From the NCBI GenBank assembly GCA_965219875.1, contig CBDCOW010000003.1:1276479-1340478 (forward strand): 64,000 nucleotides of DNA. Direction: 5' to 3'. This document shows, one piece after another, positions 1 through 64,000 of the stretch. Source of the stretch: Dehalococcoidia bacterium (GTDB lineage Bacteria; Chloroflexota; Dehalococcoidia; SHYB01). The position numbers and the translations under genes were made by a program. Numbering within the stretch: position 1 is the first letter of the stretch; every line of letters begins with the position of its first letter. The notes below the pieces were generated by a model. That model made no database searches and was not told where the DNA came from. It saw only the letters and a program-made list of their open reading frames with translations.

Positions 1-306
1 CTGGCCAGGCTGGTGAACAACTACCGCTCCGACGGCGCCAAGAACGCCTCCGGTCTCGCCGATCCGAAGATCGACGCGGCGATAGACGCTATCATGGCGA
101 CGCCCAGCGTGGCGGAACAGCAGCGCATGGCCAAGGATCTGCAGGACTACCTCCTCCAAAACGTGCTCGTGAGCGCCCGCGTCGCGGACTCCTATGCCTA
201 TACCGCCGCGCAGGCCGACGTGCGCACGGGCGACGCCGGACGTTACCGTACGCAGCCTATCGAGACCTACGTGCGCGACCACGAGGAGATCTGGTTCGAG
301 CGTTAA
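1..306 (+). CDS. ABC transporter substrate-binding protein, C-terminal fragment (5' end outside window)
   Basis: The open frame runs from nt 1 with no start. Its C-terminal composition (…NNYRSDGAKNASGLADPKIDAAID…IWFER) resembles family-5 solute-binding proteins. This is a partial gene. Confidence 0.45.
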   Translation: MARLVNNYRSDGAKNASGLADPKIDAAIDAIMATPSVAEQQRMAKDLQDYLLQNVLVSARVADSYAYTAAQADVRTGDAGRYRTQPIETYVRDHEEIWFER

Positions 307-328
307 CCTTTCCGCAGGAGTCATCACC

Positions 329-1141
329 ATGTCCATCCTTGATACGTTCTCACTCGACGGGCGCGTGGCCGTCGTCTCCGGGCCGGGACAGGGTATCGGC
401 CGGGCTATCGCGCTGGCGATGGCCGAGGCCGGGGCCGACGTCGTCCTCGCCGGGATCAACGTGGAAAACCCGTCGGCCAGCGAGGCCGAGCTCGCGGAGG
501 CGGTGGCACAGATCGAGTCGCGGGGCCGTCGCGCACTCCCCGTCACGGTGGACATGCGCGACGGGGAAGGTGTGCAAGGGCTCGTCGCCAAGGCCGTCGA
601 GGCCTTCGGCAAGATCGACGTGATGGTGAACAACGTCGGCGGCACCGGGCTCGAACCCACGCTCGGGCTCAGCGAAGAGACGTGGAACCTCGGCATCGAG
701 ACGAACCTCACCACGACGTTCATGGGCTGCCGGTACGCCGGGGAGCACATGGCGGAACGCGGGTCGGGCGCCATCGTCAACATTTCGTCGATGGACGGGC
801 GGCGCCCCGCGCTGCATCGCGCCGCCTACGGCGCGGGCAAGGCGGGGGTGATCAGCCTCACCGAGACGGCGGCGGAGGAGCTCGGCCCCTATGGCATCAG
901 GGTCAACGCCATCGCGCCGACTTGGGTGCTCACCGACCGCATGGCGCAGCGCTGGAAGGAGGACCCCAGCAAGGCGGAACTTGCCGTCCCCACGATCCCG
1001 TTGGGCCGCGGCGCCCGGCCCGACGAGGTCGCCGCGCTGGCCGTCTTTCTGGCCTCCGACGCCTCCTCCTACATCACGGGACATACCATCGGCATCACCG
1101 GCGGCGCATTGATCACCGGGACGCCGGAGATGATCGTTTAG
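329..1141 (+). CDS. short-chain dehydrogenase/reductase (SDR)
   Basis: ATG at 329 is preceded by GGAG. A TGxxxGIG Rossmann motif (VVSGPGQGIGRAI) and a YxxxK catalytic region (AAYGAGKAG) are present. The longer upstream ORF start at 194 is unlikely. Confidence 0.85.
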   Translation: MSILDTFSLDGRVAVVSGPGQGIGRAIALAMAEAGADVVLAGINVENPSASEAELAEAVAQIESRGRRALPVTVDMRDGEGVQGLVAKAVEAFGKIDVMVNNVGGTGLEPTLGLSEETWNLGIETNLTTTFMGCRYAGEHMAERGSGAIVNISSMDGRRPALHRAAYGAGKAGVISLTETAAEELGPYGIRVNAIAPTWVLTDRMAQRWKEDPSKAELAVPTIPLGRGARPDEVAALAVFLASDASSYITGHTIGITGGALITGTPEMIV

Positions 1142-1158
1142 CGACTAGGGGGAAGCCG

Positions 1159-1977
1159 ATGGGCGTACTCGACCTTTTCAAACTCGAAGGCAAGACGGCG
1201 ATCATCACCGGCGCGGGCCAAGGCATCGGACGCGGCATCGCGACCGGCTTCGCCGAGGCGGGGGCGAACGTCGTCCTCGCCGGCGTCAACGTCAAGACGC
1301 CGGAACGGAGCGAAGCCGAGCTGCGCGAGCTCGCCGACGAGCTATCGGCGCTCGGCGGGCGGGCGCTGCCCGTGGTGACCGAGATGCGCAACGAGGCCGA
1401 CGTGGCCGGGCTTGTCGAGCGCGCCGCAGGCGAGTTCGGCGGCGTCGACGTCATGGTCAACAACGTGGGCGGGGGCACCATTCCCACGCCGCTCCTGAAG
1501 CTATCGCCGGAGCACTGGCGGGAGAACGTTCGAGAGAATGTGAACACCACGTTCCTGGGATGCCGCATCGCCGGAGCGCACATGGCAGAGCGGGGGTCGG
1601 GAACCATTGTCAACCTGGCCGCAATCGCGGGGATCGGCCCCTCCCCCTACTACGCCCACTACGCCGCGGCCAAGGCCGGCGTGATCAGCATCACCAGGAC
1701 CTTCGCGGCCGAACTCGCGCCCGCGGTGCGCGTCAACGCCATCATTCCCTTTCTGATTCGCACCTCCACCGTCAACGCGGCGATGCAGGCGGACCCGGCA
1801 CTGGAAGCCGAGGCCCTAAGCATGACACCGTTGGGGCGTCTGGGGACGCCGCGGGAGGTGGCGTCGCTGGCGCTCTTCCTCGCGAGCGACGCGTCGTCGT
1901 ACGTCACCGGGCAGGCGGTGCGGCTCACCGGCGGCGCGCAGCCGGGCAGCAACCTGTCGGTGACCGATCCGAAGTAA
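1159..1977 (+). CDS. short-chain dehydrogenase/reductase (SDR), paralog of upstream gene
   Basis: ATG at 1159 is preceded by GGGGGAAG. It carries TGAGQGIGRGIA and YAAAKAG motifs and is tandem with the 329-1141 SDR. Confidence 0.85.
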   Translation: MGVLDLFKLEGKTAIITGAGQGIGRGIATGFAEAGANVVLAGVNVKTPERSEAELRELADELSALGGRALPVVTEMRNEADVAGLVERAAGEFGGVDVMVNNVGGGTIPTPLLKLSPEHWRENVRENVNTTFLGCRIAGAHMAERGSGTIVNLAAIAGIGPSPYYAHYAAAKAGVISITRTFAAELAPAVRVNAIIPFLIRTSTVNAAMQADPALEAEALSMTPLGRLGTPREVASLALFLASDASSYVTGQAVRLTGGAQPGSNLSVTDPK

Positions 1978-2001
1978 TCCACTTAACGAGAGATCGACGG
2001 C

Positions 2002-2805
2002 ATGACCAACGGCATTCGCTACGGCTACGCCGACACCCCGGAGGGGCAGGTCCACTACCGGGAGGCGGGCTCGGGGCCCGCGGTGGTGCTGCTCCACGAG
2101 ACGCCCCTGTCGGGCGCGACCTACGAGTGGGCGTTGCCGCTGCTGGCGCCGCACGTCCGGGCCATCGCCCCCGACATCCCCGGCTACGGCTCGTCGCCGC
2201 CGCCGGACGCGCCGCTTTCGATCCCGGAGTACGCGCGCCGCGTCGGCCTGATCCTCGACGCGCTGGGCATCGAACGAGCCGCCATCGCCGGAGGGCATAC
2301 CGGAGCGGCGGTGGCACTGCAGATCGCCACCGACCTGCCCGGACGGGTGCCCAGCGTGATCGCCATGGGCACGCCTCTGTTCACCAAGGAGCAGGGGGAG
2401 GAGATGATCGAGCGGACCGACCTCGGCTACCACGCATCAAAGGACGGAACGCACCTCGAGGCCGCGTGGACCTACATCGCCCGGTTCCTCGGCGATTCCT
2501 CCGACGAATACTACGACGTCGTTACCCGCGCCTTCATGCAGGCCGGCGATCGCTTCGACTGGGCGTTCAAGGCCATCTTCACCTTCGACCTCTACGCCTT
2601 GCTGCCCAAGGTGCCCTGCCCTACCCTGTACCTGATCACCGAGGGGGACTTCCTCCGGGACAAGAACGAAGAGGCGGTGAAGTTGACGCCCAAAGGCGAG
2701 GGCCGGGTGCTCGACCTTCCCCGCGGCGAGCTCTACGCGCGGCACCCGGAGACCTTCCGGGACGAAGCGCTGGCATACTGGCGAAGGACCGGCTACCTCT
2801 CCTAG
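2002..2805 (+). CDS. alpha/beta-fold hydrolase
   Basis: 267 aa with an HG oxyanion region (VVLLHETPLSG) and a nucleophile-elbow-like GGHTGAA motif, typical of alpha/beta hydrolase-fold enzymes. Confidence 0.7.
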   Translation: MTNGIRYGYADTPEGQVHYREAGSGPAVVLLHETPLSGATYEWALPLLAPHVRAIAPDIPGYGSSPPPDAPLSIPEYARRVGLILDALGIERAAIAGGHTGAAVALQIATDLPGRVPSVIAMGTPLFTKEQGEEMIERTDLGYHASKDGTHLEAAWTYIARFLGDSSDEYYDVVTRAFMQAGDRFDWAFKAIFTFDLYALLPKVPCPTLYLITEGDFLRDKNEEAVKLTPKGEGRVLDLPRGELYARHPETFRDEALAYWRRTGYLS

Positions 2806-2832
2806 CACCACCGCGACGGTACGCAAACGGCT

Positions 2833-4023
2833 ATGTCTCCTGAACACGAAGAACGCGTCATCACCGACGAACTGCTCGAACGGGCGCGGGGTCACGTCGG
2901 GGCGACGCTTAAGACGCATGCGCCCTTTCACGAGCACGTCACCGCCGACGCGGCGCGGCACTTCGCCCACGGCGGCGGCGACGACAACCCCCTCTACTGC
3001 GACCCCGCCTACGCGGCGGGAGCGCGCTGGGGAGCCGTCATCGCGCCGCCGATGTTCTTCAGGAGCACCGGTGTTCCCTTAAAGACGGAGTGGACGGAGG
3101 AGCGCGCCCTGTCGCGCGACCCTTTGAGCGGCATCCATTCCTGGTACGCCGGCGACGTAGTCCGCTGGCTCCAGCCGATGAAGGCCGGCGACCAGATCTT
3201 CGAGCGCCGCTTCCTCAAGGACCTCATCGAGAAGTCGAGCTCCTTCGCGGGCCGCACCATCCTCGAAATCTCGCGCCGGGAATACCGGAACCAGCGCGGC
3301 GAGATCGTGGTGGTGTCCGACCAGATCAACATTCGTGGCGGGCGACAGAAGAAGTGGGGCGAGCGCAAGAAGTACGCCGCCTACGAGCGTCAAAGCTACA
3401 CGCCGGAGGAGATCGAGCGCATCGACGAGGCGTACGCGCGCGAATCGCGCCGCGGCGCTGAGCCGCGGTACTGGGAGGACGTCGAGACCGGCGATGAGCT
3501 GCCGGGGCAGGTGAAGGGCCCGATCACCGTGACCGACATCATGAACTGGAACATGGGCTGGGGGCTCGCCATGCAGTTCCACGGCGCGCACCGGCTCGCC
3601 TATCAGTGGCGGAAGGCGCACCCCAGAGCCTACATGACCAACGAGTACGGCGTCCCCGACAGCATCGAGGCCGTGCACTGGGACGACGAACTCGCCCGCC
3701 GCACGGGCAACCCCCACGCCTACGACTACGGCGGCCAGCGGATCGCGTGGCTGGCGCAGATCATCACCGACTGGATGGGCGACGACGGCTGGCTGCTCTC
3801 GCTCGACTGCCAGGTGCGGCGCTTCGTCTACATCGGCGACACCGTGTGGACGAAGGCCACGGTCACCGGCAAGTCGACAAACGACGGTCAGCGCGAGGTC
3901 GAGATCGAGGTGCGGGCCGAAGACCAGCGCGGCGAAGTCACGGCAACGGGGCGCGCCGTCGCGCTGCTGCCGTCGCGGGGCGGTGGAGACGTCGGGCTGC
4001 CGCCCAAGATCGACCTCGGTTAG
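2833..4023 (+). CDS. MaoC-like double-hotdog (R)-specific enoyl-CoA hydratase/dehydratase
   Basis: 396 aa. The N-terminal hotdog domain (…DDNPLYCDPAYAAG…IAPPMFF) plus a C-terminal MaoC domain form a double-hotdog. It is paralogous to 58555-59787. Confidence 0.75.
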   Translation: MSPEHEERVITDELLERARGHVGATLKTHAPFHEHVTADAARHFAHGGGDDNPLYCDPAYAAGARWGAVIAPPMFFRSTGVPLKTEWTEERALSRDPLSGIHSWYAGDVVRWLQPMKAGDQIFERRFLKDLIEKSSSFAGRTILEISRREYRNQRGEIVVVSDQINIRGGRQKKWGERKKYAAYERQSYTPEEIERIDEAYARESRRGAEPRYWEDVETGDELPGQVKGPITVTDIMNWNMGWGLAMQFHGAHRLAYQWRKAHPRAYMTNEYGVPDSIEAVHWDDELARRTGNPHAYDYGGQRIAWLAQIITDWMGDDGWLLSLDCQVRRFVYIGDTVWTKATVTGKSTNDGQREVEIEVRAEDQRGEVTATGRAVALLPSRGGGDVGLPPKIDLG

Positions 4024-5250
4024 CTAGACGATGACCCCGCGCGCTTCGAGATCGCGCAGCTCCCTCGACCCGATTCCGAGCAGCTCGCCGTAGACGTATT
4101 CGTCGTCCTCGCCGGTCTTGGGGGGGCGGCGGTCGATGCGGCCCGGCGTCCGGCTGAACTTCCACGGCGCGCCCATCAGGAGCAGCGGATTGCCCGCCAC
4201 GTCTTCGGTGATTTCGAAGACGCCCCGCGCCTGCAGGTGCGGGTCGGCGAGGAGGTCGGCCGCCGAATAGGACGCGGTGGCGGGGACGCCCGCCGCCTGC
4301 AAGTCGTTCATCACCTCGATCTTGTCGCGCGGCGCTGTCCACGCCGCTATCTCAGCGTCGAGCTCGTGCTGGTGAGCATGGCGCGCCGGCTCCGTAGCGA
4401 AACGAGGATCCGTGGGCCAGTCCGGGCGGTCGAGGGCGGCGCAGAGGGCGCGCCATTCCTCCTCCGTCCCCACCGCGATCGAGAGCCATTGGTCGTCGCC
4501 CTTACAAGGGTAGACGCCGTGAGGCGCCATGTGGGGGTCGCGGTTGCCCATGCGCGGCTGATCGCGTTTGTTGACCACGGCGTCGAGGACGGCTTCGCCG
4601 ATGAAGCTCGTCATCACCTCGCGGCTGGCGGCGTCGATGTGACAGCCTTGCCCCGACTGACGGGCGTTCCACACCGCGGTAAGTAGCGCAAACGACGACG
4701 CCGTCCCCGATATCAGGTCTACGGGCAGCCGCAGTTCGACGGGAGGGCCATCCTCGTAGCCGGTGAGGTAGCCGGGGCCTCCAAGGGCGGAGAAGGCCTG
4801 CGCCAGCCCCTTGCCATGGCGCTCGGGCCCCGTCGCGCCGTGCGCCGACGCTGACAGCAGCACCAGTGCCGGGCTCAACGCGCGGAGATCGTCGTAGCCG
4901 AATCCGAGCCGCTCGAAGACGCCGGCCTGGAAGTTCTCGGCGACGGCGTCGGAGACCGCGATGATTCGCTTGGCGAGCGCCACGCCATCGGGGTGCTTTA
5001 GGTTCAGACGGACGCCCTTCTTGTTCACGTAGAGCTCGTCCAGCGAGAACCAGCGCGTCCCCTTCTCCGCCCGCTCCGAGTCGCCCGAAGGCCGCACCCC
5101 CCGGAAGATCGTGGGATGCGCCGCCGTCTCGGGCTTGATGACCTCCGCGCCCATGAGCGAGCAGAGGAAGGTGCAGTAGGGGCCGACGCCGGCCCAGGTG
5201 AAGTCGACAATACGGACGCCGCTAAGCGGCTGGGGGTCGAAGCCGCTCAC
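4024..5250 (-). CDS. family III CoA-transferase (CaiB/BaiF family)
   Basis: Begins MSGFDPQPLSGVRIVDFTWAGVGPYCTFLCSLMGAEVIKPE, the classic N-terminus of CaiB/BaiF CoA-transferases. 408 aa. Confidence 0.85.
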   Translation of the reverse strand: MSGFDPQPLSGVRIVDFTWAGVGPYCTFLCSLMGAEVIKPETAAHPTIFRGVRPSGDSERAEKGTRWFSLDELYVNKKGVRLNLKHPDGVALAKRIIAVSDAVAENFQAGVFERLGFGYDDLRALSPALVLLSASAHGATGPERHGKGLAQAFSALGGPGYLTGYEDGPPVELRLPVDLISGTASSFALLTAVWNARQSGQGCHIDAASREVMTSFIGEAVLDAVVNKRDQPRMGNRDPHMAPHGVYPCKGDDQWLSIAVGTEEEWRALCAALDRPDWPTDPRFATEPARHAHQHELDAEIAAWTAPRDKIEVMNDLQAAGVPATASYSAADLLADPHLQARGVFEITEDVAGNPLLLMGAPWKFSRTPGRIDRRPPKTGEDDEYVYGELLGIGSRELRDLEARGVIV

Positions 5251-5252
5251 GT

Positions 5253-6476
5253 CTAGACCGCCCCACCGGCGCGCAGCCCCGCGATCTCGCCGCCGCTGTA
5301 CCCCGCGACCTCGGCCAGCACCTCGTCGGTGTGCTCGCCGAGCCTTGGAGCGGACCGTTCGACGGCGTAGGGATGGCCTGGTAGCTGGAAGGGGAGCCCG
5401 GGAATCTTGGTCATGCCCTCGACGGGGGAGGGATGCGGGGGCTCGACGAAGAAGCCGCGCGCCTGCTCATGCTCGGACTCGGGGAGCTCCGAGGGGGCGT
5501 AGAAGATGCCGCAGGGGAAGCCATGCTCCAGCCCCAGGTCGTAGATCTCCCGCTTGGTGCGGTCCTTGGCCCAGGCGAAGAGGTACTCGTTGACCTCAGC
5601 GCCATGCTCAGAGCGCCCCTCTTGGGTGGCAAACTTGGGGTCCCGCGCCCATTCGGGGTCGCCGAGCATCCGCGTGAACGCGTGCCAATGGTTTTCGGCG
5701 ATGTGAAAGAGGACCTCGGCGTGGCCATCCTTGCAGGGGACGCAGCCGCCGTAGGGAATGTCGCGGGTGGCCCGCGTCTCGACGAAGCCGCTCTGGGCCC
5801 ACATGCCGATCGCGATGCGCGCGAGGGTGGCGTGGGCCTCCTGCTTCGACATGTCGATGTGCTGGCCCCGGCCCGACGCGGCACGGCCGAAGACGCCGAT
5901 GATCGCCGCGGAGGCCGCGGTCACGCCGCAGTAGTACTCGCCGACGTAGGCGCCGGTCTTCACCGGCTCGCGGTCGGGGAACATGCGCTGCGCCAGCCCC
6001 GGCGGCATGAGCCAGCCCTCGCCGCCGGCGTGGATCGTGTTCAGGTTGTACGCCTTCCAACCGCTGTGCGGTCCCGTCTGCCCGAACGGGGTGATCGAGA
6101 GCATGATGAGGCCGGGGTTGATCCGCTCCAGGTCGTCGTAGCCCAGCCCCATCGCCTCCAGCGACCCCGGCGGCGTGTCCTCGATGAGCAGGTCGCTCGC
6201 CTTCACAAGGCGGCGGAAGACCTCGCGCCCGGCGTCACCCTCCAGGCTCAGCGTCATGCCTCGCTTGTTCACGTTCACGTAGTGGTGGACGAGGCTCCGC
6301 TCGGCATCGGGACGGTCGCCGGGGAAGGGCCCCCGGCGGCGGGCGATATCGCCCTCGGGCGGCTCGATCTTGATCACGTCGGCGCCGACGTCGGCGAGCA
6401 GCTTGCCGCAGAACGGCCCCGCCACCAGCGAGGTGTAGTCGAGGACTCGGAGTCCGTTCAGGAAGGGAATGCTCAT
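5253..6476 (-). CDS. family III CoA-transferase (CaiB/BaiF family)
   Basis: Begins MSIPFLNGLRVLDYTSLVAGPFCGKLLADVGADVIKIEPPEGD. 407 aa. It lies 3 nt upstream of its paralog at 4024-5250. Confidence 0.85.
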   Translation of the reverse strand: MSIPFLNGLRVLDYTSLVAGPFCGKLLADVGADVIKIEPPEGDIARRRGPFPGDRPDAERSLVHHYVNVNKRGMTLSLEGDAGREVFRRLVKASDLLIEDTPPGSLEAMGLGYDDLERINPGLIMLSITPFGQTGPHSGWKAYNLNTIHAGGEGWLMPPGLAQRMFPDREPVKTGAYVGEYYCGVTAASAAIIGVFGRAASGRGQHIDMSKQEAHATLARIAIGMWAQSGFVETRATRDIPYGGCVPCKDGHAEVLFHIAENHWHAFTRMLGDPEWARDPKFATQEGRSEHGAEVNEYLFAWAKDRTKREIYDLGLEHGFPCGIFYAPSELPESEHEQARGFFVEPPHPSPVEGMTKIPGLPFQLPGHPYAVERSAPRLGEHTDEVLAEVAGYSGGEIAGLRAGGAV

Positions 6477-7038
6477 CGTTGGGGTTCGGAAGCGCCGCGG
6501 AGCGATGATAGCACGCGGCCTCTTACCCCGCGGGTGGGTTATCCCGCCGCCTGACCGAAGGTCCGGCGCTGTCGTCTGAAGGAAGGGGGCGCGGAGGGCG
6601 CACCGGAGTCAAGGGGGTAACCATCTTAAGAGTCACGGGGCTGGGCAGCTACGGATGGGGAGCATGGCCGCGCCACGAGGCGCCCATGCGGGCTCGACTA
6701 AAGGTTACCGCGCCGAGCTAACTTCCCATACGTCACGTTGCAGCTCCGGCATGTCCGGCGATCTCATCTCGCGTTCGTTTGGGGCGCCCGCTTCAAGGCC
6801 GGGCCTCGGCCTCGCTTGAAGCTCCTCGCGCTTGGGAGGAGCGCAGGAGCTCCCGGAGGGAGGGCGCCCCTCCGCGCCACGTGGCGCCGCTCTTCCCTCT
6901 GAGCCCGCGCCGGTGGCTGAGTACGCCTAAGACATGCAAGGACATGGTAGGGCGCGGGGGCGGGGATGGGGAAGGGGCGGATGTCGCGGGGGGCTTTGGT
7001 TGGTCGAGGGTGGCGGCGTCGGTTAGGCTAGTCAAGGA

Positions 7039-7392
7039 TCACTCCCTGATGCGCACCCTCGAGTCTTCGACAATCCAAAGTTGCCCTTTCGGGGATGACC
7101 TCGCCAGCGTCTCGATCAGCTGAGCGCCGACATCCAAGAGAGCGTTCCGTGTTTGGCTAGCAAGCCGGAACACGACAATGCCGGGATAGTCCCCCGGTGG
7201 GTACGCTCTGATATCGGCAAAGTCCAAGTCTTGCGTTACCAGCGCACGTTCCTCTGCAATGCATACCCGTGCAACCTCTGCATCCGTTGCGCCGCCGAGG
7301 CCCTCATCGAGGACTGTTGCAGTATCGTGTGCCGATTCCGTGAACAAACCCTTTAACTGGAGCGGCAGGTTCTCGTCAAGCTTGACCCGCAT
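7039..7392 (-). CDS. DUF5615 family protein (PIN/Mut7-C-like putative toxin)
   Basis: 117 aa beginning MRVKLDENLP…, typical of DUF5615. It sits immediately downstream of a DUF433 gene in a lower-GC stretch. Confidence 0.6.
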   Translation of the reverse strand: MRVKLDENLPLQLKGLFTESAHDTATVLDEGLGGATDAEVARVCIAEERALVTQDLDFADIRAYPPGDYPGIVVFRLASQTRNALLDVGAQLIETLARSSPKGQLWIVEDSRVRIRE

Positions 7393-7400
7393 CGGTGTTC

Positions 7401-7640
<240 letters not shown>

Positions 7641-7751
7641 TCACCCTTCCCCATTTAGATAGGGACTTCCTTCAGATCGCCGGGCTGTATCCCGCTAATG
7701 GCTGTGCGGATGTCTTCTATTCGCAGCTGGACATAGGGCCAAGCAGAATCT

Positions 7752-7979
7752 TCACGGTTGCGCGGGGGCTCTGAGCGCCTTCGCCGCATGTTCGAGAACG
7801 GCTCTAACCTTCCATTCCTCCACTCCCTGGAACCAGTCCAGGAACTGTTCTATCGTGGCGCCGCTCTCAAGGTTCTCGAACAGGGCGGATACCGGCACCC
7901 TGGTCCCGGTGAACACCCAGGCTCCGCTGAGCCTGCCTGGTACGCTTTCTACTGCCGGGCAGGTCTCCCAATTCGTCAT
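7752..7979 (-). CDS. DUF433 family protein (second, orphan copy)
   Basis: 75 aa with the GTR motif (FTGTRVPV). It is paralogous to 7401-7634. Confidence 0.55.
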   Translation of the reverse strand: MTNWETCPAVESVPGRLSGAWVFTGTRVPVSALFENLESGATIEQFLDWFQGVEEWKVRAVLEHAAKALRAPAQP

Positions 7980-8189
7980 GCCGACACCTCGCTCTTGCCT
8001 TCCTAAGTTTGCGGTTTAGCCACCACATCCATGGAGGCTTCCACCATCTTCTGGGGGAACGCCTACTCGATACTCCATACGCCGCACCAAGAGTTTGTGA
8101 ACGCCGTCCGGCGTACGGCAGCCTGATTATATCCCCTGCTCCCCTTCGTCGCCCCAGCGGCCCGCGGCCTCGCGGGTACGGGCGCGGGT

Positions 8190-8218
8190 TTGACCTGGCG
8201 CGGGGGCATTGCTAGGCT
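8190..8218 (+). promoter_or_regulatory. sigma70-like promoter candidate (TTGACC-17bp-TAGGCT) upstream of M24 peptidase gene
   Basis: TTGACC at 8190-8195 and TAGGCT at 8213-8218 are separated by a 17-bp spacer. The element lies about 60 nt upstream of the ATG at 8281. Confidence 0.35.
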
Positions 8219-8280
8219 GGCGCGGACGAGCGGACGGCGAAGTCTGCCGCCAGCCCACTAGACCGCAAAGGACGCCCACC

Positions 8281-9495
8281 ATGCCATTGATGAACGAGCC
8301 CCGCGCCAAGCAGAAGATCGAGGAGCACGGGCTGGACGCGCTCGTCGCGACCACGAAGCCGAACTTTCACTACATCGCGGGGTGGGACTCCGATTCCTGG
8401 CTCTGGGGGCTGGGGAATATGGCCATCTACCCCGCCGACGAGGACCAGAAGCCGGTCCTGCTGATCCCCAACAACGAGCTTGGCCTCCACGGCCTCGACC
8501 CCGATTGGAAGCCCGAGCTGCGGACCTTCGGCAAGGAACTCTCCTTCGAGCTTCCCCCTGGCTACGAGCCGCACCCGGGCGAGCAGCGCTTCATCGACAA
8601 CTACGCGGAGGGCAGCCAGCACAACTGGATGGACCGCCTCGAAGCCCTCGGCGAGACGCTCGTGGAGAAGGGCTACCGGAACGCGAAGATCGGCGTCGAC
8701 GACCCGCGCATCGCCGAGTATCTGAAGGAGCAGGGGTACGCGCAGGGTGAGATCGTGGACTCGCAGCCCATCTTCCGGGACATCCGGGTGGTCAAGACGC
8801 CGCAAGAGATCGAGATCATGCGGAAGGCGAACGAGATCAACCTCGCCGGCATGCTCGAAGTGAACCGGGCCGTCAAAGAAGGCGCGGCCTGGAACGACGC
8901 GCTCATCGCCCACGACATCTACCTCGCCAAGCACGACATCATGCGCACCGTGGGGGTGCGGATCAGCCGCGTGGGCAAGCTGGGCCTCTGCATGCTCCAC
9001 CCCAAGGACTTCGAGGGCTACATGCCCAAGTCCGGCGACTTGGTGCGCTTCGACTTCGAGGGCATCTACGAGGGCTACTGGACGGACCTCGGCCGGAGCT
9101 TCGTCATCGGCGAGCCGAACGACTACCAGCTTCGCATCTACAACGCCATACTTGAAGCGCGCAACGAGGCGTTCCGCAACGCCAAGCCCGGCGTCTCGGC
9201 CAACGAGCTCTGCTCGACGGCCCTGCAGAACATCGAGAAGTTCCGCGTGAAAACGGAGACCTCCGGCATGGGCAGGCAGATGGCTTGGTCACACGTCATC
9301 GGCCTTGAGCTCTACGAGAAGTGGTGCTGGTATCCGCGGGGCGACTTCACCCTCGAAGAGGGAATGGTCTTCAACTACGAGACGCCCTACGCGCAGATCG
9401 GCTTCGGCGGGATGCAGCTCGAAGACACGTTCCTAGTCACCAAGGACGGGGCGGTCGACCTCTCGCCGATGAATCGGGAGCTGGTGTCGATCTAG
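8281..9495 (+). CDS. M24 family metallopeptidase (Xaa-Pro aminopeptidase/creatinase-like)
   Basis: ATG at 8281 with an AAGGA RBS. An N-terminal creatinase/prolidase-type domain is followed by an M24 pita-bread domain. The start at 8209 given in the ORF track is probably too far upstream. Confidence 0.75.
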   Translation: MPLMNEPRAKQKIEEHGLDALVATTKPNFHYIAGWDSDSWLWGLGNMAIYPADEDQKPVLLIPNNELGLHGLDPDWKPELRTFGKELSFELPPGYEPHPGEQRFIDNYAEGSQHNWMDRLEALGETLVEKGYRNAKIGVDDPRIAEYLKEQGYAQGEIVDSQPIFRDIRVVKTPQEIEIMRKANEINLAGMLEVNRAVKEGAAWNDALIAHDIYLAKHDIMRTVGVRISRVGKLGLCMLHPKDFEGYMPKSGDLVRFDFEGIYEGYWTDLGRSFVIGEPNDYQLRIYNAILEARNEAFRNAKPGVSANELCSTALQNIEKFRVKTETSGMGRQMAWSHVIGLELYEKWCWYPRGDFTLEEGMVFNYETPYAQIGFGGMQLEDTFLVTKDGAVDLSPMNRELVSI

Positions 9496-9556
9496 GGCCT
9501 GTTCACGCGGGGAGGGAGCAGCGCCCTTGGGGCGCTCGCGCGCCTTGCGGCGCGCG

Positions 9557-9624
9557 CCCTCTCTCAGTCTCCCCCAGAGGGGGAGAGGCCGGAGGAGGGC
9601 GATTCGCGAATCGCCCCTACGGGC
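9557..9624. repeat. REP-like palindromic repeat cluster (CCCTCTCTCAGTCTCCCCCAGAGGGGGAGAGG + GGGCGATTCGCGAATCGCCCCTACGGG)
   Basis: Perfect inverted repeats. The same units recur at about 26575, 41925, 47705-47815, 48795 and 51000-51140. Confidence 0.7.
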
Positions 9625-10025
9625 GGGGTCACGATGGCCGTCGATTGGTCGCGAGTCGGCCCCTGTGCGACACGCCCCCTTGACGGCCCGCGCCACCGCT
9701 GGTAGAGTAGCAATATCGAACGTATGTTCGGTGTTGCCTAGCCCCGTGTCGGTGGCCATCGGCCGCTAGCCCGCCCTTAGAGGGGGCGGAGACACTGCCT
9801 CTAACAGTGGAGGGGGCGGGCGGAAAAGAGCGGCCGCATCGGCCACCGGGACGGCCTGCTCGGAGCGCGCCCGAGCAGCCCTCCTATCCCGGGGGAGACC
9901 GTGATGCAACCGCTGCTTGAGCCTCCGGAAGGGGCTGTGCAAGGATCCCCGTGGGGAGGAGAGACCGAAGGCGGACGGGCGTCCACAAGGGGTGCCTCTA
10001 CGGGAGCGGAGAGGCTTCCCGCGGG

Positions 10026-10451
10026 CTACGCTCTGGGTTCCGCGAGGCCGAGCTGGAGCCATATGCCCAGGTCGTCCATGATGTCCCAGTGCTCGATGAA
10101 CTTGCCGTCGCGGATGCGGAAGATGTCCATGGAGCGTTTGCGTAGCTTCTTGCCCGTGGCGGTGAGGCCGAGATAGTCGCCGAGGTGGGTGGACTCGGAG
10201 CTGGTGCGCACCCAGACCTTGTCGCCCTCGGCGCAGATATCCTCGATGACGATGCGGCTGTCGGGGAAGGCCGCGGCGGCCTGGGCGAGGAACTGCTTGA
10301 CGCCATCGATGCCCGGCTTGAGGTTGTCGCGGTCGGGGTGGTGGTGCACGTAGTCGGGCGAGAAGATCTCGTCGACGAGGTCGAGGTTCCAGCCGTTGAG
10401 GAGTTCCTCGAAGTGCCGCCGTACGAGCGCCTTGTTCTCCTCGATACCCAT
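10026..10451 (-). CDS. SnoaL-like predicted ester cyclase (NTF2-fold)
   Basis: 141 aa beginning MGIEENKALVRRHFEELLNGWNLDLVDEIFSPDYVHHHPD, the family signature. Confidence 0.7.
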   Translation of the reverse strand: MGIEENKALVRRHFEELLNGWNLDLVDEIFSPDYVHHHPDRDNLKPGIDGVKQFLAQAAAAFPDSRIVIEDICAEGDKVWVRTSSESTHLGDYLGLTATGKKLRKRSMDIFRIRDGKFIEHWDIMDDLGIWLQLGLAEPRA

Positions 10452-10494
10452 GTCTCTCCCCCTAGATGCGACTTTTGCTAAAAGCTTGGCGTGG

Positions 10495-10565
10495 AAGGGG
10501 ACGGGCGCCCACTAGGGGCGCCCCTACGGGAAAGGGCTAGATTCCCGCTTTCGCGGGAATGACAG
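10495..10565. repeat. REP-like double-hairpin unit (GGGCGCCCACTAGGGGCGCCCCTACGGG … TTCCCGCTTTCGCGGGAA)
   Basis: Two hairpins. The same unit occurs as a tandem pair at 19309-19459 and as partial copies at 48625 and 48855. Confidence 0.7.
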
Positions 10566-10580
10566 ATACGCAAGGGCTCC

Positions 10581-11366
10581 TTAGAGCATGTGGGCGCCGC
10601 CATCGACCATGAAGGTCTGGCCGGTGATGTAGTCGGCGTCCTCGCTGCAGAGGAAGACGGCGGTGCGCCCGATATCGCGTTCGGGGTCGCCGATGCGGCG
10701 CATCGGAATCTGGGCGGCGCGCTGCTGAATCCACTCTTCGGGATCTTCGCCTTCGACGACCAAGGCGTTCTGGGGCGTGAGAGCGGAGGGGGAGATATTG
10801 TTGACGTTGATCCCGTACTTGCCCCACTCGACGGCGGCGGTGCGGGTGAGCGCCCGGATCGCCTCCTTGTTGGCATTGTAGTCGGCGGCGCCGGGCCAGC
10901 CGATGATGCCCATGATCGAGGCGAAGTTGATGATCTTGCCGCCCCGGTCCTTCATGTGGGGGAAGGCGGCCTTGCAGCAGAACCACGTGGCCCGCGCGCC
11001 GGTGTCGAACGACTCGTCCCACCACTCCTCGGGGATCGACTCGACCGGCGACCCCTGATGCGCCGACGAGGCCCCCGTCCAGCTCTGGGCTGCGTTCACC
11101 AGCACGTCCACCTGGCCGTAGCTCTCCACGGTCTGGGCGACCATGCGCTTCACCTGCTCCTCATCGGCGACGTCGACGGTGAGCGCCATGCCGTCGCCTT
11201 CGAGCCGGCGCACTTCCTCCATGGCGGCCTCGGCGGCGTCCTCATAGCGGTCGACGATGACCACCTTCGCGCCTTCCTTTACGAAGGCGCGGACGATCCC
11301 GCGGCCCAAGTGCCCGCCGCCGCCGGTGACGATCGCGACTTTCCCGTCCAACATGCCGACTGCCAT
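10581..11366 (-). CDS. short-chain dehydrogenase/reductase (SDR)
   Basis: ATG at 11366 (MAVGMLDGKVAIVTGGGGHLGRGIV). The TGGGGxLG Rossmann motif and a YNANKEA catalytic Tyr/Lys are present. Confidence 0.8.
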   Translation of the reverse strand: MAVGMLDGKVAIVTGGGGHLGRGIVRAFVKEGAKVVIVDRYEDAAEAAMEEVRRLEGDGMALTVDVADEEQVKRMVAQTVESYGQVDVLVNAAQSWTGASSAHQGSPVESIPEEWWDESFDTGARATWFCCKAAFPHMKDRGGKIINFASIMGIIGWPGAADYNANKEAIRALTRTAAVEWGKYGINVNNISPSALTPQNALVVEGEDPEEWIQQRAAQIPMRRIGDPERDIGRTAVFLCSEDADYITGQTFMVDGGAHML

Positions 11367-11380
11367 AGTCCGTACCCTGC

Positions 11381-13072
11381 CTAGTTTGCGCCGGGGAGCA
11401 CGCGGCCCGGCCATGCGCCGGTGTGCTCGCCGTCCTCGATGACGATCTCGCCGTTCACCATCACCGCCTTCACTCCCTGGGCGCGCTGGATGATGCGCTT
11501 TGCGCCGCCGGGGAGATCGGGCAGGAGCTCTCGGGGCAACGCGTCAAGGCGGTCGGCGTCGAACATCGCGATGTCCGCTGCCATACCCTCGGCGAGCACG
11601 CCGCGGTCGGTGAGCCCGAGTAGGTTCGCCGGCATCGAAGTAAGCCGGCGGATCGCCTCCTCGAAGCTCATCACGCCGACCTCGCCCACCCAATGCCGCA
11701 GGAAGAGCGCGATGAAATCGACGCCGCAATCCATGTCGAGGTGCGCTCCCGCGTCGGAAACGCCGGGCAGGCAGTAGGGCGACTTGATGATCTGCTCCAC
11801 GGCGGCGGGGTCGCCGTTCATCATTCCCTTGAAGAGGAAGCGCGTTTGCAGGTCCTCTTCGAGCGCGAGGTCGAGGAAGTAGTCGACGGGATGCTTGCCC
11901 GCCTCGGCGGCAAGATCCAGGACGAGCCGCCCCTCCGCAGCCTTGTTCCGGGGGAGGTCCACGTTCTGCACCCGCATCAGGAGGTTGCGGTTGACCATCG
12001 CTCCCGCCGCGGGCGGCGCGTCGAACTCCTCACGGAGCTTGACGCGGTGCGCGGGGTCGGCGAGCAGGCGGCGCTTCGCGGCGTCGGGCTGGTTGAGTGT
12101 CTCGCGCCACACCGGGAACGCGTCGAACAGCGTGGTGCGGTTCAAGTTGAGTTCGAGGTCGAGGCTCTGGCACTTCGAGACGGCGTAGATGTTCGTCCCT
12201 TTGGCCGCGGCCTCCTCCATGAAGGCGAGAAGGTTCCGCCACTCGTCGGGCATGTCCCACCGGTGCTGGAACTGGTTCCAGATGACGGGCCGGCCGGTCT
12301 TGTCGCTCAGATCAACGAGGAACGCCCGGAACTCCGGCGAGATGTGCGACGCGCCGGGGAAGGGAGAGACGGTGATAATGCCGCGCCCCTTCTGGCGCAG
12401 CACCTCGCCCAAGGCGTAGACTTCTTCCGGCTCGGCCTTCTGGCTCGGCACGGCGCGCCCGTCGACGCCTCGCTGGAAGCCGGCCTTGAGCGTCGAGAGG
12501 CCCACCGCGCCCGCGTCCATCGCCGCGGCGAGGAGGCGCTGCATCTCGCTGATTTCGGCGGCCGTGGCCGCGCGGTCCTGCGAGTCGGGGCCCATGACGA
12601 AGTAGCGCAGCGGCGAGTGCGCCACCTGCGCGGCGACGTTGACGCCGAGTTTGCGGCCCAGGAAATCGAGATAGTCGGGGAAGCTCTCCCACTCGAACGG
12701 GACGCCCTCTTGCAGCACGTTCAGAGGCATCCCCTCGACGCGGGCCATCAGCCGGGTCAGGTAATCGACGTGCTCCGGCCGGGCCGGCGCGAGGCCGTAG
12801 CCGCAGTTGCCGGTGAGCACGGTGGTGACGCCGTGCCAGCACGAGGAGGTTGCGAGCCGGTCCCAGCAAAGCTGGGCGTCGTAGTGGGTGTGGGTGTCGA
12901 AGAAGCCGGGGGTAACCGTCAGCCCTTCGGCGTCGATCACGCGCTTGGCCGGGCCGCCCACGTCGCCGACGCCGGCGATGCGGCCCTCGCTCACGGCGAC
13001 GCCGCCATAGCGGGCGGCCGCTCCCGTACCGTCCACGATGCGCGCGTTTTGAATCAGGACATCGACGGCCAT
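11381..13072 (-). CDS. N-acyl-D-amino-acid deacylase (D-aminoacylase) family amidohydrolase
   Basis: 563 aa beginning MAVDVLIQNARIVDGTGAAARYGGVAVSEGRIAGVGDVGGPAKRVIDAEGLTVTPGFFDTHTHYD, the D-aminoacylase family N-terminus with an HxH metal motif. Confidence 0.8.
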   Translation of the reverse strand: MAVDVLIQNARIVDGTGAAARYGGVAVSEGRIAGVGDVGGPAKRVIDAEGLTVTPGFFDTHTHYDAQLCWDRLATSSCWHGVTTVLTGNCGYGLAPARPEHVDYLTRLMARVEGMPLNVLQEGVPFEWESFPDYLDFLGRKLGVNVAAQVAHSPLRYFVMGPDSQDRAATAAEISEMQRLLAAAMDAGAVGLSTLKAGFQRGVDGRAVPSQKAEPEEVYALGEVLRQKGRGIITVSPFPGASHISPEFRAFLVDLSDKTGRPVIWNQFQHRWDMPDEWRNLLAFMEEAAAKGTNIYAVSKCQSLDLELNLNRTTLFDAFPVWRETLNQPDAAKRRLLADPAHRVKLREEFDAPPAAGAMVNRNLLMRVQNVDLPRNKAAEGRLVLDLAAEAGKHPVDYFLDLALEEDLQTRFLFKGMMNGDPAAVEQIIKSPYCLPGVSDAGAHLDMDCGVDFIALFLRHWVGEVGVMSFEEAIRRLTSMPANLLGLTDRGVLAEGMAADIAMFDADRLDALPRELLPDLPGGAKRIIQRAQGVKAVMVNGEIVIEDGEHTGAWPGRVLPGAN

Positions 13073-13140
13073 GGCGTCCTCCTGCGCTCCCCCGGCGGCG
13101 CCGCGCGTATGGTAGCACGGACGCGCATCGGGCGCGGGCC

Positions 13141-14838
13141 TTAGGCGTCGGACGCTTCCTCAGGGAGCGGATACACCAACGTCGTCGGGTTGTTGGAGTA
13201 CCAACCGAACCAGAACGCGTTGTTGGTGGGAATGCGGGCCAGGGCCGCCGAACCGTCCCCGGGCACCAGCGCGTCCTCCGTCACCCGCCAGGTGACGCCG
13301 TCGGAGTCGAGAATGGTGCGCGCGCCGAGCTCGCCGCCAAGCTCCTCTTGGAACGTGACGCGAACCCCTTCGCGGTCGGTCAGGTAGGCGCGCGCCCCGC
13401 CCTGCAGCGGGTCCGTTACGACGACGAGGCCGTTCTCGCCGATGGAATCGTTGAACACCGGCGCCTCCATGAGCGCTCGGAGGAGATAGGCCTTGGGGAC
13501 GCCTCCCAGCAGGACGCCGAGGACCTGCGCCTTGGTCGCCAGCAACTCGCTTTGCAGCCAGACGGGGAACATGGTGTCCGAGCTATTGAAGTAGTCGAAG
13601 TAGATCGCGAAGGGGTCGTCTTCCGGCACGTAGAAGGCGGCATCGTAGACACCGGTGTCTACGTGCAGCACGGTCGTGTCGGGGTGACTCGCCTTCCACT
13701 CGCCCCACGTCGTCAGGGTAATGGGGAGTTTCTTGAGCTTGATGCCGCTGTTGGCGAGCGGTCCGACGACGGGCTCGCCGAGGAACTGGCGCCACAGCGT
13801 CTCCGTCGCCCGGTCGTACATGAGCTTATTGCTGCGGTAGAGCATGCCGGAGGTGCCGAACTCGATGCGCTGGTCCGATATCTCGGGGACGTTGGTGGAA
13901 TACACGATTCCCGCGCCGCAGAGCGTTCAGTAGGCAAGGGCGAAGGGTTCGCCCCCCAGAGTGTCGTTGACCATTTCGTGGGCGTTGACGATGCGCAAGG
14001 GGTAGGCGCGGTGCTCGCCGTTAATGGAGACGCCGAAGACGCGGTCGCCGGGCGACAGATAATCGGCGTTGCCGGCCGAAATCGTCGGAGGATAGCGGAG
14101 GTCGGGGATGCCGTCCTTGCGGACGCCGCCCCAGGCGATCTCCTCGATGCGGATGCGCGCGCCCTCGCCGGTGCCCAAGAGGGCGGCCATGTCGGGGTCG
14201 ATGCGGGCGAGGAGCTCCTTCTTGAACTCGACGTATTCGGTCGGCGGGGTGACCTCGTCATGGCTTCCCAGCCAGATGACCCATTCCCGCCACTGCCGGT
14301 GGGTGTACGACTCACCCGAAAGGGACTGCAGCGCCTCGATGATGGTCTCGATGCCGTTTGGATCGAAGTAGGTGGGAGTGAAGAACATTTCCAGCAGCAC
14401 CGGGATGTAGCTCTGGTCGCCGCTGGCGCCCATCGTGGCGAAGGCGTCGATCTGGAGCAGGGCGTTGCTCCGAAGGCTGTCCCACATCAGTGCGTTGCGG
14501 TCGATCTCGATCTGGACTTCGGGAGGGTTGGTGGGACCGGGCGTGGACGTGGGCCGCGGAGTCGCCGTGGGCTCACTGGCGTCCGGGAGCGGCGACGCCG
14601 AGGGCGCTGCCGTGGGGGAAGCGCCGGTCGGCACGGCCGTGACGGTCGGCGCAGGGACTGCCGTCGAGCCGGCACCCTCCTCGACGGTCGGCGCGGGGGT
14701 CTCGGACGCGGCGGTGGGGCTAGGCACCGATGGCGGCGACGTGGGCTCCTCGCCGCCTGAGCAAGCGGCGGCGGCGAGCACCGCGGCCCCCGCCGCCATC
14801 ACGATCTTGAGTCGCCATGTGCCTGCGTTTGCGTTCAT
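13141..14838 (-). CDS. DUF3179-domain lipoprotein, putative selenoprotein (in-frame TGA = Sec at 13927-13929; UxxC motif)
   Basis: Track ORFs 13927-14838 and 13141-13905 are in the same frame (14838-13905 = 933 = 3x311), separated only by TGA plus 7 codons. The joined sequence reads …RAYPLRIVNAHEMVNDTLGGEPFALAY-U-TLCGAGIVYSTN…; the TGA sits where DUF3179 proteins carry the first Cys of a conserved YC-P/T-LCG motif. Lipobox signal peptide, Pro/Thr linker. 565 codons. Confidence 0.55.
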
Positions 14839-14914
14839 TTCGATCCCTGCCTAAGGATACGCCCTTGGCCGCGTTCGGGTTTCCAAAGCACGGACGCGCA
14901 TTGCGCGCGGCGTG

Positions 14915-16672
14915 CTAGGCGTTCGACGCTTCCTCAGGGAGCGGATACACCAGCGTCAGCGGGTAGTTGGAGTACCAGCCGAACCAGAACGCGTTGTTGG
15001 TGGGAATGCGGACCAGGGGGGCCGAGCCGTCGTCGGGTACGAGCGCGTCGTCGGTCACCCGCCAGGTGACGCCGTTGGAGTCGACGAGGGTACGCGCGCC
15101 GAGTGGGCCGCCGAGATCCTCCTCGAAGGTGACGCGGACGCCGTCGCGGTCGGCCAGGTAGGCGCGCGCGCCGCCATGCAACGGCTCCGTTACGACGACG
15201 AGGCCGTTCTTGCCGATGGAGTCGTTGAACACCGGCACATCCGTGAGCGCGCGGAGGAGATAGGCCTTGGGGACGCCGCCCAGCAGGACCCCGAGCACCT
15301 GCGCCTTGGTCGCCAGTGCCTCGCTTTGCAGCCAGACAGGGAACATCGTACGCGAGCTATTGAAGTAGGTGTAGTAGATCGCGGATGGGTCGTCTTCCGG
15401 CACGTAGAAGATGGACTGGTAGACGCCCGTGATCTGGCTCAGCACGGTCGTGTCGGGGTGGCTCGCCTTCCACTCACCCCACGTCGTCAGCGTAATCGGT
15501 AGCTTCTTGAGTTTGATTCCGCTGCTGGCGAGCGGCCCAACGACGGGCTCACCGAGGAACTGGCGCCAGAGCGTCTCCGTCGCCCGGTCGTACATGAGCT
15601 TATTGCTGCGGTAGAGCATGCCGGAGGTGCCGAACTCGATGGGCTGGTCCGATATCTCGGGCACGTTGGTGGAATACACGATTCCCGCGCCGCAGAGCGT
15701 TCAGTAGGCGAGGGCGAAGGGTTCGCCCCCCAGGGTGTCGTTGACCATTTCGTGGGCGTTGACGATGCGCAGCGGGTAGGCGCGGTGCTCACCGTTGATG
15801 GAGACGCCGAAGACGCGGTCAGTGGGCATGAGGTAATCGGCACCGGGGTCGTCGGCCGGAATCGTGGGCGGGTACCGGAGGTCGGGGATCCCGTCCTTGC
15901 GGACGCCGCCCCAGACGATCTCCTCGACGCGGATGCGGTCTCCTTCCCCGATCCCCAGGAGGGCGGCCATGTCGGGGTCGATGCGGCCGAAGAGCTGCTT
16001 CTTGAACTGGACGAACTCGGTCGGCGGGGTGATCTCGTCATGCATTCCCAGCCAGATGATCCAATCGAGCCAATCGCGGCGGGTGTACTCCTCGCCGGTA
16101 AGGGACCGCAGCGCCTCGACGATGGCCTCTACGCCATTCGGATCGAAATAGGTGGGCGACCAGTACCACTCGAGCAGCACCGGGATGTAGCTCCGGTCGC
16201 CGCTGGCGCCCATCGTCGCGAAGGCGGAGACCTGGAGCAAAGGTTCGTTCTCAAGGCTTTCCCACATCAGAGCGTTGCGGCCGGCCTCGATCTGGGCCGG
16301 CGGGAGCGTGGGACGGGGCGTGGCGATGGGCGCTGGGGCTGCGGTCGGCTCAACGACGGGTGGAAGCGGCGTTGGTGAGGGGCGCGGGCCCGCCGGAGAG
16401 GCGGCGGGCGTCAGGGTTGGCGCGGCGGTGGCGGCCGGCGAGGTGGGAACGGCAGTTGCCGCCGGTCCGGAAGACGGAGCGGTCGGCGCAGGAACATCGG
16501 TCGGGGAGCCACCCGCGTCCGGGGACGTTGTGGCGGTCGCTGACGGGGCGGTGGGGCTGGGCTCCGGCGGCGAGGGGCCCACGTCGCCGCCGGAGCAGGC
16601 GGCGACCGCGAGTACGGCGGCTCCTGCCGCCGTCACGATCTTGAGCCGCCATGTGCCTGCGCTTGCTTTCAT
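14915..16672 (-). CDS. DUF3179-domain lipoprotein paralog, putative selenoprotein (in-frame TGA = Sec at 15701-15703)
   Basis: Same architecture as 13141-14838. 16672-15679 = 993 = 3x331, so the two track ORFs are in one frame. The nucleotide context around the TGA is identical (…GGEPFALAY-TGA-TLCGAGIVYSTNVPEISDQ…). Lipobox is VAAC. 585 codons. Confidence 0.55.
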
Positions 16673-16810
16673 CTAGACCCCGCCTAAGGGTACGCCTTTG
16701 GCCGCGTTCGGGTTCCCAAGGGCTGGTGCCCGCTTTACAAAGCACAGGTCGGGCCGTATAAAACAGCGTGCGCCAGCCTGGCTGGCGGCGACGCTTCCCT
16801 GGAGGCTTCC

Positions 16811-17644
16811 GTGCCCGACGTCATCTACGAGAAAAACCCCGAGGGTCACTACGCCGTCTTCACTCTGAACCGCCCCGAGCGCCTCAACGCCATCGGGGGC
16901 GGCGTGAAGGAAGCACTAGCGGCGGCCCGCGCCGACTTCGAGGCGGATAGCGAGATGCGCTGCGGCATCGTCACCGGCGCGGGGCGCGCCTTCTGCGCCG
17001 GGGCCGACCTGAAGGAGATGGCGGAGAACAACACGCGGCGGCGCAAGATTCAGGACGACTTCGAGGCGGGCGTCATTTCTCAGGCGGAACGCGACCAGGC
17101 GCTGGGGGTCACCTTTCCCAGCGATCTGAGCTTCTTCGGCTTTTCGCGGAGCTCGAAGCCGTTCGTCGCCGCCGTCAACGGGCTGGCCGTGGGCGGCGGC
17201 ATGGAGCTTAGTCTCGATTGCGACATCCGCATCGCCTCGACGGAGGCCTACTTCGGCCTCTACGAGGTGAAGCGCGGGATCATCGCCGGCTACGCCGTGC
17301 AGCACCTGCCCCGCCTGATTCCGCTGGGCGAGGCGATGTACATGCTCCTCACCGGCGACCGGATCGCCGTCGAGGACGCGCTCCGCAACCGCCTGGTGCA
17401 TGAGATCGTCGAGCCGGACCGCCTCATGCCCCGCGCCGTCGAGATCGCCGAGATGATCGCCGCCAACGCCCCGCTCTCCATTCAAGGCACGAAGGCGATG
17501 GCCTCCACCTGGCGCCTCATGGGAATGGAAGAGACGAAGCGGGTCGCCGACTGGGTCATGCGCTACCTCGGCGAGAGCGACGACTCCAAGGAGGGCCCGC
17601 TGGCCTTTGCTGAAAAGCGCGAGCCCCGGTGGACGGGGCGCTGA
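16811..17644 (+). CDS. enoyl-CoA hydratase/isomerase (crotonase fold)
   Basis: GTG start with a GGAGG RBS. FTLNRPERLNA…FCAGADLKEM is the crotonase signature. Confidence 0.85.
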   Translation: MPDVIYEKNPEGHYAVFTLNRPERLNAIGGGVKEALAAARADFEADSEMRCGIVTGAGRAFCAGADLKEMAENNTRRRKIQDDFEAGVISQAERDQALGVTFPSDLSFFGFSRSSKPFVAAVNGLAVGGGMELSLDCDIRIASTEAYFGLYEVKRGIIAGYAVQHLPRLIPLGEAMYMLLTGDRIAVEDALRNRLVHEIVEPDRLMPRAVEIAEMIAANAPLSIQGTKAMASTWRLMGMEETKRVADWVMRYLGESDDSKEGPLAFAEKREPRWTGR

Positions 17645-17683
17645 CCCCGCGCCATAGGAAAGCCATTCTCTGAAAGGACCGCC

Positions 17684-18517
17684 ATGCCCGATCTCGTCTA
17701 CGAGAAGTTCCCCAAGCAGCACTACGCCACCTTCACCATGGACCGGCCCGAACGGCTGAACGCCGCGGGCCGCCGGCTCAAGATCGAGTGGGAGGAGGCG
17801 CTGCAGGACTTCGAGGCCGACACTGAGATGCGGTGCGGCATCGTCACCGGCGCTGGCCGCGCCTTCTGCGCCGGCGCCGACTTGAAGGAGATGGCCGAGG
17901 ACAACGCCGCGCGCCAAGCCGTCGAGGCCGAGTATGCCGCCGGCGAGATCACCCTCGAACGCCGCGACGAACGCCTGCGGGAGCTTGCTCCGCCGCAGGT
18001 GGACAACTTCCGCATCTCATTCCACCCCAAGCCGTTCATCGCCGCCGTGAACGGCCTCTGCATCGGCGGGGGCATGGAGCGCACCATGGCCTGCGACATC
18101 CGCATCGCCTCGACGGAGGCTTACTTCGGCCTGTTCGAGGCCAAGCGCGGCATCCTCGCCGGCTACGGCATCATGCATCTGGCGCGGCTGATGCCCTACG
18201 GCGACGCCATGTACCTACTCCTCACCACCGACCGCATGAGCGCGGAGGAGGCCCTGAAGTCAGGTTTCGTCCGCGAGGTCGTCGAGCCGGAGCGCCTCAT
18301 GCCCCGCGCCGTCGAGATCGCCGAGATGATCGCCGCCAACGCCCCGCTTTCCATTCAAGGCACCAAGGCGATGGCTGCCACTTGGCGGCACATGGGCATG
18401 GAAGAGGTGCGCCGCGCCAACGATTGGGTCGCCCGCTACGTCCTCGAATCGGACGACGCGAAAGAGGGGCCGCGCGCCTTCTCCGAAAAGCGCGAGCCGA
18501 ACTGGACGGGCCGCTAG
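17684..18517 (+). CDS. enoyl-CoA hydratase/isomerase (crotonase fold), tandem paralog
   Basis: FTMDRPERLNA…FCAGADLKEM. Much of the sequence matches 16811-17644. Confidence 0.85.
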   Translation: MPDLVYEKFPKQHYATFTMDRPERLNAAGRRLKIEWEEALQDFEADTEMRCGIVTGAGRAFCAGADLKEMAEDNAARQAVEAEYAAGEITLERRDERLRELAPPQVDNFRISFHPKPFIAAVNGLCIGGGMERTMACDIRIASTEAYFGLFEAKRGILAGYGIMHLARLMPYGDAMYLLLTTDRMSAEEALKSGFVREVVEPERLMPRAVEIAEMIAANAPLSIQGTKAMAATWRHMGMEEVRRANDWVARYVLESDDAKEGPRAFSEKREPNWTGR

Positions 18518-19204
18518 CTACCGGGCCTCCACCGCGCTCCGCTCCCACACGCCGGCGACCTCCGACGAGTCGACGACGTAGCCGTAGGCTTGGTCCATCT
18601 TACGCAGCGACAGTTCGTGCCGCTGCAGGTCGAAGTCGCCGCAGCAGTCGCCCACCGTCACCACGTAGAAGTCGGCGCAGAAGCCGTCGCGGGTCGTCGA
18701 CTCCACGCACCCGTTCGTCGCGTCGCCGGTCATCAGCAGCGTCTTGATGCCGTTGCTGTGGAGGACCTGTTCGAGCCGGGTGCCCCAGAAGGCGCTGTAG
18801 CGGTGCTTGACGACGACGATCTCGCGGTCGCGCCCGTCGGGACGGATGTTGCCGTAGAAGTCGGCGCCCCACGTCCCCTCGAGGCACGACCCACCGCCGC
18901 GGGACTCGCCGCCGCCGCGCCGCCGCTGGTGGGCGATCCAAGGCGCCGACTGGTACTTGGCGTCCCCGATCATCTGCACGAACACGGTCAGGACGCCGAA
19001 GCGCCGGGCCGTCTCCAAGAAGTGTTCGATGTTCTCCAACATCGCCGGGATCAGCGTCATGTCGCTCCAAAACTGGGGCGCCACCTTCGCGATATGCCCC
19101 TCGGGGTGCACGAAGTCGTTCTGCACGTCCACGATCACAAGCGCCGTATGGCGCGGATCGACCTGCTCTTCGAGCGTAACGAGAATCTGGTCTTCGTCGA
19201 ACAT
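18518..19204 (-). CDS. isochorismatase-family cysteine hydrolase
   Basis: ATG at 19204 (MFDEDQILV…) with a GGGAGGG RBS. It has the D..VQNDF motif and a catalytic Cys in ATNGCVEST. The upstream 250 codons of track ORF 18518-19960 run across REP repeats and are not coding. Confidence 0.75.
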   Translation of the reverse strand: MFDEDQILVTLEEQVDPRHTALVIVDVQNDFVHPEGHIAKVAPQFWSDMTLIPAMLENIEHFLETARRFGVLTVFVQMIGDAKYQSAPWIAHQRRRGGGESRGGGSCLEGTWGADFYGNIRPDGRDREIVVVKHRYSAFWGTRLEQVLHSNGIKTLLMTGDATNGCVESTTRDGFCADFYVVTVGDCCGDFDLQRHELSLRKMDQAYGYVVDSSEVAGVWERSAVEAR

Positions 19205-19308
19205 GTCCACCCTCCCGGCGCCGACTAGACGGGCGCCTCGCAGCGCCATTATAGGCGCGCCATTCCCTCGCCCGTCGGAGACCTGTGCAAACGTTAGAGG
19301 GAGCGGGC

Positions 19309-19459
19309 GCCCACAAGGGGCGCCCCTACGGGGAGGGATGGATTCCCCGCGTTCGCGGGAATGACGGGTAGGGACAGGAGGGAGCGGGTGCCCCCAGGGA
19401 GCGCCCCTACGGGAGGGATGGATTCCCGGTTTCGCGGGAATGACGGGTCGACGCGGCGC
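19309..19459. repeat. tandem pair of ~75-bp REP-like double-hairpin units
   Basis: GGGAGCGGGCGCCCACAAGGGGCGCCCCTACGGGGAGGGATGGATTCCCCGCGTTCGCGGGAATGACGGGTA is repeated twice with minor variation. Confidence 0.75.
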
Positions 19460-19552
19460 GATGTTGACATCAACATCACGCCGCCATAGAGTCGGAGGCG
19501 CAAGAGAATCCGTACCCGCCCACCGCAAGGGCCACCGGTCCGGGAGGCCACG

Positions 19553-19861
19553 ATGCCTGTCTTCATCCTCATGAGCGAATTGACACCGGAGGGTCAGCAG
19601 ACCCTGCACCGCCACCCCGAGCGCCTCTTCGAGGTGAACCGCGAAGTCGAGTCGTTCGGCTGCCGGATCATGGCTCAATACGCCGTTCTCGGCGGCTTCG
19701 ACTTCGTGACCATCATCGAAGCGCCGGACACGAAGACCGTAGCGCAGCTCTCGCTCGACTTGGGCTCCCGCGGCACGATCTCGATCTCGACGATGCCCGC
19801 CATCCCCATCGAGGAGCTTCTGCTCCAACTCAAGGAGACGAAGAAGGTCGGCGAGGGGTAG
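19553..19861 (+). CDS. GYD domain protein
   Basis: 102 aa beginning MPVFILMSELTPEGQQTL…FGCRIMAQYAVLGGFDFVTIIEAPD, matching the GYD family (PF08734-like). Confidence 0.65.
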   Translation: MPVFILMSELTPEGQQTLHRHPERLFEVNREVESFGCRIMAQYAVLGGFDFVTIIEAPDTKTVAQLSLDLGSRGTISISTMPAIPIEELLLQLKETKKVGEG

Positions 19862-19868
19862 GCCCGCG

Positions 19869-20369
19869 GTGGCGGCAAACGCCCCGCCGGCCGGGATCGC
19901 GGCGACGCTCGGGAAAGCCGAGCTCTTCGCGGGTCTCACCACGCCGCAGCTTCGCTCCATCGCGCCCCTCGCGAGGGGGGTCTCCTTCGAAAGTGGTGCC
20001 GTCGTCCTCCGCGAGGGCGACCCCGCCCGCTTCCTCTACGTCGTGGTCCGGGGGCGCATCGCTCTCGAAATGGCGCTCGAGGGGCCGCGAAAGCGCCGGC
20101 TCGACCCCGTCGTAGTCAGCGTCATGGGGAGCGGAGACGCCGTCGGCCTCTCCGCCTTGGCCCACCCCTACGTGCTGCGCCTCACCGCGACTGCCAAGGG
20201 CGCGTGCCAGGCCGTCGAAATCGACGCCGAGGCCCTCCGCGAGGCCATAGATTTGGACCACACCCTCGGCCTGCGGATCATGACGAACGCGGGCGCGCTG
20301 CTGTCGTCCCGCCTCACCATGACGCGCAAGGCGCTCATGCGCGAAGTCCACGCCCGCGCCGAGGGTTAG
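19869..20369 (+). CDS. cyclic nucleotide-binding domain protein
   Basis: GTG start 8 nt after the GYD stop. A cNMP-binding beta-roll is present (…VVLREGDPARFLYVVVRGRIALEM…). No HTH output domain is attached. Confidence 0.6.
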   Translation: MAANAPPAGIAATLGKAELFAGLTTPQLRSIAPLARGVSFESGAVVLREGDPARFLYVVVRGRIALEMALEGPRKRRLDPVVVSVMGSGDAVGLSALAHPYVLRLTATAKGACQAVEIDAEALREAIDLDHTLGLRIMTNAGALLSSRLTMTRKALMREVHARAEG

Positions 20370-20512
20370 GCGTGGGGGCTTACCTCTCATGGGTTAGCGG
20401 GCCAGAGGCCAGGTCCTCCTCTCGGCCTATTACGAGGAGCGACAAACGCTAATTGCGCGTAGTTTACGGCGCCGTGGTATAGTTGGGCCGGATGGTCCGT
20501 GAGGGCCAGCGT

Positions 20513-20541
20513 GGGAAGGGCAGGCCTAGCCTGCCCTTCCC
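20513..20541. terminator. perfect 13-bp-stem hairpin (GGGAAGGGCAGGC-CTAG-GCCTGCCCTTCCC), likely bidirectional terminator
   Basis: Inverted repeat seen directly in sequence between convergent genes 19869-20369 (+) and 20560-21336 (-). Confidence 0.5.
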
Positions 20542-20559
20542 ATTTCCGAGAGATCCCCT

Positions 20560-21336
20560 TCATTCAAGCAGGTACCTTCCATACTTGTTGACTTTGGATT
20601 CCAGCGCCTCATTGAGCCGATTCCCGAACGGTCCTGGTTTCCGGAACACCGGATTGCCTTTTTCGACTAGAGTCTTGAGCTTCTGCTCAGCGGCGGCGAT
20701 ATCCGCTATCTGAAGACCGGCAACATTATGGTCTTTCTTGCGGAAGAGCAGCCGTTCCTCAGGGAATGCAGTCCCGAACTCTTCGGCTGTGCATATCTTG
20801 GTTCCCCCAGCCCACATCTTCTCGTAGGCGGCCAGCACCTGACCATCCTCAACAGATCCTCTAGATTCCAGCATCACGTCGGCCGACGAACCTTGTAGCA
20901 CCAGGAAACCTCTAACCCGAGAAAGCAAGACGTCGAGCCCATAGGTGTATGGGTTCCACGGATTCACCGGGTACCGTTGAAGGTGAACCTGCTTATCGAT
21001 AACGACGGTGAATACCTGCATCCTAATGCCGCGCAGGAAGTCCAACAGGCTCTCCTCCCACTCCTGATTAACTCGCGGCTCGCGCAGCACGCCGAAGTGG
21101 GATTTCCTCTTGACAATGTGGCTCCGTACCAGAACCGGCGGAACATCGGGATCGTACCTGAAGAACTTGCGCTTCAGTAGTTCAAGCTGCGGTTGAACGG
21201 TATCAGCGTAGTGGGCCTTTGGGATGAGGACGCCGGTGATGCCGAGATACCGGCGCGACAAGTCCGCTACCCTCTTGTACGCATGGTCCCCCGACTCGTC
21301 TACGTACAGGCGGTACGCCATCCCCAAAGGTTGCAT
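20560..21336 (-). CDS. DUF3800 family protein
   Basis: The N-terminal LYVDESGD motif is the hallmark of DUF3800. The gene has lower GC than flanking DNA. The true start may be the second Met (21321). Confidence 0.65.
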   Translation of the reverse strand: MQPLGMAYRLYVDESGDHAYKRVADLSRRYLGITGVLIPKAHYADTVQPQLELLKRKFFRYDPDVPPVLVRSHIVKRKSHFGVLREPRVNQEWEESLLDFLRGIRMQVFTVVIDKQVHLQRYPVNPWNPYTYGLDVLLSRVRGFLVLQGSSADVMLESRGSVEDGQVLAAYEKMWAGGTKICTAEEFGTAFPEERLLFRKKDHNVAGLQIADIAAAEQKLKTLVEKGNPVFRKPGPFGNRLNEALESKVNKYGRYLLE

Positions 21337-21546
21337 AGTTCATCAGGCTAGCGGTGCTGTGGCGGCTTTCGCAAGCCCCCTTTGTCGTACTAGTGGCGAT
21401 ATTTCAACCCATATCCTGTAGTTAGCTTCTCACTTCATCTACTCGTCGCGGGCGGATGTGCGGCTGTCCACCCCCCTCACGTGGCGCCCCGCCGCGTTTC
21501 ACGCCATACTACGCGCGCGGCTTCGAGCCGCCGATGGAGGGACGCC

Positions 21547-23871
21547 ATGACGACGACCGCCGACCGGAGGGGCGCCGCCCCCGCCTACACCACTCGCGAC
21601 TACACCTCGAAGTACAAGGTGGTGGGCACGCGGCCCATCCGTCACGATGGGCTCGATAAGGTCACCGGACGGGCCAAGTACGGGGCCGACACGCTGCTCC
21701 CCGGGCTGCTGCACGCCAAGGTGCTGCGCAGCCCCCACGCCCACGCGCGGATTCTCTCCATCGACATCAGCAAGGCACTCGCGATGCCCGGCGTCCGGGC
21801 CGTGATGACCGCAGACGACCTGCCCATCATGCACAAGCGCGACCTCGGGTTCGCGAGGCTCCTCGGCGACCCCCGTATGAGCGCCGAGAGCGTGATCGCG
21901 AGCAAGAAGGTGCTCTACCAAGGGCACGCCGTCGCCGCCGTCGCCGCCATCAGCGCCCACGAGGCCGAGGAGGCGCTCGACAAGATCGAGGTCGAGTACG
22001 AAGTCCTGCCCGCGGTCTTCGACGTGCGCTCCGCGATGGCCGACGACGCCCCCATCGTCCACGAGACGCTGACGACGCGGTCGCTCCAGGCCCGCTTCAC
22101 GCCGGGGACCGACACCGGCGTCAACAGCAACGTCGCCAGCCACCTGCGTTTCGAGCGCGGCGACCTCGAGGCGGGATTCGCCGAGGCGGCGCAGGTCTTC
22201 GAGCGCGAGTACACCACCAGCGCGGTGCACCCGGGCTATATCGAGCCCCACGCCTCGACGGCGTACTGGGCTCCCGACGGCAAACTCACCGTTTGGACCA
22301 GCACGCAGGGCCACTTCATGATCCGCCCCACGTTGGCCGATGTGTTCGACCTCCCCGCCAACCACGTGAAGGTCATCCCCACGGAGATCGGGGGCGGCTT
22401 CGGCGCCAAGCTCAACCTCCACCTGGAGCCGATCTGCGCCGTCCTCTCGCGAAAGACGGGCCACCCGGTGAAGTCCGCGATGACGCGGAAGGACGTCTTC
22501 GCGGGCGCGGGGCCGACCTCGGGGACGTACATGAAGGCCAAGGTCGGCGTGGACGCCGACGGACGCATCACCGCGGCACGGCTGCACCTGGCGTTCGAGG
22601 CCGGGGCGCTCCCCGGCTCGCCGGTGGGCGGGGCCGCCTCGACGGCCCTCGCGCCCTACAAGATCGACACCATGCTCGTCGACGCCTACGACGTCATCGT
22701 CAACCGCCCCAAGGTCGAGGCGTACCGCGCGCCGGGTTCGGCCCAGGGTGCCTTCGCCATCGAGACCCTGATGGACGAGATCGCCGAGGCCCTGGGCGAA
22801 GACCCGCTCGACTTCCGGCTGAAGAACGCCGCCAAGGAGGGCGACCGCGCCCCCACCGGCGTCACCCTGCCCCGCGTGGGCTGCATCGAGGTCGAGGAGG
22901 CGATGAAGCGTCACCCGCACTACTCGGCGCCGCTCGGCGGGCCCAACCGCGGACGCGGCGTCGCCGTCGGCTTCTGGAGCAACGGCGGCGGCGACTCGTC
23001 GGCCACCCTGAGCGTGAACGACAACGGCACGGTGAGCATCATCACGGGGTCGGTGGACATTGGCGGGACGCGCCCCGCCGTCGCAATGCAGGCGGCGGAG
23101 GTGCTCGGCATCGCCGCCGAGGACATGGCCCCCACCGTCGGCGACACCGACAGCGTCGGCTTCACGAGCTGGACCGGCGGCAGCCGCACCGCCTTCGCCA
23201 CCGGCATCGCCGCCATCACCGCGGCGGAGAAGGTGCGGGACGAGATGGTCCGCCGCGCCGCGCTCCTCTGGGAGCTCCAACCGGAGGACGTCCGCTTCGA
23301 GGACGGCTTCTTCATCAACGGCAAAGACCCGAGCGAGCGGCTCAGCTTCAAGGAGATGGCCGCGCAACTGCCCAAGACGGGCGGCCGCGTCAGCGCCTCG
23401 GCCTCCACCAACGCCACCAAGGTCGGCCCCGCCTACTGCGGCCACATCGTGGACGTGGAGATCGACCCCGAGACGGGGAAGGTCCAAGTCCTCCGCTACA
23501 CCGTGGTGCAGGACGTCGGCCAAGCGGCGCACCCCAGCTACGTCGAAGGGCAAATGCAGGGCGGCGCGGCGCAGGGAATCGGCTGGGCGCTCACCGAAGA
23601 GTACGTCCTGGACGAGGGAGGCGGGATGCTGAACGCCAGCTTCCTCGACTACCGAATGCCAACCTCCTACGACCTGCCCATGATCGACACCGTGTTCGTC
23701 GAGGTCCCCAACCCCGGCCACCCCTTCGGGTTGCGGGGCGTGGGCGAGGTCCCCGTCGTGCCCCCGGCGGCGGCTATCGCCAACGCCGTCTACCAGGCGA
23801 CGGGCGTCCGCATGCGCCGGCTCCCCATGTCTCCCACGAACGTCCTCGAGGCCCTCCGCCCCGCGGAGTAA
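21547..23871 (+). CDS. xanthine dehydrogenase/aldehyde oxidase family molybdopterin-binding (large) subunit
   Basis: ATG at 21547 with a GGAGGGA RBS. 774 aa. The N-terminal Ald_Xan_dh_C hammerhead (KVVGTRPIRHDGLDKVTGRAKYGAD) and Mo-binding domains are present. Confidence 0.8.
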   Translation: MTTTADRRGAAPAYTTRDYTSKYKVVGTRPIRHDGLDKVTGRAKYGADTLLPGLLHAKVLRSPHAHARILSIDISKALAMPGVRAVMTADDLPIMHKRDLGFARLLGDPRMSAESVIASKKVLYQGHAVAAVAAISAHEAEEALDKIEVEYEVLPAVFDVRSAMADDAPIVHETLTTRSLQARFTPGTDTGVNSNVASHLRFERGDLEAGFAEAAQVFEREYTTSAVHPGYIEPHASTAYWAPDGKLTVWTSTQGHFMIRPTLADVFDLPANHVKVIPTEIGGGFGAKLNLHLEPICAVLSRKTGHPVKSAMTRKDVFAGAGPTSGTYMKAKVGVDADGRITAARLHLAFEAGALPGSPVGGAASTALAPYKIDTMLVDAYDVIVNRPKVEAYRAPGSAQGAFAIETLMDEIAEALGEDPLDFRLKNAAKEGDRAPTGVTLPRVGCIEVEEAMKRHPHYSAPLGGPNRGRGVAVGFWSNGGGDSSATLSVNDNGTVSIITGSVDIGGTRPAVAMQAAEVLGIAAEDMAPTVGDTDSVGFTSWTGGSRTAFATGIAAITAAEKVRDEMVRRAALLWELQPEDVRFEDGFFINGKDPSERLSFKEMAAQLPKTGGRVSASASTNATKVGPAYCGHIVDVEIDPETGKVQVLRYTVVQDVGQAAHPSYVEGQMQGGAAQGIGWALTEEYVLDEGGGMLNASFLDYRMPTSYDLPMIDTVFVEVPNPGHPFGLRGVGEVPVVPPAAAIANAVYQATGVRMRRLPMSPTNVLEALRPAE

Positions 23872-23882
23872 AAGAGCGGGCG

Positions 23883-24362
23883 ATGACGCCGGACACACCG
23901 TACATTACCGCTGAGGCCCGCGAGGGGATCGGGGCGGAGCGGGTCTACGTCAGCGACGCCGTGTCGCGCCGCCACATCCTGGAGTACATCGTGGGCGTGG
24001 GCGACGACGAGGCCTACGCCGCCGCCCAGGCCGCTAGCGACGAGGACCTCGTCGCCCCACCGATGTTCCATGCCGCCGCCACGCGGCCGGTCGTCCCCGA
24101 GTCCTCCTTGGCGGAGGACGGCCAGTACATCGGGTTCGCCGTAACGGGGATCGTGGGCAGGACGCTGGCGGGGTCGCAGGAGACCGAGATCTTCGCGCCG
24201 GTGCGCGTCGGCGACGTGATCACCGAGCGGGAGCGCGTCGCCGACATCGAGGAGAAGCACGGCCGCAGCGGCAAGCTAATCTTGGTGACGCTGGCGTCCG
24301 ACTACACCAACCAGCGCGGCGAGCTCATCGCCGGCGGCACGTCCGTCCTCATCTTCCGCTAG
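23883..24362 (+). CDS. hotdog-fold MaoC-like dehydratase (N-terminal-type single domain)
   Basis: 159 aa, translated in the frame of track ORF 22293-24362 from ATG 23883. Hotdog fold (…PPMFHAAAT…GFAVTGIVGR…). Confidence 0.55.
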   Translation: MTPDTPYITAEAREGIGAERVYVSDAVSRRHILEYIVGVGDDEAYAAAQAASDEDLVAPPMFHAAATRPVVPESSLAEDGQYIGFAVTGIVGRTLAGSQETEIFAPVRVGDVITERERVADIEEKHGRSGKLILVTLASDYTNQRGELIAGGTSVLIFR

Positions 24363-24368
24363 GCAGCG

Positions 24369-25457
24369 CTAGTCGAACGTCAGCACGGTGCGGGTGACCG
24401 CGCCGGTCTTCATGTCGTCGAAGGCGGCGTTGACGTCGTCGAGCGTCCGCTTCTTGGTCACCAGTTCGTCGAGCTTCAGGCGGCCCTGGCGGTAGAGGTC
24501 GAGGTAGGCCGGCATATCGAGGCGGAAGCGGTTCGACCCCATCCGGCTGCCGACGAGCCGCTTCTCCGTGATGAACGCCGCCGCGGGCAGGTCGAGGCGG
24601 GCGGTCATGGGGAAGAAGCCGATGAGCACGGCCGTCCCTCCCACGGGCCGGACGCACGCGAACGCCTGCTCCGCGGTGGTGGCGTTGCCGATGGCCTCGA
24701 AGGCGTAGTCGACACCCGCGCCGCCGGTGATCTCCTTGATCGCCTCGACGGGGTCGGTCTGCGAGGCGTCGACGGTGTGGGTCGCACCGAACTCCTTCGC
24801 CGTCGCCGTCTTGTACTCGTTGATGTCCACCGAGATGATCGTGCGCGCCCCCGCGATGTAGGCGCCCTGCGCCGCGGCGAGCCCCACGCCGCCCGCGCCG
24901 AAGACGGCCACGGTCGACCCGGCCTCGACTTTCACCGTGCGGAGCGCCGCGCCGAGCCCCGTCAGAATGCCGCAGCCGATCAGCGCCGCGGTCTCCAGCG
25001 ACAGGTCGTCGTCGACCTTCAGCAGGCCCCGCTCGGCGATGACCATACGCTCGGCGAAGCTGGCCACGTTGGTGAACTGCGCGACGGGCGCGCCGTCCTT
25101 GCTCAGCCGCGGAGGCTGGTCCGGCGCACGTTGCTGCCGGTTATCGCAGAGGTACGGATAGCCGCGCAGGCACGTCTCGCATTCGCCGCACCAGATCGAA
25201 GGGCAGACGATTACGTGGTCGCCCGGCTTCACGTAGGTCACGTCGGAGCCCACTTCCTCGACGATGCCGGCGGCCTCGTGCCCCAGCACCATCGGCCCGC
25301 GCATCCCTGGAATGAAGCCGTCGATGATATGCGCGTCGCTTCCGCAGACGCCGCTGGCGACGGTACGGACGATGGTCTCCTTCCCGATAGGGTCGTCGAT
25401 CTCGATATCCTCAATGCTGAGGGGAGCGTGGGCCTCGTGGAAGAGGGCTGCTTTCAT
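24369..25457 (-). CDS. zinc-dependent alcohol dehydrogenase (MDR family)
   Basis: GVCGSDAH Zn ligands, a structural Zn CxxC…C cluster (CGECETCLRGYPYLCDN), and GAGGVGLAAAQ NAD binding. Confidence 0.85.
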   Translation of the reverse strand: MKAALFHEAHAPLSIEDIEIDDPIGKETIVRTVASGVCGSDAHIIDGFIPGMRGPMVLGHEAAGIVEEVGSDVTYVKPGDHVIVCPSIWCGECETCLRGYPYLCDNRQQRAPDQPPRLSKDGAPVAQFTNVASFAERMVIAERGLLKVDDDLSLETAALIGCGILTGLGAALRTVKVEAGSTVAVFGAGGVGLAAAQGAYIAGARTIISVDINEYKTATAKEFGATHTVDASQTDPVEAIKEITGGAGVDYAFEAIGNATTAEQAFACVRPVGGTAVLIGFFPMTARLDLPAAAFITEKRLVGSRMGSNRFRLDMPAYLDLYRQGRLKLDELVTKKRTLDDVNAAFDDMKTGAVTRTVLTFD

Positions 25458-25496
25458 GTCGGTTTCTCCATTTCGCTGCTCGCGCGGGGCGCGGCG

Positions 25497-26249
25497 CTAG
25501 ACCATGTACACGCCGGCGTTGGCGTGCAGCGTTTGCCCTGCCAAGGCGTAGTTGGGACACGTCGCGGCGTAGACGATGACCTCGGCGACCTCCTCGGGAC
25601 GGAGCGGCCTGCCGAAGGGGAAGCCTCGCAGCTGTTGCTCGAACAGCTCCTCGGGTGGACCGTCTTCGCCGCCCATGTTGGTGCCGACTACGCCCGGCGC
25701 GACCGTCGTGGCCACGATGTTGTGGGGGGCGACCTCCCACGCCAGGACCTTGGTGAAGGCGATCACTCCCGCCTTGGTCGCGGAGTAGACCGCGGTCCCC
25801 TTCAGCGGCTGCAGGGCGCCGCCCGACGAGACGTTGATGATGCGTCCGCCTCCCACCCGTTTCATCGCGGGGATAACCGCCTGGCACATCATTATCAGCC
25901 CGCGCAGATTGATCCCGATGATGCGGTCCGCCCCCTCTTCCGTTATCGCCTCCACGCGCTCGCGGACCATGACTCCCGCCACGTTGGCCAGTACGTCGAT
26001 GCGCCCCAGCGACGCCTCGGCCTCCTGCATCAACGCCTCGGCGCCGGCCTTCTTCGACACGTCGGTCGAGATGAACACCGAGCGCCGGCCCGTCTCGGCT
26101 TGTATCGCTTCGACCGCCTCCCCGCCCCAGTCCTCACGGATGTCGGCGACGACGATGTCGAAGCCCTTGCGCGCGAGCCCCAGGGCGGTGGCTCGGCCCA
26201 TCCCCCAGGGGCGTGCCGCGCCCGTCACGATCGCGACTTGGTCTGTCAT
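25497..26249 (-). CDS. short-chain dehydrogenase/reductase (SDR)
   Basis: MTDQVAIVTGAARPWGMGRATA and YSATKAG motifs. Confidence 0.8.
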   Translation of the reverse strand: MTDQVAIVTGAARPWGMGRATALGLARKGFDIVVADIREDWGGEAVEAIQAETGRRSVFISTDVSKKAGAEALMQEAEASLGRIDVLANVAGVMVRERVEAITEEGADRIIGINLRGLIMMCQAVIPAMKRVGGGRIINVSSGGALQPLKGTAVYSATKAGVIAFTKVLAWEVAPHNIVATTVAPGVVGTNMGGEDGPPEELFEQQLRGFPFGRPLRPEEVAEVIVYAATCPNYALAGQTLHANAGVYMV

Positions 26250-26345
26250 ACAGTTGCCTCCCGGCGGCGCGAGAACGCGCCACCGGATAGTAGGAAGGCG
26301 AACGGCGCGGCGTCAAGGAAGCGGCATTCCACGCCTCCCCTCTCT

Positions 26346-26510
26346 GGAGACCTTTTCGTAACCGGGGTGACTGACCGCGAGGGTGGCGGGCTTCGATATC
26401 CCGTGGCGGTTGCGAGGGGCCCCTCATCTCAATCTTCTCCCGTGGGGAGAAGAGGCAAGACCTCCCGGCCCCACCCATGCTTGCCCGCAGGCGGGTTGCG
26501 CAAAGGTCTC
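26346..26510. mobile_element. MITE-like element, copy 1 (TIR GGAGACCTTTTCGTAACC / GGTTGCGCAAAGGTCTC)
   Basis: About 165 bp bounded by imperfect terminal inverted repeats. An internal hairpin CTTCTCCCGTGGGGAGAAG is present. Near-identical copies lie at 33672-33837 and 41945-42109, with a partial at 48697-48757. Confidence 0.6.
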
Positions 26511-26696
26511 TGTTGGGAGAGGGTAAGACGCCCCCCTCCGCCCCGCCCCTCCGACGCGCCCTTCCGGCGCGTGCCCTCTTTCAGTTTCCCCCAGAGGGGG
26601 AAAGGCTTAAGGTGGGCCCCCCAGAGGGGACGAGGCCGGAGGGGAGGCGGCGCGCGCCGGGGAAGGAGCGCGCCCTTTGGGGCGCCCGCGCGCCGG

Positions 26697-28511
26697 TTAG
26701 TCGAGGCCCGTGGGGAACGTGGGGGGGCCGGAGGCGTCGTCTTCCTTGCCCGCGAGGCGGTCTTTGAGATCGCGGAGGCCCTTGGACATCGAGCCCTGGA
26801 AGTGACTGACCTCGTTGGCGAGCGTCGCTTGGAAGTAGGTGCTGAAGGAGCCGATCTCGCGGAACTTCCGGAACCGCTTGCGCAGCATGCTGAAGCTGAA
26901 CCCTGTCTGCACGTCGAGGAGCGACTGTACCAGCATCCGTTCGAGTTGGCGCGCCGCCGCGTCGAAGTTCGTGTGCGCGCCGTCCTCCGGCTCCGGGACG
27001 ACAACGTCGACGATGCCGAAGGTCCGGCAGTCGTACGCGGTCAGCTTGAGGGCCTCGGCGACCTCCTCGACCTTGTCGGGGTCGCGGTAGAGGATCAGGG
27101 CGGCCGCCTCCGGGGTGATCGGGGTGAAGATCGCGTTCTCCAGCATCAGGATACGGTCGGCGACGCTCAGGGCGAGGGCGGCCTCGCTGCCCCCCTCGCC
27201 GATGATCACCGAGATGACGGGCGTCCTGAGGTCGGACATGCTGCTGATCGTTTCGCCGACGGCGGCGGCGATGCCCTGCTCCTCGGCCTCGATCGTCTGC
27301 AACACGCCGGGGGTGTCGATCAGGGTAATCACGGGGAGCTTGAAGCGCTCGGCCATGTGCAGCGCGCGCTGCGCCTTGCGGAGACCCGCCGGGGTCACGC
27401 GGGCGGCCCCGGCATCGTCATCGCCGTCACCGCCCCGGTCGTTGCCGATGACCATGACGGCCTCGCCGGCGAGATAGCCCATACCAATCATCATGCCTTG
27501 GTCGTCGGCGTTGACGCGGTCGCCATGCAGCTCGACGAAGTTGGAGGTGACCCGCTCGACGAAGTCGCGAGCCGTGGGGCGTTGCTCGTGCCGCGCCAGT
27601 TGCAGGCGCTCCCAGGCCGGCGCCTGCGGGGCCTCCTGGGCCTGGAGGCGAGCGCGGTTGGCGATGGTGAGGCGGAACTTCACGCTGAACAGGTCGAGCA
27701 AGAGCGCCAAGTGCTGCTTCAAGTTCTGCCGGTCGACGATGGTGTCGACGGCCCCGTGCCGCTGGTAGAACTCGGCGGTGTGATAGTCCTTGGGGAGGCG
27801 CTCCTTGCCGGAGGCCCGCTCAACGACCTTCTTGGGCACGAAGCCGACAAGGGCGCCGGGCTCGGCAATGATTACGTCGGCCATGCTGGCCGCCGAGGAG
27901 AAGAGGTAGCTCGACGCGGTGCTCGCCAGCACCGCGATGAAGGGGACAGGCTTCTTTCGCAGCCGCTTGAGCGTAGCCACGACCTTCGCCATCTGCATCA
28001 GCGAAAGCATGCCCTCGCGGATGCGCGGCGTTCCGCCGGATGCGACCAGGACGAAGGGAATGCGCTGCCGCAGCGCAGCCTCGGCGGCCTGGGCGATCTT
28101 CTCGCCGACGGCGCTGCCGATGCTCCCGCCCATGAAGCCGAAGTCGGTGACCGCCAGCACGGCCTGAATCCCGCCGATGTTGGCCGTGCCGGTCACCACG
28201 GCCTCGAGCAGGCCGGTGACGCTCTGCGCCTGGGAGAGCCGGTCGCGGTAGGAGAGGTGGTCGGAGAAGGAGAGCGGATCGAGCGGGACCAGCGATTGGT
28301 TCATCTCGCGGAAGGTCCCGGCGTCGGTCAGTAAGCTAATGCGCCGCAGGGCGGGGAGGTTGTAGTGGAACCGGCACTGAGGGCATACGCGGTAGCGCGT
28401 GTAGGCGGGTGCGCGCGCGACATCGGCCCCGCAATGCAGGCAGCGGTCGGTATCCTCCGCCGGCTCCTCGGCCAGCGCCTCCGCGGAGAGGATGTCGGTC
28501 TCTTCCGCCAT
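26697..28511 (-). CDS. accDA: acetyl-CoA carboxylase carboxyltransferase, fused beta-alpha subunits (AccD-AccA)
   Basis: ATG at 28511. An N-terminal Zn-ribbon (CLHCGAD…CPQCRFH) of AccD is followed by AccA-like carboxyltransferase domains. 604 aa. Confidence 0.8.
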   Translation of the reverse strand: MAEETDILSAEALAEEPAEDTDRCLHCGADVARAPAYTRYRVCPQCRFHYNLPALRRISLLTDAGTFREMNQSLVPLDPLSFSDHLSYRDRLSQAQSVTGLLEAVVTGTANIGGIQAVLAVTDFGFMGGSIGSAVGEKIAQAAEAALRQRIPFVLVASGGTPRIREGMLSLMQMAKVVATLKRLRKKPVPFIAVLASTASSYLFSSAASMADVIIAEPGALVGFVPKKVVERASGKERLPKDYHTAEFYQRHGAVDTIVDRQNLKQHLALLLDLFSVKFRLTIANRARLQAQEAPQAPAWERLQLARHEQRPTARDFVERVTSNFVELHGDRVNADDQGMMIGMGYLAGEAVMVIGNDRGGDGDDDAGAARVTPAGLRKAQRALHMAERFKLPVITLIDTPGVLQTIEAEEQGIAAAVGETISSMSDLRTPVISVIIGEGGSEAALALSVADRILMLENAIFTPITPEAAALILYRDPDKVEEVAEALKLTAYDCRTFGIVDVVVPEPEDGAHTNFDAAARQLERMLVQSLLDVQTGFSFSMLRKRFRKFREIGSFSTYFQATLANEVSHFQGSMSKGLRDLKDRLAGKEDDASGPPTFPTGLD

Positions 28512-28536
28512 TGCCCCGCCCCTTGTTGCCCGCCGG

Positions 28537-31281
28537 CTAGGCGGCGGGCTCGATGAGCCCCTCCTCCTCAAGCATTTCGATGAGGCTCTGGGCCTTATTA
28601 TAGCCAATCCTCAACCGGCGCTGAAGGAGTGAGGGCGAGACATTTGAGGCGTGCTCCGCGAGCGCCTTGGCCTCTTCGTACAGGGGGTCCATAGCCTCGT
28701 CCTCCGCGATGAGCTCGCTGAGCGACGGCGGGGCGAAGGGCTTGGCCTCCGGCGGCCCGTCCGGCGCGGCGGGGCCGGGGCCCGACGATGGCGGCTGCGC
28801 GGAAGGCGGCGGAGTCGGGGACGCGGCCCCATCCCCGCTCTCGACCCGCACGTGCGCCGGTTTGTTAGTGGTGTTCTGACTGTTCCAGGCACGGATGATG
28901 CGTTCCAGCTCGCGGTCGGAGACGAAGACGCCCTGTACCCGCTTCGGCTTCGGCGCGTCCTGCGGCAGGTAGAGCGAGTCGCCCTTGCCCAACAGCTTCT
29001 CGGCGCCGCCGGTGTCGAGGATGGTGCGCGAATCGGTTACGGAGGAAACGGCGAAGCTCATGCGGGTGGGGAAGTTCGCCTTAATCAGCCCGGTGACGAC
29101 ATCGACCGAGGGCCGCTGCGTGGCGACGATGAGATGAATGCCGGTGGCGCGCCCAAGCTGGGCAAGGCGTGTTAGGGAGTGTTCGACGTCGTAGGGGGCG
29201 GCCATCATCAGGTCGGCGAGCTCGTCGATGGCGATGACGATGTAGGGCAGCGGATCGACGACGCGGTCGTTGTTGTTGTAGGACACGATGTTGCGCGCCC
29301 CAATCGAGGAGAACTTCTTGTACCGCTGGTCCATCTCGTTGATAGCCCAGCGGAGCGCGGAGACCACCTTGTCGACGTCGAGGATGACCGGCATGAGGAG
29401 GTGCGGCAGGCTGGCGTAGGGAGCCATCTCGACGCGCTTGGGGTCGACGAGGATCAGGCGCAGGTCTTGGGGCGTGGCCTGCATCAGGAGGCTGGCGAGC
29501 AGGGCGTTGATGCTCACGCTCTTGCCGCTGCCGGTCGAGCCGGCGATGAGGATATGGGGCATCTTGGCGAGGTCGGCGACTTCGTGATCGCCGCCGCTGC
29601 CCTTGCCCAGCGCCACGGCGAGCTTGGTCTTCGCCCGCATCTTGGCGAAGATCGGCGACTCAATGACGCCGCGCAGGCTCACGAACTCGAACTCGGCGTT
29701 CGGTACTTCGATGCCGACCAGGGGCTTGCCCGGTATCGGCGCTTCGATCCGGATGCTCGAAGCCGCGAGGGCGAGCGCGAGGTCTTTGTCCAAGTTCGCG
29801 ATGGCGTCGACCTTGACGCGCGTCCGCGAGACCTCCTCCCGCCGGACCACGGGGCGGCCGTGTTCATCGAAGATCTGCTTGCCGTCGGCGTCTTTGAGGC
29901 GCACTTCCTTGAAGCGCCGCACCCAGCCGGGCTCGAGGCCGAACTGCGTCACGGCGGGGCCGGGGTTGATCTCGACTACCTTGGCCTCGATGTTGTAGCT
30001 CGCGAGGGCCTCTTCGATGGCGCGGGCCTTCGACTCGTTATCGATGCCCGACGGGCCCATGACGGGGGCGTGATCGAGGGACTCGACGGCGGGCAGCCGC
30101 CAGTCTCCCGCGGTCTCGCCCAAGTACGACGATGCGTCCACGCTGATCGATGGCGCCGGCGTGTCCAGCTCATCGATCTCGTCCTCGTCATCAAAGCCGT
30201 CTTCGTCATCAAGGAAGCGAACGTTATCGAGATCGTCGTCCTCGTCATCGAGGGCGTCCATCTCCTCGAGCAGGTCTTCCATGTCGGCGATGAAGGGATC
30301 GGAGTCGCGCACGCGCTCGGCGGCGCGGGCCTCCTCGTTGGCGACGGCGACGTACTCGCCGCCGTCGTCCTCGTCGGAGAAATCGGTGACGGGCGGGGGC
30401 TCGAATGGTGCATCGTCCTCAGTGGGGTCCGGGAGAGGCGACGCGACGGGCGGACGGTCATCGAGCGGCACGGCGGGTGGCGTGTAAGAGGACGCATTGG
30501 CCGACGCCTGCGGCCGGGCGGCGGGCATCGGCGTAGGTGGGGCGTCGGCGAACAACGGCGGTGGCGGAAACGGTCGCGCCTCGGCGGGCGCTGGGCGGCC
30601 GCTGCGATCGATGACGTCGGCGGCGGTGATGGGGGGCCTACTCCCGCCGCCGTTTGCCGTCCAGGACGGCGCGGAAGGACCGGGCGCGGCAGCGGCGCGG
30701 CGTTGCCGGCGGCGCTCCGCGGCTTCGGCGGCGGACTCCCCGACGGTTCGCGCGGCGTTCGCGGCGAGCCCCCCGGCGGCGGCGGTCCCACGTGCGGCGT
30801 AACCCGCTACGGCGCGCGAGACTTGGGGAGAAAGGAGCACGAGACCGACAAGGCCCAACCCGATAAGGCGGAGCACGCCGACGGCAGCGCGTTCGCCGAT
30901 GATGTCGGCACCGAACGAGCCGCCGAGGCCAACCTCGGAGAGCGTTCCCGTTTCAGGCAGATAGAAGGCCAGCGCGCCCCAGGCGGTGAAGCCAAGGAAA
31001 AGGACGCCAAGGAAGCGGAACCAGTGGGCGCCGAGCACACGGGGCCGGAGCAGGACGGCCACCACGAGCGCGGCCATCGCCACCGCCGCCGAGGCCCCGT
31101 AGCCGATGGTCTCCCAGATTGTCTGAACTTGCCACGTCACCAGGCCGGCAATCGCTGCCGCCGCCGCAACGACGAGGAGCAGCGCGATTTTCGAGCTTCG
31201 GAGCCGGCGCGTGAAGGACGCCCTCGACTTCGGAGCGCGGCCGGCGGCCGGCCGGGGTCGGGCTTTCGTCTTGTTGGCCAT
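28537..31281 (-). CDS. ftsK: DNA translocase FtsK/SpoIIIE
   Basis: N-terminal TM segments, a Pro-rich linker, a motor domain with the GSTGSGKS Walker A, and a C-terminal gamma winged-helix (SLLQRRLRIGYNKAQSLIE). Confidence 0.9.
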   Translation of the reverse strand: MANKTKARPRPAAGRAPKSRASFTRRLRSSKIALLLVVAAAAAIAGLVTWQVQTIWETIGYGASAAVAMAALVVAVLLRPRVLGAHWFRFLGVLFLGFTAWGALAFYLPETGTLSEVGLGGSFGADIIGERAAVGVLRLIGLGLVGLVLLSPQVSRAVAGYAARGTAAAGGLAANAARTVGESAAEAAERRRQRRAAAAPGPSAPSWTANGGGSRPPITAADVIDRSGRPAPAEARPFPPPPLFADAPPTPMPAARPQASANASSYTPPAVPLDDRPPVASPLPDPTEDDAPFEPPPVTDFSDEDDGGEYVAVANEEARAAERVRDSDPFIADMEDLLEEMDALDDEDDDLDNVRFLDDEDGFDDEDEIDELDTPAPSISVDASSYLGETAGDWRLPAVESLDHAPVMGPSGIDNESKARAIEEALASYNIEAKVVEINPGPAVTQFGLEPGWVRRFKEVRLKDADGKQIFDEHGRPVVRREEVSRTRVKVDAIANLDKDLALALAASSIRIEAPIPGKPLVGIEVPNAEFEFVSLRGVIESPIFAKMRAKTKLAVALGKGSGGDHEVADLAKMPHILIAGSTGSGKSVSINALLASLLMQATPQDLRLILVDPKRVEMAPYASLPHLLMPVILDVDKVVSALRWAINEMDQRYKKFSSIGARNIVSYNNNDRVVDPLPYIVIAIDELADLMMAAPYDVEHSLTRLAQLGRATGIHLIVATQRPSVDVVTGLIKANFPTRMSFAVSSVTDSRTILDTGGAEKLLGKGDSLYLPQDAPKPKRVQGVFVSDRELERIIRAWNSQNTTNKPAHVRVESGDGAASPTPPPSAQPPSSGPGPAAPDGPPEAKPFAPPSLSELIAEDEAMDPLYEEAKALAEHASNVSPSLLQRRLRIGYNKAQSLIEMLEEEGLIEPAA

Positions 31282-32940
31282 CTATGCCTCCACCGCGACC
31301 GGCAGAATCGTGGGCCGACGTTTTATTTTCTTCAAGAAGTACTGCCGCAGCGCCTCGCGCGCGACCTCCTCGGCGTCGCCGTTGGTGAGCGGTCCTCGCG
31401 CGTCCTCGATGGCCTCGGCGATGACCTCGATGGCCTCGGCGATGACGTCGGGCGCCTCATCCGTGTCGAGCACGCCGTACGACCAGACGTTGGCCGCGCC
31501 GGCCATGCGGCGCGTCTTGCCGTCGATGGGAACGACGGCGACGACGACGCCGTTGCGGGCCAGGCGCTTCCGATCGGCAAGCACCGGGCTGTGTGGACTC
31601 CACCGGCCGTGTCCATCGACGTAGATCGGGCCGGCGTCGACGGACGGCGCGCGCTTGACCCCGCCCGCGCTTAGCTCGACAACGTCGCCGTCTTCGAGAA
31701 GGAAGATGTTCTCTTCAGGCACGCCCATCGATTGCGCGAGGCCGGCGTGGGCCACGAGGTGGCGGTACTCGCCGTGGATGGGTGTGAAGTGGCGCGGATT
31801 GGTGAGGCTGAGCATCGTCTTAAGCTCTTCCCGCGCGGCGTGGCCGTGGACGTGCACCTGTGCGATGCGGTCGTAGAGGACGGTCGCGCCGAGGCGGGTC
31901 AGGTTATTGATCGTGTCGTTGACAAGGCGCTCGTTGCCCGGGATAGGACTCGCCGAGATGATCACGGTGTCGCCGCGGCGAATCTCCACGTCGCGGTGAT
32001 CGCGGCGGGCCATGCGGACTAGGGCCGAGGTCGGTTCGCCCTGTGCGCCCGTAGTGACCAGCAGCGCGCGCTCGGGCGGCAGGTTGTTGATCTCCTCGAC
32101 GCGGCCCCGCGCTCCTTGGGGAATATCGAGATAGCCCAGGTCCATCGCCATCGCGCAGTTGTCGACCATGCTGCGGCCCACGAAGGCCATGCGCCGCTTG
32201 TGCTTGACGGCGGCGTCGGCGACCTGTTGCACGCGGGCGATGAGCGAGGCGAAGGTGGCCACGATGACGCGGCCTTTTGCCTCGCCGATAACCCGGTCAA
32301 GCGTCTCGCCGACGATCTTCTCCGACGGGGTATAGCCCGGCCTGTCGGCGTAGGTGGAGTCGGAGAGGAGCAGATCGACCCCCTCGGCGCCCAAGCTCGC
32401 CAGCTTCCCTAGGTCGGAGGCGCGCCCATCGGCGGGGGTGTGGTCGAACTTGAAATCGCCGGTGTGGACCATCAGGCCGCTGGGAGTGCGGACCGCCAGC
32501 CCCATCGCGTCGGGGATGCTGTGGCAGACGCGAAAGAACTCGACGTCGATCCGCCCGAACTTGACGTGGTCGCCGGCGTTGATTTCGTTGACGGAGGCCT
32601 TCTTGAGCAGGCGGCGCTCCCGGAGCTTGACCTTCACCAGCCCCGCCGCGAGGGTCGAGGCGTAGACCGGAACGTTGACGTCGCCGATCAGGTAGGGGAT
32701 CGCGCCGATGTGGTCTTCGTGGCCGTGGGTGACCATCACGCCGCGCAGCTTCTCTCGCCGCTCAAGGACGTACGAGAGGTCGGGGATGATGACGTCGACG
32801 CCGGGGGCGTCGGCTCCGGGGAACATGACGCCGGCGTCGATGACGATCATGTCGTCGGCGTTTTCGACGACGAGCATGTTCTTGCCGATCGCGCCGAGAC
32901 CGCCGAGCGGAACGATGCGAAGATCAGACTTGCCCATCAA
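31282..32940 (-). CDS. rnj: ribonuclease J (metallo-beta-lactamase/beta-CASP)
   Basis: HGHEDHIG motif plus beta-CASP and C-terminal domains. 552 aa. Its stop abuts the ftsK start. Confidence 0.85.
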   Translation of the reverse strand: MMGKSDLRIVPLGGLGAIGKNMLVVENADDMIVIDAGVMFPGADAPGVDVIIPDLSYVLERREKLRGVMVTHGHEDHIGAIPYLIGDVNVPVYASTLAAGLVKVKLRERRLLKKASVNEINAGDHVKFGRIDVEFFRVCHSIPDAMGLAVRTPSGLMVHTGDFKFDHTPADGRASDLGKLASLGAEGVDLLLSDSTYADRPGYTPSEKIVGETLDRVIGEAKGRVIVATFASLIARVQQVADAAVKHKRRMAFVGRSMVDNCAMAMDLGYLDIPQGARGRVEEINNLPPERALLVTTGAQGEPTSALVRMARRDHRDVEIRRGDTVIISASPIPGNERLVNDTINNLTRLGATVLYDRIAQVHVHGHAAREELKTMLSLTNPRHFTPIHGEYRHLVAHAGLAQSMGVPEENIFLLEDGDVVELSAGGVKRAPSVDAGPIYVDGHGRWSPHSPVLADRKRLARNGVVVAVVPIDGKTRRMAGAANVWSYGVLDTDEAPDVIAEAIEVIAEAIEDARGPLTNGDAEEVAREALRQYFLKKIKRRPTILPVAVEA

Positions 32941-32976
32941 CCATCCTCCCGGCCGCCGCGCCGTTGACCCGGCCGC

Positions 32977-33582
32977 CTAAAAGAGGCCCAGCTGCTTCGG
33001 CTCCGGCTCCGCCGGCTTGACCTCCGCGGTCTGCGCGAGGATCTCCGGTATTTTCTTGAAGTCCGTTTCTATGGTGGCGCGGAGCGACTGCTGATAGAGC
33101 GCCGCCGCGGGATGGTGCACGGGCAGGACGGTCCGCCCTTCCACCCGGCGCGGCTGGCCGTGGGCCTTGCTGATGGCCGCCCCGGGAAGGAAGCGCTGCA
33201 GCGAGTGCCGCCCCAACGTCACGATCACCTTGGGGTCGATAAGCTCGATCTGACCCGTCAGCCATGGATCGCAAGCCTCGGTCTCCTCGGGGAGCGGGTC
33301 GCGGTTGCCCGGCGGGCGGCACTTCACCATGTTGGCGATGTAGACATCCTCGCGCTGCAGCCCGATCACGGCGATGAGCTCATCGAGGATTTGGCCCGCG
33401 GGGCCGACGAATGGCCGTCCCTGCTGGTCCTCGTTATAACCGGGGCCCTCGCCAATGAACATCACGTCGGCGGAGGCGTTTCCCTCGCCGGGCACCACCT
33501 GCGTTCGTCCCTTGGCCAGCCCGCAGGAGGTACAAGAACGGGCGGCGGAGCAGAGGGCTTCGAGCGAGGAGAAATCGGCCAT
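32977..33582 (-). CDS. udg: uracil-DNA glycosylase, family 4
   Basis: CTSCGL…GEGNASADVMFIGEGPGYNEDQQGRPFVGPAGQ is the family-4 UDG signature, including the 4Fe-4S Cys ligands. Confidence 0.85.
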   Translation of the reverse strand: MADFSSLEALCSAARSCTSCGLAKGRTQVVPGEGNASADVMFIGEGPGYNEDQQGRPFVGPAGQILDELIAVIGLQREDVYIANMVKCRPPGNRDPLPEETEACDPWLTGQIELIDPKVIVTLGRHSLQRFLPGAAISKAHGQPRRVEGRTVLPVHHPAAALYQQSLRATIETDFKKIPEILAQTAEVKPAEPEPKQLGLF

Positions 33583-33671
33583 ATTCAGAACGGTTTGAAA
33601 CCTATTTCTATCTTTCAGACTAGCATGGCCCTGCTTATGTCGTCAACCGTCGACAGAACCTCTCCCCCTTT

Positions 33672-33837
33672 GGGGCCTTTGCGTAACCGGGGCTGACTGG
33701 CGCGAGGGTGGCAGGCTTCGATGGCCCATTGGTGGTTGCGAGGGTGCCCCTCATCTCAATCTTCTCCCGTGGGGAGAAGAGGCAAGACCTCCCGGCCCCA
33801 CCCATGCTTGCCCGCGGGCGGTTGTGCAAAGGTCTCC
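33672..33837. mobile_element. MITE-like element, copy 2
   Basis: Same internal sequence and TIRs as 26346-26510. Confidence 0.6.
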
Positions 33838-33915
33838 CTTGGGGGAGAACACCTCAAGTCTCTCCCTCCGGGCCGCACTGAGAGCTCACACGGCAGTGTC
33901 ATTCCCTCCTTGCCC

Positions 33916-34302
33916 ATGCCCACCCTCCTTTCCTACCATGATCCCATCGCTAACCCTTGGACGACACACCCTATGACCCTCCCGTACGAACCCGAATCGT
34001 ACCGTCCATCTACCAATCAACCGACCGATGACCAAGCACCCAATACCGCAGCCCCCGCGCCGACCGGCGAGCGCGTCCCTCGCTTTGCGCTCTTCGCGGC
34101 ATGCCCCAAGTGCGGCGGGCAGTACGAGCGGGAGGGCGACCTCTGCATGTGCTTCCAGTGCAGCTTCGAGTGGGACGTGCTCGACGCCATCGAGGACGTG
34201 CTGAGCCGCGCCTTTCGGCGCTACCCCGGCCTGGCGCCCGCCGCTCGCCTTCACGACCCTCCTGAACTCTTCTCAGACACGCCGGTCGAACCGGCGGCCT
34301 AG
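33916..34302 (+). CDS. hypothetical Zn-ribbon protein (CPKCG…CFQC)
   Basis: The start is uncertain (ATG 33916 or 33973) and there is no clear RBS. A four-Cys ribbon is present. It lies in a locally lower-GC stretch. Confidence 0.3.
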   Translation: MPTLLSYHDPIANPWTTHPMTLPYEPESYRPSTNQPTDDQAPNTAAPAPTGERVPRFALFAACPKCGGQYEREGDLCMCFQCSFEWDVLDAIEDVLSRAFRRYPGLAPAARLHDPPELFSDTPVEPAA

Positions 34303-34307
34303 CGCGA

Positions 34308-34658
34308 TTGGAGATCATTGGGGCGCAAGAGGGACTCGACCACGCCGACAAAGTCCGCCTAGTCAAGGACAAACTCCACGCCGCCTTCCGGCATCCCCGC
34401 CGCGATTACCGGCTCAACACCCGCGAACCTGTCGAGATCGGCCTGGCATACACCGAGCGCGCCGTCGACGCGGGCGAGCTCTGGTACGCGCTCGGGCGCT
34501 GCACGCCGCGCCAGCAGCAGACGCTGCGGTTGTGGCTGGGCAGGAAGATTCTGCCGCAGGAGCGGGTCGCGCTGAGGCTGGGGGTGAGCCCCACCACCGT
34601 CAAGCGCGACATCAAGGCCGCGTTGGAGACGATGCTGGCCTCGATCTGGGACGAGTGA
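34308..34658 (+). CDS. small HTH protein, sigma-70 region-4-like
   Basis: 116 aa. The C-terminal …RVALRLGVSPTTVKRDIKAALETM resembles a sigma-factor region 4 / LuxR-type HTH. Confidence 0.4.
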   Translation: MEIIGAQEGLDHADKVRLVKDKLHAAFRHPRRDYRLNTREPVEIGLAYTERAVDAGELWYALGRCTPRQQQTLRLWLGRKILPQERVALRLGVSPTTVKRDIKAALETMLASIWDE

Positions 34659-34665
34659 CCGGCGC

Positions 34666-35394
34666 CTAGCGTCCGCGCTCCAGCCGGTCGATGAGGTACG
34701 CCGGGAGGCCGGCCTTCCGCATCCGCTTCTGCACCTGCGCGATGTCGTAGGCGGCGCGGCGGAAGGTGGCCGTCTTCGCTTCGAGGTCGAGGACTGCATA
34801 GGCGGCACGGGGGTCGCCGTCGCGGGGCTGCCCCACGCTGCCGGGGTTGATGATGGCCCGCCCGGATGGCTCGACCGGCCCGCCCAAGCCGGAGATGGCG
34901 GTGAGCGTTCCACCGGGGGCCGGCTCGACGATCACCAGCGGCGCATGCGAGTGCCCCACCAGGCACCACTCCGTCTCGAAGCAGCCGAAGCTCTCCAGCG
35001 CCACGCGGGCCGAGACGACGTACTCCCAGACCGGCTCGCGGGGGCTTCCATGCGCCAGCGTCACATCATGCCGTGCAGTCCGCGTCGGCAGCGATCCCAG
35101 CCAGGCGCGGTCGGCCTCGGAGAGCACAGTCCCCGTCCACAGGTTCGCCTGGGCCGCGTAGGGATTGAAGTCGTCGATGGGGATCGCGCCTATGGCGCCG
35201 AGGTCGTGGTTCCCCGAGAGGGAGACGGCGCACCGGGCGCGGATGATCTCGACGCACGCGCCGGGGTCGGGGCCATAGCCCACAATGTCGCCGAGGCACC
35301 ACACCTCGTCCACGCCTGCGGCATCGACCTCCGCCAGCACGGCCTCGAGTGCCGGCAGGTTGGCATGGACATCAGACACGACCGCCACCCGCAT
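34666..35394 (-). CDS. metallophosphoesterase (calcineurin-like)
   Basis: MRVAVVSDVHANL…GDIVGYGP…GNHD motifs. Confidence 0.8.
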   Translation of the reverse strand: MRVAVVSDVHANLPALEAVLAEVDAAGVDEVWCLGDIVGYGPDPGACVEIIRARCAVSLSGNHDLGAIGAIPIDDFNPYAAQANLWTGTVLSEADRAWLGSLPTRTARHDVTLAHGSPREPVWEYVVSARVALESFGCFETEWCLVGHSHAPLVIVEPAPGGTLTAISGLGGPVEPSGRAIINPGSVGQPRDGDPRAAYAVLDLEAKTATFRRAAYDIAQVQKRMRKAGLPAYLIDRLERGR

Positions 35395-35499
35395 CGCGCC
35401 AGTCTAGCACCCACGAGGCCGCCCCGCCGCGCTGCTTGCCCGGCCCGTGGGGCCGGTGCTAGGCTGGCCGCGCTCCGCTTTCCTGAAAGAGAGGCTTGC

Positions 35500-36723
35500 T
35501 TGGCGTCGGCGATTCTGCGCGGCATTCGCGTGCTGGAGCTTGGGGACTACGTCTCCGCGGCGTTCGGGGCGCGGCTGCTCGGCGACTACGGCGCGGAAGT
35601 CATCAAGATCGAGGCGCCGGGCGCCGGCGACACGGCGCGCCGGCACGGGCCGTTCCCGCAGTCGGGCCCCGATCCCGACGCCAGCGGCCTGTTCATGTTC
35701 CTCAACCGGGGCAAGCTCAGCGCCACGGTCGACCTGACCAAGGCCACGGGCCGCGACCTCACCCGCGACCTCGTCCGCACCTGCGACGTCGTCATCCACA
35801 ACTACCTGCCCCAAGAGCTCGACGCCCTCGGCCTCGACTACGGGGCACTCCGCACGATCAACCCCGGCGTGGTGCTGACCTCGGTCACCGTCTTCGGTCA
35901 CGAGGGGCCGTACAGCGGCCACAAGGCGTACGCCCTCAACGGGAGCTGCGCCGGCGGAGCCGCCCATCGCATCGGCGACCCCGACCGTTACCCCCTGGCG
36001 ATGCCGTACAGCCGCGCCGACCTGTGGGGAGGCCTCAACTCGTCGCCGGCCGTCATGCTCGCGCTGCTGGCCCGCCGCCGCGACGGCCCCGGCCAGCACG
36101 TCGACATCGCGACCGCCGACGCCATGAACGACTTCGGCAACGGCGGCGACATGATCGCCTACGCCGCCGACGGGTACGAGACGCGCCGCCACGGGATGCA
36201 CACCCCGATCAGCTACCCCTACAGCGTCCTGCCCTGCAAGGACGGTCACGTCTCGATGATCCTGGGCAACGAGCACCACTGGCAGCGCCTGCTCGACATC
36301 ATGGGGCGGCCCGAGTGGACGAAAGACCCGCGATTCCAGAACCGGAGCGAGATCGGCGCGCTGCACGCCAAGGAAGTCGACGAGCACCTCAAGGAGTTCA
36401 TCGCGGGGTTCACCAAGGACGAGTTCTGGAAGATGTGCCGCGATAACAGCCTGCCGTGGCACGCCGCGCAGACCATTGAGGACGTGCTGGCGTGGGACCT
36501 GCTGGAGGGCCGCGGCTTCTGGCGCGAGGCCGAGGACGGCGCGGGACGCCGATGGCGCCTGCCGGGGCCGCTCTTCGCCGCGGCGGGCCTTGGCGACGAC
36601 GGCCCCGACGCTCCCGCCGTGCGCGCCCCCCGGCTCGGCGAGCACAACGGCTACGTGCTCGGTGGACTGCTGGGGCTGAGCGGGGACCAAGTCGCCCACC
36701 TGCGGCGGACGGGAGTCGTCTAG
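35500..36723 (+). CDS. family III CoA-transferase (CaiB/BaiF family)
   Basis: TTG start at 35500 with an AAAGAGAGG RBS. LRGIRVLELGDYVSAAFGARLLGDYGAEVIKIE. Confidence 0.75.
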   Translation: MASAILRGIRVLELGDYVSAAFGARLLGDYGAEVIKIEAPGAGDTARRHGPFPQSGPDPDASGLFMFLNRGKLSATVDLTKATGRDLTRDLVRTCDVVIHNYLPQELDALGLDYGALRTINPGVVLTSVTVFGHEGPYSGHKAYALNGSCAGGAAHRIGDPDRYPLAMPYSRADLWGGLNSSPAVMLALLARRRDGPGQHVDIATADAMNDFGNGGDMIAYAADGYETRRHGMHTPISYPYSVLPCKDGHVSMILGNEHHWQRLLDIMGRPEWTKDPRFQNRSEIGALHAKEVDEHLKEFIAGFTKDEFWKMCRDNSLPWHAAQTIEDVLAWDLLEGRGFWREAEDGAGRRWRLPGPLFAAAGLGDDGPDAPAVRAPRLGEHNGYVLGGLLGLSGDQVAHLRRTGVV

Positions 36724-37940
36724 TGGCCGGCGCACGCTATCCCCTGGACGGCTACCGCGTGGTCGAGATCTCGCAGATTTGGGCCGCGCCGCAGCTCGCC
36801 TCGTCGCTGGGCGACATGGGCGCCGAGGTCATCCGCGTCGAGTCCCTGGTGAGCACCGACGTGGCTCGCATCGGCGGCGGCGGCAAGAGTGAGTACCGCC
36901 TCCTGCTCGACTACCAGCGCCACGCCCGCAGCCGCGCGGCCTACGTCACCCTCAACATTCGCGACCCGGAGGGCATGGCTTACTTGCACGACCTGCTCCG
37001 CACCGCCGACATCTTCGTCTGCAATCTCTCGCCGCGCGTCCTCAAGAAGCTCGCGCTGACCTACGACGACGTGCGCCGCCTGCGCCCCGACATCGTCATG
37101 GTCACCATCTCGGCGGCGGGGCAGGACGGCCCGTGGAGCGACCTCGTCGCCTTCGGCCCCGCGATGAACGCCGTCGTGGGCAGCGACCTACTCGTCGGCT
37201 ACCCGGGCGACGACGTCTTCATGTCGTCGTATTGGGACCCCGACCCGGCGATGGGTATGGCGGCGTCGTACGCCGTCTTCCTCGCGCTCTACCGCCGCGA
37301 AGAGACCGGCGAGGGCCGGCACATGGACATGAGCTTCGCCGAGTTCCTCACCGGAATGCTCGGCGAGCCCATCCTTGAAATGCAGATGACGGGGCGAAAC
37401 CCAACCCCGCAAGGGAACCGGCACCCCTGGCAGTCGCCGCACGGGATCTACCCCACGTCGGAGGAAGACCGTTGGGTCGGCGTCGCCGTGGCGAAGGAGG
37501 AAGAGTGGGCCGCGCTCTGCGGCGCGATAGGCCGCCCCGAGCTCGCCGCCGATCCGCGTTTCGCCGACATGGCCAAGCGCGTCGAGCGCCGCGGCGAAGT
37601 CGACGAGATCGTCGCGTCGTGGACCCGCGGGCGCACCAACTACGCGGCGGCGGAGGTCCTGCAGCGGGCCGGCGTCGCCGCCACGCCCGCCTTCACCATC
37701 GCCGAGATCTACCACGACGAACACCACCGCTTGCGCCGCACCTCGATAAAGATGGACGAGACGGGCTTCGACCGCGATCTGATCACCTACGGCCTCTCGT
37801 GGCGTCTGAGCCGCACCCCCGGAGCCTTCCGCCGGCTCGGCCAGCCCGTGGGCGGCGACAACCAGACCTTCTACCAAGGCTTCTTCGGCCTCACCGCCGA
37901 GCGCGTCGCCGACCTGGAGTCGCGCAAGATCTTCTACTAG
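36723..37940 (+). CDS. family III CoA-transferase (CaiB/BaiF family)
   Basis: The GTG start overlaps the upstream TAG stop (GTCTAGTGG), indicating translational coupling. LDGYRVVEISQIWAAPQLASSLGDMGAEVIRVE. Confidence 0.75.
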   Translation: MAGARYPLDGYRVVEISQIWAAPQLASSLGDMGAEVIRVESLVSTDVARIGGGGKSEYRLLLDYQRHARSRAAYVTLNIRDPEGMAYLHDLLRTADIFVCNLSPRVLKKLALTYDDVRRLRPDIVMVTISAAGQDGPWSDLVAFGPAMNAVVGSDLLVGYPGDDVFMSSYWDPDPAMGMAASYAVFLALYRREETGEGRHMDMSFAEFLTGMLGEPILEMQMTGRNPTPQGNRHPWQSPHGIYPTSEEDRWVGVAVAKEEEWAALCGAIGRPELAADPRFADMAKRVERRGEVDEIVASWTRGRTNYAAAEVLQRAGVAATPAFTIAEIYHDEHHRLRRTSIKMDETGFDRDLITYGLSWRLSRTPGAFRRLGQPVGGDNQTFYQGFFGLTAERVADLESRKIFY

Positions 37941-37960
37941 GGGCGAAAGGGGCGGGCGGC

Positions 37961-39400
37961 ATGACTGATAACAACGGCAACGGGGCGACCATCGAAGTCG
38001 ATGTCGGCGACCTCGAAGAGCTCGCGCGGCGGGGCGCGTTGACCGACGATCAGATCGACGACCTGCGGCGCGCGGCGGACGCCGGCCCCGAGGCGCGGGT
38101 CCTCGCCGTGCCGTCCGAGCGGCTTGATTGGCTCACCGGCGAGGGGAGGCTTAGCGCCGCGCAGGCAGAGCTCGTGCGGGCCAAGGGAAAGACCGAGCGT
38201 CCCTTTAGCCTGTTCAACGTCCGGCTCACCCTCAGCGTCGTCCTCATCATCATCGGCGTCGGCGTCATCGCGATTTCGCTGGTGGGCCTCTTCGACGTGG
38301 CGGACACGCGGCTGGGACGCAGCCTCATCATCGCGGGCATCATGGCCGCCTTCGCCGTCGTGGGCAAAGTCGCAGGAGCGCGCGGGTCGCCGCTCGCCGG
38401 CGAACTGCTGGTGATGACGGGCATCGTGCTCACCCCTGCGCTCGCTGGCGGCGCGGCGGAGGGACGGGCCATTCCCCTCTCCGCCGTCGCCTCGGCCATG
38501 GGGGTCCTGGCGGGGCTGGGATGGTACGTCCGCAACCCGTCGAGCGCGGTCTATCAGGCGCTCGACGGCCCGAAACGGCCGTTTACTCTGAGCGCGGGCC
38601 CCTTCGCCGTCCTGATTCTCCTCATCATGGTGCCGGCTCTTCCCTTCCTCATCCTGCTCCTGCCCGTCCTGGCCACGCGGTACATGCGGCCGCACATCTT
38701 CAGCGACACACTGGTCATGCTGTCAGCGGCCATGACCCCCGCGCTGATCGTGACCATCGGCTATGCGGCCGACGTCGACCCCGGCGACTGGACGGGCGTG
38801 GTCATCGTCTACCCAAGCCTCGCGGTCTACGCGGCGGGATTTGTGCTCAGCGGGCGCTACCCCTTCTACGCGGCGCTCGCCGGCGGCGCGCTCCTCGCGG
38901 CCCCGCTCGTCACCCTCCTGGGATTCGGACAAGACCAAATCGGGCCGAGGACGGTCGGCGCGGTCCTCGCGGGCACGGGCGCCTTCGTCGCCGCGGTCGG
39001 GCTTGCCGCCGAGCCGCGCCGCGATAGTCCCGCCGCGGTATCGAGCCCGACGTTCTGGCTCGACATCGTGGGGCTGAGCGCGCTAGCCGCCGGCGTCGGT
39101 ATCGCACTGGACGATTTCGACAACGAGGGCATCTACGCCGGATTCGCCGTGCTGAGCGTGCTCCTGATCGCCGGCGGCGTAGCGATGCACCGGCTCACCT
39201 GGACGCTGGTGGGCCTCGGCGCGCTGGCCTCTTACGTCATCCACCTGCTCGCCGACGTCCTGGGCGCGGGCGGCAGTTACGTGCTGACGTTGGCCGGCTT
39301 GGCCATCGTCGCTGCCTCGCTATACTACCGAGCCAGGGTCGAGAGGCGGCGACCGCCGTCCAACCCTCCAGTTGAGTCCGAATCGGACCCGCCCCTATAA
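37961..39400 (+). CDS. polytopic membrane protein of unknown function
   Basis: ATG at 37961 with a GAAAGGGG RBS. An N-terminal ~90 aa soluble segment is followed by 10 or more hydrophobic helices. Confidence 0.6.
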   Translation: MTDNNGNGATIEVDVGDLEELARRGALTDDQIDDLRRAADAGPEARVLAVPSERLDWLTGEGRLSAAQAELVRAKGKTERPFSLFNVRLTLSVVLIIIGVGVIAISLVGLFDVADTRLGRSLIIAGIMAAFAVVGKVAGARGSPLAGELLVMTGIVLTPALAGGAAEGRAIPLSAVASAMGVLAGLGWYVRNPSSAVYQALDGPKRPFTLSAGPFAVLILLIMVPALPFLILLLPVLATRYMRPHIFSDTLVMLSAAMTPALIVTIGYAADVDPGDWTGVVIVYPSLAVYAAGFVLSGRYPFYAALAGGALLAAPLVTLLGFGQDQIGPRTVGAVLAGTGAFVAAVGLAAEPRRDSPAAVSSPTFWLDIVGLSALAAGVGIALDDFDNEGIYAGFAVLSVLLIAGGVAMHRLTWTLVGLGALASYVIHLLADVLGAGGSYVLTLAGLAIVAASLYYRARVERRRPPSNPPVESESDPPL

Positions 39401-39444
39401 TTTCCTCTGTGCCGCCGACGCAACGGCGAAGCGGCAAGACAACG

Positions 39445-39726
39445 GTGACAGCAGTGAACGTACGGACAAGGTTCTTCGCGCTCTACCGCGAGCGCATCGG
39501 CAGGGACACCGCCGAGTTCGAGGTCGGCGGCGGCTCGACCGTCGGCGACTTGATCGAGGTCGTCATGCGGGAGCACCCCGGCTTGTGCCCCAACCCCTCG
39601 GCGCTTGTCGCAGCGGTCAACCAAGAGTACGTGGACCACGATCACCCGCTCGCCGAGGGCGACGAGGTCGCCTTCATCCCGCCGGTGAGCGGCGGAGCGC
39701 CCTCCCCGGACAGAGGCGCTCGATGA
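39445..39726 (+). CDS. moaD: MoaD/ThiS-family sulfur carrier with short C-terminal extension after GG
   Basis: GTG start. A beta-grasp fold ends …AFIPPVSGG followed by APSPDRGAR. It overlaps the moaE start. Confidence 0.6.
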   Translation: MTAVNVRTRFFALYRERIGRDTAEFEVGGGSTVGDLIEVVMREHPGLCPNPSALVAAVNQEYVDHDHPLAEGDEVAFIPPVSGGAPSPDRGAR

Positions 39727-40136
39727 TTGTCGTCACGCGAGACGCAATGGACCCCCGCGAGGTCGAGGCCAGCCTGTCCCCGCAGATCCACGGGGCGGTG
39801 CTGACCTTCCAGGGCACCGTGCGCCTCTGGAGCGAAGGGCGGAAGGTCCACTACCTCGACTACGAGGCCTACCCCGAGATGGCCGAGGCGAAGCTGCGCG
39901 AAATCGCCGACGAGGTGCGTCAGCGCGAGGACATAGAGGACATCGCGATCTACCACCGCATCGGCAAACTGGGGATAGGCGAGACGAGCCTCGTCGTCTC
40001 GGTGGCCTCGAAGCACCGCCGCCCCGGATTCGACGCCTGCCTCTACACCATCGAACGCATCAAGGAAATCGTCCCAATCTGGAAAAAGGAAGTCTGGGAC
40101 GAGGGCGAGGCCTGGGTCGGCACCGAGGGCGCGTAA
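39723..40136 (+). CDS. moaE: molybdopterin synthase catalytic subunit MoaE
   Basis: 137 aa (MIVVTRDAMDPREVEA…IAIYHRIGKL…VPIWKKE), matching the MoaE family. Confidence 0.8.
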   Translation: MIVVTRDAMDPREVEASLSPQIHGAVLTFQGTVRLWSEGRKVHYLDYEAYPEMAEAKLREIADEVRQREDIEDIAIYHRIGKLGIGETSLVVSVASKHRRPGFDACLYTIERIKEIVPIWKKEVWDEGEAWVGTEGA

Positions 40137-40332
40137 CACCGCACAAGAGGCCGCCCGTCCCACTATTCCCGCGAGAAGCGGGGCTCTAGCCCTTATTTGG
40201 GCATGGCACTCGAACCTGCCAGTCACCGCAAGTAGTAGTTGCGCAGAGGTCTCCGTAGAGAGCGCGGATGGCGTTCAGTAGGCGACAGGGCAGCTCGCGC
40301 TCCTTGGCCGTGGTGGGGATTGCTCTGGTACG

Positions 40333-41037
40333 ATGGCTCGCGCTATGGGGTTCTTCGTGACGTTTGAAGGGGGCGAGGGCGTCGGCAAGTCGACGCAGGT
40401 GGGTCGGCTGGCGGAGCGGCTGCGCGAGACGGGCCGCGAGGTCGTGACCGTGCGCGAGCCGGGGGGGACGCGGCTGGGCGAGGAGGTACGGCGCTGGGTG
40501 CGCGGCGTCGATCTCTCCCGCGAGACGGAGCTGCTGCTTTTCACCGCTGCGCGGGCCGAGCTCGTGGCCACGGCGATCAGGCCGAGCCTTGAACGAGGGG
40601 CCGTCGTCATCGCCGACCGCTTTGCCGACTCCACGATGGCGTACCAGGGCTACGCCCGGGGCATTGACGTCGACGTCGTGCGCGGGGTCAACGCCGCCGC
40701 CACGGGCGGTCTCACGCCCGACCTCACACTGCTCCTCGACCTGCCCGCGGAGGATGGCCTCACGCGGGCGGGCGTGACCCGGCGCTCCAAGTCGGGCAAG
40801 CAGACCGTGGGGCAGCTCGGCTTCAGTTTGGCAACCGAACCGGCCGACCTGGGGCGGGAAGAGGAACAAGGGTCGCGCTTCGAGCAGGAAGGCCTCGCCT
40901 TTCACCGCCGGGTGCGGAGCGGCTTTCTGAAGCTGGCCAAGGAGTCGCCGGAGCGCATCCTGGTCATCGACGCCGCGATAGACGCCGACGCGGTAGGCGA
41001 GGCCGTGTGGGGAGCGGTCAGCGCCAGGCTCGGCTAG
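40333..41037 (+). CDS. tmk: thymidylate kinase
   Basis: FVTFEGGEGVGKST P-loop and a DRF motif (IADRFADS). Confidence 0.85.
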   Translation: MARAMGFFVTFEGGEGVGKSTQVGRLAERLRETGREVVTVREPGGTRLGEEVRRWVRGVDLSRETELLLFTAARAELVATAIRPSLERGAVVIADRFADSTMAYQGYARGIDVDVVRGVNAAATGGLTPDLTLLLDLPAEDGLTRAGVTRRSKSGKQTVGQLGFSLATEPADLGREEEQGSRFEQEGLAFHRRVRSGFLKLAKESPERILVIDAAIDADAVGEAVWGAVSARLG

Positions 41038-41040
41038 GTG

Positions 41041-41847
41041 TCAGCTTCCCTCGAAGTTAGGGGGGCGCTTCTCGACGAAGGAACGGAAGCCCTCGCGGAA
41101 GTCGCCGGTGGTCATCAGGCGCTCCTGCTGGAACGAGCCGAACTCGAGGTCCTGCTCCAAGGTGCCCGACTCGGCGCGATAGACGGCGCGCTTGGCCAGC
41201 GCCATGGCCACGGAAGGCCCCTCGGCGAACTTCCGCGCCATCGCCTTGCAGAACGGCAGCAGCTCGTCGTGGGGGACGACGTGCGCCACCAGGCCAAGCT
41301 CCAGCGCCTGCTGGGGCAGGATGGGATCGCCGGCGAAGATGAGCTCGAGCGCCTTTTGGGTACCGACGGCCTTGGTGAGCAGGTAGTTCGCGCCCATGTC
41401 GGGCATGAGTCCCCGCTTCACGAAGAGGGGCGCGAGCCTCGCCTGATCGGAGAGCACGCGGATGTCGGTGCCGAGGGCGATGCTCATGCCCGCCCCGGCG
41501 GCGACCCCGTTGATTGCGGCGATCACGGGGAAGCTAGCGTTGCGGAACAGATAGACCGGCTGCCAATCGGGCCGGGGCCGCGGCCAGGTGAACTGTGACC
41601 GGACCTGCTCGTGCTCCCGCGCCTGCATGTCGTTGACGTCCATGCCGGAGCAGAAGCCGCGCCCCACCGCGGTGACGATCAACGCCTTGAAGGTGGGGTC
41701 CTCCTCCAGCGCCCGGATGAGCCGGCGCGTTTCGAGGAGCATCTCCGTACTGATGGCGTTGAGCGTCTGGGGGCGGTTCCAGGCGATGGTCCCGACGCCC
41801 CCCTCACGCTCGAACAGGATGAGTTCGGACTCTGAAGTCAAGGTCAT
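41041..41847 (-). CDS. enoyl-CoA hydratase/isomerase (crotonase fold)
   Basis: 268 aa (…AWNRPQTLNA…GRGFCSGMDV…). Confidence 0.8.
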   Translation of the reverse strand: MTLTSESELILFEREGGVGTIAWNRPQTLNAISTEMLLETRRLIRALEEDPTFKALIVTAVGRGFCSGMDVNDMQAREHEQVRSQFTWPRPRPDWQPVYLFRNASFPVIAAINGVAAGAGMSIALGTDIRVLSDQARLAPLFVKRGLMPDMGANYLLTKAVGTQKALELIFAGDPILPQQALELGLVAHVVPHDELLPFCKAMARKFAEGPSVAMALAKRAVYRAESGTLEQDLEFGSFQQERLMTTGDFREGFRSFVEKRPPNFEGS

Positions 41848-41944
41848 GGATCGAAGCCTCCGGGGCCGGCGCGACGGCGTTGCGCCAACTCTAGGGGAGC
41901 GGCGCGGCGGGCGTCAAACGGCCCTCTCTCAGTCTCCCCCAGAA

Positions 41945-42109
41945 GAGACCTTTGCGTAACCGGGGTGACTGACCGCGAAGGTGGCGGACTTCGATAACCC
42001 GTGGCGGTTGCGAGGGTGCCCCTCATCTCAATCTTCTCCAGTGGGGAGAAGAGGCAAGACCTCCCGGCCCCACCCATGCTTGCCCGCGGGCGGTTGTGCA
42101 AAGGTCTCC
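41945..42109. mobile_element. MITE-like element, copy 3
   Basis: TIR AGAGACCTTTGCGTAACC … GGTTGTGCAAAGGTCTCC. It is flanked by CTCTCCCCCAGA/GGGGGAGAG palindromes. Confidence 0.6.
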
Positions 42110-42171
42110 AGAGGGGGAGAGGTTTATGGTGTGATTGACGGGGCGGCGGCGGGGGCTTCAGAATACCTGCC

Positions 42172-42903
42172 GTGGCCGCGCTCGACATCGTCATCCCCTG
42201 CCTGAACGAGGAGCGGCAGCTTCCCATCGCCCTCGATACGCTCTCGGCGTTCTGCACCGAGCGGCTGAGCGCCTACCGGTGGCGCATCGTCGTGGCCGAC
42301 AACGGGTCGGAGGACGGCACCCACGAGATCGCCCAGGAGTGGGCGGCCCGCGCCCCGGAGCGGTTCGGTGCGCTGCGCCTCGAACAACGGGGGCGGGGCC
42401 GGGCGCTGAAGGCGGCGTGGACGGCGAGCGCCGCCGACGTCGTGGCGTACATGGACGTCGATCTGTCCACCGACTTGGAGGCGCTGCCCACGCTGGTCGA
42501 GGCCGTCGGGTCCGGCGACTGCGACATCGCCATCGGCTCGCGGCTGGCGAAGGGGTCGCGGGTGATCGGGCGCACGGTCAAGCGCGAGATCACGTCGCGG
42601 GGCTACATGTTCCTGCTCAAGGCGGTTTTCTGGGTCGGCTTCTCCGACGCGCAATGCGGGTTCAAGGCGCTGAGCCGCCACGCCGCCGACGAGATCGTGC
42701 CGCTGATCGAGGACACGGGCTGGTTCTTCGATACGGAGCTGCTACTGATCGCGGAGCGCAACGGCTACCGCGTCCGCGACGTCCCGGTGGTGTGGCGCGA
42801 CGATCCCGACACCCGCGTGCGCATCGTCAAGACGGCGGTGGAAGACCTGCGGGGCATGTGGCGGCTGCGGGTCGGCGGCAGGCCCACGACGGCGGGCGGC
42901 TGA
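42172..42903 (+). CDS. family 2 glycosyltransferase (polyprenyl-phosphate sugar synthase-like)
   Basis: GTG start. It carries the VIPCLNEE…ADNGSEDGT…MDVDLS DxD GT2-A fold signature. Confidence 0.75.
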   Translation: MAALDIVIPCLNEERQLPIALDTLSAFCTERLSAYRWRIVVADNGSEDGTHEIAQEWAARAPERFGALRLEQRGRGRALKAAWTASAADVVAYMDVDLSTDLEALPTLVEAVGSGDCDIAIGSRLAKGSRVIGRTVKREITSRGYMFLLKAVFWVGFSDAQCGFKALSRHAADEIVPLIEDTGWFFDTELLLIAERNGYRVRDVPVVWRDDPDTRVRIVKTAVEDLRGMWRLRVGGRPTTAGG

Positions 42904-42988
42904 CGCACCCATCTTTCCTTGACGCGTCGAAACGCGCATGGATACACTGGTTCGGTTGGGCTCCTTCCGGGGCCGCAACGTCACCTCC

Positions 42989-43064
<76 letters not shown>

Positions 43065-43082
43065 CACGTAACGAGGGGCGTC

Positions 43083-44240
43083 GTGCGTCGTAAGCAGCGT
43101 CTGGCATTTGTTGTCACCGCGGCGGGCGTGCTCAGCCTGGTGCTGAGCGCTTGCGCTTCGGGCGGCGGGGTCGAGGGGCTGGAGTCGACGGTGGACGCGC
43201 GCGTCGCCACGGCGCTGGCGTCGCAGCCGACGGCGACGTCGCAGCCTATGCCGCCACCCCAGCCGACGGTCACGCCACAGCCGACATCGACGCCACAGCC
43301 CGCAGCCACGCCGCAACCGACGCCGACGCCACAGCCGACATCGACGCCACAGCCGCTCGCCGTGGTCGGAAGCGACGGTGACGTGGTCGTCTTTCCGACG
43401 CCGTTGCCCACCGCGACGCCGGTGATCGTGCCGCCCCCGCCGCCGCCGGCGACGCCGCAGCCGACCGCCACGCCGCAACCGACGGCGACACCCGCGCCGA
43501 CCGTGACACCGCAGACCATCCCCAGCCCTGGAGCGGCGCCGCCAACGGTGCGCCCGACGGCCACCCCACGGCCCACGCCCACGCCGACAGCAACCGCCGC
43601 GCCGCCAGCCCTTGGCGACATCCTGGAGAGTGTCACGCGGGCGACGGTACTCATCGAGACCCTTGAGAAGGCCGGGTCGGGGTTCTTCATCTCAGACGAC
43701 ATCATCCTGTCCAACGCCCACATCTTCGACCAAGACGACGTGGGTTCCCCGTTCGTGCTCCGGAATAAATTCAACGAGAAGATCGAAACGGTGCTCGTCT
43801 ACCGGGGCGTGCTGGTCGACGTGGCCGTGCTGGAGCGCGTGTCGCTGGGCCAAGTCGCGGGGCCGGAAACGACGACGATTCCGAGAGGCGCGCCGGCGCG
43901 CCTCGGGGACCGGGTTTTCGTCGTCGGCTTTCCAACGAGGTCGCTGCAGGCCGCCGCGCCAACGATCGTCATCACTGCGGGCATCGTGTCGGCCACGCCG
44001 TTCCTGCAAGGGCTCAAGTTCTCCAACGAGGAGCCCAGGCCGATGAGGTGGGTGCAGACCGACACGCCGTTCAACTCCGGCAACAGCGGGGGGCCGTTGG
44101 TCAACGAACAGGGTGAAGTCGTCGGCATCGTGACTTGGAAGTTCGTCGGCGCCACGATCGACGGGCTGAACATGGCGCTGCCCATCGACACCGCGCTCTC
44201 GGTGATCCCCAAGTCAATCTACGACCACGACGCGGAGTAG
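43083..44240 (+). CDS. secreted trypsin-like serine protease lipoprotein (S1 family) with Pro/Thr-rich linker
   Basis: GTG start. A lipobox (LSAC), a QPT/PQP repeat linker, and the catalytic motif GNSGGPLV are present. Confidence 0.75.
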   Translation: MRRKQRLAFVVTAAGVLSLVLSACASGGGVEGLESTVDARVATALASQPTATSQPMPPPQPTVTPQPTSTPQPAATPQPTPTPQPTSTPQPLAVVGSDGDVVVFPTPLPTATPVIVPPPPPPATPQPTATPQPTATPAPTVTPQTIPSPGAAPPTVRPTATPRPTPTPTATAAPPALGDILESVTRATVLIETLEKAGSGFFISDDIILSNAHIFDQDDVGSPFVLRNKFNEKIETVLVYRGVLVDVAVLERVSLGQVAGPETTTIPRGAPARLGDRVFVVGFPTRSLQAAAPTIVITAGIVSATPFLQGLKFSNEEPRPMRWVQTDTPFNSGNSGGPLVNEQGEVVGIVTWKFVGATIDGLNMALPIDTALSVIPKSIYDHDAE

Positions 44241-44257
44241 GCGGGCGGCGGCGGCGC

Positions 44258-45064
44258 CTAGAAGAATCTGCCCCAGCCCGCCTTCTTCGTCGTCTCGTTC
44301 CAGAACTTGGTCCCAAGACGGTCCTTGCTTGCGAAGAAGAGGTAGTACTGCACTACCCCCCTGTTGTCCGTGATGGGGACAGGTGTCGGCTGATTCGCCG
44401 GGTACCCTAACTTCGTCAGCCGGTTCCCGTAATGACTCAGCAGCGCCTGGGTGGGGTCAGGCGCCGACTCGTAGATCGACTCCCATTGGCCGTCGTCCCC
44501 GAACATTTCGGTGATCTTCTGGGTCGGCGCCTTCACTGATCGCCTAATGCCGAGCGTCTGAACGTTGACCAGGAGGTCTACACGTCGGTTGGCTGTTAGT
44601 GCCCCAATCGTCTCAAACTTGATGTTGAATGCGAATGGATCCACAAACATGAGGGTCAGTGCGGTTGCCGGAATAAAGCGCCGAAGTTCTGTGATCACGC
44701 GAGGATCATTGCAATCTCCGGAGCGAATGAGAACCCGGTCTTGTGCGACCAGGCCGGCACTTCTTCCAGTCAGCGCTTGAATATGGTTTGGGTCTTGGTC
44801 TACGAAAGCGTAGTGCGTGAACTGCTGTTCCAGCTTGAGCATGCGGATGGGAGAGCCATCAAACGTCTCTTCTGGGCTTCGCTTCACTCTAGCCATACCG
44901 GGGCCTGCAAAGAGGTCGATGTACCCACGATGATTCCACTTTCGGTGCATGGCGTTGTTGAAGATATTGGCGTAGTACTCGAGCTTCGAAAGCTTGTCTT
45001 GAGCCCAGTATCCGGCCTCAAGGATGGGGGAGCCGTCTGGCCCTGGGCGACAGTTCTTGCACAT
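44258..45064 (-). CDS. putative three-Cys-motif partner protein (TcmP-like), methyltransferase-fold
   Basis: ATG at 45064, 5 nt after the stop of the upstream DUF5131 gene. A DLFAGPG (SAM motif-I-like) and a later FVDPF (motif-IV-like) are present. The gene is lower in GC. The N-terminal 113 codons of track ORF 44258-45403 are antisense overlap and not coding. Confidence 0.5.
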   Translation of the reverse strand: MCKNCRPGPDGSPILEAGYWAQDKLSKLEYYANIFNNAMHRKWNHRGYIDLFAGPGMARVKRSPEETFDGSPIRMLKLEQQFTHYAFVDQDPNHIQALTGRSAGLVAQDRVLIRSGDCNDPRVITELRRFIPATALTLMFVDPFAFNIKFETIGALTANRRVDLLVNVQTLGIRRSVKAPTQKITEMFGDDGQWESIYESAPDPTQALLSHYGNRLTKLGYPANQPTPVPITDNRGVVQYYLFFASKDRLGTKFWNETTKKAGWGRFF

Positions 45065-45069
45065 ACCGC

Positions 45070-45786
45070 CTAAGCCGCCTGCGGCATTGCCCGCCAGAGC
45101 TGGCCGTCGAGGAGGGCTCGGTCTTTGCCCCGCTTGTCGATGGGGCCGCCGAGCTGCTTGAGGAAGTAGGGCACGCCGCTTGCGTCGCACTGGTCGCGGA
45201 TCGAGCGGGCCCAGTCCATCTTCATGGCGCGGGCGCCGGGGCCGCTCTCGCCGCCCGCGATCACCCAGTGCAAGCCGTCGAGGTCGAGCGTCAGCGGGCC
45301 GAGCAGCGGTTCGCAGGAGAGGAAGCGGACGCGGGCGGGGACTTCGCGCAGGTGGTCGATCCGCCAGGCGTAGGACTGATTCTCGACCGAGACCCCCATC
45401 CACACGTTGTCCGGCCAGGGTAGCGACGGGGCGAGCTCAGCGAGACGGTCGGCCCGCTTGGTGAGCACTTGAAAGGTGTGCCAGTGGGCGGCCCGCATGG
45501 TCTCGAACACCGAGCGTATGAAGTCGGCGGGCGCGTCGGGATGGAAGAGGTCGGACATGCTGTTGACGAAGACGCGGCGCGGCCGTCGCCAGCGGAGCGG
45601 CAAATCGACGAGGTCGGTGTGGAGCGTCAAGGCGAAGCCGCGTCCGTAGCGCGGATTCCCCATCGCCTTAAGGCGTTTGGCCATGCGCTCGGCGTAGCAC
45701 CGTTTGCAGCCCGGCGATATCTTGTTGCAACCCGTGACGGGGTTCCAGGTCGCCTCGGTCCACTCGATCGAGGAGGCTCCGGCCAT
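45070..45786 (-). CDS. DUF5131 / phage Gp37-Gp68 family protein (three-Cys motif)
   Basis: ATG at 45786 with a strong AGGAGG RBS. The N-terminus [28 protein letters not shown] carries the characteristic Cys-x6-Cys-x2-Cys. Confidence 0.6.
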
Positions 45787-46039
45787 GTTGCTTCCCTCCT
45801 GGCGCTCCCTAGGATTGAAACTTTTTGATACTGGGGCAAGTAGCGGGTGGCACGGCTCAGTCGGCGCTGCTCGGTTGTCGATTATAGAGCGCCCCCGATC
45901 CGTCGGCACACAACAGCCTTACCCGCCCCGCGCGCAACGTTTAACCTTTCGCTAACATGGCGTTCACCTTTGCGGCTTGCGGGCGTGTACGCTAAGGGCT
46001 GCACGGGCGTGCACGGCGGGCGCGAGGGGAGGCGGACGT

Positions 46040-46156
46040 ATGGGGTATTTTCTTATGGGGCTGTTTACGGTGGTGGTGACGTCGATTGCGTTGGTGGACT
46101 TCGGGGCGCGCGTCCGTCGGGACGACATCAACGAACGCCCAGGCCCCCACCCCTAG
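46040..46156 (+). CDS. candidate small hydrophobic peptide (38 aa)
   Basis: GGAGG sits 7 nt upstream of the ATG. It encodes MGYFLMGLFTVVVTSIALVDFGARVRRDDINERPGPHP. There is no homology evidence. Confidence 0.2.
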   Translation: MGYFLMGLFTVVVTSIALVDFGARVRRDDINERPGPHP

Positions 46157-47403
46157 ACGGGTCGGTCCTCGCCGCGGGGGCCGAGGAGCAGGCCGCTCAC
46201 CGTGACCGCGATTGGCGCCACCGCGCTGACGACCAGTGCGGTGAACCGCGAGCCGCTGAGGTCGGAGACGACGCCAACGACGACGGGCCCGAGGATCGAG
46301 CCGCCCAGGATCAGCGTCATGATGAAGGATGAGCTCGCCGCGAGCGCCTTCGCCCCCGCCCTCGGCATCTCGAACGGCACCGTGAGTGCGATCGGCATGT
46401 AGCCCCATCCCAGGCCGACGGCGGTCGCGAAGAGGGCCAGGAGCCAGATATCCGTGGTGACCAGCATCCCGAACAGGCCCCCCGTCATCACCAGGCCCGC
46501 CACCGTCACCACCACCCGCCAGTTCCGGATCCGTGGCGCGTAGAGGCCGACGGCCAGCGCCGGCGGAATCGTGGTCAGGGAGACGAGGCCGAAGAGCCAC
46601 CCTGTCTGGGTCAACGGAACGTTGTGGTCTTCGAGCATGAAGATTGGCCAGAACGTGCCGAAGGAGGCCCACCCGAACGTGCCTCCGAAGGCGCCGATCC
46701 CGATGACCCACGCGGGGCGGTAGCGAAGGACGACGCCGAGCACGGACCGGCCTGCCGACGCCAGGGGGTGCTCGGTCCCCAGGCCGCGGCTCCGCCCGAA
46801 CACGACCCAGAAGAGGAACACGCCCACGCCGAAGAACGCATAGAGGTGGTACACCATCCGCCAGTCCCCGGTGACGTTGAGCAGGATGGGCGTAAGGAGC
46901 AGGACGAGGAACTCGGCGATGCCGGTGAGCGCCACGATCATGCCGGTGGCCAGCGGCGCCTCCGACAACGGATGCCAGAGCTGCGTCAAGACGGCGCGCG
47001 CCGGCCAGCGGACGGCAAGGGTGAAGCCAAAGCCGACGCGGGCGATGAAGAGGACAGCGAGGGACGGTGAGAGGCCGTGAAGGAAGGTGAAGAAGGCGCC
47101 GAAGGCCAGGGAGAGCGACGTCATGTGCAGGGGGTTGAAGCGGCTCATCATCAGGGCCGCGGGCAGCATCATGAGGGTGGGGCCGATGCGGATCGAAGCG
47201 CCGAGCCAGCCGCCCTGCGTATCGTTGATGCCGAACGTCTTGTCGATCTCGGGAAGCAGCAGGCCGAGCGAGAGCGTGGGCAGCGTCATCGCCCAGTTGG
47301 CAGCGCAGAGGCTGAAGAGGACCACCCAGCGGTAGGGGATGACGGGAAGTCCAGCGGCGGTCGTCGCCGATGGCGGCCCCGCCGGTGGCGGCGTTAGCGA
47401 CAA
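46153..47403 (-). CDS. MFS transporter
   Basis: 416 aa with 12 predicted TM helices. Confidence 0.75.
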   Translation of the reverse strand: MSLTPPPAGPPSATTAAGLPVIPYRWVVLFSLCAANWAMTLPTLSLGLLLPEIDKTFGINDTQGGWLGASIRIGPTLMMLPAALMMSRFNPLHMTSLSLAFGAFFTFLHGLSPSLAVLFIARVGFGFTLAVRWPARAVLTQLWHPLSEAPLATGMIVALTGIAEFLVLLLTPILLNVTGDWRMVYHLYAFFGVGVFLFWVVFGRSRGLGTEHPLASAGRSVLGVVLRYRPAWVIGIGAFGGTFGWASFGTFWPIFMLEDHNVPLTQTGWLFGLVSLTTIPPALAVGLYAPRIRNWRVVVTVAGLVMTGGLFGMLVTTDIWLLALFATAVGLGWGYMPIALTVPFEMPRAGAKALAASSSFIMTLILGGSILGPVVVGVVSDLSGSRFTALVVSAVAPIAVTVSGLLLGPRGEDRPV

Positions 47404-47434
47404 CGGTGGTTCTCCGTCAAGATGCTCCCCGCTT

Positions 47435-47607
47435 CAGTTGAGGGCGTAGAGGCCGGCGGCGTTGCCCGCGAGCATCGCGTGTTTCACGTCGGCGGGCACG
47501 CCCGGGAACTGCTCCTCGATGATCCGCTGCGAGTTGGGCCACGTGGTGTCGCTGTGCGGGTAGTCGGACGACCACATCTGGTTCTCCGTCCCGATGCGGT
47601 AGTCCAT
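47435..47607 (-). pseudogene. C-terminal remnant of an amidohydrolase-2 family gene
   Basis: It encodes MDYRIGTENQMWSSDYPHSDTTWPNSQRIIEEQFPGVPADVKHAMLAGNAAGLYALN, which aligns to the C-terminus of the intact amidohydrolase at 60774-61874 (…NAMWSSDYPHSDTLWP…KHALLKGNAIREYGL). The upstream part is replaced by REP/MITE repeats. Confidence 0.5.
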
Positions 47608-48876
47608 GGCAAACGCCTCCTTGGGAGCGGGTCGTCCCGTCCCCGTGAGTGTACGGAAGGGGTCCGCTTCAGTCTACAGAGGTTCGGCCGGCCTTCCCCG
47701 TCCCGGCCCTCTCTCAGTCTCTCCCAGGGGGAGACCTTTGCGTAACCTGAGCCTAACCGCACGAGGCGCTCAGGGGGGAGGGAGCGGGCGATTCGCGAAT
47801 CGCCCCTACGGGAGGGGATAGGGCGAGCGGAGTTGGCAGCCCTTGCGTCCGTTCGGCGGCGCTCGGAACCCGTGGTCTCCGTTCGTTGCGTCCGCGCCTC
47901 ACCACGCAACGCGCCTTGGGGCGCGCCTCGGCTCAGGCCCGCCCCGGAGGGGACGGACGAGCGGGGCTCGACCGTTGGCGCGGCTGACCGTCCTCGCGCT
48001 TTCGCGCCGCGTCTGCCGTGCAAGACCGCGGAGTCCGGCGACCTTCGCCGGGTTGGTGGCCCTTCGCCTCTCTCCTTAGGAGAAGGCTGCCTTGGCTAGG
48101 CTGTTGGTTCTCGGTGCGGCGTTCTTTGATTTGTACGGCCTTGGGGGGGCCGGGCCACGCGGGGCGGTCGTTGCGCGCGCCGTCTGTTATGACGGAGCGG
48201 ACGGTCCGGTCCACCACGCTGGGTGAAGCGAGGCCGGCGGTTCGCGCACCCCGCGGGCAAGGCGGGGATAGGTCCCCCGGGCCGCGGTAAGGCGGCGCGG
48301 GGTCTTTGCCGTCCGCAGCGGTTACGGAGGCAGGTCGTCGCCGCGTGGCCGGCGAGAGGCAGGACGACCCTCCGGGCTTATGGTCCGTTGGGAGGACGGG
48401 CCGGGATGGACTTGCCGCCACGGTGGCGGTGTCCACGGATAGCGCCGCACCGAGAAGGGGGCGTGTGTGGTCGGTTGGGGCAGGGTCCTCCTTTGGGTGA
48501 TCTGGCGGCCCGCGTTCCGCGCGTCCGCGGCTGGCGGGCCTGGGAAACATATGTTCTCCAATGATGGTAGGGGAGGGGTTTGGGGGTTGTCAAGGGCGGT
48601 GTGGCGGGCGGGGGCGGAGGGGGACGGGCGCCCACAAGGGGCGCCCCTACGGGAGGGGTGCCGGCGGGCGGCACGGGGTGGCGGGCTGCGATGGGCGTTG
48701 GTGGTTGCGAGGGGGCCCCTCATCTCAGTCTTCTCCCGTGGGGAGAAGAGGCAAGAAGGCGCCCTGCGGGCACCCGCGCGCCTAGCGGCGCGCGCCCTCT
48801 CTCAGTCTCCCCCAGAGGGAGAGAGGTTTAGGTGGGCTCCGCCAGCCGGAGGGGAGGGCACCCACAAGGGGCGCCC

Positions 48877-50034
48877 CTACGGTATCTCGGCGCCGGCGAT
48901 GAGGGTGGCGGCGGCGGCGAACATGCCGCCGGGACCGTGGGCGATGCCGAACTTGGCATTGGGAACCTGACGCTCGCCGGCCGCGCCGCGCAGCTGCCGC
49001 ACGAGCTCGATCATGGTGTACATGCCGTACATGCCGGAGTGACTGTAGGAGAGACCGCCGCCGTTGGTGTTCATGGGGAAGTCGCCGCCGGGGGCGGTGC
49101 GCCCGTTCTCGACGAAGGGGCCGCTCTCGCCTTTGCCCACGAAGCCGAGGTCTTCCAGCGCGGCCATCGGGGTGAAGGAGAAGGCGTCGTAGAGCTCGGC
49201 GACGGCGATGTCCTTGTGGGTAACCCCAGACATGTCGAAGGCGGAGCGCCCCGAGATTACCGCCGCGTCCGACGTCGTCGCGTCGCGGATGTTCGAGATG
49301 CCGTAGTGCGCCGTGGCGTGCCCCGTCCCGAGGACGTAAACCGGCGGCTTGGGCAGCGCCGTCGCCTCGTCGGCCCGGGTGAGGACGAGCGCGCCGCCGG
49401 CGTCGGTGACCAGGCAGCACATGAACAGGGTATAGGGCCAGCAGACCATGCGAGAGTTTAGAACGTCGTCGATGGTGATGTCGTCCTTCATCACGGCTTT
49501 GGGGTGCATTTGGGCCCACTTCCGGGTCGAGACCGACACTTCCGCCAGTTGTTCCAGCGTGGTGCCGTACTCGTGCATGTGGCGTGTGGCCGGCAGGGAG
49601 AACGTTGTCGGTGCGCCGAAGGTGCCGTAGGGGGCCTCGAACTGGCCTCCTGGGAGGCCGGGGGCGCCGGCAGGGGGGGCGACGCCGATGCGGGAGCGGC
49701 CGCTTTCGCCGTGGGAGATGACGGCGACGTTGATGAGGCCCGCGTCGAGGGCCAGCATGGCGTGCTCGACCATGGCGATGAAGGAGCAGCCGCCCATCTG
49801 GGTGTTGTTGTAGAGGCGGGGCGTGATCCCCAGGTACTCGCCGAGCTGGGTCATCGGGACGCCGGGGCAGAGCAGGCCGTCCACGTCGCTCAGCTTCAGG
49901 CCCGCGTCGTCGAGCGCGTTGCGAATGCCCTCGGCGTGCAGCGTGATCATAGAATGGCCGGGAAGCGTCCCCAGCCGGTCCGTCTCGCAGGCGCCGACGA
50001 TGGCGACCTTGCCGCGAAGGTCTTTGGTGGGCAT
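48877..50034 (-). CDS. SCP-x-type thiolase-fold protein (thiolase/retro-aldolase, Ltp-like)
   Basis: 385 aa beginning MPTKDLRGKVAIVGACETDRLG. A thiolase fold with a downstream DUF35 partner. Confidence 0.75.
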   Translation of the reverse strand: MPTKDLRGKVAIVGACETDRLGTLPGHSMITLHAEGIRNALDDAGLKLSDVDGLLCPGVPMTQLGEYLGITPRLYNNTQMGGCSFIAMVEHAMLALDAGLINVAVISHGESGRSRIGVAPPAGAPGLPGGQFEAPYGTFGAPTTFSLPATRHMHEYGTTLEQLAEVSVSTRKWAQMHPKAVMKDDITIDDVLNSRMVCWPYTLFMCCLVTDAGGALVLTRADEATALPKPPVYVLGTGHATAHYGISNIRDATTSDAAVISGRSAFDMSGVTHKDIAVAELYDAFSFTPMAALEDLGFVGKGESGPFVENGRTAPGGDFPMNTNGGGLSYSHSGMYGMYTMIELVRQLRGAAGERQVPNAKFGIAHGPGGMFAAAATLIAGAEIP

Positions 50035-50076
50035 GGCGGGTTTCTTCCTCTCGGCTATGAGGCAGGCCGGGCCGGA

Positions 50077-50493
50077 CTAGGCGGGACGGAACTTGGGCAG
50101 GGTGACCTCGTCGGTCACCGCGACGTACTCGACGCGCACCGGCATGCCGCAGGCGATCTTGGCGGGGTCGGGGTCGACGCCGATGACGTTGCTCATCATC
50201 CGCGGGCCTTCGTCGAGCTCGATGATGGCGATGACGTAGGGCTCGCCGTTCATGTAGGGCAGCTTGCGGTGGCTTATGCCGAAGGAGTAGACCTTGCCGT
50301 TCCCGCTGGCCTCGAACCACTCCACATCCCACGAAAAGCAGCTCGGACAGAACGGGCGGGGGTAGAAGTACGGCCCGCAGGCGGCGCAGCGCTGCAACAC
50401 GAGCTTGCCCTGGTTCACGCCGTCCCAAAAGGGCTTGGTCTCGGGGGTGGGCTTGGGCAGGGGGCCGGAGTACGCGGCGGCTTGGTCGGGCAT
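50077..50493 (-). CDS. DUF35 OB-fold/Zn-ribbon protein (thiolase partner)
   Basis: ATG at 50493. It has a Zn ribbon (CAACGPYFYPRPFCPSC) and an OB fold. Confidence 0.7.
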   Translation of the reverse strand: MPDQAAAYSGPLPKPTPETKPFWDGVNQGKLVLQRCAACGPYFYPRPFCPSCFSWDVEWFEASGNGKVYSFGISHRKLPYMNGEPYVIAIIELDEGPRMMSNVIGVDPDPAKIACGMPVRVEYVAVTDEVTLPKFRPA

Positions 50494-50599
50494 GGGGGGA
50501 CCTCGCTGGGAGCGCCGCCCTTCTGCGTGCGGCGCCGGGGAGAGTCTAGCCGCAAGGAGAGCGGCGCCGCAACGCGGGAGGGGTCTGCGGCGCATGGCG

Positions 50600-50830
50600 C
50601 ATCCCGCCTCCCCCCGCCCTCACCCCAACCCTCTCCCAGCGGGAGAGGGGGCAGGACCCCCTCAGCCGCCCCAGCCCTCTCACTCGTCTCTCCCAAGGGA
50701 GACCTTTGCGTAACTCGGCGGGCGGGCTTTAGCAAGGTCGCGCGGCCCCCGCCTCCCCCCGCCCTCACCCCAACCCTCTCCCAGCGGGAGAGGGGGCAGG
50801 ACCCCGCGCCGCCCTCCCTTTCCCAAGGCC
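50600..50830. repeat. ~140-bp tandem repeat array (about 1.5 units) sharing the GAGACCTTTGCGTAAC end and CCCTCTCCCAGCGGGAGAGGG palindrome
   Basis: Direct reading of the sequence. It belongs to the same family as the array at 52205-52875. Confidence 0.7.
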
Positions 50831-51149
50831 AGCGGGCGGCGTTCTTCCCCTCGACGAAGGTTTGCAAAGGTCTTCAAGGGGAGAGAGGCTTGAGGTGCCC
50901 AGAGGGGGAGAGGCTTAGGGCGGTCGGCGTTGACCGGGCGGGGTGCGCCGACTACGGTGTAGCGGCTATGCGCGTCGATGCTGTGTCCCACGCCGCGGGC
51001 TTGGGAACCCTCTCTCAGTCTCCCCCAGAGGGGGAGAGGTCTACGGTGGCTCCCCCAGAGGGGGAGAGGTCTACGGTGGCTCCCCCAAAGGGGGAGAGGT
51101 CTGAGGCGGCCCTCTCTCAGCCTCTCCCAGGGGGAGAGAGGTTTAGGGA

Positions 51150-51834
51150 TGCGCCGGAGGGGGAGAGGAGGCGGGTCGTCGTCATCGACGCGGTGCGGGC
51201 CTCCTCAACCATTGCCCACGCCGTCGCCTCCGGGGCGAAGCGAGTGGTGCCCGTCGCCGCCATTGAGGAGGCGTGGGAGCTGCGCCAGCGGCTCGGACGA
51301 GAGCGGCCCCTGCTTGGCGGCGAGCGCGGCGGCCTCAAGATCGAGGGGTTCGACCTGGGGAACTCGCCGGAGGCCTACACGCCGCGCGCCGTTGGGGGAC
51401 GGACGGTGATCATCACCACTACCAACGGGACCCAGGCCATGCGCGCCGGCGAACGGGTCGGCCGCGTCGTCGTGGGGGCGTTCGTCAACCTCCCCGCCGT
51501 CGTTGCGCGCTTGCTGGATTGGAGCGAAGACGTCCTGCTGGCACCGGTGGGCCGCGAAGACGCCCCGGTGCTCGACGACACCGTCTGCGCCGGCATGTAT
51601 GCCGACGCCCTCCTCGACGCCGGCTTCGACCTCAGCCCCGCCGCCGAGGAGCTGCGCCGCGCCTATCTCCCCTATGCGGGGCGGTTGCTCGACGCCCTCG
51701 CTGAGTCGGCGTCGGGACGCGCCCTCATCGCCGTCGGCCTGGGGAGCGACCTGCGCTACTGCGCCCAGGTCGGCGTCCTCGACTCCGCGCCGCTGATAGA
51801 CGGGGGCGCGATTTGCGAGGGGCGGGCGGCGTGA
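51150..51834 (+). CDS. 2-phosphosulfolactate phosphatase family protein (ComB-like)
   Basis: …VVVIDAVRASSTIAHAVASG…GFDLGNSPE… matches the ComB family. There is no canonical in-frame start because the 5' end abuts the repeat array, so the start coordinate is approximate. Confidence 0.55.
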
Positions 51835-52205
51835 CGGCGCTCCTGCTCGTTGGAGGGGGCGGCTTCCTGGGGTCGATCGCCCGCTACGGCCTCTCCAAAG
51901 CCGTGCACCGCTGGCTGGGCGACGCGGCGTTCCCCTACGGCACGTTCGCGGTGAACATGATCGGCTGCCTCCTGATCGGGCTGCTCCTGGGGATCATCGA
52001 GCAGCGCGGCGGCGGGTCGAACCTCCGCGCCTTCGCCGCCATCGGCGTCCTGGGGGGCTTCACCACCTTTTCCGCCTTCGGCTACGACACGCTCGTCCTC
52101 TTCCGCGACGGGCGCGTCCCGGCGGGGCTGGCCAACGTCGTGCTCCAGCCGGTGCTGGGGCTGCTCGCGGCGTGGGCGGGGTGGAGCGCGGCGAAGCTAG
52201 TCTAG
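51831..52205 (+). CDS. crcB: fluoride ion channel CrcB/FluC
   Basis: GTG overlaps the comB stop. GSIARYGLS…GFTTFSAF motifs. About 124 aa with 4 TM helices. Confidence 0.75.
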   Translation: MTALLLVGGGGFLGSIARYGLSKAVHRWLGDAAFPYGTFAVNMIGCLLIGLLLGIIEQRGGGSNLRAFAAIGVLGGFTTFSAFGYDTLVLFRDGRVPAGLANVVLQPVLGLLAAWAGWSAAKLV

Positions 52206-52875
52206 GGGGGCGAGACCGGTCTCAGGCTCTCCCAAGGGAGAAGCTTTGCGTAACTGGGGTGGCTGAGGCGAGGATGGCGGGCTTCAGCAAGGTCGCGCGG
52301 CCCCCGCCTCCCCCCGCCCTCACCCCAACCCTCTCCCAGCGGGAGAGGGGGCAGGCCCCCCCCAGCCGCCCCAGCCCTCTCACTCGTCTCTCCCAAGGGA
52401 GACCTTTGCGTAACTCGGCGGGCGGGCTTTAACAAGGTCGCGCGGCCCCCGCCTCCCCCCGCCCTCACTCCAACCCTCTCCCGGCGGGAGAGGGGGCAGG
52501 ACCCCCCAGCCGCCCCAGCCCTCTCACTCGTCTCTCCCAAGGAAGACCTTTGCGTAACTGGGCGGGCGGGCTTCAGCAAGGTCGGGCGGCCCCCGCCTCC
52601 CCCCGCCCTCACCCCAACCCTCTCCCAGCGGGAGAGGGGGCAGGACCCCCCAGCCACCCCCGAGCCCTCTCTCAGTCTCTACAAGGGGAGACCTCGGCGT
52701 AACTCGGCGGGCGGGCTTCAGCAAGGTCGCGCGGCCCCCGCCTCCCCCCGCCCTCACCCCAACCCTCTCCCAGCGGGAGAGGGGGCAGGCCCCCCCAGCC
52801 GCCCCAGCCCTCTCACTCGTCTCTCCCAAGGGGAGAGAGGCTTAAGGTGCCCAGAGGGGGAGAGGCTTTAGGTGG
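52205..52875. repeat. ~140-bp tandem repeat array (about 4.5 units)
   Basis: The unit is …CTCTCCCAAGGGAGACCTTTGCGTAACTCGGCGGGCGGGCTTTAACAAGGTCGCGCGGCCCCCGCCTCCCCCCGCCCTCACCCCAACCCTCTCCCAGCGGGAGAGGGGGCAGGACCCCCCAGCCGCCCCAGCCCTCTCACTCGT…, repeated head-to-tail. Confidence 0.8.
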
Positions 52876-52971
52876 GTGGCGGTGGGCGCTCCCGCGTCGT
52901 GCCCTATAATGCCGGGGCGCGGACGCCGCCGCGTCCAAGCGGATACGACCACGACGCAATCGCGGGGACCC

Positions 52972-53988
52972 GTGACCTCCACCGACACACCGAGCACGCC
53001 GAACGACGGCGCGCGCAAGGCTTCGCCCCCGAAGATCGTCTCGCTCGGCGGCGGGACGGGGAGCTACAACCTGCTCTCCGGTCTCAAGCACCGCGACTGC
53101 CGGCTCACCGCGGTCGTCACCACCATGGACAGCGGCGGCAGCTCGGGCCGCCTCCGCGACGAGTTCGGTCACCTGCCCCCCGGCGACTTGCGCCAGTGCC
53201 TCCTGGCACTCAGCCCCGACGACCACTCGGGGATGGTGCTGCGCGGGCTGTTCAACTACCGCTTCGACAAGGGCAACGGCCTCGACGGCCACAGCTTCGG
53301 CAACCTGTTCTTGACGGCGCTGACCGAAATTACCGGAAGCGCCGAACGGGCCATCAACGAGATGGGCCGGCTGTTGAACATCAAGGGGCGCGTCCTGCCG
53401 GTGACGCTGGCCAACGCCGACCTCTGCGCGCGGCTGCGCGACGGGTCGGTGATCATGGGGGAGACGAACATTGATCGGCGCAGCGCCGGATCCGCCGCGC
53501 CCATCGACTACGTCTATCTTGAGCCATCGACCGCGCAGGTACATCCGCCGACAGCGGCGGCGATCGAGGAGGCCGACGCGATCGTGATCGGCCCCGGCGA
53601 CCTCTACACCAGCATCGTTCCCAACCTGCTCGTCGAAGGCGTGACCGAGGCGCTGGCACGCTCTCGCGGCGTCCGCATCTACGTCTGCAACCTCATGACG
53701 AAGCCTGGCGAGTCGGACGGCTTCAAGGCCTCGGATTTCATCCGCGAGGTGGGAAGGTACCTGGGGCCGCGGGCGGGGCTCGACTGCGTGATCGTGAACG
53801 ACCAGCCTCTGCCGGGCCCCATCGCGGAACGCTATCGCGGCGAGCGGTCGACGCAGGTCGTGTTCGACGAGGAGGCGTGCCGCGCCTTGGTGGACGCCGT
53901 GCTGCCCCGCCCCCTCGCCGCCGTGGGCGGCGGCCTCGTCCGGCACGACCCCCACCGACTCGCCGCCGCCGTTTTCGAAGCGCTGTAA
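52972..53988 (+). CDS. YvcK/CofD-family protein (UPF0052; gluconeogenesis factor / 2-phospho-L-lactate transferase superfamily)
   Basis: GTG at 52972 with a GGGGA RBS. KIVSLGGGTGSYNLLSGLK glycine-rich N-terminus and LPPGDLRQCL motif. The track ORF start at 52876 lies in the repeat. Confidence 0.6.
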   Translation: MTSTDTPSTPNDGARKASPPKIVSLGGGTGSYNLLSGLKHRDCRLTAVVTTMDSGGSSGRLRDEFGHLPPGDLRQCLLALSPDDHSGMVLRGLFNYRFDKGNGLDGHSFGNLFLTALTEITGSAERAINEMGRLLNIKGRVLPVTLANADLCARLRDGSVIMGETNIDRRSAGSAAPIDYVYLEPSTAQVHPPTAAAIEEADAIVIGPGDLYTSIVPNLLVEGVTEALARSRGVRIYVCNLMTKPGESDGFKASDFIREVGRYLGPRAGLDCVIVNDQPLPGPIAERYRGERSTQVVFDEEACRALVDAVLPRPLAAVGGGLVRHDPHRLAAAVFEAL

Positions 53989-54080
53989 GCGGCAAGGGAC
54001 GGGAGCCCTCGCGAAAACGGGGCCTGCCCGTATAATTGGCCCGATCCCCGAGCCGCGAACGGGCCGCGAGGAGCGAATGC

Positions 54081-55202
54081 ATGAAGATCGATCTGCTTTA
54101 CGAACTCCAAGTCCCGAAGCCGTGGACGACGCCGCAATACGTCGGCGAGCAGCGCGTCTTCATGCACTCCCTAGACCAGATCGAGCGGGCCGACGAGTTG
54201 GGCTTCGATACGGTGTGGATGGTGGAGCACCACATGCGGGAGGAGCGCTCGCACTGCTCCGCTCCCGAAGTGTTCCTGGGCGCCGTCTCGCAACGGACGA
54301 AGAGCATCCGGCTGGGCCACGGCGTCGTGCTGCTGCCGTTTCCTTTCAATCATCCCGTCCGCGTCGCGGAGCGCGTCGCCATGCTGGACCTGATCAGCAA
54401 CGGCCGGGTGGAGTTTGGGACGGGCCGCTCGACGCGGTTCGAGCAAGAGGGGTTCCTGATCGACTACGAGAAGACCCGCGGCATGTGGCGCGAGGCGCTC
54501 GAGATCATCCCCAAGATGTGGATGCAGGACCGCTTCTCGCACAAGGGCGAATACTTCGAGATCCCCGAACGGAACGTCGTGCCCAAGCCGATGCAGCAGC
54601 CGCACCCGCCGATGTGGATGGCGGCGAGCAACGACGACAGCTACCCCATCGCCGCCGAGCTGGGTCTGGGGGCCCTTGGCCTCACGATCCTGCTGCCCCT
54701 GGAACGCCTGGAGCAACGGATCCAGACCTACAAGAAGGGGATCGTCAACGCGAAGCCGGCGGGAGGGATGGTCAACGACAAGACGGGCGCTTACACGCTC
54801 GTGATGTGCGCCGACTCGCGGGAGCAGGCGCGGGAGGCCGGCGCCTACGACTCGGTGGTCTGGTGGCTGACGCACGCCGTGCTTGCCACGACCATCTGGG
54901 AGGGCGCCCAGTCCACAGAGAAGATGTTCGGCGACTTTCCGCTGCTCCAGCGCTTCCACGAAGGGAAGGTCGGCGTCGAGGCGTTCGACGAGGCGGACAT
55001 GGTGCTCATCGGCAACCCGGACGAGGTTATCCGCAAGATGGAGGCGTACGAGCGTATCGGCGTGGACCACGTGCTCTGCGACGTGGACTTCGGCCACTTG
55101 AAGCATGAGGACATCATGCGCTCGATAGAACTGCTCGGAAAATACGTCATCCCGTACTTCAAGAAGAAGGGGACCCCGGTGGTCGCCGCCACGGGAGTCT
55201 AA
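54081..55202 (+). CDS. LLM-class flavin-dependent oxidoreductase (luciferase-like)
   Basis: ATG at 54081 with a GAGGAG RBS. TIM-barrel LLM motifs are present (…GFDTVWMVEHH…). Confidence 0.75.
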   Translation: MKIDLLYELQVPKPWTTPQYVGEQRVFMHSLDQIERADELGFDTVWMVEHHMREERSHCSAPEVFLGAVSQRTKSIRLGHGVVLLPFPFNHPVRVAERVAMLDLISNGRVEFGTGRSTRFEQEGFLIDYEKTRGMWREALEIIPKMWMQDRFSHKGEYFEIPERNVVPKPMQQPHPPMWMAASNDDSYPIAAELGLGALGLTILLPLERLEQRIQTYKKGIVNAKPAGGMVNDKTGAYTLVMCADSREQAREAGAYDSVVWWLTHAVLATTIWEGAQSTEKMFGDFPLLQRFHEGKVGVEAFDEADMVLIGNPDEVIRKMEAYERIGVDHVLCDVDFGHLKHEDIMRSIELLGKYVIPYFKKKGTPVVAATGV

Positions 55203-55213
55203 CGGCGGGGCCG

Positions 55214-56017
55214 ATGGTGGAGTCCTACAGCGACCGGCTGAGCATGCAAGGCCGCACGGCGATTGTGGCGGGCGGGGGGCTCGGCATGGGATTCGCCATC
55301 GCGGAGGCACTCGCCGGCGCGGGAGCACGCGTCGCCGTGGTCGACATCGACTCGGCCCGCGCCGAGGCCGCGGCGCAACGGATCGGCTCAGGCTCGGCGG
55401 CGATGACCGCCGACGTGCGGGACGAGGCCCAAGTGGACCGGCTCATCAGCGACGTGACCGACCGCTGGGGCGGCTTCGATACGCTCGCCTCGGTAGTCGG
55501 CGGAGCCCACGGCATTGCGGTGCGGGCGCCGCTGGCCGAGACCGGCATGGACGATTGGGACAAGGTCGTGGAGCTCAACCTGCGCCACTTCGTCTTGCTG
55601 GCCAGGGCGTCGGCGAAGCATTTCATCGAACGAGGCGTCCGGGGCTCGATGGTGAGCGTGTCGTCGGTCAACGGCGTCGGAGGCTCGCCCAACCTTGCCT
55701 CCTACGGGGCGGCCAAGGCGGGCCTCATCAGCCTCACCCGCACGCTGTCGGTCGAGCTGGGGAAACATGGCATACGGGTGAACTCGGTGGCGCCGGGGAC
55801 GATCTTCACGGAGCGCAGCGCCGACGCCTACACCGAGGAGACGCTGTCGCGCCTCGAGGGCGTCATACCGCTGGGACGGTTGGGCCGCGTCGAGGACGTG
55901 GCCGGTACGGCCTTGTTCCTGCTCTCCGACCTCGCGGCGTACGTGACGGGGCAGACCATCCTGGTCGATGGCGGGATCATGAACGTCTACCCCTTCGATC
56001 TTCAGCCCGCCGAATAG
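55214..56017 (+). CDS. short-chain dehydrogenase/reductase (SDR)
   Basis: AIVAGGGLGMGFAIA and YGAAKAG motifs. Confidence 0.8.
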   Translation: MVESYSDRLSMQGRTAIVAGGGLGMGFAIAEALAGAGARVAVVDIDSARAEAAAQRIGSGSAAMTADVRDEAQVDRLISDVTDRWGGFDTLASVVGGAHGIAVRAPLAETGMDDWDKVVELNLRHFVLLARASAKHFIERGVRGSMVSVSSVNGVGGSPNLASYGAAKAGLISLTRTLSVELGKHGIRVNSVAPGTIFTERSADAYTEETLSRLEGVIPLGRLGRVEDVAGTALFLLSDLAAYVTGQTILVDGGIMNVYPFDLQPAE

Positions 56018-56033
56018 CGGGCGGAGCCGGCGC

Positions 56034-57314
56034 ATGACCTTCCCGCTCAACGGCGTCCGCGTGCTGGACTTCACCTGGCTGAACGCCGGCGCGAAAGGGA
56101 CACGGCACCTGGCGCTCTACGGGGCCGACGTGATCCACATCGAGTGGAAGGGGCGGCTCGATCTGCTGCGGCACAACCCGCCCTATCACGAGGTGCCCGG
56201 GGACACGTCGATGCCAAAGGCGGCCCCCGGCTACGACCACCTGAAGGTTTCCAGCGTCAACCGGGCCGCCAGCTTCAACAACAACCACGTCGGCAAATGG
56301 GGGATCAGCCTCAACCTGCGCCACCCCAAGGGCAAGGCGATCTTCCGCGACCTGGTGAAGACCGCGGACGTGGTCGCCGACAACTTCACGGCGTCGACGC
56401 TCGACGGCTGGGGCTTCGGCCCCGAGGCCCTGGAGCAAATCAAGCCCGACATCATCTACGTGCAGGCGCCGGGCTTCGGGCGGCTGGGCCCCTACAGCGA
56501 CTATCGGTCCTACGGGCCGACGGCGGCGGCGATATCAGGGCTCACCTGGCAGGGAGGCCTGCCCAACCGCTACCCCTGCGGCTACGGCTTCTCGTACATG
56601 GACGTGTGCGGCCCGTACTTCCTCGCCATGGCGGTGCTCTCGGCGCTGCGCCAGCGCAACCGCACCGGTCGGGGAGTCTACGTCGACTCCTCGCAGTGCG
56701 GCCCCGCCTTCCTCCTCACGGGCCCCGCGCTGCTCGAATGGTCGGCGAACGGCGACGGCCACGTCCGCAACGGCAACCGCTCCACCTACGTGGCCGCCGC
56801 CCCACACAACGCGTACCGGTGCAAGGGGAAGGACGACTGGGTGGTCATCACCTGCTTTACCGAAGAGCACTGGCGCGGGCTGGTGGACGAAATGGGGAAT
56901 CCCGCATGGACCGCCCGCCCTGAGTTTGCGACCGTCGAAGACCGCTTCGAGCGCCAGGACGATCTCGACCCGCTCGTCGAAGCGTGGACATCGGGACAGG
57001 AACGCTACGACGTCATGCGGCGTCTCCAAGCGGCGGGCGTGCCCGCGGCGGTCTGCCAAAACACCGCCGACCGGTACGAGCGCGACCCGCAGCTGCGCCA
57101 CCGGGGCTACTTCGCCCGCGTACCCCACTCGGAAGTGCCGCCGTACGACACGGAGGGGCATCCGGGGCTCTTCTCGGACACGCAGCCCTCGCCGTTGGGA
57201 CGGTCGGGTAGGGGCAGCGCGGTCTACGGAGAGGACAACGCACGCATCTACGGCGACCTGCTCGGGCTGAGCGCGGCCGACGTCGAGGCCCTCCGGGCCG
57301 AGGACGTGATCTGA
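56034..57314 (+). CDS. family III CoA-transferase (CaiB/BaiF family)
   Basis: Begins MTFPLNGVRVLDFTWLNAGAKGTRHLALYGADVIHIEWKG. 426 aa. Confidence 0.8.
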   Translation: MTFPLNGVRVLDFTWLNAGAKGTRHLALYGADVIHIEWKGRLDLLRHNPPYHEVPGDTSMPKAAPGYDHLKVSSVNRAASFNNNHVGKWGISLNLRHPKGKAIFRDLVKTADVVADNFTASTLDGWGFGPEALEQIKPDIIYVQAPGFGRLGPYSDYRSYGPTAAAISGLTWQGGLPNRYPCGYGFSYMDVCGPYFLAMAVLSALRQRNRTGRGVYVDSSQCGPAFLLTGPALLEWSANGDGHVRNGNRSTYVAAAPHNAYRCKGKDDWVVITCFTEEHWRGLVDEMGNPAWTARPEFATVEDRFERQDDLDPLVEAWTSGQERYDVMRRLQAAGVPAAVCQNTADRYERDPQLRHRGYFARVPHSEVPPYDTEGHPGLFSDTQPSPLGRSGRGSAVYGEDNARIYGDLLGLSAADVEALRAEDVI

Positions 57315-58558
57315 TGGACCGTCTTGGCGAGGGTGTCGGCCATCCGCTCACCGGCGTGCGCGTCGTCGAGATTGGCGACGAGCGCGGCGCGTTTTGCGGC
57401 AAGCTGCTCGCGGGGCTTGGCGCGGACGTCGTCACCGTCGAGCCGCCCGACGGTTCGCGGGGCCGGCGCATCGGGCCGTTCTACCGGGACGAGCCCTCGC
57501 GCGAAACGAGCCTGTTCTGGTGGCACTACAACCAAGGCAAACGCGGCGTCACGCTGGACATTGAGTCGCCCGACGGCTTGGAGGCGCTGCGCCGCCTGCT
57601 CGAAGGCTGCGACATTCTCGTCGAGAGTCTGGGCCCGGGCGGGCTCGACCGTATCGGGCTGCGGTGGGACCGGATCCACGACGAGACGCCCGGACTCATC
57701 GTTCTGTCCCTCAGCGACTTCGGGCTCGATGGGCCGTGGGCCGGCTACGAGGGGAGCGACCTCGTCATGCTGGCGCTGGGCGGGCAGATGATGATCTCCG
57801 GCTACCCGTCGGTGGCGGACGGGGTGTGGGACACGCCGCCCATCGCGCCGCAGCCGCACCAGTCCTCGCACATCGCGGGCTGCTTGGGCGCGATGGACGT
57901 ACTCGCCGCCCTTGCCTACCGGGAGGAGACGGGCCGCGGCCAGCGGATCGATCTCTCCTACCACGCCGCGGCCAACAACTGCACCGAGAACAACCTCTCG
58001 TGGTACATGGTTGCGGGGGCAATCAACGAGCGCGGCCCACTCTCGCCGGAGATGTTCAGCGGCGACGGCAAGTACATGCAGGTGATGCTGGGCCTCTTTC
58101 CCGGAGAGTGGGAGCGAGTCGTCGCGATGCTCGACGAGTTCGGGATGGCGGAAGACCTCAAGGACCCACGCTACGCCGACCCCACCTTCCGCAAGCAGCC
58201 GGAGGCTCGGCAGCACGTGGACGAGGTGGTGCAGGCCTTCCTGGCGACGCATACGGTCGAGGAAGCCTTCCACGCGGCGCAGCGGCACGGGGTGATCTGG
58301 GCCCCAATCCGGGAGGCCCACGAGAGCCTGGACGACCCACACTTCACCCTACGCGGGAGCTTCACGAAGGTCGAGCACCCCGAACTGGGCCGCTCATTCG
58401 ACTACCCGGGGTCGCCGTGGGTCTCCGAGGGGTTACCGTGGCGGAACGGCCCGCGGGCCCCGTTCCTCGGCGAGCACAACGGCGAGGTCCTGGGCGACGA
58501 GCTCGGCCTGAGCGCGGGCGAGATCGAAGCGGCTGGCGAAGGGGCCGGGCCGGCCTAG
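57314..58558 (+). CDS. family III CoA-transferase (CaiB/BaiF family)
   Basis: The ATG overlaps the upstream TGA (CTGATGG). LTGVRVVEIGDERGAFCGKLLAGLGADVVTVEPPDG. Confidence 0.8.
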   Translation: MDRLGEGVGHPLTGVRVVEIGDERGAFCGKLLAGLGADVVTVEPPDGSRGRRIGPFYRDEPSRETSLFWWHYNQGKRGVTLDIESPDGLEALRRLLEGCDILVESLGPGGLDRIGLRWDRIHDETPGLIVLSLSDFGLDGPWAGYEGSDLVMLALGGQMMISGYPSVADGVWDTPPIAPQPHQSSHIAGCLGAMDVLAALAYREETGRGQRIDLSYHAAANNCTENNLSWYMVAGAINERGPLSPEMFSGDGKYMQVMLGLFPGEWERVVAMLDEFGMAEDLKDPRYADPTFRKQPEARQHVDEVVQAFLATHTVEEAFHAAQRHGVIWAPIREAHESLDDPHFTLRGSFTKVEHPELGRSFDYPGSPWVSEGLPWRNGPRAPFLGEHNGEVLGDELGLSAGEIEAAGEGAGPA

Positions 58559-59787
58559 GCGCTGTCGGCGAGCGCCTTCCGCGCGTCCGTGTTCTGGGTC
58601 GGGTCGGGGAGCTGGGCCGGCCCGCCCTCGCGTGACGGCAGGATGATGACGCCCTTGCCGGGCGTGGTGACTTCTTCGCGCTGGCTCTCGGCCCACGTTT
58701 CGACCTCGACGCAGTAGTGGGGGCCGTCCTTGAACTTGCGCGCGACCTTGCCGCCGAACCACTGGATGTCGCCGTGGTAGTTGAACTTGCGCATCTCGCA
58801 TTCCATCTTCCACAGCCAGGCGTCGTCGCCCATCCAATCGGTGAGGTACTGGATGGTGTACTCGGCCCGCATCATGCCGTAGTCGTAGGACATCGGCGTG
58901 CCGACTTTCTTGGCCCAGTCCTCCTCCCAGTGCATGCGCTGCACGACCTCGGGGAAACCGTAGCGGCCGGGGACGTAGAAGCGGGGCATCCGCTTCCGGT
59001 TGAGGTAGTTCATGCGGCCGGGGTTGATGCCGAACCCGCCCCAGCCGATCGCGATGTGAAAGCCGATGATGTCGACCATGGTGAGGGGGCCCTTCACCAT
59101 CGGCGTGAGCGGCTCCCCTTCCTCCACGTCTTCCCAGTAGCGGGGCTCGGCGCCGCGGCGGTACTGGTTCTCATAGACCTCATCGATCTTGGCCACGTCC
59201 TCTTCGGAGTACATCGCCGGCTCCGTGGCCTTGTACTTGCCCTTCTTGGCCGCCGTGCCGCGCTCGGCGTGGATCATGAGGAAGCGGTAGGCGCCGATGT
59301 CCTCGCCGCGGTCGTTCATGTACGAGGTCTGGTGCTTCACCATCACCGACTTGTTGGCGAAGGCGCTCTCCTTCTCGATCACGTCCGAGATGAACGACTT
59401 CTTGTGTAGCCGGTCGCCGGGGAAGATGGGGCGGTACCACTCGAACTCGAAGCCGGACTGGTACATGCCGATGCCCCGCAGGGCGCCGCGGCTCTTTTCT
59501 TTGATTTCCGGAGGCAGCACGCCGGACTCGTCGAAGCCCATGGTGATGATGAACATCGGCGGGGCGATGACGCTGCGCCAGCGGCTCTCCGCGCCGTACT
59601 CGGAGTCGATGTAGAGCGGGTTGTCGTCGCCGCAGTTGTGGAGGTAGCGGCGGAAGTCGTTGGGGTCCGCCACGGGGTGCCAGGGATGCTCGGTATTGGG
59701 CTCGGGCTGGTTGATGAGCATCCGCATCTTCGCCACGTCTTCGGGCGTGATCTTGGCGGCGGTGTGCTTATCGGTTTTGGTGGTCAT
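58555..59787 (-). CDS. MaoC-like double-hotdog hydratase, paralog of 2833-4023
   Basis: 410 aa. It shares …DDNPLYIDSEYGAESRWRSVIAPPMF… and …AEPRYWEDVE…GD.LPG…KGP.T..DI… with the 2833-4023 protein. Confidence 0.75.
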   Translation of the reverse strand: MTTKTDKHTAAKITPEDVAKMRMLINQPEPNTEHPWHPVADPNDFRRYLHNCGDDNPLYIDSEYGAESRWRSVIAPPMFIITMGFDESGVLPPEIKEKSRGALRGIGMYQSGFEFEWYRPIFPGDRLHKKSFISDVIEKESAFANKSVMVKHQTSYMNDRGEDIGAYRFLMIHAERGTAAKKGKYKATEPAMYSEEDVAKIDEVYENQYRRGAEPRYWEDVEEGEPLTPMVKGPLTMVDIIGFHIAIGWGGFGINPGRMNYLNRKRMPRFYVPGRYGFPEVVQRMHWEEDWAKKVGTPMSYDYGMMRAEYTIQYLTDWMGDDAWLWKMECEMRKFNYHGDIQWFGGKVARKFKDGPHYCVEVETWAESQREEVTTPGKGVIILPSREGGPAQLPDPTQNTDARKALADSA

Positions 59788-59968
59788 TCGCTTCTCCTCG
59801 CTTTGGGAGGTCGTGTGGAAAAGAGGGGCGCACGGGGGCTGCGGTTCACGGGTCCGGCATGGGGGAGACCGAGGCCGCCGCTTCAGTCAGCGCGCCAAAA
59901 CGAGCGGGCGGAGTATACCTAAGGCACCTAGGCGCGTCAACGCGCACCGCGGCGGCCTTCGTCTTGCC

Positions 59969-60682
59969 CTATTCGGTCGCCGCCGGCTCCTCTTCGTCCT
60001 TGTCCGCCGCATCCATCCGGTGGAGGAACTTATAGAGCAGCGCGCCGAAAGCGGCGCCCAAGATCGGCCCCGCCCAGTAGACCCAGTGGTGCAGGAAGAC
60101 ACCCGAGGCGGCCGCGGGGCCGAAGGAACGCGCGGGGTTCATCGACGCGCCGCTGATGGGGCCGGCGTAGATCGCTTCGAGGGCTACCGTTGCCCCGATG
60201 GCGATGGCGGCGTTGCTCCTGACGATGCGCGTGTCCGTGGCCACGGCCATGATCACGAACATGAGGATGAAGGTGAGGAAGAACTCCAGGCCGAACGCCT
60301 GCCCCGCCGAGTTCCGGGGCAGCGTGGCCCCCACGTTGGCGGCGTCGCTGAACATCCACAGGACGATCCCGCTCGCCAGCGCGGCGCCGCTAAGCTGGGC
60401 CCCCCAGTAGGGAATGATGTCCCGCACCGGAAAGTGCCGAGTAAGGGCGAAGGCGAGGGTCACCGCCGGATTGATGTGCGCGCCCGAGATGTGCCCCGTG
60501 GCGACGATCACGACCATGACGACCAGCCCGAAGACGATGCCGATGCCGAGCGTGCCGATGGGGTCGCCCGTCTCGGCGTTGATGACGATGGCCCCCGCGC
60601 CCACGAAGACGAGGATGAACGTGCCTACGAACTCGGTGAGGTAACGGGTGAGGTCTCTTCTCGGCTCGAATCGTTCGGTCAC
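59969..60682 (-). CDS. aquaporin/glycerol facilitator (MIP family)
   Basis: Two NPA boxes (HINPAVT, MNPARS) and 6 TM helices. Confidence 0.85.
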   Translation of the reverse strand: MTERFEPRRDLTRYLTEFVGTFILVFVGAGAIVINAETGDPIGTLGIGIVFGLVVMVVIVATGHISGAHINPAVTLAFALTRHFPVRDIIPYWGAQLSGAALASGIVLWMFSDAANVGATLPRNSAGQAFGLEFFLTFILMFVIMAVATDTRIVRSNAAIAIGATVALEAIYAGPISGASMNPARSFGPAAASGVFLHHWVYWAGPILGAAFGALLYKFLHRMDAADKDEEEPAATE

Positions 60683-60773
60683 GTGTCACGCTCTCATGCA
60701 GGATGGCGGCCTACCGGGGCCGGACGGACTAGGCCAAGGACAGCCTGGGGGTGGGTGTGCGGGGTCGGATGGT

Positions 60774-61874
60774 CTAGAGCGCGAGCCCGTACTCGCGGAT
60801 GGCGTTGCCTTTCAGGAGGGCGTGCTTGTCGTCTTCGGGCACGTCGTGGAACATGCGGCCGATCGCTTCTTGGGATCCGGGCCAGAGGGTGTCGCTGTGG
60901 GGGTAATCGGAGCTCCACATGGCGTTTTCCACGCCGATGGCGCGGCGCAGCTCTACGCCCACGCGGTCTTGGATAAAGGTACCGAAGCAGTTGCGCCGCC
61001 AGAGCTCGGAGGGCGGCATGGTGATGGGCGGGCGCGTCCAGAACCGGTGCTGCGCGAACACCTGGTCGGCCCGCTCCAGCATGTAGGGGACCCAGCCCAC
61101 GTTGCCCTCGACGTGCCCCACGCGGACGCGGGGTACGCGCTCGTAGAGGCCAGAGAAGAGCAACTCGGCCGCGAGCTCGAATTGGGTCAACGCGCCCATG
61201 GTGAGCCAGGCGGCGCTCTTCTTGCGGCCCTCGTAGGGAAGCTCCTCGCCGCCGACGGTGACGCCCTCCCTGGCGTGGAAGTGCAGGGGGAAGCTCATCT
61301 CCTGGGCGGCCTCCCAGATCGGGTCCCAATAGGGCTCGCCGTAGGCGTGGATGTTCTGGGTGGTGGGCAAGACCGCGCCGACGAGGCCGATCTCCTTGAT
61401 GCGTTGGAGCTCGGCGACGGCGCCCTCGATCTCGAAGATGGGCAGGAAGCCGATGCCGAAGAGCCGCCCCGGCGCCTGGGCGCAGAAATCCGCAAGCCAT
61501 TCGTTGTAGGCGCGGTAGAGGGCGAAACGGAAGGGGATGTCGTCGGACTGGCCGGGCGGACCGCCGCCGTAGAGGACCTCCGCGATGACGCCGTCGATGT
61601 CCTGGTCTTTGACGCGCTCGACGGGGTCCCAGCCCCCAGGGCGGGCGTCCGCGTTCTTCATGCGCTCGCTGTACTCTTCGGGCTTGCGCCCCGCCATCGC
61701 GGCGAGGCCCTGGATGGGCGAGCGTCGGCCCTCGAAGATCATGTAGTCGGCGTCTTCGGCCTCGTCGAGCTTGGGTGCGCGGTTTTGGTAGTGTGCGGGC
61801 AGGTACCGCGCCCAATCGCCGATCGGGACGTTGACGTGCGAGTCCGCCGACAGCGCTCCGCCGTTCGTGGTCAT
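60774..61874 (-). CDS. amidohydrolase-2 family metal-dependent hydrolase/decarboxylase
   Basis: 366 aa, TIM-barrel amidohydrolase_2 type (…HFHAREG…WSSDYPHSD…). Confidence 0.7.
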   Translation of the reverse strand: MTTNGGALSADSHVNVPIGDWARYLPAHYQNRAPKLDEAEDADYMIFEGRRSPIQGLAAMAGRKPEEYSERMKNADARPGGWDPVERVKDQDIDGVIAEVLYGGGPPGQSDDIPFRFALYRAYNEWLADFCAQAPGRLFGIGFLPIFEIEGAVAELQRIKEIGLVGAVLPTTQNIHAYGEPYWDPIWEAAQEMSFPLHFHAREGVTVGGEELPYEGRKKSAAWLTMGALTQFELAAELLFSGLYERVPRVRVGHVEGNVGWVPYMLERADQVFAQHRFWTRPPITMPPSELWRRNCFGTFIQDRVGVELRRAIGVENAMWSSDYPHSDTLWPGSQEAIGRMFHDVPEDDKHALLKGNAIREYGLAL

Positions 61875-61883
61875 CTTCCCCTC

Positions 61884-63074
61884 CTAGCCCGTGGCGGTGT
61901 CGGCCCGGCCGAGCACGGTGACCGCGCCCGTAAACGATCCCGGGTAGCCGCCGAGGTTGTGGGTCAGCCCAATCTCGGCGTCCCGCACCTGGCGGGGCCC
62001 GGCCTTGGCCTGCAATTGCTTGTAGATCTCGTACATCATGCGCACGCCGCTGGCCCCGATGGGATGGCCGAAGCACTTCAGCCCGCCGTCCGTGTTGACG
62101 GGGAGATCTCCTTCGAGGGTGAAGGCCCCGGCTTGGACGTCGCGGGCGGCCTGGCCGCGCGGGGAGAATCCCAGGTCCTCGTAGAGGATCAGCTCCGTGA
62201 TGGTGAAACAGTCGTGGACCTCGGCGACGCTGATTTCCTTACGGGGGTCGCTGATGCCCGCCTGATCGTACGCTTCCCTCGCGGCGTGGACATTTTCAGG
62301 GAAATAGGTGAACTCGGCGTCGCGGCGCAGCGTGCCTTGGTCCGCGCCCACCGCGAGGCCGAGCCCTTTGACGAGCACGTAGTCGTTGCGGATCGTCCGC
62401 GCGATCTCGGGACGGGTGATGATCGCCACCGCGGCGCCGTCGCTGACGCCGCAACAGTCGAAGAGTCCCAGGGGCCAGGCGATCATCGGAGCGCGCAGGG
62501 CCTGTTCGAGCGAAATCTCGCGCTGGAAGTGGGCCTTGGGGTTCAGGCTGCCGTTGTGGTGATTCTTCACCGCGATCTTGGCGAGGACCTCTCTCCCCTC
62601 GTCAAACGATAGGCCGTAGCGGTCGAAGTAGGCGGTCGCGGCCAGGGCGAACTGCGCCGGCGGCGGCGCGGGCGACTCGACGTTGGTGTTGGGCAGGATC
62701 AGGGGCGAGGCCAGCCCGGTGAAGCCAGTGTCCTTGAGCTTCTCGACACCGGCGACCATGACCATTTCATAGGCGCCCGAGGCGACCGCGAAGCAGGCGT
62801 TTCGGAAGGCGTCCGTTCCCGTGGCGCAGAAGTTCTCTACGCGGGTTATGGGGATGTAGTCGAGCTTGAGGGCCTTGGCGAGGGGTTGGCCACTCCAGCC
62901 CGAGAGCATGGTGCCGAGCCACGCCGCGTCGATGTCCTTGGCCTCGACTCCGGCGTCCTCGAAAGCCTCCTGCGCCGCCTCGACGAGGAGGTCTTCGGGG
63001 CCTTCGCCCCAACGTTCACCGAACTTGGTGCAGCCCATCCCGACGATGGCGACCTTGTCCGCGATTCCGCCCAT
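61884..63074 (-). CDS. SCP-x-type thiolase-fold protein (thiolase/retro-aldolase)
   Basis: ATG at 63074 (MGGIADKVAIVGMGCTKFGERWG). 396 aa. The 49 upstream codons in the track ORF are not coding. Confidence 0.75.
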   Translation of the reverse strand: MGGIADKVAIVGMGCTKFGERWGEGPEDLLVEAAQEAFEDAGVEAKDIDAAWLGTMLSGWSGQPLAKALKLDYIPITRVENFCATGTDAFRNACFAVASGAYEMVMVAGVEKLKDTGFTGLASPLILPNTNVESPAPPPAQFALAATAYFDRYGLSFDEGREVLAKIAVKNHHNGSLNPKAHFQREISLEQALRAPMIAWPLGLFDCCGVSDGAAVAIITRPEIARTIRNDYVLVKGLGLAVGADQGTLRRDAEFTYFPENVHAAREAYDQAGISDPRKEISVAEVHDCFTITELILYEDLGFSPRGQAARDVQAGAFTLEGDLPVNTDGGLKCFGHPIGASGVRMMYEIYKQLQAKAGPRQVRDAEIGLTHNLGGYPGSFTGAVTVLGRADTATG

Positions 63075-63129
63075 TGCGCGCCTCTCTTTCCTACACCCTT
63101 GCCAGCCTACACCGTCTCGGCCCGCGCCC

Positions 63130-64000
63130 TTACCCGCCGGCGCCGGCCGCCGCCGCCTCATCCGAGGGGACGCGCACCGGCATCGACTTCCAGTAGTAGT
63201 TGTGAATCCCGTCGATGACATCGAGCTTTCGGAAGCTCATCTCGATGGGAAGGCCCACGCGCACGTCTTCGATCTTCCGGTCGGTCATCATGCAGAGCGC
63301 GCGTCCCCCGCCGTTGAAGTCGACAACGGTAAGCACGAGGGGCGTGTCCTGCGTCCCCGACACGTGGTCCATGGAGAACGTCTTGATCACGCCGCCCTTG
63401 TCGGCCAGCCGCACCATCTCCCGCTGATCGATCGCGCGGCAGAAGGCGCAGACTTTCTGGGGCGGGTACTGGACCTCGCCGCAGGCGGTGCACTTGCCGC
63501 CATGGAAGCGAATGTTGGCCTCCCGGTCGCGCCACGCCGCTTGCAACGAAATGGGCTGTGGGTCGGGGCGTCGGGGCGGCTCCTGGGCGACTTGTCCCCG
63601 CCAGCGGAGATAGTCTTCGTACGCGGGAACGGAGAGTTTGCCGGCGACGAGCTGCGCCACGCTCATCGCGGGCTTTGGCCCGTCCGCGTCCGTCACCAGC
63701 AGCGAGTAGGCGTCGGCGCCGTCCCCGTACCCCGCAAGCATGATGCGGTCGCGCGGCTTGGCCGTCTCCAGCGCCGCCGCGAGGAGCATCAAGGGGAAGG
63801 CGGTGCCGGTGTTGCCCACCGCGCCGTAGCCGGGCTGCTGGACCTGCGCCGCCTCCGCGCCGATGCGCCGTCCGATCTCGGCGTGGCGTCTGGGATCCGG
63901 GCTGTAGTAGGCGAGCTTGGCGAAGTCCTTGGGCCCCTTGCCGAGCTTGGCGGCGAGGCCGGAGATCGCCTCGACCATGGTGGGGACGTATCCCGCTTCC
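63130..64000 (-). CDS. HMG-CoA-synthase-like thiolase-fold protein fused to C-terminal DUF35 Zn-ribbon/OB domain (5' end beyond window)
   Basis: A C-terminal DUF35 (CTACGEV…CAFC…) is preceded by a thiolase-fold C-terminal region (GNTGTAFPLMLL). The ORF remains open to the window edge. Confidence 0.6.
   Translation of the reverse strand, partial: EAGYVPTMVEAISGLAAKLGKGPKDFAKLAYYSPDPRRHAEIGRRIGAEAAQVQQPGYGAVGNTGTAFPLMLLAAALETAKPRDRIMLAGYGDGADAYSLLVTDADGPKPAMSVAQLVAGKLSVPAYEDYLRWRGQVAQEPPRRPDPQPISLQAAWRDREANIRFHGGKCTACGEVQYPPQKVCAFCRAIDQREMVRLADKGGVIKTFSMDHVSGTQDTPLVLTVVDFNGGGRALCMMTDRKIEDVRVGLPIEMSFRKLDVIDGIHNYYWKSMPVRVPSDEAAAAGAGG

Follow-up and report, generated by a model that had tools for sequence, protein, structure and literature searches.

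The locus analysed here raises the question of what two adjacent family III CoA-transferase genes accomplish when they face two short-chain dehydrogenases (SDRs) and a double-hotdog hydratase, and whether the transferases are separate enzymes or subunits of one. The window, i.e., the whole 64,000-nucleotide stretch of DNA that was analysed, originates from an uncultured soil/water member of the Dehalococcoidia (Chloroflexota). Based on gene content, relatives and active-site residues, we consider it reasonably likely that the window encodes three two-subunit CoA-transferases of the BbsEF type, two of which are wired to a fused HadA/HadB-like (R)-hydratase, and that these would act in an acyl-CoA route as outlined below.

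In cluster 1, the plus strand carries two SDR genes, a gene for an alpha/beta-hydrolase-fold protein and the hydratase gene, facing the two transferase genes on the minus strand. The coordinates and domains assigned to these six genes in the initial annotation are correct, as is the convergence at 4023/4024, where the stop codons adjoin (TAG-CTA, 4021–4026). The tight spacing described there is also found, but the distances differ slightly: the plus-strand gaps are 17, 24, and 27 nt instead of 18–28 nt, and the near-contiguous CT1 and CT2 genes are separated by 2 nt rather than 3 nt. The cluster extends to the left of the edge originally set, into the solute-binding-protein gene at the start of the window, which is the final transporter gene ahead of SDR1. 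This gene is present in full length in two related loci (L001 and L006), where it belongs to SBP_bac_5; the best NCBIfam matches of the binding protein (NikA, GsiB, and DppA) are far below cut-off. Close relatives carry two ABC permease genes and one more binding-protein gene ahead of it. Seven related Dehalococcoidia loci (L011–L017) share the complete arrangement in synteny, more than would be expected by chance, in the order binding protein, permease, permease, (binding protein), SDR, SDR, hydrolase-fold protein, and hydratase, facing the B-like and A-like transferases; one genome contributes a diverged second copy to the seven (hydratase identity 78%). No promoters or terminators delimiting the transcription units were detected. 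Cluster 1 contains neither an acyl-CoA dehydrogenase (ACAD) nor a thiolase gene, and a full turn of beta-oxidation is therefore not encoded locally; the thiolase at 61884–63221 is part of a mevalonate-type thiolase/HMG-CoA-synthase-DUF35 set. Elsewhere, the window holds further tandem duplicates, namely two ECH genes (16811–18517) and two DUF3179 genes.

Table 1. Positions of the genes discussed, with the basis for their assignment.
Feature	Positions	Strand	Basis or remark
Family-5 (Opp/Dpp/Nik-type) ABC solute-binding-protein gene, 3' end	13–306	+	Truncated by window edge
SDR1, classical short-chain dehydrogenase	329–1141	+	Pfam adh_short_C2 4e-60; Shine-Dalgarno and start codon
SDR2, paralog of SDR1 (53% identity)	1159–1977	+	Alignment
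Alpha/beta-hydrolase-fold protein, dehalogenase/epoxide-hydrolase branch	2002–2805	+	Pfam Abhydrolase_1/6
HD1, fused double-hotdog (R)-type enoyl-CoA hydratase/dehydratase, 396 aa	2833–4023	+	Pfam/NCBIfam; alignment motifs
CT1, B-like family III CoA-transferase subunit	4024–5250	-	Pfam 5e-93; catalytic Asp present
CT2, A-like family III CoA-transferase subunit	5253–6476	-	Pfam 3e-88; Glu at nucleophile position
CT3, A-like subunit, pair 2	35500–36723	+	Asp kept; groups with A clade
CT4, B-like subunit, pair 2	36723–37940	+	Asp; best PDB match 9fn0_B, 137 bits
Luciferase-like (LLM) flavin- or F420-dependent oxidoreductase	54036–55202	+	Pfam Bac_luciferase 8e-53
SDR3, single SDR	55214–56017	+	Ser/Tyr/Lys set intact
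CT5, B-like subunit, pair 3	56034–57314	+	Asp; clusters with 9fn0_B in tree
CT6, A-like subunit, pair 3	57314–58558	+	Ser at nucleophile position
HD2, second double-hotdog hydratase	58555–59787	-	39% identity to HD1

As previously noted, the window contains exactly six CoA_transf_3 genes, every one in an adjacent pair. Each of the three pairs is composed of one A-like and one B-like paralog, with reference to chains A and B of the heteromeric benzylsuccinate CoA-transferase BbsEF (PDB code 9fn0). CT1 is placed in the B clade of the tree, with 9fn0_B as the best PDB match (177 bits, versus 76 bits for 9fn0_A), while CT2 best matches 9fn0_A (187 bits). Among the six, CT5 is nearest to Bbs chain B (189 bits; second match 123 bits), its partner CT6 matches chain A equally well (189 bits; second match 119 bits), and CT3 is the least Bbs-like (4ed9, 174 bits; Bbs chains, 95–106 bits). 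The initial annotation also considered a racemase, which finds no support in the scores of the alpha-methylacyl-CoA racemase chains (62–75 bits, versus 137–189 bits for the Bbs chains). All six transferases stay below every NCBIfam equivalog cut-off, and homology cannot, therefore, assign a substrate. In all three pairs, the partner genes overlap or lie 2 nt apart, and they are translationally coupled: CT2 is transcribed first in pair 1 and ends immediately ahead of the CT1 start, and stop and start codons overlap between CT3 and CT4 (TAGTG) and between CT5 and CT6 (TGATG).

Characterised family III enzymes (Frc, YfdW, CaiB, and Mcr) are mostly homodimers, and this being the commonest form, the pairs could be ordinary tandem paralogs, each homodimeric with a substrate of its own, and adjacent solely through rampant local duplication. 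The other tandem duplicates in the window, the match of CT3 to a presumably homomeric CaiB/BaiF protein (4ed9), and the Asp kept by both members of pair 2 agree with such a scenario, which we nevertheless regard as unlikely. The partners are only 23–34% identical and always fall in different ancient clades, and hence are not recent duplicates. Neighbour-joining gives bootstrap values of 187/200 for the B clade and only 135/200 (68%) for the A clade. Within the window, A–A and B–B similarities exceed the A–B similarity inside pairs 2 and 3; pair 1 shows a narrower margin, with CT3–CT6 at 134 bits scoring below CT1–CT2 at 152 bits. Distances between A subunits follow those between their B partners (12 pairs, r = 0.746, reached in 0 of 10,000 permutations), and these mirrored trees imply that the pairs duplicate as units. 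The translational coupling likewise speaks against independent paralogs, and so do natural A–B fusions: in nine Dehalococcoidia genomes, an 800-aa fusion adjoins an HD1 ortholog of 61–64% identity.

Further evidence is provided by the residue aligned with the Asp in the GDSNTG motif of YfdW. An Asp occupies this column in CT1, in Bbs chain B, and in 59 of 59 domains scored as B-like, a set that includes weakly classified actinobacterial single genes besides about 30 domains of the window and of Dehalococcoidia loci that are clearly B-like. The A-like subunits in the window have Glu (CT2), Asp (CT3), or Ser (CT6), the last without any acidic residue near the nucleophile position, and among 118 aligned CT2 homologs, Glu occurs in 50, Asp in 34, Ser in 25, and other residues in 9. 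The A part of the A–B fusions has Tyr, His, or Phe; for Bbs chain A, where the loop alignment is ambiguous, MAFFT gives Tyr and phmmer Glu. A homodimer of those A-like members that carry Ser, Gly, Tyr, His, or Phe would be inactive, which again disfavours separate homodimeric enzymes. CT2 and CT3 retain a carboxylate, and these two A subunits may thus be catalytically active. With the BbsEF chain matches, the mirrored trees, the codon overlaps, and the fusions, a predicted heteromer of A and B subunits, raised as a possibility in the initial annotation, is well supported computationally.

The hydratase HD1 combines a FAS1_DH_region/MaoC N-half, which is HadA-like and carries the sequence DDNPLY, with a HadB-like C-half in which Asp276 is nearly invariant and His282-Trp283 invariant. 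The solved folds nearest to its AlphaFold model (pLDDT 90.4, pTM 0.91) are 5i7n and 4v12, followed by mesaconyl-CoA and itaconyl-CoA hydratases, Rv0216, and hydratase 2 of MFE-2. As for the SDRs, the Gly-rich motif and Ser/Tyr/Lys are intact in the alignment of SDR1, which is probably the active subunit. SDR2 has Ala in place of the catalytic Ser, as do 7 of 7 orthologs (the diverged paralog in locus L016 has Asp), and is probably an impaired or supporting subunit; since it still has Tyr, Lys, and the NAD motif, it may retain activity. The missing Ser recalls BbsCD, a heterotetramer that includes inactive supporting subunits (PMC13418739). The hydrolase-fold protein lacks a GxSxG motif. Its nucleophile elbow (G-G-H-T-G) instead presents His99, aligned with the Asp that serves as nucleophile in haloalkane dehalogenase and epoxide hydrolase and conserved as His in 78 of 120 homologs, and the acid (Asp216) and His248 positions, as assigned by eye, are kept. 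Its more distant homologs occur in unrelated contexts, so that assigning the protein to this pathway has little support.

The gene set of cluster 1 had been described as recurring twice. This applies to the transferase pair, found at all three sites, and to the hydratase, found at two of the three, but not to the remaining genes. Site 2 (35500–37940) is a bare transferase pair amid housekeeping genes, with a metallophosphoesterase on one side and a 479-aa membrane ORF, then MoaD/MoaE, on the other. Site 3 (54036–59787) opens directly downstream of cofD with the luciferase-like gene, for which an alternative start at 54081 is possible, and continues with one SDR, the transferase pair, and HD2, convergent with CT6 with a 4-nt overlap; a hydrolase-fold gene and a second SDR are absent from this site. 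NCBIfam models for LLM families of the FMN type as well as the F420 type match the luciferase-like protein, none of them reaching its cut-off. A double-hotdog gene is convergent with or beside an A/B transferase in clusters 1 and 3 and in loci L018–L026, and a marine SAR202 genome displays the order A(Gly)-B(Asp)-HD-HD-A(Ser)-B(Asp).

Cluster 1 is best read as a transporter-linked acyl-CoA module for CoA transfer, R-hydration, and oxidation. That the transferase subunits associate physically, how the steps follow one another, and which CoA donor and substrate are used are inferred here. An organic acid would be imported by the family-5 ABC transporter encoded just upstream, and converted to its CoA thioester by the CT2/CT1 heteromer without ATP, using succinyl-CoA or a pathway product as CoA donor. 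The B subunit would supply the Asp nucleophile, and the A subunit would mainly complete the interlocked dimer as its second half and help to recognise the substrate. HD1 would then hydrate the enoyl-CoA form to a (3R)-hydroxyacyl-CoA, to be oxidised to the 3-oxoacyl-CoA by an SDR1/SDR2 hetero-oligomer with SDR1 as the active and SDR2, without catalytic Ser, as the supporting component, as in BbsCD. The oxo product could pass to the hydrolase-fold protein, perhaps for thioester or C–C cleavage or decarboxylation, or to thiolases encoded elsewhere. The Bbs pathway proceeds through CoA-transferase, dehydrogenase, hydratase, SDR, and thiolase (PMC10818641).

Bile-acid/steroid-like side chains and ring-cleavage products are the candidate substrates named in the initial annotation. 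The combination of an (R)-hydratase with an SDR also recalls the MFE-2/Hsd4 design, and the cluster could alternatively be a steroid/bile-acid-type side-chain unit like MFE-2 or ChsH-Hsd4A, with the family III proteins as alpha-methylacyl-CoA racemases or cholate-like-acid CoA-transferases. Actinobacterial HD1 homologs (Streptomyces, Nocardia, and Mycobacterium; 42–46% identity) lie in clusters that resemble those for sterol side-chain degradation (n = 64 loci; ACADs 55, acyl-CoA ligases 46, ECH 43, P450 36, and also thiolases), and sterol- or hopanoid-like substrates have been proposed for SAR202 by Landry et al. In the Dehalococcoidia clusters, however, P450, ACAD, ligase, Kst/Hsa-type, and Ltp2-type genes are all absent, the Opp/Dpp-type ABC transporter is atypical for sterol uptake, and the racemase scores given above are low, which makes this alternative quite improbable.

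A route for C4/C5 dicarboxylates (itaconate, mesaconate, malate, or citramalate), comparable to Ict/Ich, Mct/Mch, or the SmtAB step in the 3-hydroxypropionate bi-cycle of Chloroflexus, is very unlikely. In its favour are the Chloroflexota host, the family III transferase plus MaoC hydratase design known from itaconate/mesaconate-type pathways, the high rank of mesaconyl-CoA (4e3e, 8hgn) and itaconyl-CoA (8huc, 8khg) hydratases among the solved structures similar to HD1, and matches to the NCBIfam succinyl-CoA:mesaconate CoA-transferase model. These matches, however, reach 114–175 bits against a cut-off of 700, the hydratases share only 11–12% identity with HD1 (TM ~0.5–0.6), the window yielded no gene for a citramalyl-/malyl-CoA lyase (CitE/HpcH), and citramalyl-CoA, a tertiary alcohol, is unusable by SDRs.

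SAR202 Chloroflexota are known for paralog expansions in the CaiB/BaiF, SDR, and luciferase-like families (PMC5395668), and the transferase pairs with their neighbouring hydratases fit such gene-family expansions. Judging from the BbsEF system and those for phthalate, itaconate, and mesaconate, the two-subunit transferases and the acyl-CoA module of cluster 1 would most likely act on a bulky acid, or on a di- or polycarboxylic acid that is substituted or unsaturated, with complex organic matter as the source.

The six genes of cluster 1 carry the domains that the initial annotation had given them, as borne out by domain annotation, and the observation of the cluster is real and non-random. The window contains exactly six family III CoA-transferases (CT1–CT6), every one in an adjacent pair (pair 1, CT2/CT1; pair 2, CT3/CT4; pair 3, CT5/CT6). 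That the whole gene set recurs twice more, as first proposed, holds in part: both of the other sites contain a transferase pair, and cluster 3 also contains a double-hotdog hydratase (HD2), but the site of CT3 and CT4 is a bare pair in a housekeeping neighbourhood (metallophosphoesterase, MoaD/MoaE, thymidylate kinase). A polytopic membrane ORF of 479 aa, without a Pfam or NCBIfam match, begins 20 nt after CT4, and may encode a transporter or a partner of pair 2. The G+C content of the window is 64–71%, and third-position GC sets the real reading frames apart. The plus-strand genes of cluster 1 are separated by gaps of 17, 24, and 27 nt, and the last of them, encoding the double-hotdog hydratase HD1, is convergent to CT1, with the stop codons abutting as TAGCTA. 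To the left, the cluster continues beyond the window, whose opening 306 nt belong to the end of a family-5 solute-binding-protein (SBP) gene; in close relatives, SBP-permease-permease-(SBP) genes lie directly upstream of the cluster 1 genes. A scan of positions 1–8200 for promoters and terminators gave none above shuffled expectation, and an Rfam scan of the window gave tRNA-Phe and nothing else. The gene content elsewhere in the window is consistent with a chromosomal location, with FtsK, RNase J, UDG, a fused acetyl-CoA carboxylase carboxyltransferase, CofD, and the tRNA-Phe gene. Upstream of CT2, one DUF5615 and two DUF433 genes make up a toxin-antitoxin-like trio in a stretch of lower GC.

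Features of the three transferase clusters and of other parts of the window (window coordinates)
Feature	Position	Strand	Remark
SDR1	329-1141	+	cluster 1
SDR2	1159-1977	+	cluster 1
alpha/beta-hydrolase-fold protein	2002-2805	+	cluster 1
HD1	2833-4023	+	cluster 1; 396-aa double hotdog
CT1	4024-5250	-	cluster 1; CoA_transf_3
CT2	5253-6476	-	cluster 1; CoA_transf_3
DUF5615/DUF433 trio	7039-7392, 7401-7634, 7752-7979	-	correspondence with gene calls in homologous loci L001 and L006
DUF3179 gene	13141-14838	-	in-frame TGA at 13927-13929
DUF3179 gene	14915-16672	-	in-frame TGA at 15701-15703
enoyl-CoA hydratase (crotonase) paralog	16811-17644	+	277 aa
enoyl-CoA hydratase (crotonase) paralog	17684-18517	+	277 aa
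CT3 + CT4 pair	35500-37940		
479-aa membrane ORF	37961-39400	+	
2-phosphosulfolactate-phosphatase-like gene	about 51170-51834	+	
CofD (F420 biosynthesis)	52876-53988	+	
luciferase-like, SDR3, CT5, CT6, convergent HD2	54036-59787		cluster 3
archaeal-type acetoacetyl-CoA thiolase	61884-63221	-	PRK06157, 585 bits
HMG-CoA synthase C-terminus + DUF35 ORF	63130-63978	-	runs toward window end

As for the transferases, the CoA_transf_3 domain is full-length in all six (profile positions 1 to 353–366 of 366; E = 1.6e-71 to 5e-93), and all-against-all BLAST splits them into two groups, CT1, CT4, and CT5 on the one hand and CT2, CT3, and CT6 on the other, with one member of each in every pair. The best PDB match of CT1, CT4, and CT5 is chain B of benzylsuccinate CoA-transferase (9fn0_B; 177, 137, and 189 bits, respectively), and that of CT2 and CT6 is chain A of the same enzyme (9fn0_A; 187 and 189 bits). 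Pairs 1 and 3 thus consist of adjacent, distinct paralogs with reciprocal best matches to 9fn0_A and 9fn0_B. CT3 is the exception, having 4ed9 as its best PDB match and scoring 95–106 bits with the Bbs chains; its place in the A clade comes from the tree and BLAST only, and in pair 2 only CT4 matches a Bbs chain (B). A neighbour-joining tree that combines the six window proteins with both Bbs chains, actinobacterial single genes, and partner pairs of related loci recovers a B clade in 187 and an A clade in 135 of 200 bootstrap replicates, with partner pairs sitting at corresponding positions in the two. Because the A–A and B–B distances correlate across 12 pairs (r = 0.746, a value reached by none of 10,000 permutations of the partner labels), the pairs have duplicated and diverged as units. 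All three pairs are translationally coupled, with the junctions TAG-AC-GTG in CT2/CT1 (2 nt apart), TAGTG in CT3/CT4, and TGATG in CT5/CT6. In nine other Dehalococcoidia genomes (L018–L026), a gene for an 800-aa A–B fusion is convergent to an HD1 ortholog of 61–64% identity, and the fusion, with an A-like N-terminal and a B-like C-terminal half, is of the Rosetta-stone type and follows the usual A-then-B order. The clade structure, mirror trees, translational coupling, and natural fusions support the heteromer suggestion of the initial annotation, and the last three give indirect support to a putative physical assembly of the subunits (α2β2).

The two subfamilies also differ in the active site. 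The nucleophile of family III enzymes, Asp169 in Frc/YfdW, was located by way of an alignment to YfdW and its GDSNTG motif. An Asp occupies this column in CT1, CT3, CT4, and CT5, and is replaced by Glu in CT2 and Ser in CT6. Among domains scored as B-like the Asp is present in 59 of 59, and likewise in Bbs chain B; about 30 of the 59, encoded in the window and in Dehalococcoidia loci, are clearly B-like. The A-like residue is variable: like many A-like proteins, Bbs chain A lacks the Asp at the aligned column (Tyr or Glu, depending on the aligner), 118 aligned CT2 homologs show Glu in 50, Asp in 34, Ser in 25, and other residues in 9, and the A-halves of the fusions have Tyr, His, or Phe, so that their intact Asp is found only in the C-terminal domain. 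Given the Ser of CT6 and the Tyr, His, or Phe of the fusions, the A partners of pair 3 and of the fusions would therefore be barred from the canonical mechanism; those of pairs 1 and 2, to judge from their residues, might still be active. An interpretation of the transferases as independent tandem paralogs is contradicted by this nucleophile loss, together with the clade structure, mirror trees, and fusions.

The racemase activity proposed initially was abandoned on similarity scores: Mcr/AMACR reach 62–75 bits with CT1 and CT2 and are absent at E ≤ 1e-15 for CT3–CT6, compared with 137–189 bits for Bbs or Frc-type chains, and the PDB scores of racemases, CaiB, and mesaconyl-CoA isomerase are far lower than those of the Bbs chains. 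A curated equivalog identity (Frc, succinate-glutarate, mesaconate, CaiB, Mct) was likewise rejected, since the NCBIfam models for formyl-CoA transferase, succinate-glutarate, succinyl-CoA:mesaconate, CaiB, and mesaconyl-CoA isomerase give at best 114–219 bits with cut-offs of 413–750.

In clusters 1 and 3 the double-hotdog protein is convergent to the transferase pair. The N-terminal half of HD1 is HadA-like (FAS1_DH_region, GDDNPLY), and the C-terminal half is HadB-like, with a VHWDDE motif as the counterpart of PIHWDDE in HadB. In 63 sequences His282-Trp283 is invariant and Asp276 at least 90% conserved, and this candidate Asp precedes the His by six residues rather than five, a one-residue difference in spacing from the canonical DxNPxH. 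The AlphaFold model of HD1 (pLDDT 90.4) has double-hotdog topology, and Foldseek comparison with double-hotdog hydratases gives E = 1e-17 to 1e-11. The nearest solved structures are the mycobacterial double-hotdog dehydratases 5i7n and 4v12, followed by mesaconyl-CoA hydratases, Rv0216, itaconyl-CoA hydratase, and MFE-2 hydratase 2, all at identities of at most 17% and TM scores of ~0.5–0.6. On the basis of motifs and model, HD1 is predicted to be a MaoC/HadAB-type (R)-specific enoyl-CoA hydratase, a double hotdog with an Asp/His pair. The DxNPxY N-half, HadB-like C-half, and fold are shared with HadAB/HadBC and MFE-2 hydratase 2, but HD1 is fused, longer than the fused_HadA_HadB model (396 versus 329 aa) and far from matching it (47 bits versus a cut-off of 350), and is found in a context of catabolic CoA chemistry, not mycolate or FAS-II. 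Actinobacterial homologs (42–46% identical) occupy clusters of the beta-oxidation type with many ACADs, ligases, ECH, P450s, and thiolases, which shows that the HD1 family acts on acyl-CoAs; these partners are absent from the Dehalococcoidia HD contexts. The actinobacterial loci (L027–L090; Streptomyces, Nocardia, Amycolatopsis, Mycobacterium, and others) form a widely conserved cluster with the order ligase, SDR, ACAD, family III transferase, P450, ACAD, ligase, HD, ECH, transferase, thiolases. At L018, one of the fusion loci with a 61–64% identical HD ortholog, the neighbours (RecQ, an enolase-superfamily fusion, GH3, FMO, and a cyclase) present no coherent pathway beyond the transferase and HD core. 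Two tandem crotonase paralogs encoded elsewhere in the window are also found in the related genome of L006.

SDR1 and SDR2 are 53% identical. The cofactor motif TGxxxGxG and the Asn-Ser-Tyr-Lys tetrad are complete in SDR1 and in SDR3 of cluster 3, and in SDR2 the catalytic Ser is replaced by Ala in all orthologs and by Asp in one diverged paralog, with Tyr, Lys, and the cofactor motif retained. By analogy, the pair recalls BbsCD, a heterotetramer of two active and two inactive, supporting subunits (PMC13418739): in the window, too, two adjacent SDR paralogs, one of them without a catalytic-tetrad residue, stand beside a Bbs-like transferase, and SDR2, which keeps Tyr, Lys, and the NAD-binding motif and may retain activity, would have a putative supporting role. 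The window SDRs are, however, not orthologs of BbsCD, and no Bbs-specific family is found among their best 25 NCBIfam matches.

The hydrolase-fold protein belongs to the dehalogenase/epoxide-hydrolase branch of its fold family, and has no Sm-x-Nu-x-Sm elbow with Asp or Ser as nucleophile. Its elbow reads G-G-H-T-G, where the His occupies the column of the HLD/EH nucleophile Asp, and a His at this position (GxHTG) is common to 78 of 120 homologs, SAR202 proteins included. Canonical covalent catalysis is therefore not expected, and the conserved His implies a putative non-canonical chemistry in this sizeable subfamily. Homologs at 42–52% identity have unrelated contexts, and module membership is unsupported beyond close relatives; because of these unrelated neighbourhoods, the role of this protein is the weakest of our assignments.

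Among characterized systems, the closest in architecture is that of BbsEF (succinyl-CoA:(R)-benzylsuccinate CoA-transferase, 9fn0, with its arylalkyl-succinate analogues), which likewise consists of two diverged family III paralogs side by side, and which provides the best solved matches for five of the six window subunits, at only ~30% identity. In the bbs operon, as in the window, the transferase genes are found together with a hydratase and a paired SDR, but the bbs hydratase is the crotonase BbsH whereas that of the window is a MaoC/HadAB-type double hotdog, and the Bbs hosts are toluene-degrading denitrifiers or iron reducers and not Dehalococcoidia. Pfam annotation of the window revealed no benzylsuccinate synthase/glycyl-radical enzyme, BbsG-type ACAD, BbsH-type partner, or BbsAB thiolase, and scores with the BbsB model are 126–150 bits (cut-off 750). 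Because of the absent partners and the low BbsB score, the architecture is Bbs-like but without functional Bbs orthologs. Two candidates for a Bbs-like thiolase/DUF35 partner were rejected. One, at 48877–50595, is separated from cluster 3 by intervening ComB-like, CrcB, and CofD genes (BbsB 126 versus 750 bits). The other, at 61884–63978, consists of the archaeal-type acetoacetyl-CoA thiolase and an HMG-CoA synthase C-terminus fused to a DUF35 Zn-ribbon/OB domain; it represents a mevalonate-pathway module of the fused thiolase/HMGCS/DUF35 type, here in a member of the Dehalococcoidia. The A–B fusion of L018–L026 has the two-domain layout of the DddD-type and Rv1866-type fused double transferases, and in DddD the catalytic Asp is presumably also in the C-terminal domain. 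Unlike DddD, the window transferases are separate and not accompanied by DMSP-related genes; the likeness of the fusion to DddD concerns the layout.

Gene content, synteny, subfamily structure, co-divergence, fusions, and residue patterns form the observed basis of a proposed route, from which we infer its assembly, step order, CoA donor, and substrate. A substrate imported by the upstream ABC system would be activated without ATP by the A/B transferase, undergo (R)-hydration on HD1, and be oxidized by SDR1/SDR2; the hydrolase-fold protein, or enzymes from other parts of the genome, would then process it further. The known two-subunit family III enzymes use asymmetric dicarboxylates (benzylsuccinate, phthalate, malate), and because of this the most economical guess, by analogy, would be a substituted or unsaturated di- or polycarboxylic acid. 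A sterol or bile-acid side-chain module, among the candidates initially named, is possible by analogy, but its partner genes are absent. A C5-dicarboxylate or 3-hydroxypropionate-type route would draw on the transferase-plus-hydratase logic that the proposed route shares with itaconate/mesaconate catabolism: in Ict/Ich and Mct/Mch, ATP-free family III activation of an unsaturated dicarboxylate is followed by double-hotdog hydration, and the hydratases are structural neighbours of HD1. That resemblance is distant, however, the Ict and Mct transferases are single-gene homodimers with sequence similarity far below the family cut-offs, and the window has no lyase gene. In the Bbs pathway (PMC10818641), the route proposed here has its counterparts in steps 1, 3, and 4, with another hydratase fold.

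The closest relatives by genome are MAGs labelled Dehalococcoidia bacterium, complete or nearly so, whose chromosomes measure ~3–3.6 Mb, and in four of them HD1 is 91–93% identical; named CT2 homologs belong to Chloroflexota, Dehalococcoidia, or the SAR202 cluster. In the genome that holds the syntenic locus L011, the whole module occurs a second time in diverged form (L016; OZ253453.1, 582861–604051). There the hydrolase-fold and transferase ORFs appear split or fragmented and two to three more A/B pairs lie within 10 kb; the region may be a hotspot where modules duplicate and decay. The two tandem DUF3179 genes of the window are each broken by an in-frame TGA, which takes the place of the U in a U-x-x-C (CxxC-like) motif (...LAY-TGA-TLCGAG...), a split seen also in a 96%-related genome, and by sequence these TGAs are candidate selenocysteine codons; a small hairpin ~17 nt downstream has a folding energy no better than shuffles. 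CofD directly precedes the luciferase-like gene of cluster 3; this adjacency and the nearby 2-phosphosulfolactate-phosphatase-like gene hint that the luciferase-like monooxygenase may be F420-dependent rather than an FMN Baeyer-Villiger enzyme.

With six transferases, at least five SDRs, one luciferase-like monooxygenase, and several amidohydrolases in 64 kb, the density of these families agrees with the paralog expansions of CaiB/BaiF transferases, SDRs, and luciferase-like monooxygenases described for SAR202, the same lineage and the same gene families (Landry et al. 2017, PMC5395668). The accessible sections of that paper regard each transferase as one paralog within a pool and note DddD-like matches in that pool, and are silent on pairing, A/B subfamilies, nucleophile loss in one partner, and linkage to double-hotdog hydratases. 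In the marine SAR202 genome GCA_002816675.1 the order is A(Gly)-B(Asp)-HD-HD-A(Ser)-B(Asp), and therefore both the pairing and the hydratase link reach the SAR202 clade.

The window system is best described as BbsEF-type two-subunit family III CoA-transferases plus accessory enzymes, in a lineage already known for such expansions. More tentatively, and with somewhat less than even confidence on our part, the CaiB/BaiF expansion of SAR202-type Dehalococcoidia could consist of obligate A/B heteromers and fusions, in which B carries the sole reliable nucleophile and A, often non-catalytic, serves as a subunit for specificity or as a scaffold. Firmly coupled to HadAB-like double-hotdog hydratases, these heteromers would provide a modular ATP-free entry for many different carboxyl-rich compounds. 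If so, about half of the counted transferases would not be independent enzymes, and co-evolving A/B pairs would set the substrate range. Both the deep ocean and soils harbour SAR202-like Dehalococcoidia in abundance, and these bacteria are proposed degraders of recalcitrant dissolved organic matter, a hypothesis to which CaiB/BaiF transferases, none with an assigned substrate, are key. The pairing and the hydratase link change how these transferases are counted, and the pairing indicates joint rather than single expression, with A+B+HD, with or without the SDR pair, as defined minimal units for heterologous expression and substrate screening. The BbsEF/BbsCD principle of an active and a supporting subunit would thereby extend past anaerobic hydrocarbon degradation. 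Of most use is a concrete, testable rereading of the CoA-transferase expansion of the SAR202 type, in which the transferases are A/B pairs that co-evolve and are linked to double-hotdog hydratases.

Follow-up and report, generated by a model that had tools for sequence, protein, structure and literature searches.

The unit of about 165 nt that recurs between the genes of this Dehalococcoidia bacterium is, on balance, probably a non-autonomous, non-coding mobile element of the MITE type, in which terminal inverted repeats of 17-18 nt enclose a REP-like core hairpin, and which inserts into the loops of palindromes as part of a mosaic, polar repeat system. Its copies are bounded by inverted arms and flanked by duplicated loops, orthologous sites in relatives are empty, its modules occur in a mosaic of combinations, and its orientation along the chromosome is polar. 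In the following, the window denotes the whole stretch of 64,000 nt that was analysed.

Three full copies of about 165 nt had been proposed by a sequence-only reading of this DNA, and all three were confirmed on the + strand, at 26346-26510 (copy 1, with a profile start at 26346/7), 33672-33837 (copy 2) and 41945-42109 (copy 3, with the end at 42108/9). These three copies measure 164-166 nt; the unit in general is 164-168 nt long, non-coding and intergenic, with Pfam used to check its neighbours. Copy 1 lies between the stop codon of a gene for an AccA/carboxyltransferase fusion (26697) and the promoter of an SDR gene, copy 2 is found upstream of a UDG gene, and copy 3 separates the divergent genes of an enoyl-CoA hydratase and a GT2 glycosyltransferase. 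Thus the intergenic placement beside accDA, udg and GT2 genes had been described correctly. Pairwise identity among the three copies is 89.9-93.4%, which makes the earlier figure of more than 90% roughly right. A partial copy given as 48697-48757 is real but longer than that, since it extends over 48676-48757 on the + strand. It corresponds to positions 35-116 of the full-copy profile at 86-92% identity, and consists of the core (module B) without arms. Immediately upstream of it are a non-coding repeat of 840 nt and a REP of the GTAG type.

The terminal inverted repeats of 17-18 nt and the internal hairpin are as the earlier reading had them: the arms are GAGACCTTTGCGTAACC and GGTTG(C/T)GCAAAGGTCTC, and the hairpin is CTTCTCC(C/A)GTGGGGAGAAG. 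In copy 3, the 5' arm (41945-41962, + strand, GAGACCTTTGCGTAACCG) pairs with the 3' arm (42092-42109, + strand, CGGTTGTGCAAAGGTCTC) via two G-T wobbles. The conserved heart of its core (42020-42062, + strand) is formed by the tag CCCTCATCTCAAT, a CTTCTCC/GGAGAAG hairpin with variable loop, and then AGGCAAGACC; tag, stem and AGGCAAGACC are identical in five Dehalococcoidia species. Across 20 full copies the outer stem of 18 bp is conserved: of its 360 cells, 287 are Watson-Crick pairs and 48 are G-T. If up to three mismatches are allowed, the arm half-site GAGACCTTTGCGTAAC occurs 12 times in the window, compared to 0.24 expected from shuffles. These sites comprise the six arms of the three copies and those at 52399, 52543, 52688, 50699, 47731 and 40238. 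The one at 47731 is a solo 5' arm (47731-47747, + strand) that precedes a REP and the 840-nt non-coding repeat. The one at 40238 belongs to a solo 3' arm (40238-40254, GTTGCGCAGAGGTCTCC on the + strand, with the half-site match on the - strand at 40238-40253) within a 97-nt segment at 40174-40270.

The element had been suggested to act as a mobile terminator, a promoter or a small-RNA cassette. These roles were not borne out. Neither a sigma-70-like promoter consensus nor a hairpin followed by a T-run was detected inside the unit. Rfam models applied to the window at gathering thresholds yielded only a tRNA, the best matches of copy 3 at E-values up to 10 were chance-level microRNA models, and nothing relevant was obtained for 47600-48900. 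Orientation relative to the flanking genes is unbiased over 46 intergenic sites (11 sense, 14 antisense, 12 divergent, 9 convergent). Without an Rfam match, a consensus or an orientation bias, the terminator, promoter and small-RNA ideas are thus unsupported. The positions of the promoters fit this picture. A distance of 30 nt separates copy 1 from the -35 box of the SDR gene (TTGACG, 26316) downstream of it, and the copy-3 locus comprises two back-to-back promoter-like sites, TTGACG-18-TAGAGT (41888-41917, - strand) and TTGACG-18-CAGAAT (42135-42164, + strand), both of which are conserved in all relatives. All repeat insertions at this locus fall exactly between the two -35 boxes, and copy 3 is therefore outside both transcription units. 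Consequently, copies 1 and 3 are located in spacer DNA that is not part of a transcription unit. We see no evidence that the element serves its neighbouring genes; its place is in spacer DNA close to promoters but not within them, where insertions are tolerated. A tRNA gene at 42989-43061 is situated just upstream of a 385-aa ORF (43083-44240, + strand), in which 18-nt tandem repeats (43203-43523) presumably encode a low-complexity stretch rich in Pro, Thr and Gln, judged by eye.

That the unit is the gene for a structured RNA or a cis-acting part of one, be it a small-RNA cassette, a terminator or an mRNA stabiliser, appears very unlikely to us. In its favour, the + strand folds well (-79.7 kcal/mol, z = -3.4), the consensus fold is better on the + than on the - strand (-58.9 versus -41.9), and wobble pairs occur in the arm stem of the + strand. 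However, the - strand folds almost equally well (z = -3.1), the internal helices are nearly invariant and hence provide no evidence of covariation, and the negative results on Rfam, consensus sequences, gene orientation and transcription units given above all speak against it. Mismatches of the arm stem are G-T in 48 cases and A-C in 5, an excess that hints at the + strand as the folding one, but only hints, because it stems largely from two consensus positions and from related copies. The overall ratio of G-U to A-C (124:21) was rejected as evidence for an RNA strand, as consensus wobbles, the common descent of copies and the folding algorithm itself all raise it.

What surrounds the copies argues for mobility. 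The flanks of full copies follow the pattern ...CTCTCCC-NNNN-G / GAGACC...GGTCTC / C-NNNN-GGGAGAG..., which places the element within a small palindrome, the loop of which is directly repeated on both sides. The palindromes that had been noted as flanking the element are thus present, but a CTCTCCCCCAGAGGGGGAGAG-type palindrome is split by it, with half on each side. At copy 3, the left half of the split target (41922-41944, + strand) is CCCTCTCTCAGTCTCCCCCAGAA and the right half (42110-42131, + strand) is CAGAGGGGGAGAGGTTTATGGTG, with the loop CAGAG on both sides. Loops vary from site to site and match within a site, as exemplified by CCGTTGGG (L021), CCAGAGGG (L031) and CCAGCGG (L026). The mean longest word common to both flanks is 3.19 for pairs from the same copy versus 1.34 for mismatched pairs, a value that none of 5000 permutations reached, and no comparable signal was obtained for an inverted relation between the flanks. 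Five copies possess perfect direct repeats of 7-8 nt. Direct repeats resembling target-site duplications are thus found, although roughly every second full copy lacks a clean one. Their length is 4-8 nt and not fixable, because the ends of the element overlap the arms of its palindromic target. Targeting of REP palindromes has been described for insertion sequences that belong to five families (PMC1525189). Such REP-targeting elements (IS1397, ISKpn1, IS621, ISPsy8, ISPpu9; PMC1525189) resemble the present one in that they integrate specifically within a palindromic repeat, which can be restored by joining the flanks. They are, however, autonomous, 1-1.5 kb long and transposase-encoding, in contrast to a non-coding element of 165 nt.

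Comparison with relatives revealed empty sites for two of the three copies. Loci orthologous to that of copy 3 were reached through enoyl-CoA hydratase homologues. In one of them (L042, about 95% nucleotide identity) the element is absent, an undivided palindrome CCCTCTCTCAGTCTCTCCC-ATG-GGGAGAGAG is found, and the divergent intergenic region measures 147 nt, compared to 324 nt in the window. A strain that is 98% identical (L038) carries the element in the loop at this site, with CCAGAGG on both sides. The element is also missing from L043-L045, where the small palindrome is reversed (L043, L044) or no repeat exists (L045). Copy 1 is present in L047 and L048 at 99.4% identity, and its intergenic region spans 447-450 nt in these loci and the window versus 159 nt in L050 and L051, which lack the element and contain a different REP. 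Copy 2 has orthologues in L027, L042 and L047 (88-92% identity). Taken together, the duplicated loops at the palindrome and the two empty orthologous sites support a non-autonomous mobile element. However, between the occupied and empty alleles of copy 3 the small palindrome has a different stem and tail as well, so that a swap of the whole cassette by recombination is possible. The 97-nt segment that contains the solo 3' arm is shared by the window and L042 (95%) and precisely absent from L038 (98%), with its left breakpoint in a hairpin loop, CCCGCG^AGAAGCGGG. As to assemblies, short-read (Logan) contigs L039-L041, which stem from the same organism, end within about 130 nt of repeat-flanking genes, and L055, likewise from this organism, is a 1.7-kb contig that ends beside DNA rich in repeats; assembly of this lineage from short reads is apparently interrupted by the repeats.

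The element is not a uniform unit. A profile built from the three window copies was searched over the window and 37 related loci (360 kb) and gave 97 matches, about 22 of them full length. Partial matches break recurrently at model positions 35-38 and 111-133, and these shared breakpoints define three modules, namely the 5' arm (A), the core (B) and the 3' arm (C). Core B is also found alone, and it joins other modules to form tandem arrays (L001, L010, L026); B without arms is the part common to the other four species. The invariant heart of B is CCCTCATCTCAAT, a stem CTTCTCCC/GGGAGAAG with variable loop, and then AGG. Tandem amplification of units was detected in L001, L010, L026, L013 and L033 as well as at 52276-52832 of the window. 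In L013 (4-559), which belongs to another Dehalococcoidia species, 12 heart hairpin units follow each other with a period of 46-48 nt and without spacers; a separate tandem array in L033 (4248-4922) has a period of 150 nt.

The arms, in turn, are shared with a second subfamily. In a type-2 element at 50699-50875 (+ strand), these arms enclose a variant of the heart, CCCTCACCCCAAC-CCTCTCCC-AGC-GGGAGAGG, in which one T-A pair is replaced by C-G; the element is flanked by CAAGG on either side. The window array at 52276-52832 (+ strand) consists of 3.9 type-2 units of 145 nt. The sequence-only reading had the half-site cap these tandem repeats, and indeed those at 52399, 52543 and 52688 are the heads of 145-nt units. 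Terminal inverted repeats, duplicated loops, empty sites and the presence of the arms on two subfamilies favour an enzyme that recognises the ends.

It could also be argued that no dedicated mobilising enzyme is involved and that the units spread and disappear only via homologous recombination, gene conversion and replication slippage between related hairpin repeats. The recurrent module breakpoints at model positions 35-38 and 111-133 would fit this idea, as would the copy-3 alleles that differ in the surrounding palindrome too, the 97-nt deletion in L038 that begins in a hairpin loop, and the common tandem arrays. However, recombination does not readily explain the first arrival at single-copy intergenic sites, nor does it account for site-specific loops that match on both sides of one copy. 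We therefore regard an origin by recombination alone as unlikely.

The core of the element belongs to a larger family of hairpins. Its heart tag is CCCTC plus 6-7 nt, placed 5' of a perfect hairpin, and an abundant small palindrome shares this layout (CCCTCTCTCAG-TCTCCCCC-AGA-GGGGGAGA-GGTTTAAGG). A search of the window and of shuffled sequence for CCCTC followed by a short spacer and a perfect stem gave 19 tagged hairpins on the + and 6 on the - strand of the window, compared to 2-6 in total in shuffled sequence. Stems vary between subfamilies yet stay complementary (TCTTCTCCC, TCTCCCCC, TCTCTCCC, TTTCCCCC, CCCTCTCCC), and the loop varies as well. Since the layout of tag plus stem is the same, the element core is one subfamily of a wider superfamily of CCCTC-tagged hairpins. 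REPs are generally built in this way, with a tag in front of a hairpin (PMC6006769, PMC3733652), but the core tag CCCTCATCTCAAT, although 5' of the stem, is neither GT[AG]G nor CGTC. Classical GTAG-tagged REPs (for example the reverse complement of GGGCGCCCACAAGGGGCGCCCCTAC) adjoin copies as separate modules.

GTAG REP palindromes were located in the window at 10498-10529, 19300-19331, 19381-19412, 48621-48652 and 48851-48882, where the - strand reads GTAGGGGCGCCCCTTGTGGGCGCCC, and a second REP type, GGGCGATTCGCGAATCGCCCCTAC, at 47785-47808; both types keep a constant orientation relative to the other repeats. The 840-nt stretch is itself multi-copy, with copies at 47820-48658 of the window, in L008 (3624-4463) and in reverse in L034 (3718-4553), which are 88-92% identical. 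A GTAG REP and the element core come after every copy, and a sequence similar to the 5' arm stands in front of two of the three. We rejected this repeat as a coding gene, as its 205-aa ORF has no Pfam match, mismatches lack 3-periodicity (37/37/33) and indels are 1-2 nt long. It was likewise rejected as a structured RNA, given that it has no Rfam match and that broken pairs outnumber compensatory ones in the consensus folds of both strands. An attC-like reading of GCGTAAC/GTTGCGC was discarded too, because only 6 of 7 degenerate positions fit and the context is one of housekeeping genes.

The polarity of the system was unexpected. Wherever a locus contains copies in at least two intergenic regions, all of them point in the same direction within that locus. 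In the window, all directional repeat families are on the + strand over 43 kb (9.5-52.9 kb). When three other repeat motifs were compared with the core across loci L001-L037, orientations agreed in 166 cases and disagreed in 10. Furthermore, GC3 skew tracks the strand of the element once the effect of the gene strand is removed (+0.072, bootstrap 95% interval 0.039-0.114), a value that was never reached when orientations were assigned to loci at random. A skew that is independent of genes is the usual signature of replication-strand asymmetry. On the complete chromosome OZ253453.1, orientation and skew switch jointly at least 11 times, and thus two simple replichores were rejected as the source of orientation. 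Strict co-orientation stands against our MITE reading: a DDE transposase that works on symmetric ends would not be expected to produce it, it is unlike the prediction for an ordinary DDE-mobilised MITE, and it points towards REP/BIME-like or strand-specific biology. Polarity, the tagged hairpin, mosaicism and tandem amplification together favour a REP/BIME-like biology of single strands (PMC3333891, PMC6006769).

Accordingly, a REP/BIME-type element that is moved as single-stranded DNA by an HUH enzyme (Y1, RAYT- or TIRYT-like) at the replication fork deserves consideration, and we hold it to be a possible, albeit clearly less probable, explanation. Such an enzyme would recognise the tagged hairpin of the core, the arms would form a REPIN-like super-hairpin, and strand-specific integration would give rise to the polarity. 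A conserved 5' tag in front of a perfect hairpin with variable loop and co-varying stem is indeed REP architecture (PMC6006769, PMC3733652), classical GTAG REPs adjoin the copies, and mosaic composition with tandem amplification (L001, L026, L013, L033) occurs as modelled for BIMEs (PMC3333891). The co-orientation of all families (166 versus 10), an element strand that follows the GC3 skew irrespective of gene strand, and the arm-stem excess of G-T over A-C mismatches (48 to 5) point in the same direction. Elements of the IS200/IS605 group are active on the lagging-strand template (PMC6006769), and they and their miniature derivatives share with the present element a dependence on hairpins of one strand and an orientation tied to chromosomal strand asymmetry (PMC6006769). 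However, they lack terminal inverted repeats and target duplications and insert 3' of a fixed tetra- or pentanucleotide, whereas our element has inverted arms, duplicated loops and a left flank that varies between copies. Y1 transposition leaves no target duplication, and thus the loop duplication argues against the classical HUH Y1 route. In addition, the tag is not GT[AG]G, the units are co-oriented in contrast to head-to-head REPINs, 12 of the 46 sites lie between divergent genes, unlike those of REPs, and the at least 11 switches of orientation along OZ253453.1 do not match two simple replichores. The G-T excess, as stated, derives mostly from two consensus positions and related copies. 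Finally, a search of 465 kb with two queries gave no Y1-like ORF, which is a weak negative.

Concerning the enzyme itself, RAYT-like genes with long flanking inverted repeats are known that are accompanied by dispersed copies of those repeats (PMC3733652). No transposase gene bounded by matching arms was found in 465 kb. To find a parent, arm half-sites in the window and 37 loci (360 kb) were examined for inverted pairs 0.6-3 kb apart, and two candidates were rejected. The pair in L002 brackets a gene resembling the IS30 family that has unrelated ends and is nested in a copy. Its 334-aa ORF (5493-6497), which by eye we take to be an IS30-family transposase and which is the only transposase seen, has its own unrelated inverted repeats and is inserted beside a CCCGCGAACGCGGG hairpin within an element copy. 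The pair in L035 (1313-2380), a 5'-arm-like and a 3'-arm-like sequence in inverted arrangement, encloses about 1 kb with REPs, a 58-nt tandem repeat and an 87-aa ORF that is not transposase-like; from its CxxC motifs, read by eye, this is presumably a zinc ribbon. The two arm-like sequences of L035 may belong to a composite or be two solo arms. Phmmer with two Y1/RAYT (IS200-like) queries against all ORFs of at least 70 aa in the 465 kb gave no match, which is a weak negative, and no Y1_Tnp occurred among the Pfam-annotated genes of L038-L051. The idea of a REPtron, with a gene between the repeat arrays at 51.2-52.2 kb, was dropped, since that gene is not a RAYT; the ORFs there, whose translations were read by eye, are presumably a ComB-like phosphatase and a CrcB-like channel. 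Consequently, the proposal of one non-autonomous family mobilised by a transposase encoded elsewhere stands in part. Non-coding multi-copy units bounded by terminal inverted repeats, direct repeats resembling target-site duplications, presence and absence between relatives and the arms on a second subfamily agree with it, but no parent was found in the 465 kb, and the unit is a mosaic, the core of which also occurs without arms.

A broader view would unite all intergenic hairpin repeats of the lineage in one polar system, to which CCCTC-tagged hairpins, GTAG REPs and, nested within the loops of these, the elements with inverted repeats would belong. They would be put on one DNA strand by a replication-coupled enzyme of an undescribed type that targets hairpin loops, or their polarity might be kept by selection as chromosome-orientation signals. 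In contrast to HUH Y1 transposases, such an enzyme would generate a short duplication, and in contrast to DDE transposases it would be strand-specific. We regard this as a speculative and rather unlikely scenario.

One genome per species was scanned for exact matches to the 41-nt core, in which two positions were left free. Among 185,579 species, only five Dehalococcoidia species, represented by metagenome-assembled genomes, contain it. The complete 3.58-Mb chromosome OZ253453.1, which is distinct from the window and about 95.5% identical to it where the two overlap (L027), comprises 29 exact core matches in 28 loci. Viral collections gave no match to the heart and three to the 16-nt arm, which in our judgement does not exceed chance for a 16-mer in such a large collection. 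The family is described neither in Rfam nor in the literature searched. To our knowledge, repeat elements of Chloroflexota are poorly described in general. The family is thus new, while its kind, MITE or REP/BIME-like, is familiar.

Bacterial MITEs such as Correia/NEMIS, RUP, ERIC and Nezha are likewise non-coding, intergenic and multi-copy, are 100-300 nt long, possess terminal inverted repeats of 15-30 nt, fold into a long hairpin, are flanked by short direct repeats and differ in presence between strains. In contrast to them, the element described here has no known parent IS, its body consists of modules that also live independently, it enters the loops of other repeats, and all copies share one chromosomal orientation. 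REPs, BIMEs and REPINs with their RAYT (TnpA-REP) or TIRYT genes (PMC3733652, PMC3333891, PMC3116915) are similar in having a tagged short hairpin as the conserved unit, mosaic clusters with linkers, tandem amplification and a lineage-specific content, and GTAG REPs occur alongside the element here. However, the tag is CCCTC plus spacer instead of GTAG or CGTC, the units are co-oriented and do not form the inverted pairs of REPINs, many sites lie between divergent genes, loop duplications flank the copies, and no RAYT was found in the sequence searched.

Returning to a non-autonomous MITE-type element as the reading we prefer, its life cycle might be envisioned as follows. The element would integrate into the loop of a pre-existing small palindromic repeat and thereby duplicate 5-7 nt, namely the loop and its closing pairs, and its GAGA...TCTC ends would rebuild a small hairpin on each side. 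Integration would be specific for a structure, the hairpin loop, as well as for a strand, and a trans-acting enzyme encoded elsewhere would presumably recognise the arms, the tagged hairpin or both. Within one Dehalococcoidia lineage, the modules of this BIME-like, CCCTC-tagged system would then be reshuffled, tandemly amplified and lost.

On this reading, the unusual intergenic sequence of the window would for the most part be selfish or neutral repeat DNA and not regulatory RNA. What sets the family apart is the nesting of its units in hairpin loops and their near-complete polarity. The lineage thus represents a compact case in which hairpins are nested within hairpins and several repeat families share a nearly complete chromosomal polarity, and, if the enzyme is found, this polarity could separate strand-specific from strand-blind mobilisation.

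Follow-up and report, generated by a model that had tools for sequence, protein, structure and literature searches.

A DUF5131-TcmP gene pair beside tRNA-Phe in a Dehalococcoidia bacterium: predicted folds, radical-SAM partnership and exchange of TcmP alleles

The gene pair and its surroundings

[quoted passage not shown] At the junction (45065..45072, reverse strand) the TAG stop of DUF5131 and a 5-nt spacer, GCGGT, precede the TcmP start codon, just as a preliminary description of this DNA had stated, and its reading of a ribosome-binding site for DUF5131 is equally accurate: a Shine-Dalgarno-like AGGAGG, read from the sequence, occupies 45795..45800 on the reverse strand, 8 nt upstream of the start codon. 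Longer, GTG-initiated versions of both ORFs are possible, and the shorter ATG starts were adopted because homologue alignments and the gene calls of the source contig agree on them. The two genes are presumably co-transcribed and possibly translationally coupled; in a sister locus (L002) the two ORFs overlap by 8 nt. The promoter is presumed to lie in the 366 bp of intergenic DNA ahead of DUF5131 (45787..46152, reverse strand), a stretch that is 95-98% conserved in the relatives L001 and L002. No consensus promoter was found in this region and no usable terminators or sigma-70 promoters around the pair, where Rfam identified the tRNA only.

The pair had been described as sitting between a protease and an MFS transporter, close to tRNA-Phe, and this setting is correct: a trypsin-family protease gene (43083-44240) lies on one side and an MFS transporter gene (46153-47403) on the other, with tRNA-Phe (GAA) at 42989..43064 on the forward strand. 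The protease, TcmP, DUF5131 and the upstream spacer form a variable block (43083..46152) between the 3' end of the tRNA and the MFS gene; a syntenic outgroup (L088) has none of the three genes, its order being MFS, 133 bp, tRNA-Phe, GT2, ECH and tmk. In two further relatives (L002 and L003) a separate island encoding AlpA, HsdR, SLFN/AlbA_2 and AAA_21 has integrated into tRNA-Phe at its 3' end, the tRNA having served as an integration site in these sister strains; their DUF5131-TcmP pair lies outside the island, and a 17-nt remnant of the tRNA 3' end is kept beside the protease. The description of tRNA-Phe as a common integration hotspot has in its favour this island and the absence of the block from L088, but the window contains no integrase at the locus, and neither direct repeats from the tRNA 3' end nor att-like repeats. 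Because of the outgroup arrangement and the island, we read the tRNA-Phe flank as a variable region, and the pair as an old, fixed resident of this lineage in which TcmP is frequently replaced. The protease was considered as a third component and rejected, having turned up at no other locus described below.

Family membership and predicted folds

Membership of the upstream gene in the Gp37/Gp68 family was confirmed by a search against PF07505, which gave 327.1 bits over profile positions 2-243 of 243 (gathering threshold 28.9 bits); the protein also matches phrog_2045, and scores 73.5 bits against TIGR04471, far under the cut-off of 355. The N-terminal cysteine signature noticed earlier is present in the translation as Cys20-x6-Cys27-x2-Cys30 (Cx6Cx2C), all three cysteines being invariant in 54 DUF5131 sequences, and GGESG at residues 178-182 is likewise invariant. 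The structure is predicted to be a radical-SAM barrel (a partial TIM barrel) with spore photoproduct lyase (SPL) as its closest relative, and DUF5131 appears in PMC9477430 as a radical SAM subgroup whose megacluster also includes spore photoproduct lyase. On this model, DUF5131 would be an iron-sulfur enzyme of the radical-SAM superfamily. The canonical Cx3Cx2C motif is absent from it, Cx6Cx2C being carried instead, and it has no match to PF04055 at E<=1; a PDB search with the single sequence returned no match, and one with the DUF5131 profile returned chance matches to Dps only. The family comprises more than 8000 homologues and is 62-77% identical across phyla, a degree of conservation that is unusual for genes engaged in an arms race and that counts against the function we favour below. 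Both proteins of the pair are basic (pI 9.3 and 9.5).

The downstream gene had been proposed to encode TcmP, and it does: the search against TIGR04474 gave 134.3 bits over profile positions 2-262 of 263 (NCBIfam cut-off 53 bits). With both families confirmed by HMM, the earlier interpretation of the two genes as a three-Cys-motif protein and its TcmP partner is supported. For TcmP, structure prediction gives a class I SAM methyltransferase fold with RlmJ and Trm1 as its nearest relatives; the motifs of the protein are DLFAGPG (50-56, motif I), GS (70-71), GDCN (116-119) and DPF (142-144, motif IV). In the model, strands 1, 3 and 4 are followed by DLFAGPG, GDCN and DPF, respectively, and strand 2 ends in an acidic residue; these are the usual positions of methyltransferase motifs I to IV. 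The residues invariant in the family are G54, G56, G70, S71, D142 and P143, and both of the elements singled out in the preliminary description, the SAM-binding motif-I-like DLFAGPG and the later motif-IV-like DPF, proved to be conserved, DLFAGPG and D142-P143 being invariant or nearly so in 42 TcmP homologues. Because of these invariant residues and the positions of the motifs in the model, TcmP is predicted to have the fold of a nucleic-acid methyltransferase acting on exocyclic amines, together with the motifs that bind the cofactor in such enzymes.

By sequence, too, RlmJ ranks first in the PDB when searched with an alignment-built TcmP profile, at an E of only 0.008, the alignment placing YvDLFAGPG on YLDTHAGAG, GSPLIA on GSPLIA and LafvDP on LILIDPPY. 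A single TcmP sequence found no match in the PDB, and a search for a curated methyltransferase family found no Pfam family at E<=1. The best structural matches are RNA methyltransferases and not DNA ones, an observation that we count against a DNA target. The most variable part of TcmP is a helical insert (about 170-226), with a mean identity of 66% compared to 81-83% in the core, and the family as a whole forms 10,749 clusters at 50% identity (E<=1e-3).

Composition and exchange of TcmP alleles

The pair had been said to occupy a compositionally distinct patch, which is true of the TcmP ORF (GC 0.561, GC3 0.695) but not of DUF5131, whose GC of 0.683 and GC3 of 0.895 make it indistinguishable from its neighbours. 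All three TcmP alleles have a GC3 of 0.60-0.70, against 0.855-0.947 for every neighbour including DUF5131, and the GC of TcmP lies under that of both its flanks and its partner in 53/53 other loci.

Three strain-level relatives (L001, L002 and L004) are syntenic with the window. Relative to L001, identity is ~98% (DNA) in the flanks and 99.9-100% in the pair; relative to L002 and L004 it is 95-98% in the flanks and 91-93% in DUF5131, with TcmP down to only ~77% in DNA (~23% different) and 70-76% in protein. In sliding windows, the drop in identity starts at the stop codon of DUF5131 and ends at that of TcmP, the divergence being confined to the TcmP ORF. The corresponding dS is 0.87-1.1 for TcmP, 0.21-0.33 for DUF5131 and the protease, and 0.07-0.17 for housekeeping genes, while the dN/dS of TcmP, 0.13-0.16, indicates purifying selection; relaxed or positive selection was rejected on this ground as the source of the divergence. 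Amelioration explains the high dS in part only, with an estimated rise of ~2-fold against an observed one of 3- to 14-fold. Because a dS of about 1 is bounded by the ORF while dN/dS stays this low, the sequences point to anciently diverged, functional TcmP alleles having been exchanged at this position, with TcmP neither decaying nor racing. A similar local dip in TcmP identity is seen in an independent pair of Dehalococcoidia (L010/L023). The horizontal acquisition proposed for the downstream gene agrees with this so far as TcmP is foreign by GC3 and its alleles are swapped between strains, but the composition of DUF5131 is native-like.

Exchange of this kind bears on the nature of the target. 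Were the pair to hypermodify a base in tRNA or rRNA, for instance altering translation during infection or giving resistance to a drug or toxin, the target would be an invariant RNA, and the exchange of TcmP alleles between near-identical strains fits such a target poorly. The patchy, mobile distribution of the pair and its carriage by phages and prophages speak against RNA modification as well, as does the closest radical-SAM relative, SPL, being a DNA enzyme, together with the existence of a variant fused to a winged helix; we consider RNA modification improbable.

TcmP partners in other genomes

The neighbourhood of TcmP was analysed across genomes at 80 loci from a one-genome-per-species scan, in which six-frame ORFs were searched with HMMs from our own alignments; these loci were chosen with one peptide pattern and the sample may be biased. 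They come mostly from Chloroflexota, with Acidobacteriota, Planctomycetota, Omnitrophota, Patescibacteria and one archaeon also represented. DUF5131 is adjacent to TcmP in 59 of the 80: it precedes TcmP, as it does here, in 24, follows it in 32 and lies on the opposite strand in 3. Another 11 loci have as the partner a canonical Cx3Cx2C radical SAM protein of the SPL family PF20903, and 3 have a PA0069/Rv2578c-like radical SAM protein; in one (L022) TcmP is fused to an SPL-like domain in a single 606-aa ORF, and in 6 a contig end cuts the locus. A radical-SAM partner of the lyase-like group is therefore adjacent or fused to TcmP at all of the resolvable loci (74/74), as a rule and obligatorily, and what TcmP accompanies is a clade of radical-SAM enzymes, not a single family. 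An exhaustive search yielded a second fusion of TcmP to a radical-SAM domain (P0164, 634 aa). The pairwise distances of TcmP and DUF5131 correlate (Mantel r 0.67, p 0.001), and TcmP diverges faster than DUF5131, with a mean identity of 37% against 59%. The linkage, the fusions and the correlated distances were counted toward cooperation between the two proteins.

Beyond these partners, the 80 loci share no recurrent neighbouring gene family. Restriction-modification genes make up ~3-6 of 127 immediate neighbours, a raw count that comes without a background rate, and the remaining immediate neighbours are heterogeneous and mostly ordinary metabolic genes, which we count against the function favoured below; with such neighbours, we do not claim a defence-island location.

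Phages, prophages and solo copies

Mobility of the pair is seen in several genomes. In Tepidibacillus decaturensis, TcmP and DUF5131 lie in a prophage, between a BRCT protein on one side and ImmA, an S24 peptidase and an integrase on the other. In Thermicanus aegyptius (L092), where the pair adjoins TnpB and a serine recombinase, the protein encoded ahead of DUF5131 is TcmP-like, 369 aa long and ends in a winged-helix domain. Gordonia phage PantheRoc encodes DUF5131 (gp40) convergent with a TcmP homologue (gp41; HMM E 2e-39), both between the integrase and the immunity repressor, and motifs I and IV of gp41 are degenerate (SGQP, DQQ). Judged by these motifs, some members of the TcmP family may not transfer methyl groups, and we count the degeneracy against the function favoured below. 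TcmP also occurs on three IMG/VR contigs, with DUF5131 beside each. A tblastn search with TcmP against 50,697 phage records gave no match, which marks a limit of sensitivity because the TcmP HMM detects both PantheRoc gp41 and the IMG/VR copies.

DUF5131 is common without TcmP, in 181 phage records (mainly of Mycobacterium, Gordonia and Burkholderia phages) and in a solo chromosomal copy (L091). Phage copies usually lie in replication or recombination modules; genes for RuvC-like resolvases and polymerases are found beside phage copies, and one copy abuts a DNA methyltransferase whose motifs we read as those of the C5-cytosine type. Two genes considered as hidden TcmP homologues, phiE125 gp38 and Bakery gp63, were tested and are not homologous.

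These solo copies are among the observations that favour the main rival to our own reading, DNA repair by lesion reversal. DUF5131 would then reverse a base lesion as SPL does, possibly within a writer-eraser or toxin-antitoxin arrangement, and TcmP would be either an accessory subunit that recognises the lesion or the maker of the adduct that DUF5131 removes. SPL is indeed the closest structure to DUF5131, the phage copies lie beside resolvase and polymerase genes, and the one-sided pattern, in which DUF5131 often occurs without TcmP and TcmP was in no case seen to lack a radical-SAM partner, is what a dependence of TcmP on DUF5131, but not of DUF5131 on TcmP, would produce. The reported induction of Mycobacterium tuberculosis Rv2734 by mitomycin C along with recA and recX (PMC5057432) would suit repair, but the single tie of Rv2734 to DUF5131 is the GenBank note to phiE125 gp37, in which it is called similar. 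Fusion of TcmP to radical-SAM domains suits cooperation better than antagonism, the four methyltransferase motifs are all conserved in TcmP, and nothing points to toxicity of TcmP; on balance we regard a repair or writer-eraser function as unlikely.

The phage copies also bear on a viperin-like chemistry, by which DUF5131 would make an antiviral nucleotide analogue that TcmP methylates or senses. That phages themselves carry DUF5131 in their replication modules speaks against it, the neighbourhoods show no recurrent nucleotide kinase or gene of that sort, and the fold of TcmP is closest to nucleic-acid base methyltransferases with a substrate-recognition insert, so that we hold this to be the most improbable of the readings considered.

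Proposed function

We tentatively favour, while holding it to be somewhat short of probable, the view that the two genes form a module whose products cooperate to modify nucleic acid, with DNA as the likeliest target, and have a role in mobile-element or defence conflicts. DUF5131 and TcmP, probably assembled into a complex, would jointly alter a base, most likely one of DNA. Choice of the target and probably transfer of a methyl group would fall to TcmP, and C-H radical chemistry on that base or one next to it to DUF5131; the mark so made would serve a mobile-element, defence or counter-defence economy and not housekeeping. We took as hints of a DNA target the basic character of the proteins, the winged-helix variant of Thermicanus, the DUF5131 genes of phage replication modules and the abutting DNA methyltransferase. 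A setting of conflict is suggested by the Tepidibacillus prophage, the lysogeny module of PantheRoc, the AT-rich TcmP, the few restriction-modification genes among the immediate neighbours and the status of the pair as a PADLOC candidate, and the swapping of TcmP between strains is counted in favour as behaviour typical of specificity genes. With neither a nuclease nor a reader gene alongside the pair, a full restriction-like system is not evident.

DUF5131 is among the larger radical-SAM subgroups without an assigned reaction, and TcmP has ~10,700 clusters at 50% identity. The problem is now narrowed to a partner of RlmJ/Trm1 type and a lyase-like radical enzyme, obligatorily linked, sometimes fused, and with exchange resembling that of specificity genes; the natural TcmP alleles of the window, L002 and L004, together with one DUF5131, make it directly testable. 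A bolder and doubtful extension is that pairs of TcmP and lyase-like radical-SAM enzymes constitute a widespread, previously unrecognised class of DNA-marking systems, in which a hypervariable subunit with a methyltransferase fold would confer sequence specificity on a radical enzyme, the latter installing a non-canonical base modification or a controlled lesion; the specificity gene would be traded among strains as in restriction-modification, and solo DUF5131 proteins of phages would write or erase the mark. Should the pair indeed modify DNA by radical-SAM chemistry, it would bring a new chemistry to epigenetics or defence; otherwise the locus is simply another copy of something already catalogued.

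Comparison with known systems

The closest known system is PDC-M41, a PADLOC candidate with a TcmP-like component A and DUF5131 as component B. Both components match in the window (M41A 78 bits, E 2.4e-22; M41B 352 bits, E 2.9e-106), adjacent and on the same strand; PDC-M41 is the equivalent of the "three-Cys-motif partner" pairing of TIGR04474, and nothing structural sets the window pair apart from it. The pair studied here differs in having an ordinary chromosomal neighbourhood and not one inside a known defence system. PDC candidates are predicted by "guilt-by-embedding" and were entered into PADLOC with later testing in mind (bioRxiv 10.1101/2024.01.29.577857; PMC10855318). The literature testing other PDC candidates reports no phage protection by PDC-M41 or PDC-M30, and our literature search turned up no functional work on DUF5131 or TcmP. 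PDC-M30 combines a component A of ~370 aa with DUF5131 as B: the window DUF5131 matches it equally well (334 bits), and A is a distant relative of TcmP (E 3e-4), the A partners seemingly being longer (the PDC-M30A profiles have 368 and 381 positions). By its size and architecture alone we assigned the 369-aa Thermicanus partner to the PDC-M30 type; the TcmP of the window has no C-terminal winged-helix domain of the kind found in that protein.

Among characterised enzymes, the radical SAM DNA repair enzyme spore photoproduct lyase (SplB) is closest in structure to DUF5131, at a sequence identity of 10%. DUF5131 differs from it in having Cx6Cx2C instead of Cx3Cx2C, in lacking the N-terminal region of SPL and in matching neither PF20903 nor PF04055; SPL, moreover, works alone. 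TcmP shares its fold with RlmJ, the 23S rRNA m6A methyltransferase, and Trm1, which makes tRNA m2,2G: motif I, the GSP motif and the motif IV "DP" align residue for residue, and the helical insert comes after the core in TcmP as it does in RlmJ. RlmJ and Trm1 are stand-alone housekeeping enzymes, whereas TcmP, ~10% identical to them, is mobile, partner-dependent and hypervariable.

In its evolution, TcmP resembles the specificity and methylase genes of restriction-modification systems, which likewise form sharply bounded and deeply diverged allele cassettes in a near-identical locus, under purifying selection. Unlike in those systems, no restriction endonuclease accompanies TcmP; neither protein of the pair has a nuclease domain, and no nuclease recurs beside the pair in the 80 loci. 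The locus is a further copy of a catalogued pair, and what is new here are the two structural assignments, both predicted, the rule of a radical-SAM partner, and the signature of allele exchange.

Genomic surroundings of the TcmP-DUF5131 pair

The trypsin-family protease gene (43083-44240, + strand) that neighbours the pair belongs to a block which is missing from the syntenic outgroup contig L088 (Ga0310344_10028470), where positions 1-4389 encode the MFS transporter, tRNA-Phe, GT2, ECH and tmk. The proteins of this outgroup are 63-83% identical to their window counterparts despite a GC content of only 56%, compared with 68% in the window, and this is a large compositional shift among relatives. 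From its sequence, the N-terminus of the protease appears lipoprotein-like; its Pro/Thr/Gln-rich linker is encoded by repeats with an 18-nt period (43203-43523) and is the least conserved portion of the protein between strains. No association of this protease with the pair was found elsewhere among the other TcmP loci compared.

In a sister strain, the 3′ end of tRNA-Phe is the insertion site of a genomic island (12060-20834 in contig L002 and 3160-6820 in contig L003) with an AlpA-like regulator, a type I restriction HsdR, an SLFN/AlbA_2 protein and an AAA_21 ATPase; a 17-nt tRNA remnant remains next to the protease in this island-bearing strain.

On the other side of the pair, a 57-aa ORF (47434-47607, - strand) is situated between the MFS gene (46153-47403) and a repeat-rich spacer; its similarity is confined to part of the Amidohydro_2 family, and it is probably a gene remnant. 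Comparison with the strain-level relative L001 showed about 930 bp of additional sequence in the window (roughly 47748-48676), consisting largely of interspersed repeats. Such repeats, which form a family of short units (about 30-140 nt each), are located in intergenic DNA of the window at 9521-9628, 26346-26624, 33661-33848, 41919-42059, 47700-48880 and 50603-52836.

Relatives of the pair in other genomes and phages

The TcmP alleles of this lineage share a conserved CxxC at residues 2-5 (window 45053-45061), with starts reading MCKNC, MCRKC or MCEKC, and the homologue alignment shows this N-terminal motif to be missing from the wider TcmP family. Natural fusions of a TcmP domain with a spore-photoproduct-lyase-like radical SAM domain are found in a 606-aa protein (L022, 7971-9791) and a 634-aa protein (P0164).

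Gordonia phage PantheRoc (L098) encodes a TcmP homologue annotated as hypothetical, gp41 (3247-4233, - strand; E 2e-39), which is convergent with the DUF5131 gene gp40 within the lysogeny module; gp41 has degenerate forms of motif I (SGQP) and motif IV (DQQ) and may therefore be catalytically inactive. In Gordonia phage Bakery (L085, 1421-3975), the DUF5131 gene gp64 starts at the same base at which gp63, annotated as a DNA methyltransferase, ends. The DLFCGAGG and ENV motifs of gp63 suggest an enzyme of the C5-cytosine type, and the DUF5131 radical-SAM family is here coupled to a methyltransferase of another class.

Follow-up and report, generated by a model that had tools for sequence, protein, structure and literature searches.

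The repeat arrays that bracket the comB-crcB gene pair in the window (the whole 64-kb stretch of Dehalococcoidia DNA analysed) are ordinary pile-ups of known kinds of element, namely MITE, REP/BIME-like and Rickettsia-RPE-like, and both blocks are likely to be accumulated selfish non-coding repeat DNA rather than a device serving comB-crcB (Table 1). Since presence or absence and copy number vary among syntenic loci, the arrays are regarded as recent, dispensable insertions, with their dispensability in relatives suggesting that they are neutral. The one unusual feature of the locus is that the same hairpin family lies in frame inside comB.

Table 1. Coordinates of the comB-crcB locus and related repeats, with arrays from other loci.
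Feature	Position	Strand	Details
Upstream block, part 1	50597..50698	+	Partial unit without TIR: hairpin P2a, linker, P1 left half
Complete MITE copy (~177 bp)	50699..50875	+	Sits in loop of hairpin P1
Terminal module, upstream block	50876..50919	+	P1 right half and second P1-like half (AAGGGGAGAGAGGCTTGAGGTGCCCAGAGGGGGAGAGGCTTAGG); also ends downstream array
Putative comB promoter	50930..50958	+	TTGACC (50930-50935), 17 nt, TACGGT (50953-50958)
comB-like 2-phosphosulfolactate phosphatase gene	50968..51834	+	288 codons, start ATG 50968
Intragenic P1-type palindrome segment	51001..51168	+	In frame; encodes ...TLSQSPPEGERSTVAPPEGERSTVAPPKGERSEAALSQPLPGGERFRDAPEGE...
crcB fluoride channel gene	51831..52205	+	124 codons; Pfam PF02537, E 1.7e-26
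Downstream array	52206..52832	+	P1-like left half (52219-52237), then four head-to-tail units
Terminal module, downstream array	52833..52875	+	P1 right half and second P1-like half; matches 50876-50919
Conserved TATAAT 5' of YvcK/CofD-like gene	52905..52910	+	Alignment of relatives
YvcK/CofD-related gene	52972..53988	+	Probable GTG start; Pfam PF01933; NCBIfam TIGR01826, 319 bits
Related MITE, 164 bp	26347..26510	+	Both TIRs, intergenic; sister copies 33672-33836, 41945-42108
Other arrays (period x copies)			L108 127 x 2.7; L035 124 x 3.2; L054 72 x 5.5
Other arrays (period x copies)			L055 62 x 3.3; L105 86 x 5; L110 101 x 2.4

Downstream of crcB, Tandem Repeats Finder (TRF) identified a head-to-tail array at 52276-52832 with a period of 145, 3.9 copies, 91% matches and a score of 961. 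The array unit is a mosaic of the left end of an IS5-family-derived MITE (TIR GGAGACCTTTGCGTAAC) and REP-like hairpins of the form CCCTCTCCC-N3-4-GGGAGAGGG. When phased by the TIR, the units lie at 52238/52240-52398 (159 nt), 52399-52542, 52543-52687 and 52688-52832, the last three with pairwise identities of 89-94%. Each unit opens with the MITE left TIR (52238, 52399, 52543 and 52688), carries hairpin P2 inside and ends in a P1 left half followed by AAGG. Against these four left TIRs no right TIR was found in the downstream array at up to 3 mismatches, and because they carry a left TIR only the internal units are MITE fragments rather than intact MITEs. Only two P1 right halves are present in the array, with 52825-52874 at its end detected by TRF as a tandem of period 25 x 2.

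Upstream of comB lies a related block of ~330 bp, in which 50603-50805 is 98% identical to 52303-52505 of the downstream array over 203 nt. Its partial unit contains hairpin P2a (50629-50649, CCCTCTCCC-AGC-GGGAGAGGG) and the P1 left half GTCTCTCCC (50686-50694) followed by AAG. The MITE that follows has a left TIR at 50699-50714, an internal hairpin P2b at 50774-50794 and a degenerate right TIR, GGTTTGCAAAGGTCTTC, at 50859-50875, with AAG(G) duplicated on either side (50695-50698 and 50876-50879). A 58-nt stretch occurs identically at 50603-50660 and 50748-50805, in the sequence just 5' of the MITE and in the MITE interior, at a spacing of 145 bp. Throughout both blocks the units and hairpins run head to tail in a single orientation.

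The initial annotation had described ~140-bp head-to-tail arrays around comB-crcB containing the palindrome CCCTCTCCCAGCGGGAGAGGG and the MITE TIR half GAGACCTTTGCGTAAC, and both motifs are present, in a 145-bp array downstream and the related block upstream. The 1.5 units that it placed upstream do correspond to a repeat block but not in composition, which is a partial unit (50597-50698) followed by a complete MITE (50699-50875). Its statement that the arrays are neither CRISPR nor coding was borne out, in that a CRISPR array was rejected because the 145-bp units abut without unique spacers and a coding repeat protein was rejected because a period of 145 nt cannot be divided by 3 and close relatives lack the array entirely.

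Both hairpins are REP-like and GC-rich, P1 having the consensus (G)TCTC(T/C)CCC-N3-4-GGG(G/A)GAGA and P2 being CCCTCACCCCAACCCTCTCCC-AGC-GGGAGAGGGGGCAGG. The palindrome CCCTCTCCCAGCGGGAGAGGG is found at 50629, 50774, 52329, 52474 (one mismatch), 52618 and 52763, and the P2 palindrome pattern gave 13 matches over both strands, equal to 7 distinct sites, compared with 0.01 in shuffles. Likewise GAGACCTTTGCGTAAC occurs at 50699, 52399, 52543 and 52688, with further copies within or next to other MITE-like elements of the window, making 12 matches compared with 0.24 expected. P1-type copies lie at 9554, 26571, 41919, 47704, 48792, 51005, 51107 and 52662, all of them intergenic except those within comB, and 75 P-type palindromes were found in about 1 Mb of Chloroflexota loci. 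P1 follows CGTC in the upstream copy and three downstream units, and AGTC in the fourth downstream unit and the intragenic copies; the P2 hairpin has no GTAG or CGTC tag. Exact-pattern scans of metagenome contigs for the unit junction and, separately, for the P2 hairpin plus its flank returned 0 matches. The array units form strong local hairpins with 9-bp GC stems, whole-unit single-strand folding energies are no better than shuffles (z-scores -0.9 and +0.2) and the intragenic repeats fold weakly better than shuffles (z = -2.0), such that folding support is limited to the local hairpins.

The MITE belongs to a widespread family, its 16-mer TIR having matches in more than 118 loci, almost all of them Dehalococcoidia/Chloroflexota MAGs. 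Within the window both TIRs are present in the copies at 26347-26510, 33672-33836, 41945-42108 and 50699-50875. The same TIRs delimit both MITEs of 121-165 bp and IS5-family insertion sequences of 1.2 kb in other Chloroflexota/Dehalococcoidia genomes, where inverted TIR pairs cluster at 121-122 bp and four pairs span 1179-1215 bp (L004, L032, L034 and L104). In L004 and L032, the two 1.2-kb elements examined, the TIR pair encloses an ORF of 322-341 aa with DDE_Tnp_1 and DUF772 domains, scoring 306 and 274 bits on NCBIfam NF033581 'IS5 family transposase' (cut-off 140); no autonomous insertion sequence with these TIRs was found within the 64-kb window. The family shows both TIRs, an autonomous partner, a target-site duplication and insertion polymorphism between related genomes, and the comparison suggests that it has been mobile in the source lineage. 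Non-coding tandem arrays of hairpin and MITE pieces, with other periods and phases, recur in other Chloroflexota loci (Table 1).

Among 90 TIR-bounded elements, 47 have flanks with pairing at 6 or more of the 8 positions (shuffled-partner control mean 14.6, maximum 23). A perfect 4-bp duplication in a single fixed register is present in 22 of the 90, and 18 of these combine it with a paired stem (control 0.86, maximum 4). Insertions of the IS/MITE family go into REP-like hairpin loops and duplicate about 4 bp of the loop, and the upstream block is one such MITE within a P1 hairpin, beside a P2-linker-P1 composite. IS5 itself targets the sequence motif YTAR, from which the hairpin-loop target here would differ.

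The comparison of copy number among relatives proposed in the initial annotation covered ten syntenic loci representing seven distinct alleles at 84-94% nucleotide identity, and it revealed variation in both presence or absence and copy number. Seven of the ten have no repeats in either spacer while keeping the same gene order, two carry one unit or one MITE, and one, compared on the downstream side, has no insert there. The spacer between the OB-fold gene and comB measures 474 bp in the window, 366 bp in L123 and 125-134 bp in L120, L121, L122, L025 and L126-L129, all of which lack 50590-50919. TATAAT follows the crcB end by 19 nt where the loci are free of repeats, by 217-254 nt in L123 and L124, and by 708 nt in the window. 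The downstream array is missing from L120, L122, L025 and L125-L128, with L123 and L124 having a single MITE at the crcB/yvcK site whose left junction is the same as in the window.

On the preferred reading, unequal crossing-over or replication slippage between the 58-nt repeats would expand an array. Because these repeats lie 145 bp apart, recombination or slippage would yield exactly the 145-bp period, and the arrays were probably expanded by unequal recombination between them. The downstream array would have begun as a single MITE in the crcB/yvcK spacer, as still seen in L123 and L124, and in this reconstruction its four units arose when that MITE underwent ectopic recombination or gene conversion with the upstream block. 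The recombination hotspot suggested in the initial annotation is favoured, as copy number varies and the two blocks share, besides the 203 nt at 98% identity, a terminal module of ~45 nt.

Each unit boundary reads as P1 left half, AAGG and left TIR, as would be expected had the array grown by serial or nested transposition in which each MITE entered the P1 hairpin of the previous copy, and the family demonstrably targets hairpin loops. Such a history predicts equal numbers of right and left junctions, whereas the downstream array has four left TIRs, zero right TIRs and two P1 right halves. In addition the arrays of other genomes differ in phase, with L108 repeating the MITE core without a TIR, which is compatible with arbitrary internal segments having been duplicated. 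Nested transposition is an unlikely explanation and, with left and right ends unmatched, was rejected as the sole origin of the array.

The GTG start of crcB overlaps the comB stop (GTGA), and homologous loci also call crcB at 124 aa. The comB promoter did not reach the consensus threshold of the promoter scan and is therefore no more than putative; it ends 9 nt before the ATG, with the upstream block ending about 10 nt 5' of the -35 element, and is conserved in five aligned loci (the window, L120, L122, L025 and L123). The YvcK/CofD-like gene had been reported to start right after the array, which is roughly right, with the TATAAT at 52905-52910 intervening before the probable GTG start at 52972; in repeat-free relatives this TATAAT lies 10 nt after the crcB stop. 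The downstream insertion replaces the sequence where a yvcK -35 element would lie. The promoter and terminator scan gave no site above thresholds and no T-tract terminators. At gathering thresholds Rfam matched only a tRNA in the whole window, permissive mode over 50400-53100 gave chance-level matches only, and no Rfam match in the window to the fluoride riboswitch (crcB motif) was found upstream of crcB.

The blocks lie exactly between transcription units, 5' of the putative comB promoter and from the crcB stop to the yvcK TATAAT, and together with the strong hairpins in the units this would suit functional cis-elements whose hairpins terminate, insulate or stabilise transcripts and co-regulate comB-crcB and its neighbours, as enterobacterial REP/BIME can. 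In Thauera, REP arrays are reported directly beside gene clusters, whose expression they may modulate (PMC3733652). The insulating or co-regulating role raised in the initial annotation is nonetheless unsupported and rather improbable, given that the same operon layout has repeat-free spacers in seven of the ten loci, copy number is free to vary among relatives, neither T-tract terminators nor an Rfam family was detected and whole-unit folding does not differ from shuffles. A lineage-specific effect of the arrays on comB-crcB or yvcK transcription is possible. As selfish repeat DNA, the insertions would have been tolerated because they left the yvcK -10 box and the putative comB promoter intact.

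Short-read assemblies break at repeats, and an identical 1.7-kb short-read contig (L001) has its ends at 50572 and 48854, each a repeat edge, as might be seen if the arrays were an assembly artefact of mis-joined or mis-counted repeats. This is very improbable, since the units differ by 6-18% whereas an artefact would give identical copies, the independent assemblies L123 and L124 carry related elements in the same two spacers and inside comB, and the comB reading frame is intact across the repeats. Least credible is a MITE-flanked composite mobile cassette that captured comB-crcB, for while 203-nt direct repeats of 98% identity with MITE ends bracket the pair, both flanking TIRs face the same way and the location of comB-crcB is constant across the ten syntenic loci, repeat-free ones included, between thiolase/OB-fold genes on one side and yvcK-luciferase-like-SDR-CoA-transferase genes on the other.

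The initial annotation held that comB lacks an in-frame canonical start, its 5' end running into the array; contrary to this, ATG 50968 is in frame and opens the N-terminus MRVDAVSHAAGL, these first 12-13 codons being conserved in homologues down to 48% identity. The gene has a normal start codon because the hairpin family sits in frame inside it, and the CTCCCCCAGAGGGGGAG-type palindromes reported at 50995-51140 are indeed present, the segment (51001-51168) lying within the coding sequence. It includes a tandem of 30 bp x 2.8 at 51020-51102 (98% match, TRF) with flanking copies at 51007 and 51107. Compared with repeat-free relatives the insert is a net gain of 144 nt (48 codons) without stops, positioned between the conserved N-terminus and the VVVIDAVRASSTI core. 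The enzyme itself matches Pfam PF04029 (E 9e-60, residues 69-277) and PDB 1vr0 (residues 67-281), and keeps all 22 invariant columns of a 68-sequence alignment.

Relatives have 0, 21, 33 or 42 extra codons at the insert site, compared with 48 in the window. From the ATG to the VVID core, five alleles measure 66, 129, 165, 192 and 210 nt, all multiples of 3 and stop-free, the four in-frame insert lengths being related by descent and so not fully independent events. Maintenance of the frame is not universal, since in L125 the ancestral comB ATG is out of frame. The AlphaFold2 model of ComB (mean pLDDT 88.7) has pLDDT 47-56 at about residues 20-60, about 95 at residues 1-10 and in strand 2-5, and above 90 outside the insert, and the insert is predicted to form a disordered loop. 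A protein search with the 57-aa insert peptide gave 0 matches. One other intragenic hairpin, in L028, was found in the collected loci by a scan that demands 240 nt of coding flank on both sides and is blind near gene starts such as that of comB. Separately from the growth of the arrays, P1 hairpins would have invaded comB at about codons 12-67 and expanded in multiples of three, which gave the enzyme an extra disordered loop behind its first beta-strand but did not destroy it.

For annotation, comB should be taken as a full-length gene of 288 codons from ATG 50968; gene callers started it too late in five of seven relatives with complete comB (L122, L123 and L126-L128), placing the start within the repeat or at the VVID core. 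These repeats also explain contig breaks in short-read assemblies of the group. The locus offers a natural allele series of 0, 1 and 4 units for the growth of MITE/hairpin mosaics into tandem arrays, comB demonstrates that an enzyme gene can harbour a hairpin repeat, and the family points to a hairpin-loop-targeting IS5-family element in Chloroflexota, while the view of comB-crcB function is unchanged by the arrays. More tentatively, and with considerable doubt, the REP-like hairpins of this uncultivated Dehalococcoidia lineage may behave like RPEs, expanding and contracting in frame to give length-polymorphic disordered loops in a conserved enzyme. The IS5-family DDE transposase may in turn recognise the structure of a hairpin loop and not its sequence, in two or more hairpin families that are unrelated.

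A review covers prokaryotic MITEs of IS5-family origin (PMC10969869), and the MITEs described here resemble them in being small (121-177 bp), non-coding, mostly intergenic and polymorphic in presence among close relatives, with 16-17-bp TIRs shared with 1.2-kb IS5-family elements and short target duplications. They differ in that the array units are left-end-plus-core fragments joined to host hairpins. In keeping with REP/BIME sequences (PMC2817692, PMC3733652), the hairpins are GC-rich imperfect palindromes of 20-40 nt with many intergenic copies and mosaic arrays, and as with the REPs of enterobacteria and pseudomonads, of which intragenic units are known, they serve as insertion-sequence targets, IS5-family examples of REP-targeting insertion sequences having already been listed (PMC1525189). 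BIME clusters contain REPs in alternating orientation (PMC2817692), unlike the strictly head-to-tail units here. REPs carry a GTAG or CGTC tetranucleotide at one end (PMC3733652), a tag that P1 and P2 do not consistently have; these genomes also contain another hairpin family, CGTC-ATTCCCGC-N4-5-GCGGGAAT-CCA, which fits the published CGTC-type description (PMC3733652). Rickettsia palindromic elements are in-frame insertions in protein-coding genes (PMC10969869; PMC3733652), and comB likewise carries a palindromic repeat in frame in a conserved metabolic enzyme gene, at a predicted surface or disordered loop, with the protein apparently not destroyed. Unlike RPEs, the unit in comB measures about 30 nt and has undergone tandem amplification of its own, with a copy number that differs among relatives, and only one gene within the window is affected.

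The downstream array, between the fluoride channel gene crcB and the yvcK/cofD-like gene, was called by Tandem Repeats Finder at 52276-52832 (period 145 bp, not divisible by three; 3.9 copies, 91% matches, score 961) in a window of 68% G+C. An independent repeat search matched 50603-50805, 5′ of comB (the ComB-like 2-phosphosulfolactate phosphatase gene), to 52303-52505 with 98% identity over 203 nt. Against an expectation of 0.01, the palindrome CCCTCTCCCAGCGGGAGAGGG has six + strand copies in the two blocks; GAGACCTTTGCGTAAC was expected 0.24 times and has four copies in the blocks and eight in the rest of the window. The initial annotation had described repeat arrays bracketing comB-crcB, and the tandem-repeat call, the 203-nt match and both motif counts confirm that description along with its coordinates and motifs. 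Phased from the terminal inverted repeat (TIR), the downstream array comprises four units, of which units 2-4 share 89-94% mutual identity, each running from the TIR GAGACCTTTGCGTAAC through a short GGCGGGCTT...CCCGCC segment, the REP-like hairpin P2 (CCCTCACCCCAACCCTCTCCC-AGC-GGGAGAGGGGGCAGG) and a C-rich linker to the left half of a second hairpin type, P1 (CCCTCTCACTCGTCTCTCCC), followed by AAGG. P1 is completed only past the last unit (GGGGAGAGAGG...), where there follows a ~45-nt module, the same module that ends the upstream block at 50876-50919. A TIR pattern search found no right TIR in the downstream array. Between the crcB stop and the array, GAGACCGGTCTC (52213-52224; GAGCCCGGTCTC in L123 and L124) is a perfect palindrome identical to the left TIR's first 6 nt joined to the right TIR's last 6 nt, and may be a footprint, a minimal element or chance.

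Ten syntenic loci with 84-94% nucleotide identity were reached via ComB homologues, all with the same gene order, in which a thiolase and an OB-fold gene lie on one strand and comB-crcB-yvcK/cofD-like, luciferase-like, SDR and CoA-transferase genes on the other. Spacers were measured from fixed anchors, from the OB-fold gene to the comB ATG and from the crcB end to TATAAT (Table). In repeat-free loci 10 nt separate the crcB stop from TATAAT, while L123 and L124 carry one MITE at the exact site of the four units in the window, all three sharing the left junction GGGGGGCGAG(A/C)CCGGTCTCAGGCTCTCCCAAGG|GAGACC. Copy number, which the initial annotation had proposed to compare among related strains, was thus found to vary across the ten loci. 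Because relatives show empty sites and different copy numbers, the arrays are recent lineage-specific insertions, copy-variable and dispensable for the gene cluster. The ends of an identical short-read contig (L001), at 48854 and 50572, both fall on repeat edges.

Table. Repeat features and spacer lengths in the window and in loci from other genomes (L-numbers)
Feature or locus	Coordinates	Length or period	OB-fold gene-comB ATG (bp)	crcB end-TATAAT (nt)	ATG-VVID core (nt)	Extra codons	Remark
L120, L126-L128			125-134	19	66	0	
L121, L129			125-134		66	0	crcB end-TATAAT region off contig
L025			125-134	19	129	21	
L122			125-134	19	165	33	
L123			366	217	192	42	
L124				254	192	42	contig begins inside OB-fold-comB spacer
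L125				19			
Window			474	708	210	48	
Downstream unit 1	52238/52240-52398	159 nt					
Downstream unit 2	52399-52542						
Downstream unit 3	52543-52687						
Downstream unit 4	52688-52832						
TIR-bounded element	26347-26510						both ends; intergenic
TIR-bounded element	33672-33836						both ends; intergenic
TIR-bounded element	41945-42108						both ends; intergenic
Non-coding hairpin array	L108 386-726	127 bp					2.7 copies; no TIR in unit
Non-coding hairpin array	L035 5261-5651	124 bp					
Non-coding hairpin array	L054 2332-2728	72 bp					
Non-coding hairpin array	L105 735-1165	86 bp					

Three elements in the window carry both TIRs and measure 164-165 bp. A scan in which a single genome stood for each species found the TIR 16-mer in >118 stretches, nearly all from Dehalococcoidia/Chloroflexota MAGs, with inverted pairs clustering at 121-122 bp (other sizes 84 to about 290 bp) and four pairs spaced 1179-1215 bp. 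In the two long pairs inspected (L004 and L032) the TIRs enclose a 322-341-aa ORF with DDE_Tnp_1 and DUF772 domains, scoring 306 and 274 bits against NCBIfam NF033581 'IS5 family transposase' (cut-off 140 bits). This identifies the TIR as belonging to an IS5-family insertion sequence and to MITEs derived from it. Solo TIR matches that lack a partner at MITE distance or closer occur at 40238-40253 (-) and 47731-47746 (+), the copy at 47704-47746 being preceded by the P1 left half and resembling the array junctions.

The TIR elements are flanked by two hairpin halves with the loop duplicated, as in ...ATTCCCGC-GAAA-[G GAGACC...GGTCTC C]-GAAA-GCGGGAAT... and ...CCCTCTCCC-TGGC-[...]-TGGC-AGGGAGAGGG. 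Scored in one fixed register against shuffled partners, the flanks were complementary at at least 6/8 positions in 47 of 90 elements (control mean 14.6, max 23), and 18 of 90 combined paired flanks with a perfect 4-bp duplication (control 0.86, max 4). The targets are two unrelated hairpin families, one of the CGTC-ATTCCCGC...GCGGGAAT-CCA type, which fits CGTC-tagged REPs as described in PMC3733652, and the other of the CCCTCTCCC...GGGAGAGGG type, which includes P1 and P2. Insertion sequences targeting REPs, IS5-family members among them, have been documented (PMC1525189). The element at 50699-50875 is a MITE of this sort: it occupies a P1 loop, is flanked on either side by AAG(G), and its right TIR (50859-50875) is degenerate. 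Two further palindrome families, GGGCGCCC-ACAA-GGGGCGCCC and GGATTCCCGC-TTTC-GCGGGAATGAC, are interspersed in the window (10496-10568, 19298-19449, 48619-48691 and 48851-48882); the latter looks like a reverse-read CGTC-tagged REP, and in other genomes the MITE family inserts into it more often than into any other target.

In the upstream block CCCGCCTCCCCCCGCCCTCACCCCAACCCTCTCCCAGCGGGAGAGGGGGCAGGACCCC occurs twice, 145 bp apart, before the MITE (50603-50660) and inside it (50748-50805), and unequal crossing-over or slippage between these copies would duplicate the exact 145-bp array segment. Downstream unit 1 consists of the 5′ part of an older L124-type MITE up to GGCGGGCTTC, then upstream-type sequence; this switch, together with the 98% identity over 203 nt and the shared terminal module, suggests that the two spacers underwent ectopic recombination or gene conversion with each other before the array expanded. 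Such repeat recombination or slippage is most likely the route by which the array formed, nested transposition being disfavoured by the lack of right ends in the downstream array. Array formation is a recurrent property of these hairpin/MITE repeats, since similar tandem arrays with other periods and phases are seen elsewhere in Chloroflexota (L108, L035, L044, L047, L054, L055, L105 and L110), the four tabulated having 2.7-5.5 copies at 93-98% identity in Dehalococcoidia/Chloroflexota genomes. The L108 unit equals the TIR-less core of the 164-bp MITE of the window.

The initial annotation held that comB lacks a canonical start; this is refuted by an in-frame ATG at 50968, from which the product starts MRVDAVSHAAGL, an N-terminus common to close 240-aa homologues (P0003, P0004, P0010) and recognisable (MRI/VxV...A.AL) in homologues down to 48% identity. 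Within comB lies a tandem repeat at 51020-51102 (30 bp x 2.8, 98% matches; Tandem Repeats Finder), and the window ComB has 48 extra residues, translated P1-type palindromes, between residue ~12 and RRVVVIDAVRASSTI. All tabulated ATG-core distances are divisible by three and stop-free. As read from the sequence, the 30-nt unit has no stop in any of its three + strand frames, so that the length of the insert, not its openness, is informative. The in-frame variants are moreover related by descent, and selection for frame is for both reasons plausible with only moderate support. In L125 (1938-2030), comB has a ~24-nt deletion of codons 4-12 that leaves the ancestral ATG 83 nt from the core and out of phase with it; the call for this gene starts at a GTG within the repeat. 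Either this comB is truncated at its N-terminus or assembly collapsed the repeat. The window ComB keeps 22/22 invariant columns of a 68-sequence alignment, and an AlphaFold2 model (mean pLDDT 88.7, pTM 0.85) places a confident strand at residues 2-5 (pLDDT about 95) with pLDDT 47-56 over ~residues 20-60; PDB 1vr0 aligns with residues 67-281. Conservation, model and structural match are evidence that the protein is intact despite the insert. A 1040-aa DNA-methylase-like ORF with a DPPYN motif in a Nitrospirales MAG (L028 2966-6088 (-)) holds in frame ...FPLPLGEGQGEGD..., the translated CCCTCTCCC-AGT-GGGAGAGGG hairpin (palindrome 4764-4784), and may be a second such intragenic case in a different phylum.

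A putative comB promoter, TTGACC-17 nt-TACGGT, ends 9 nt 5′ of the ATG and is kept in five aligned loci (window, L120, L122, L025 and L123), scoring below the promoter-scan threshold. The insertions sit just outside these putative -35/-10 elements and the yvcK TATAAT, and would be tolerated because these conserved elements are spared. Insulation or co-regulation by the arrays, as initially suggested, is unsupported, with no Rfam family matching the repeats, no terminator-like sites in the scan, no structure beyond shuffles on whole-unit folding and most relatives without arrays; no evidence speaks for a dedicated role. Transcription of yvcK may be affected locally, because the sequence 5′ of its -10 box is replaced, and comB-crcB could plausibly be deleted or duplicated through the 203-nt, 98% direct repeats. 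The crcB GTG start overlaps the comB stop (GTGA, 51831-51834) and no fluoride riboswitch is detectable 5′ of comB or crcB (50400-51830), which suggests that crcB shares a transcript with comB and is not under riboswitch control.

Elsewhere in the window, an 18-nt periodic repeat at 43203-43523 (about 7 + 4 copies, CAGCCGACGGCGACGCCA-like) within an ORF just 3′ of a tRNA gene (42989-43061) probably specifies a low-complexity linker rich in Pro, Thr and Gln. Segment pairs at 13142-16143 and 17156-18515 (repeat families D3, D4, D5 and D10; 77-87% identity, spacing 1774-1780 bp and 873 bp) look like paralogues produced by tandem gene duplication.

The points worth keeping are the length-polymorphic in-frame comB repeat and the loop-targeting IS5-family element. 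Strictly defined, BIMEs have alternating units, and the head-to-tail units here fall outside that definition. The array components match IS5-derived MITEs (PMC10969869) and REP-like hairpins with mosaic clusters (PMC2817692, PMC3733652), the TIR family matches REP-targeting insertion sequences (PMC1525189) and the comB insert matches RPE-like in-frame intragenic palindromes (PMC10969869, PMC3733652), all known kinds of repeat, here in an uncultivated Dehalococcoidia lineage.
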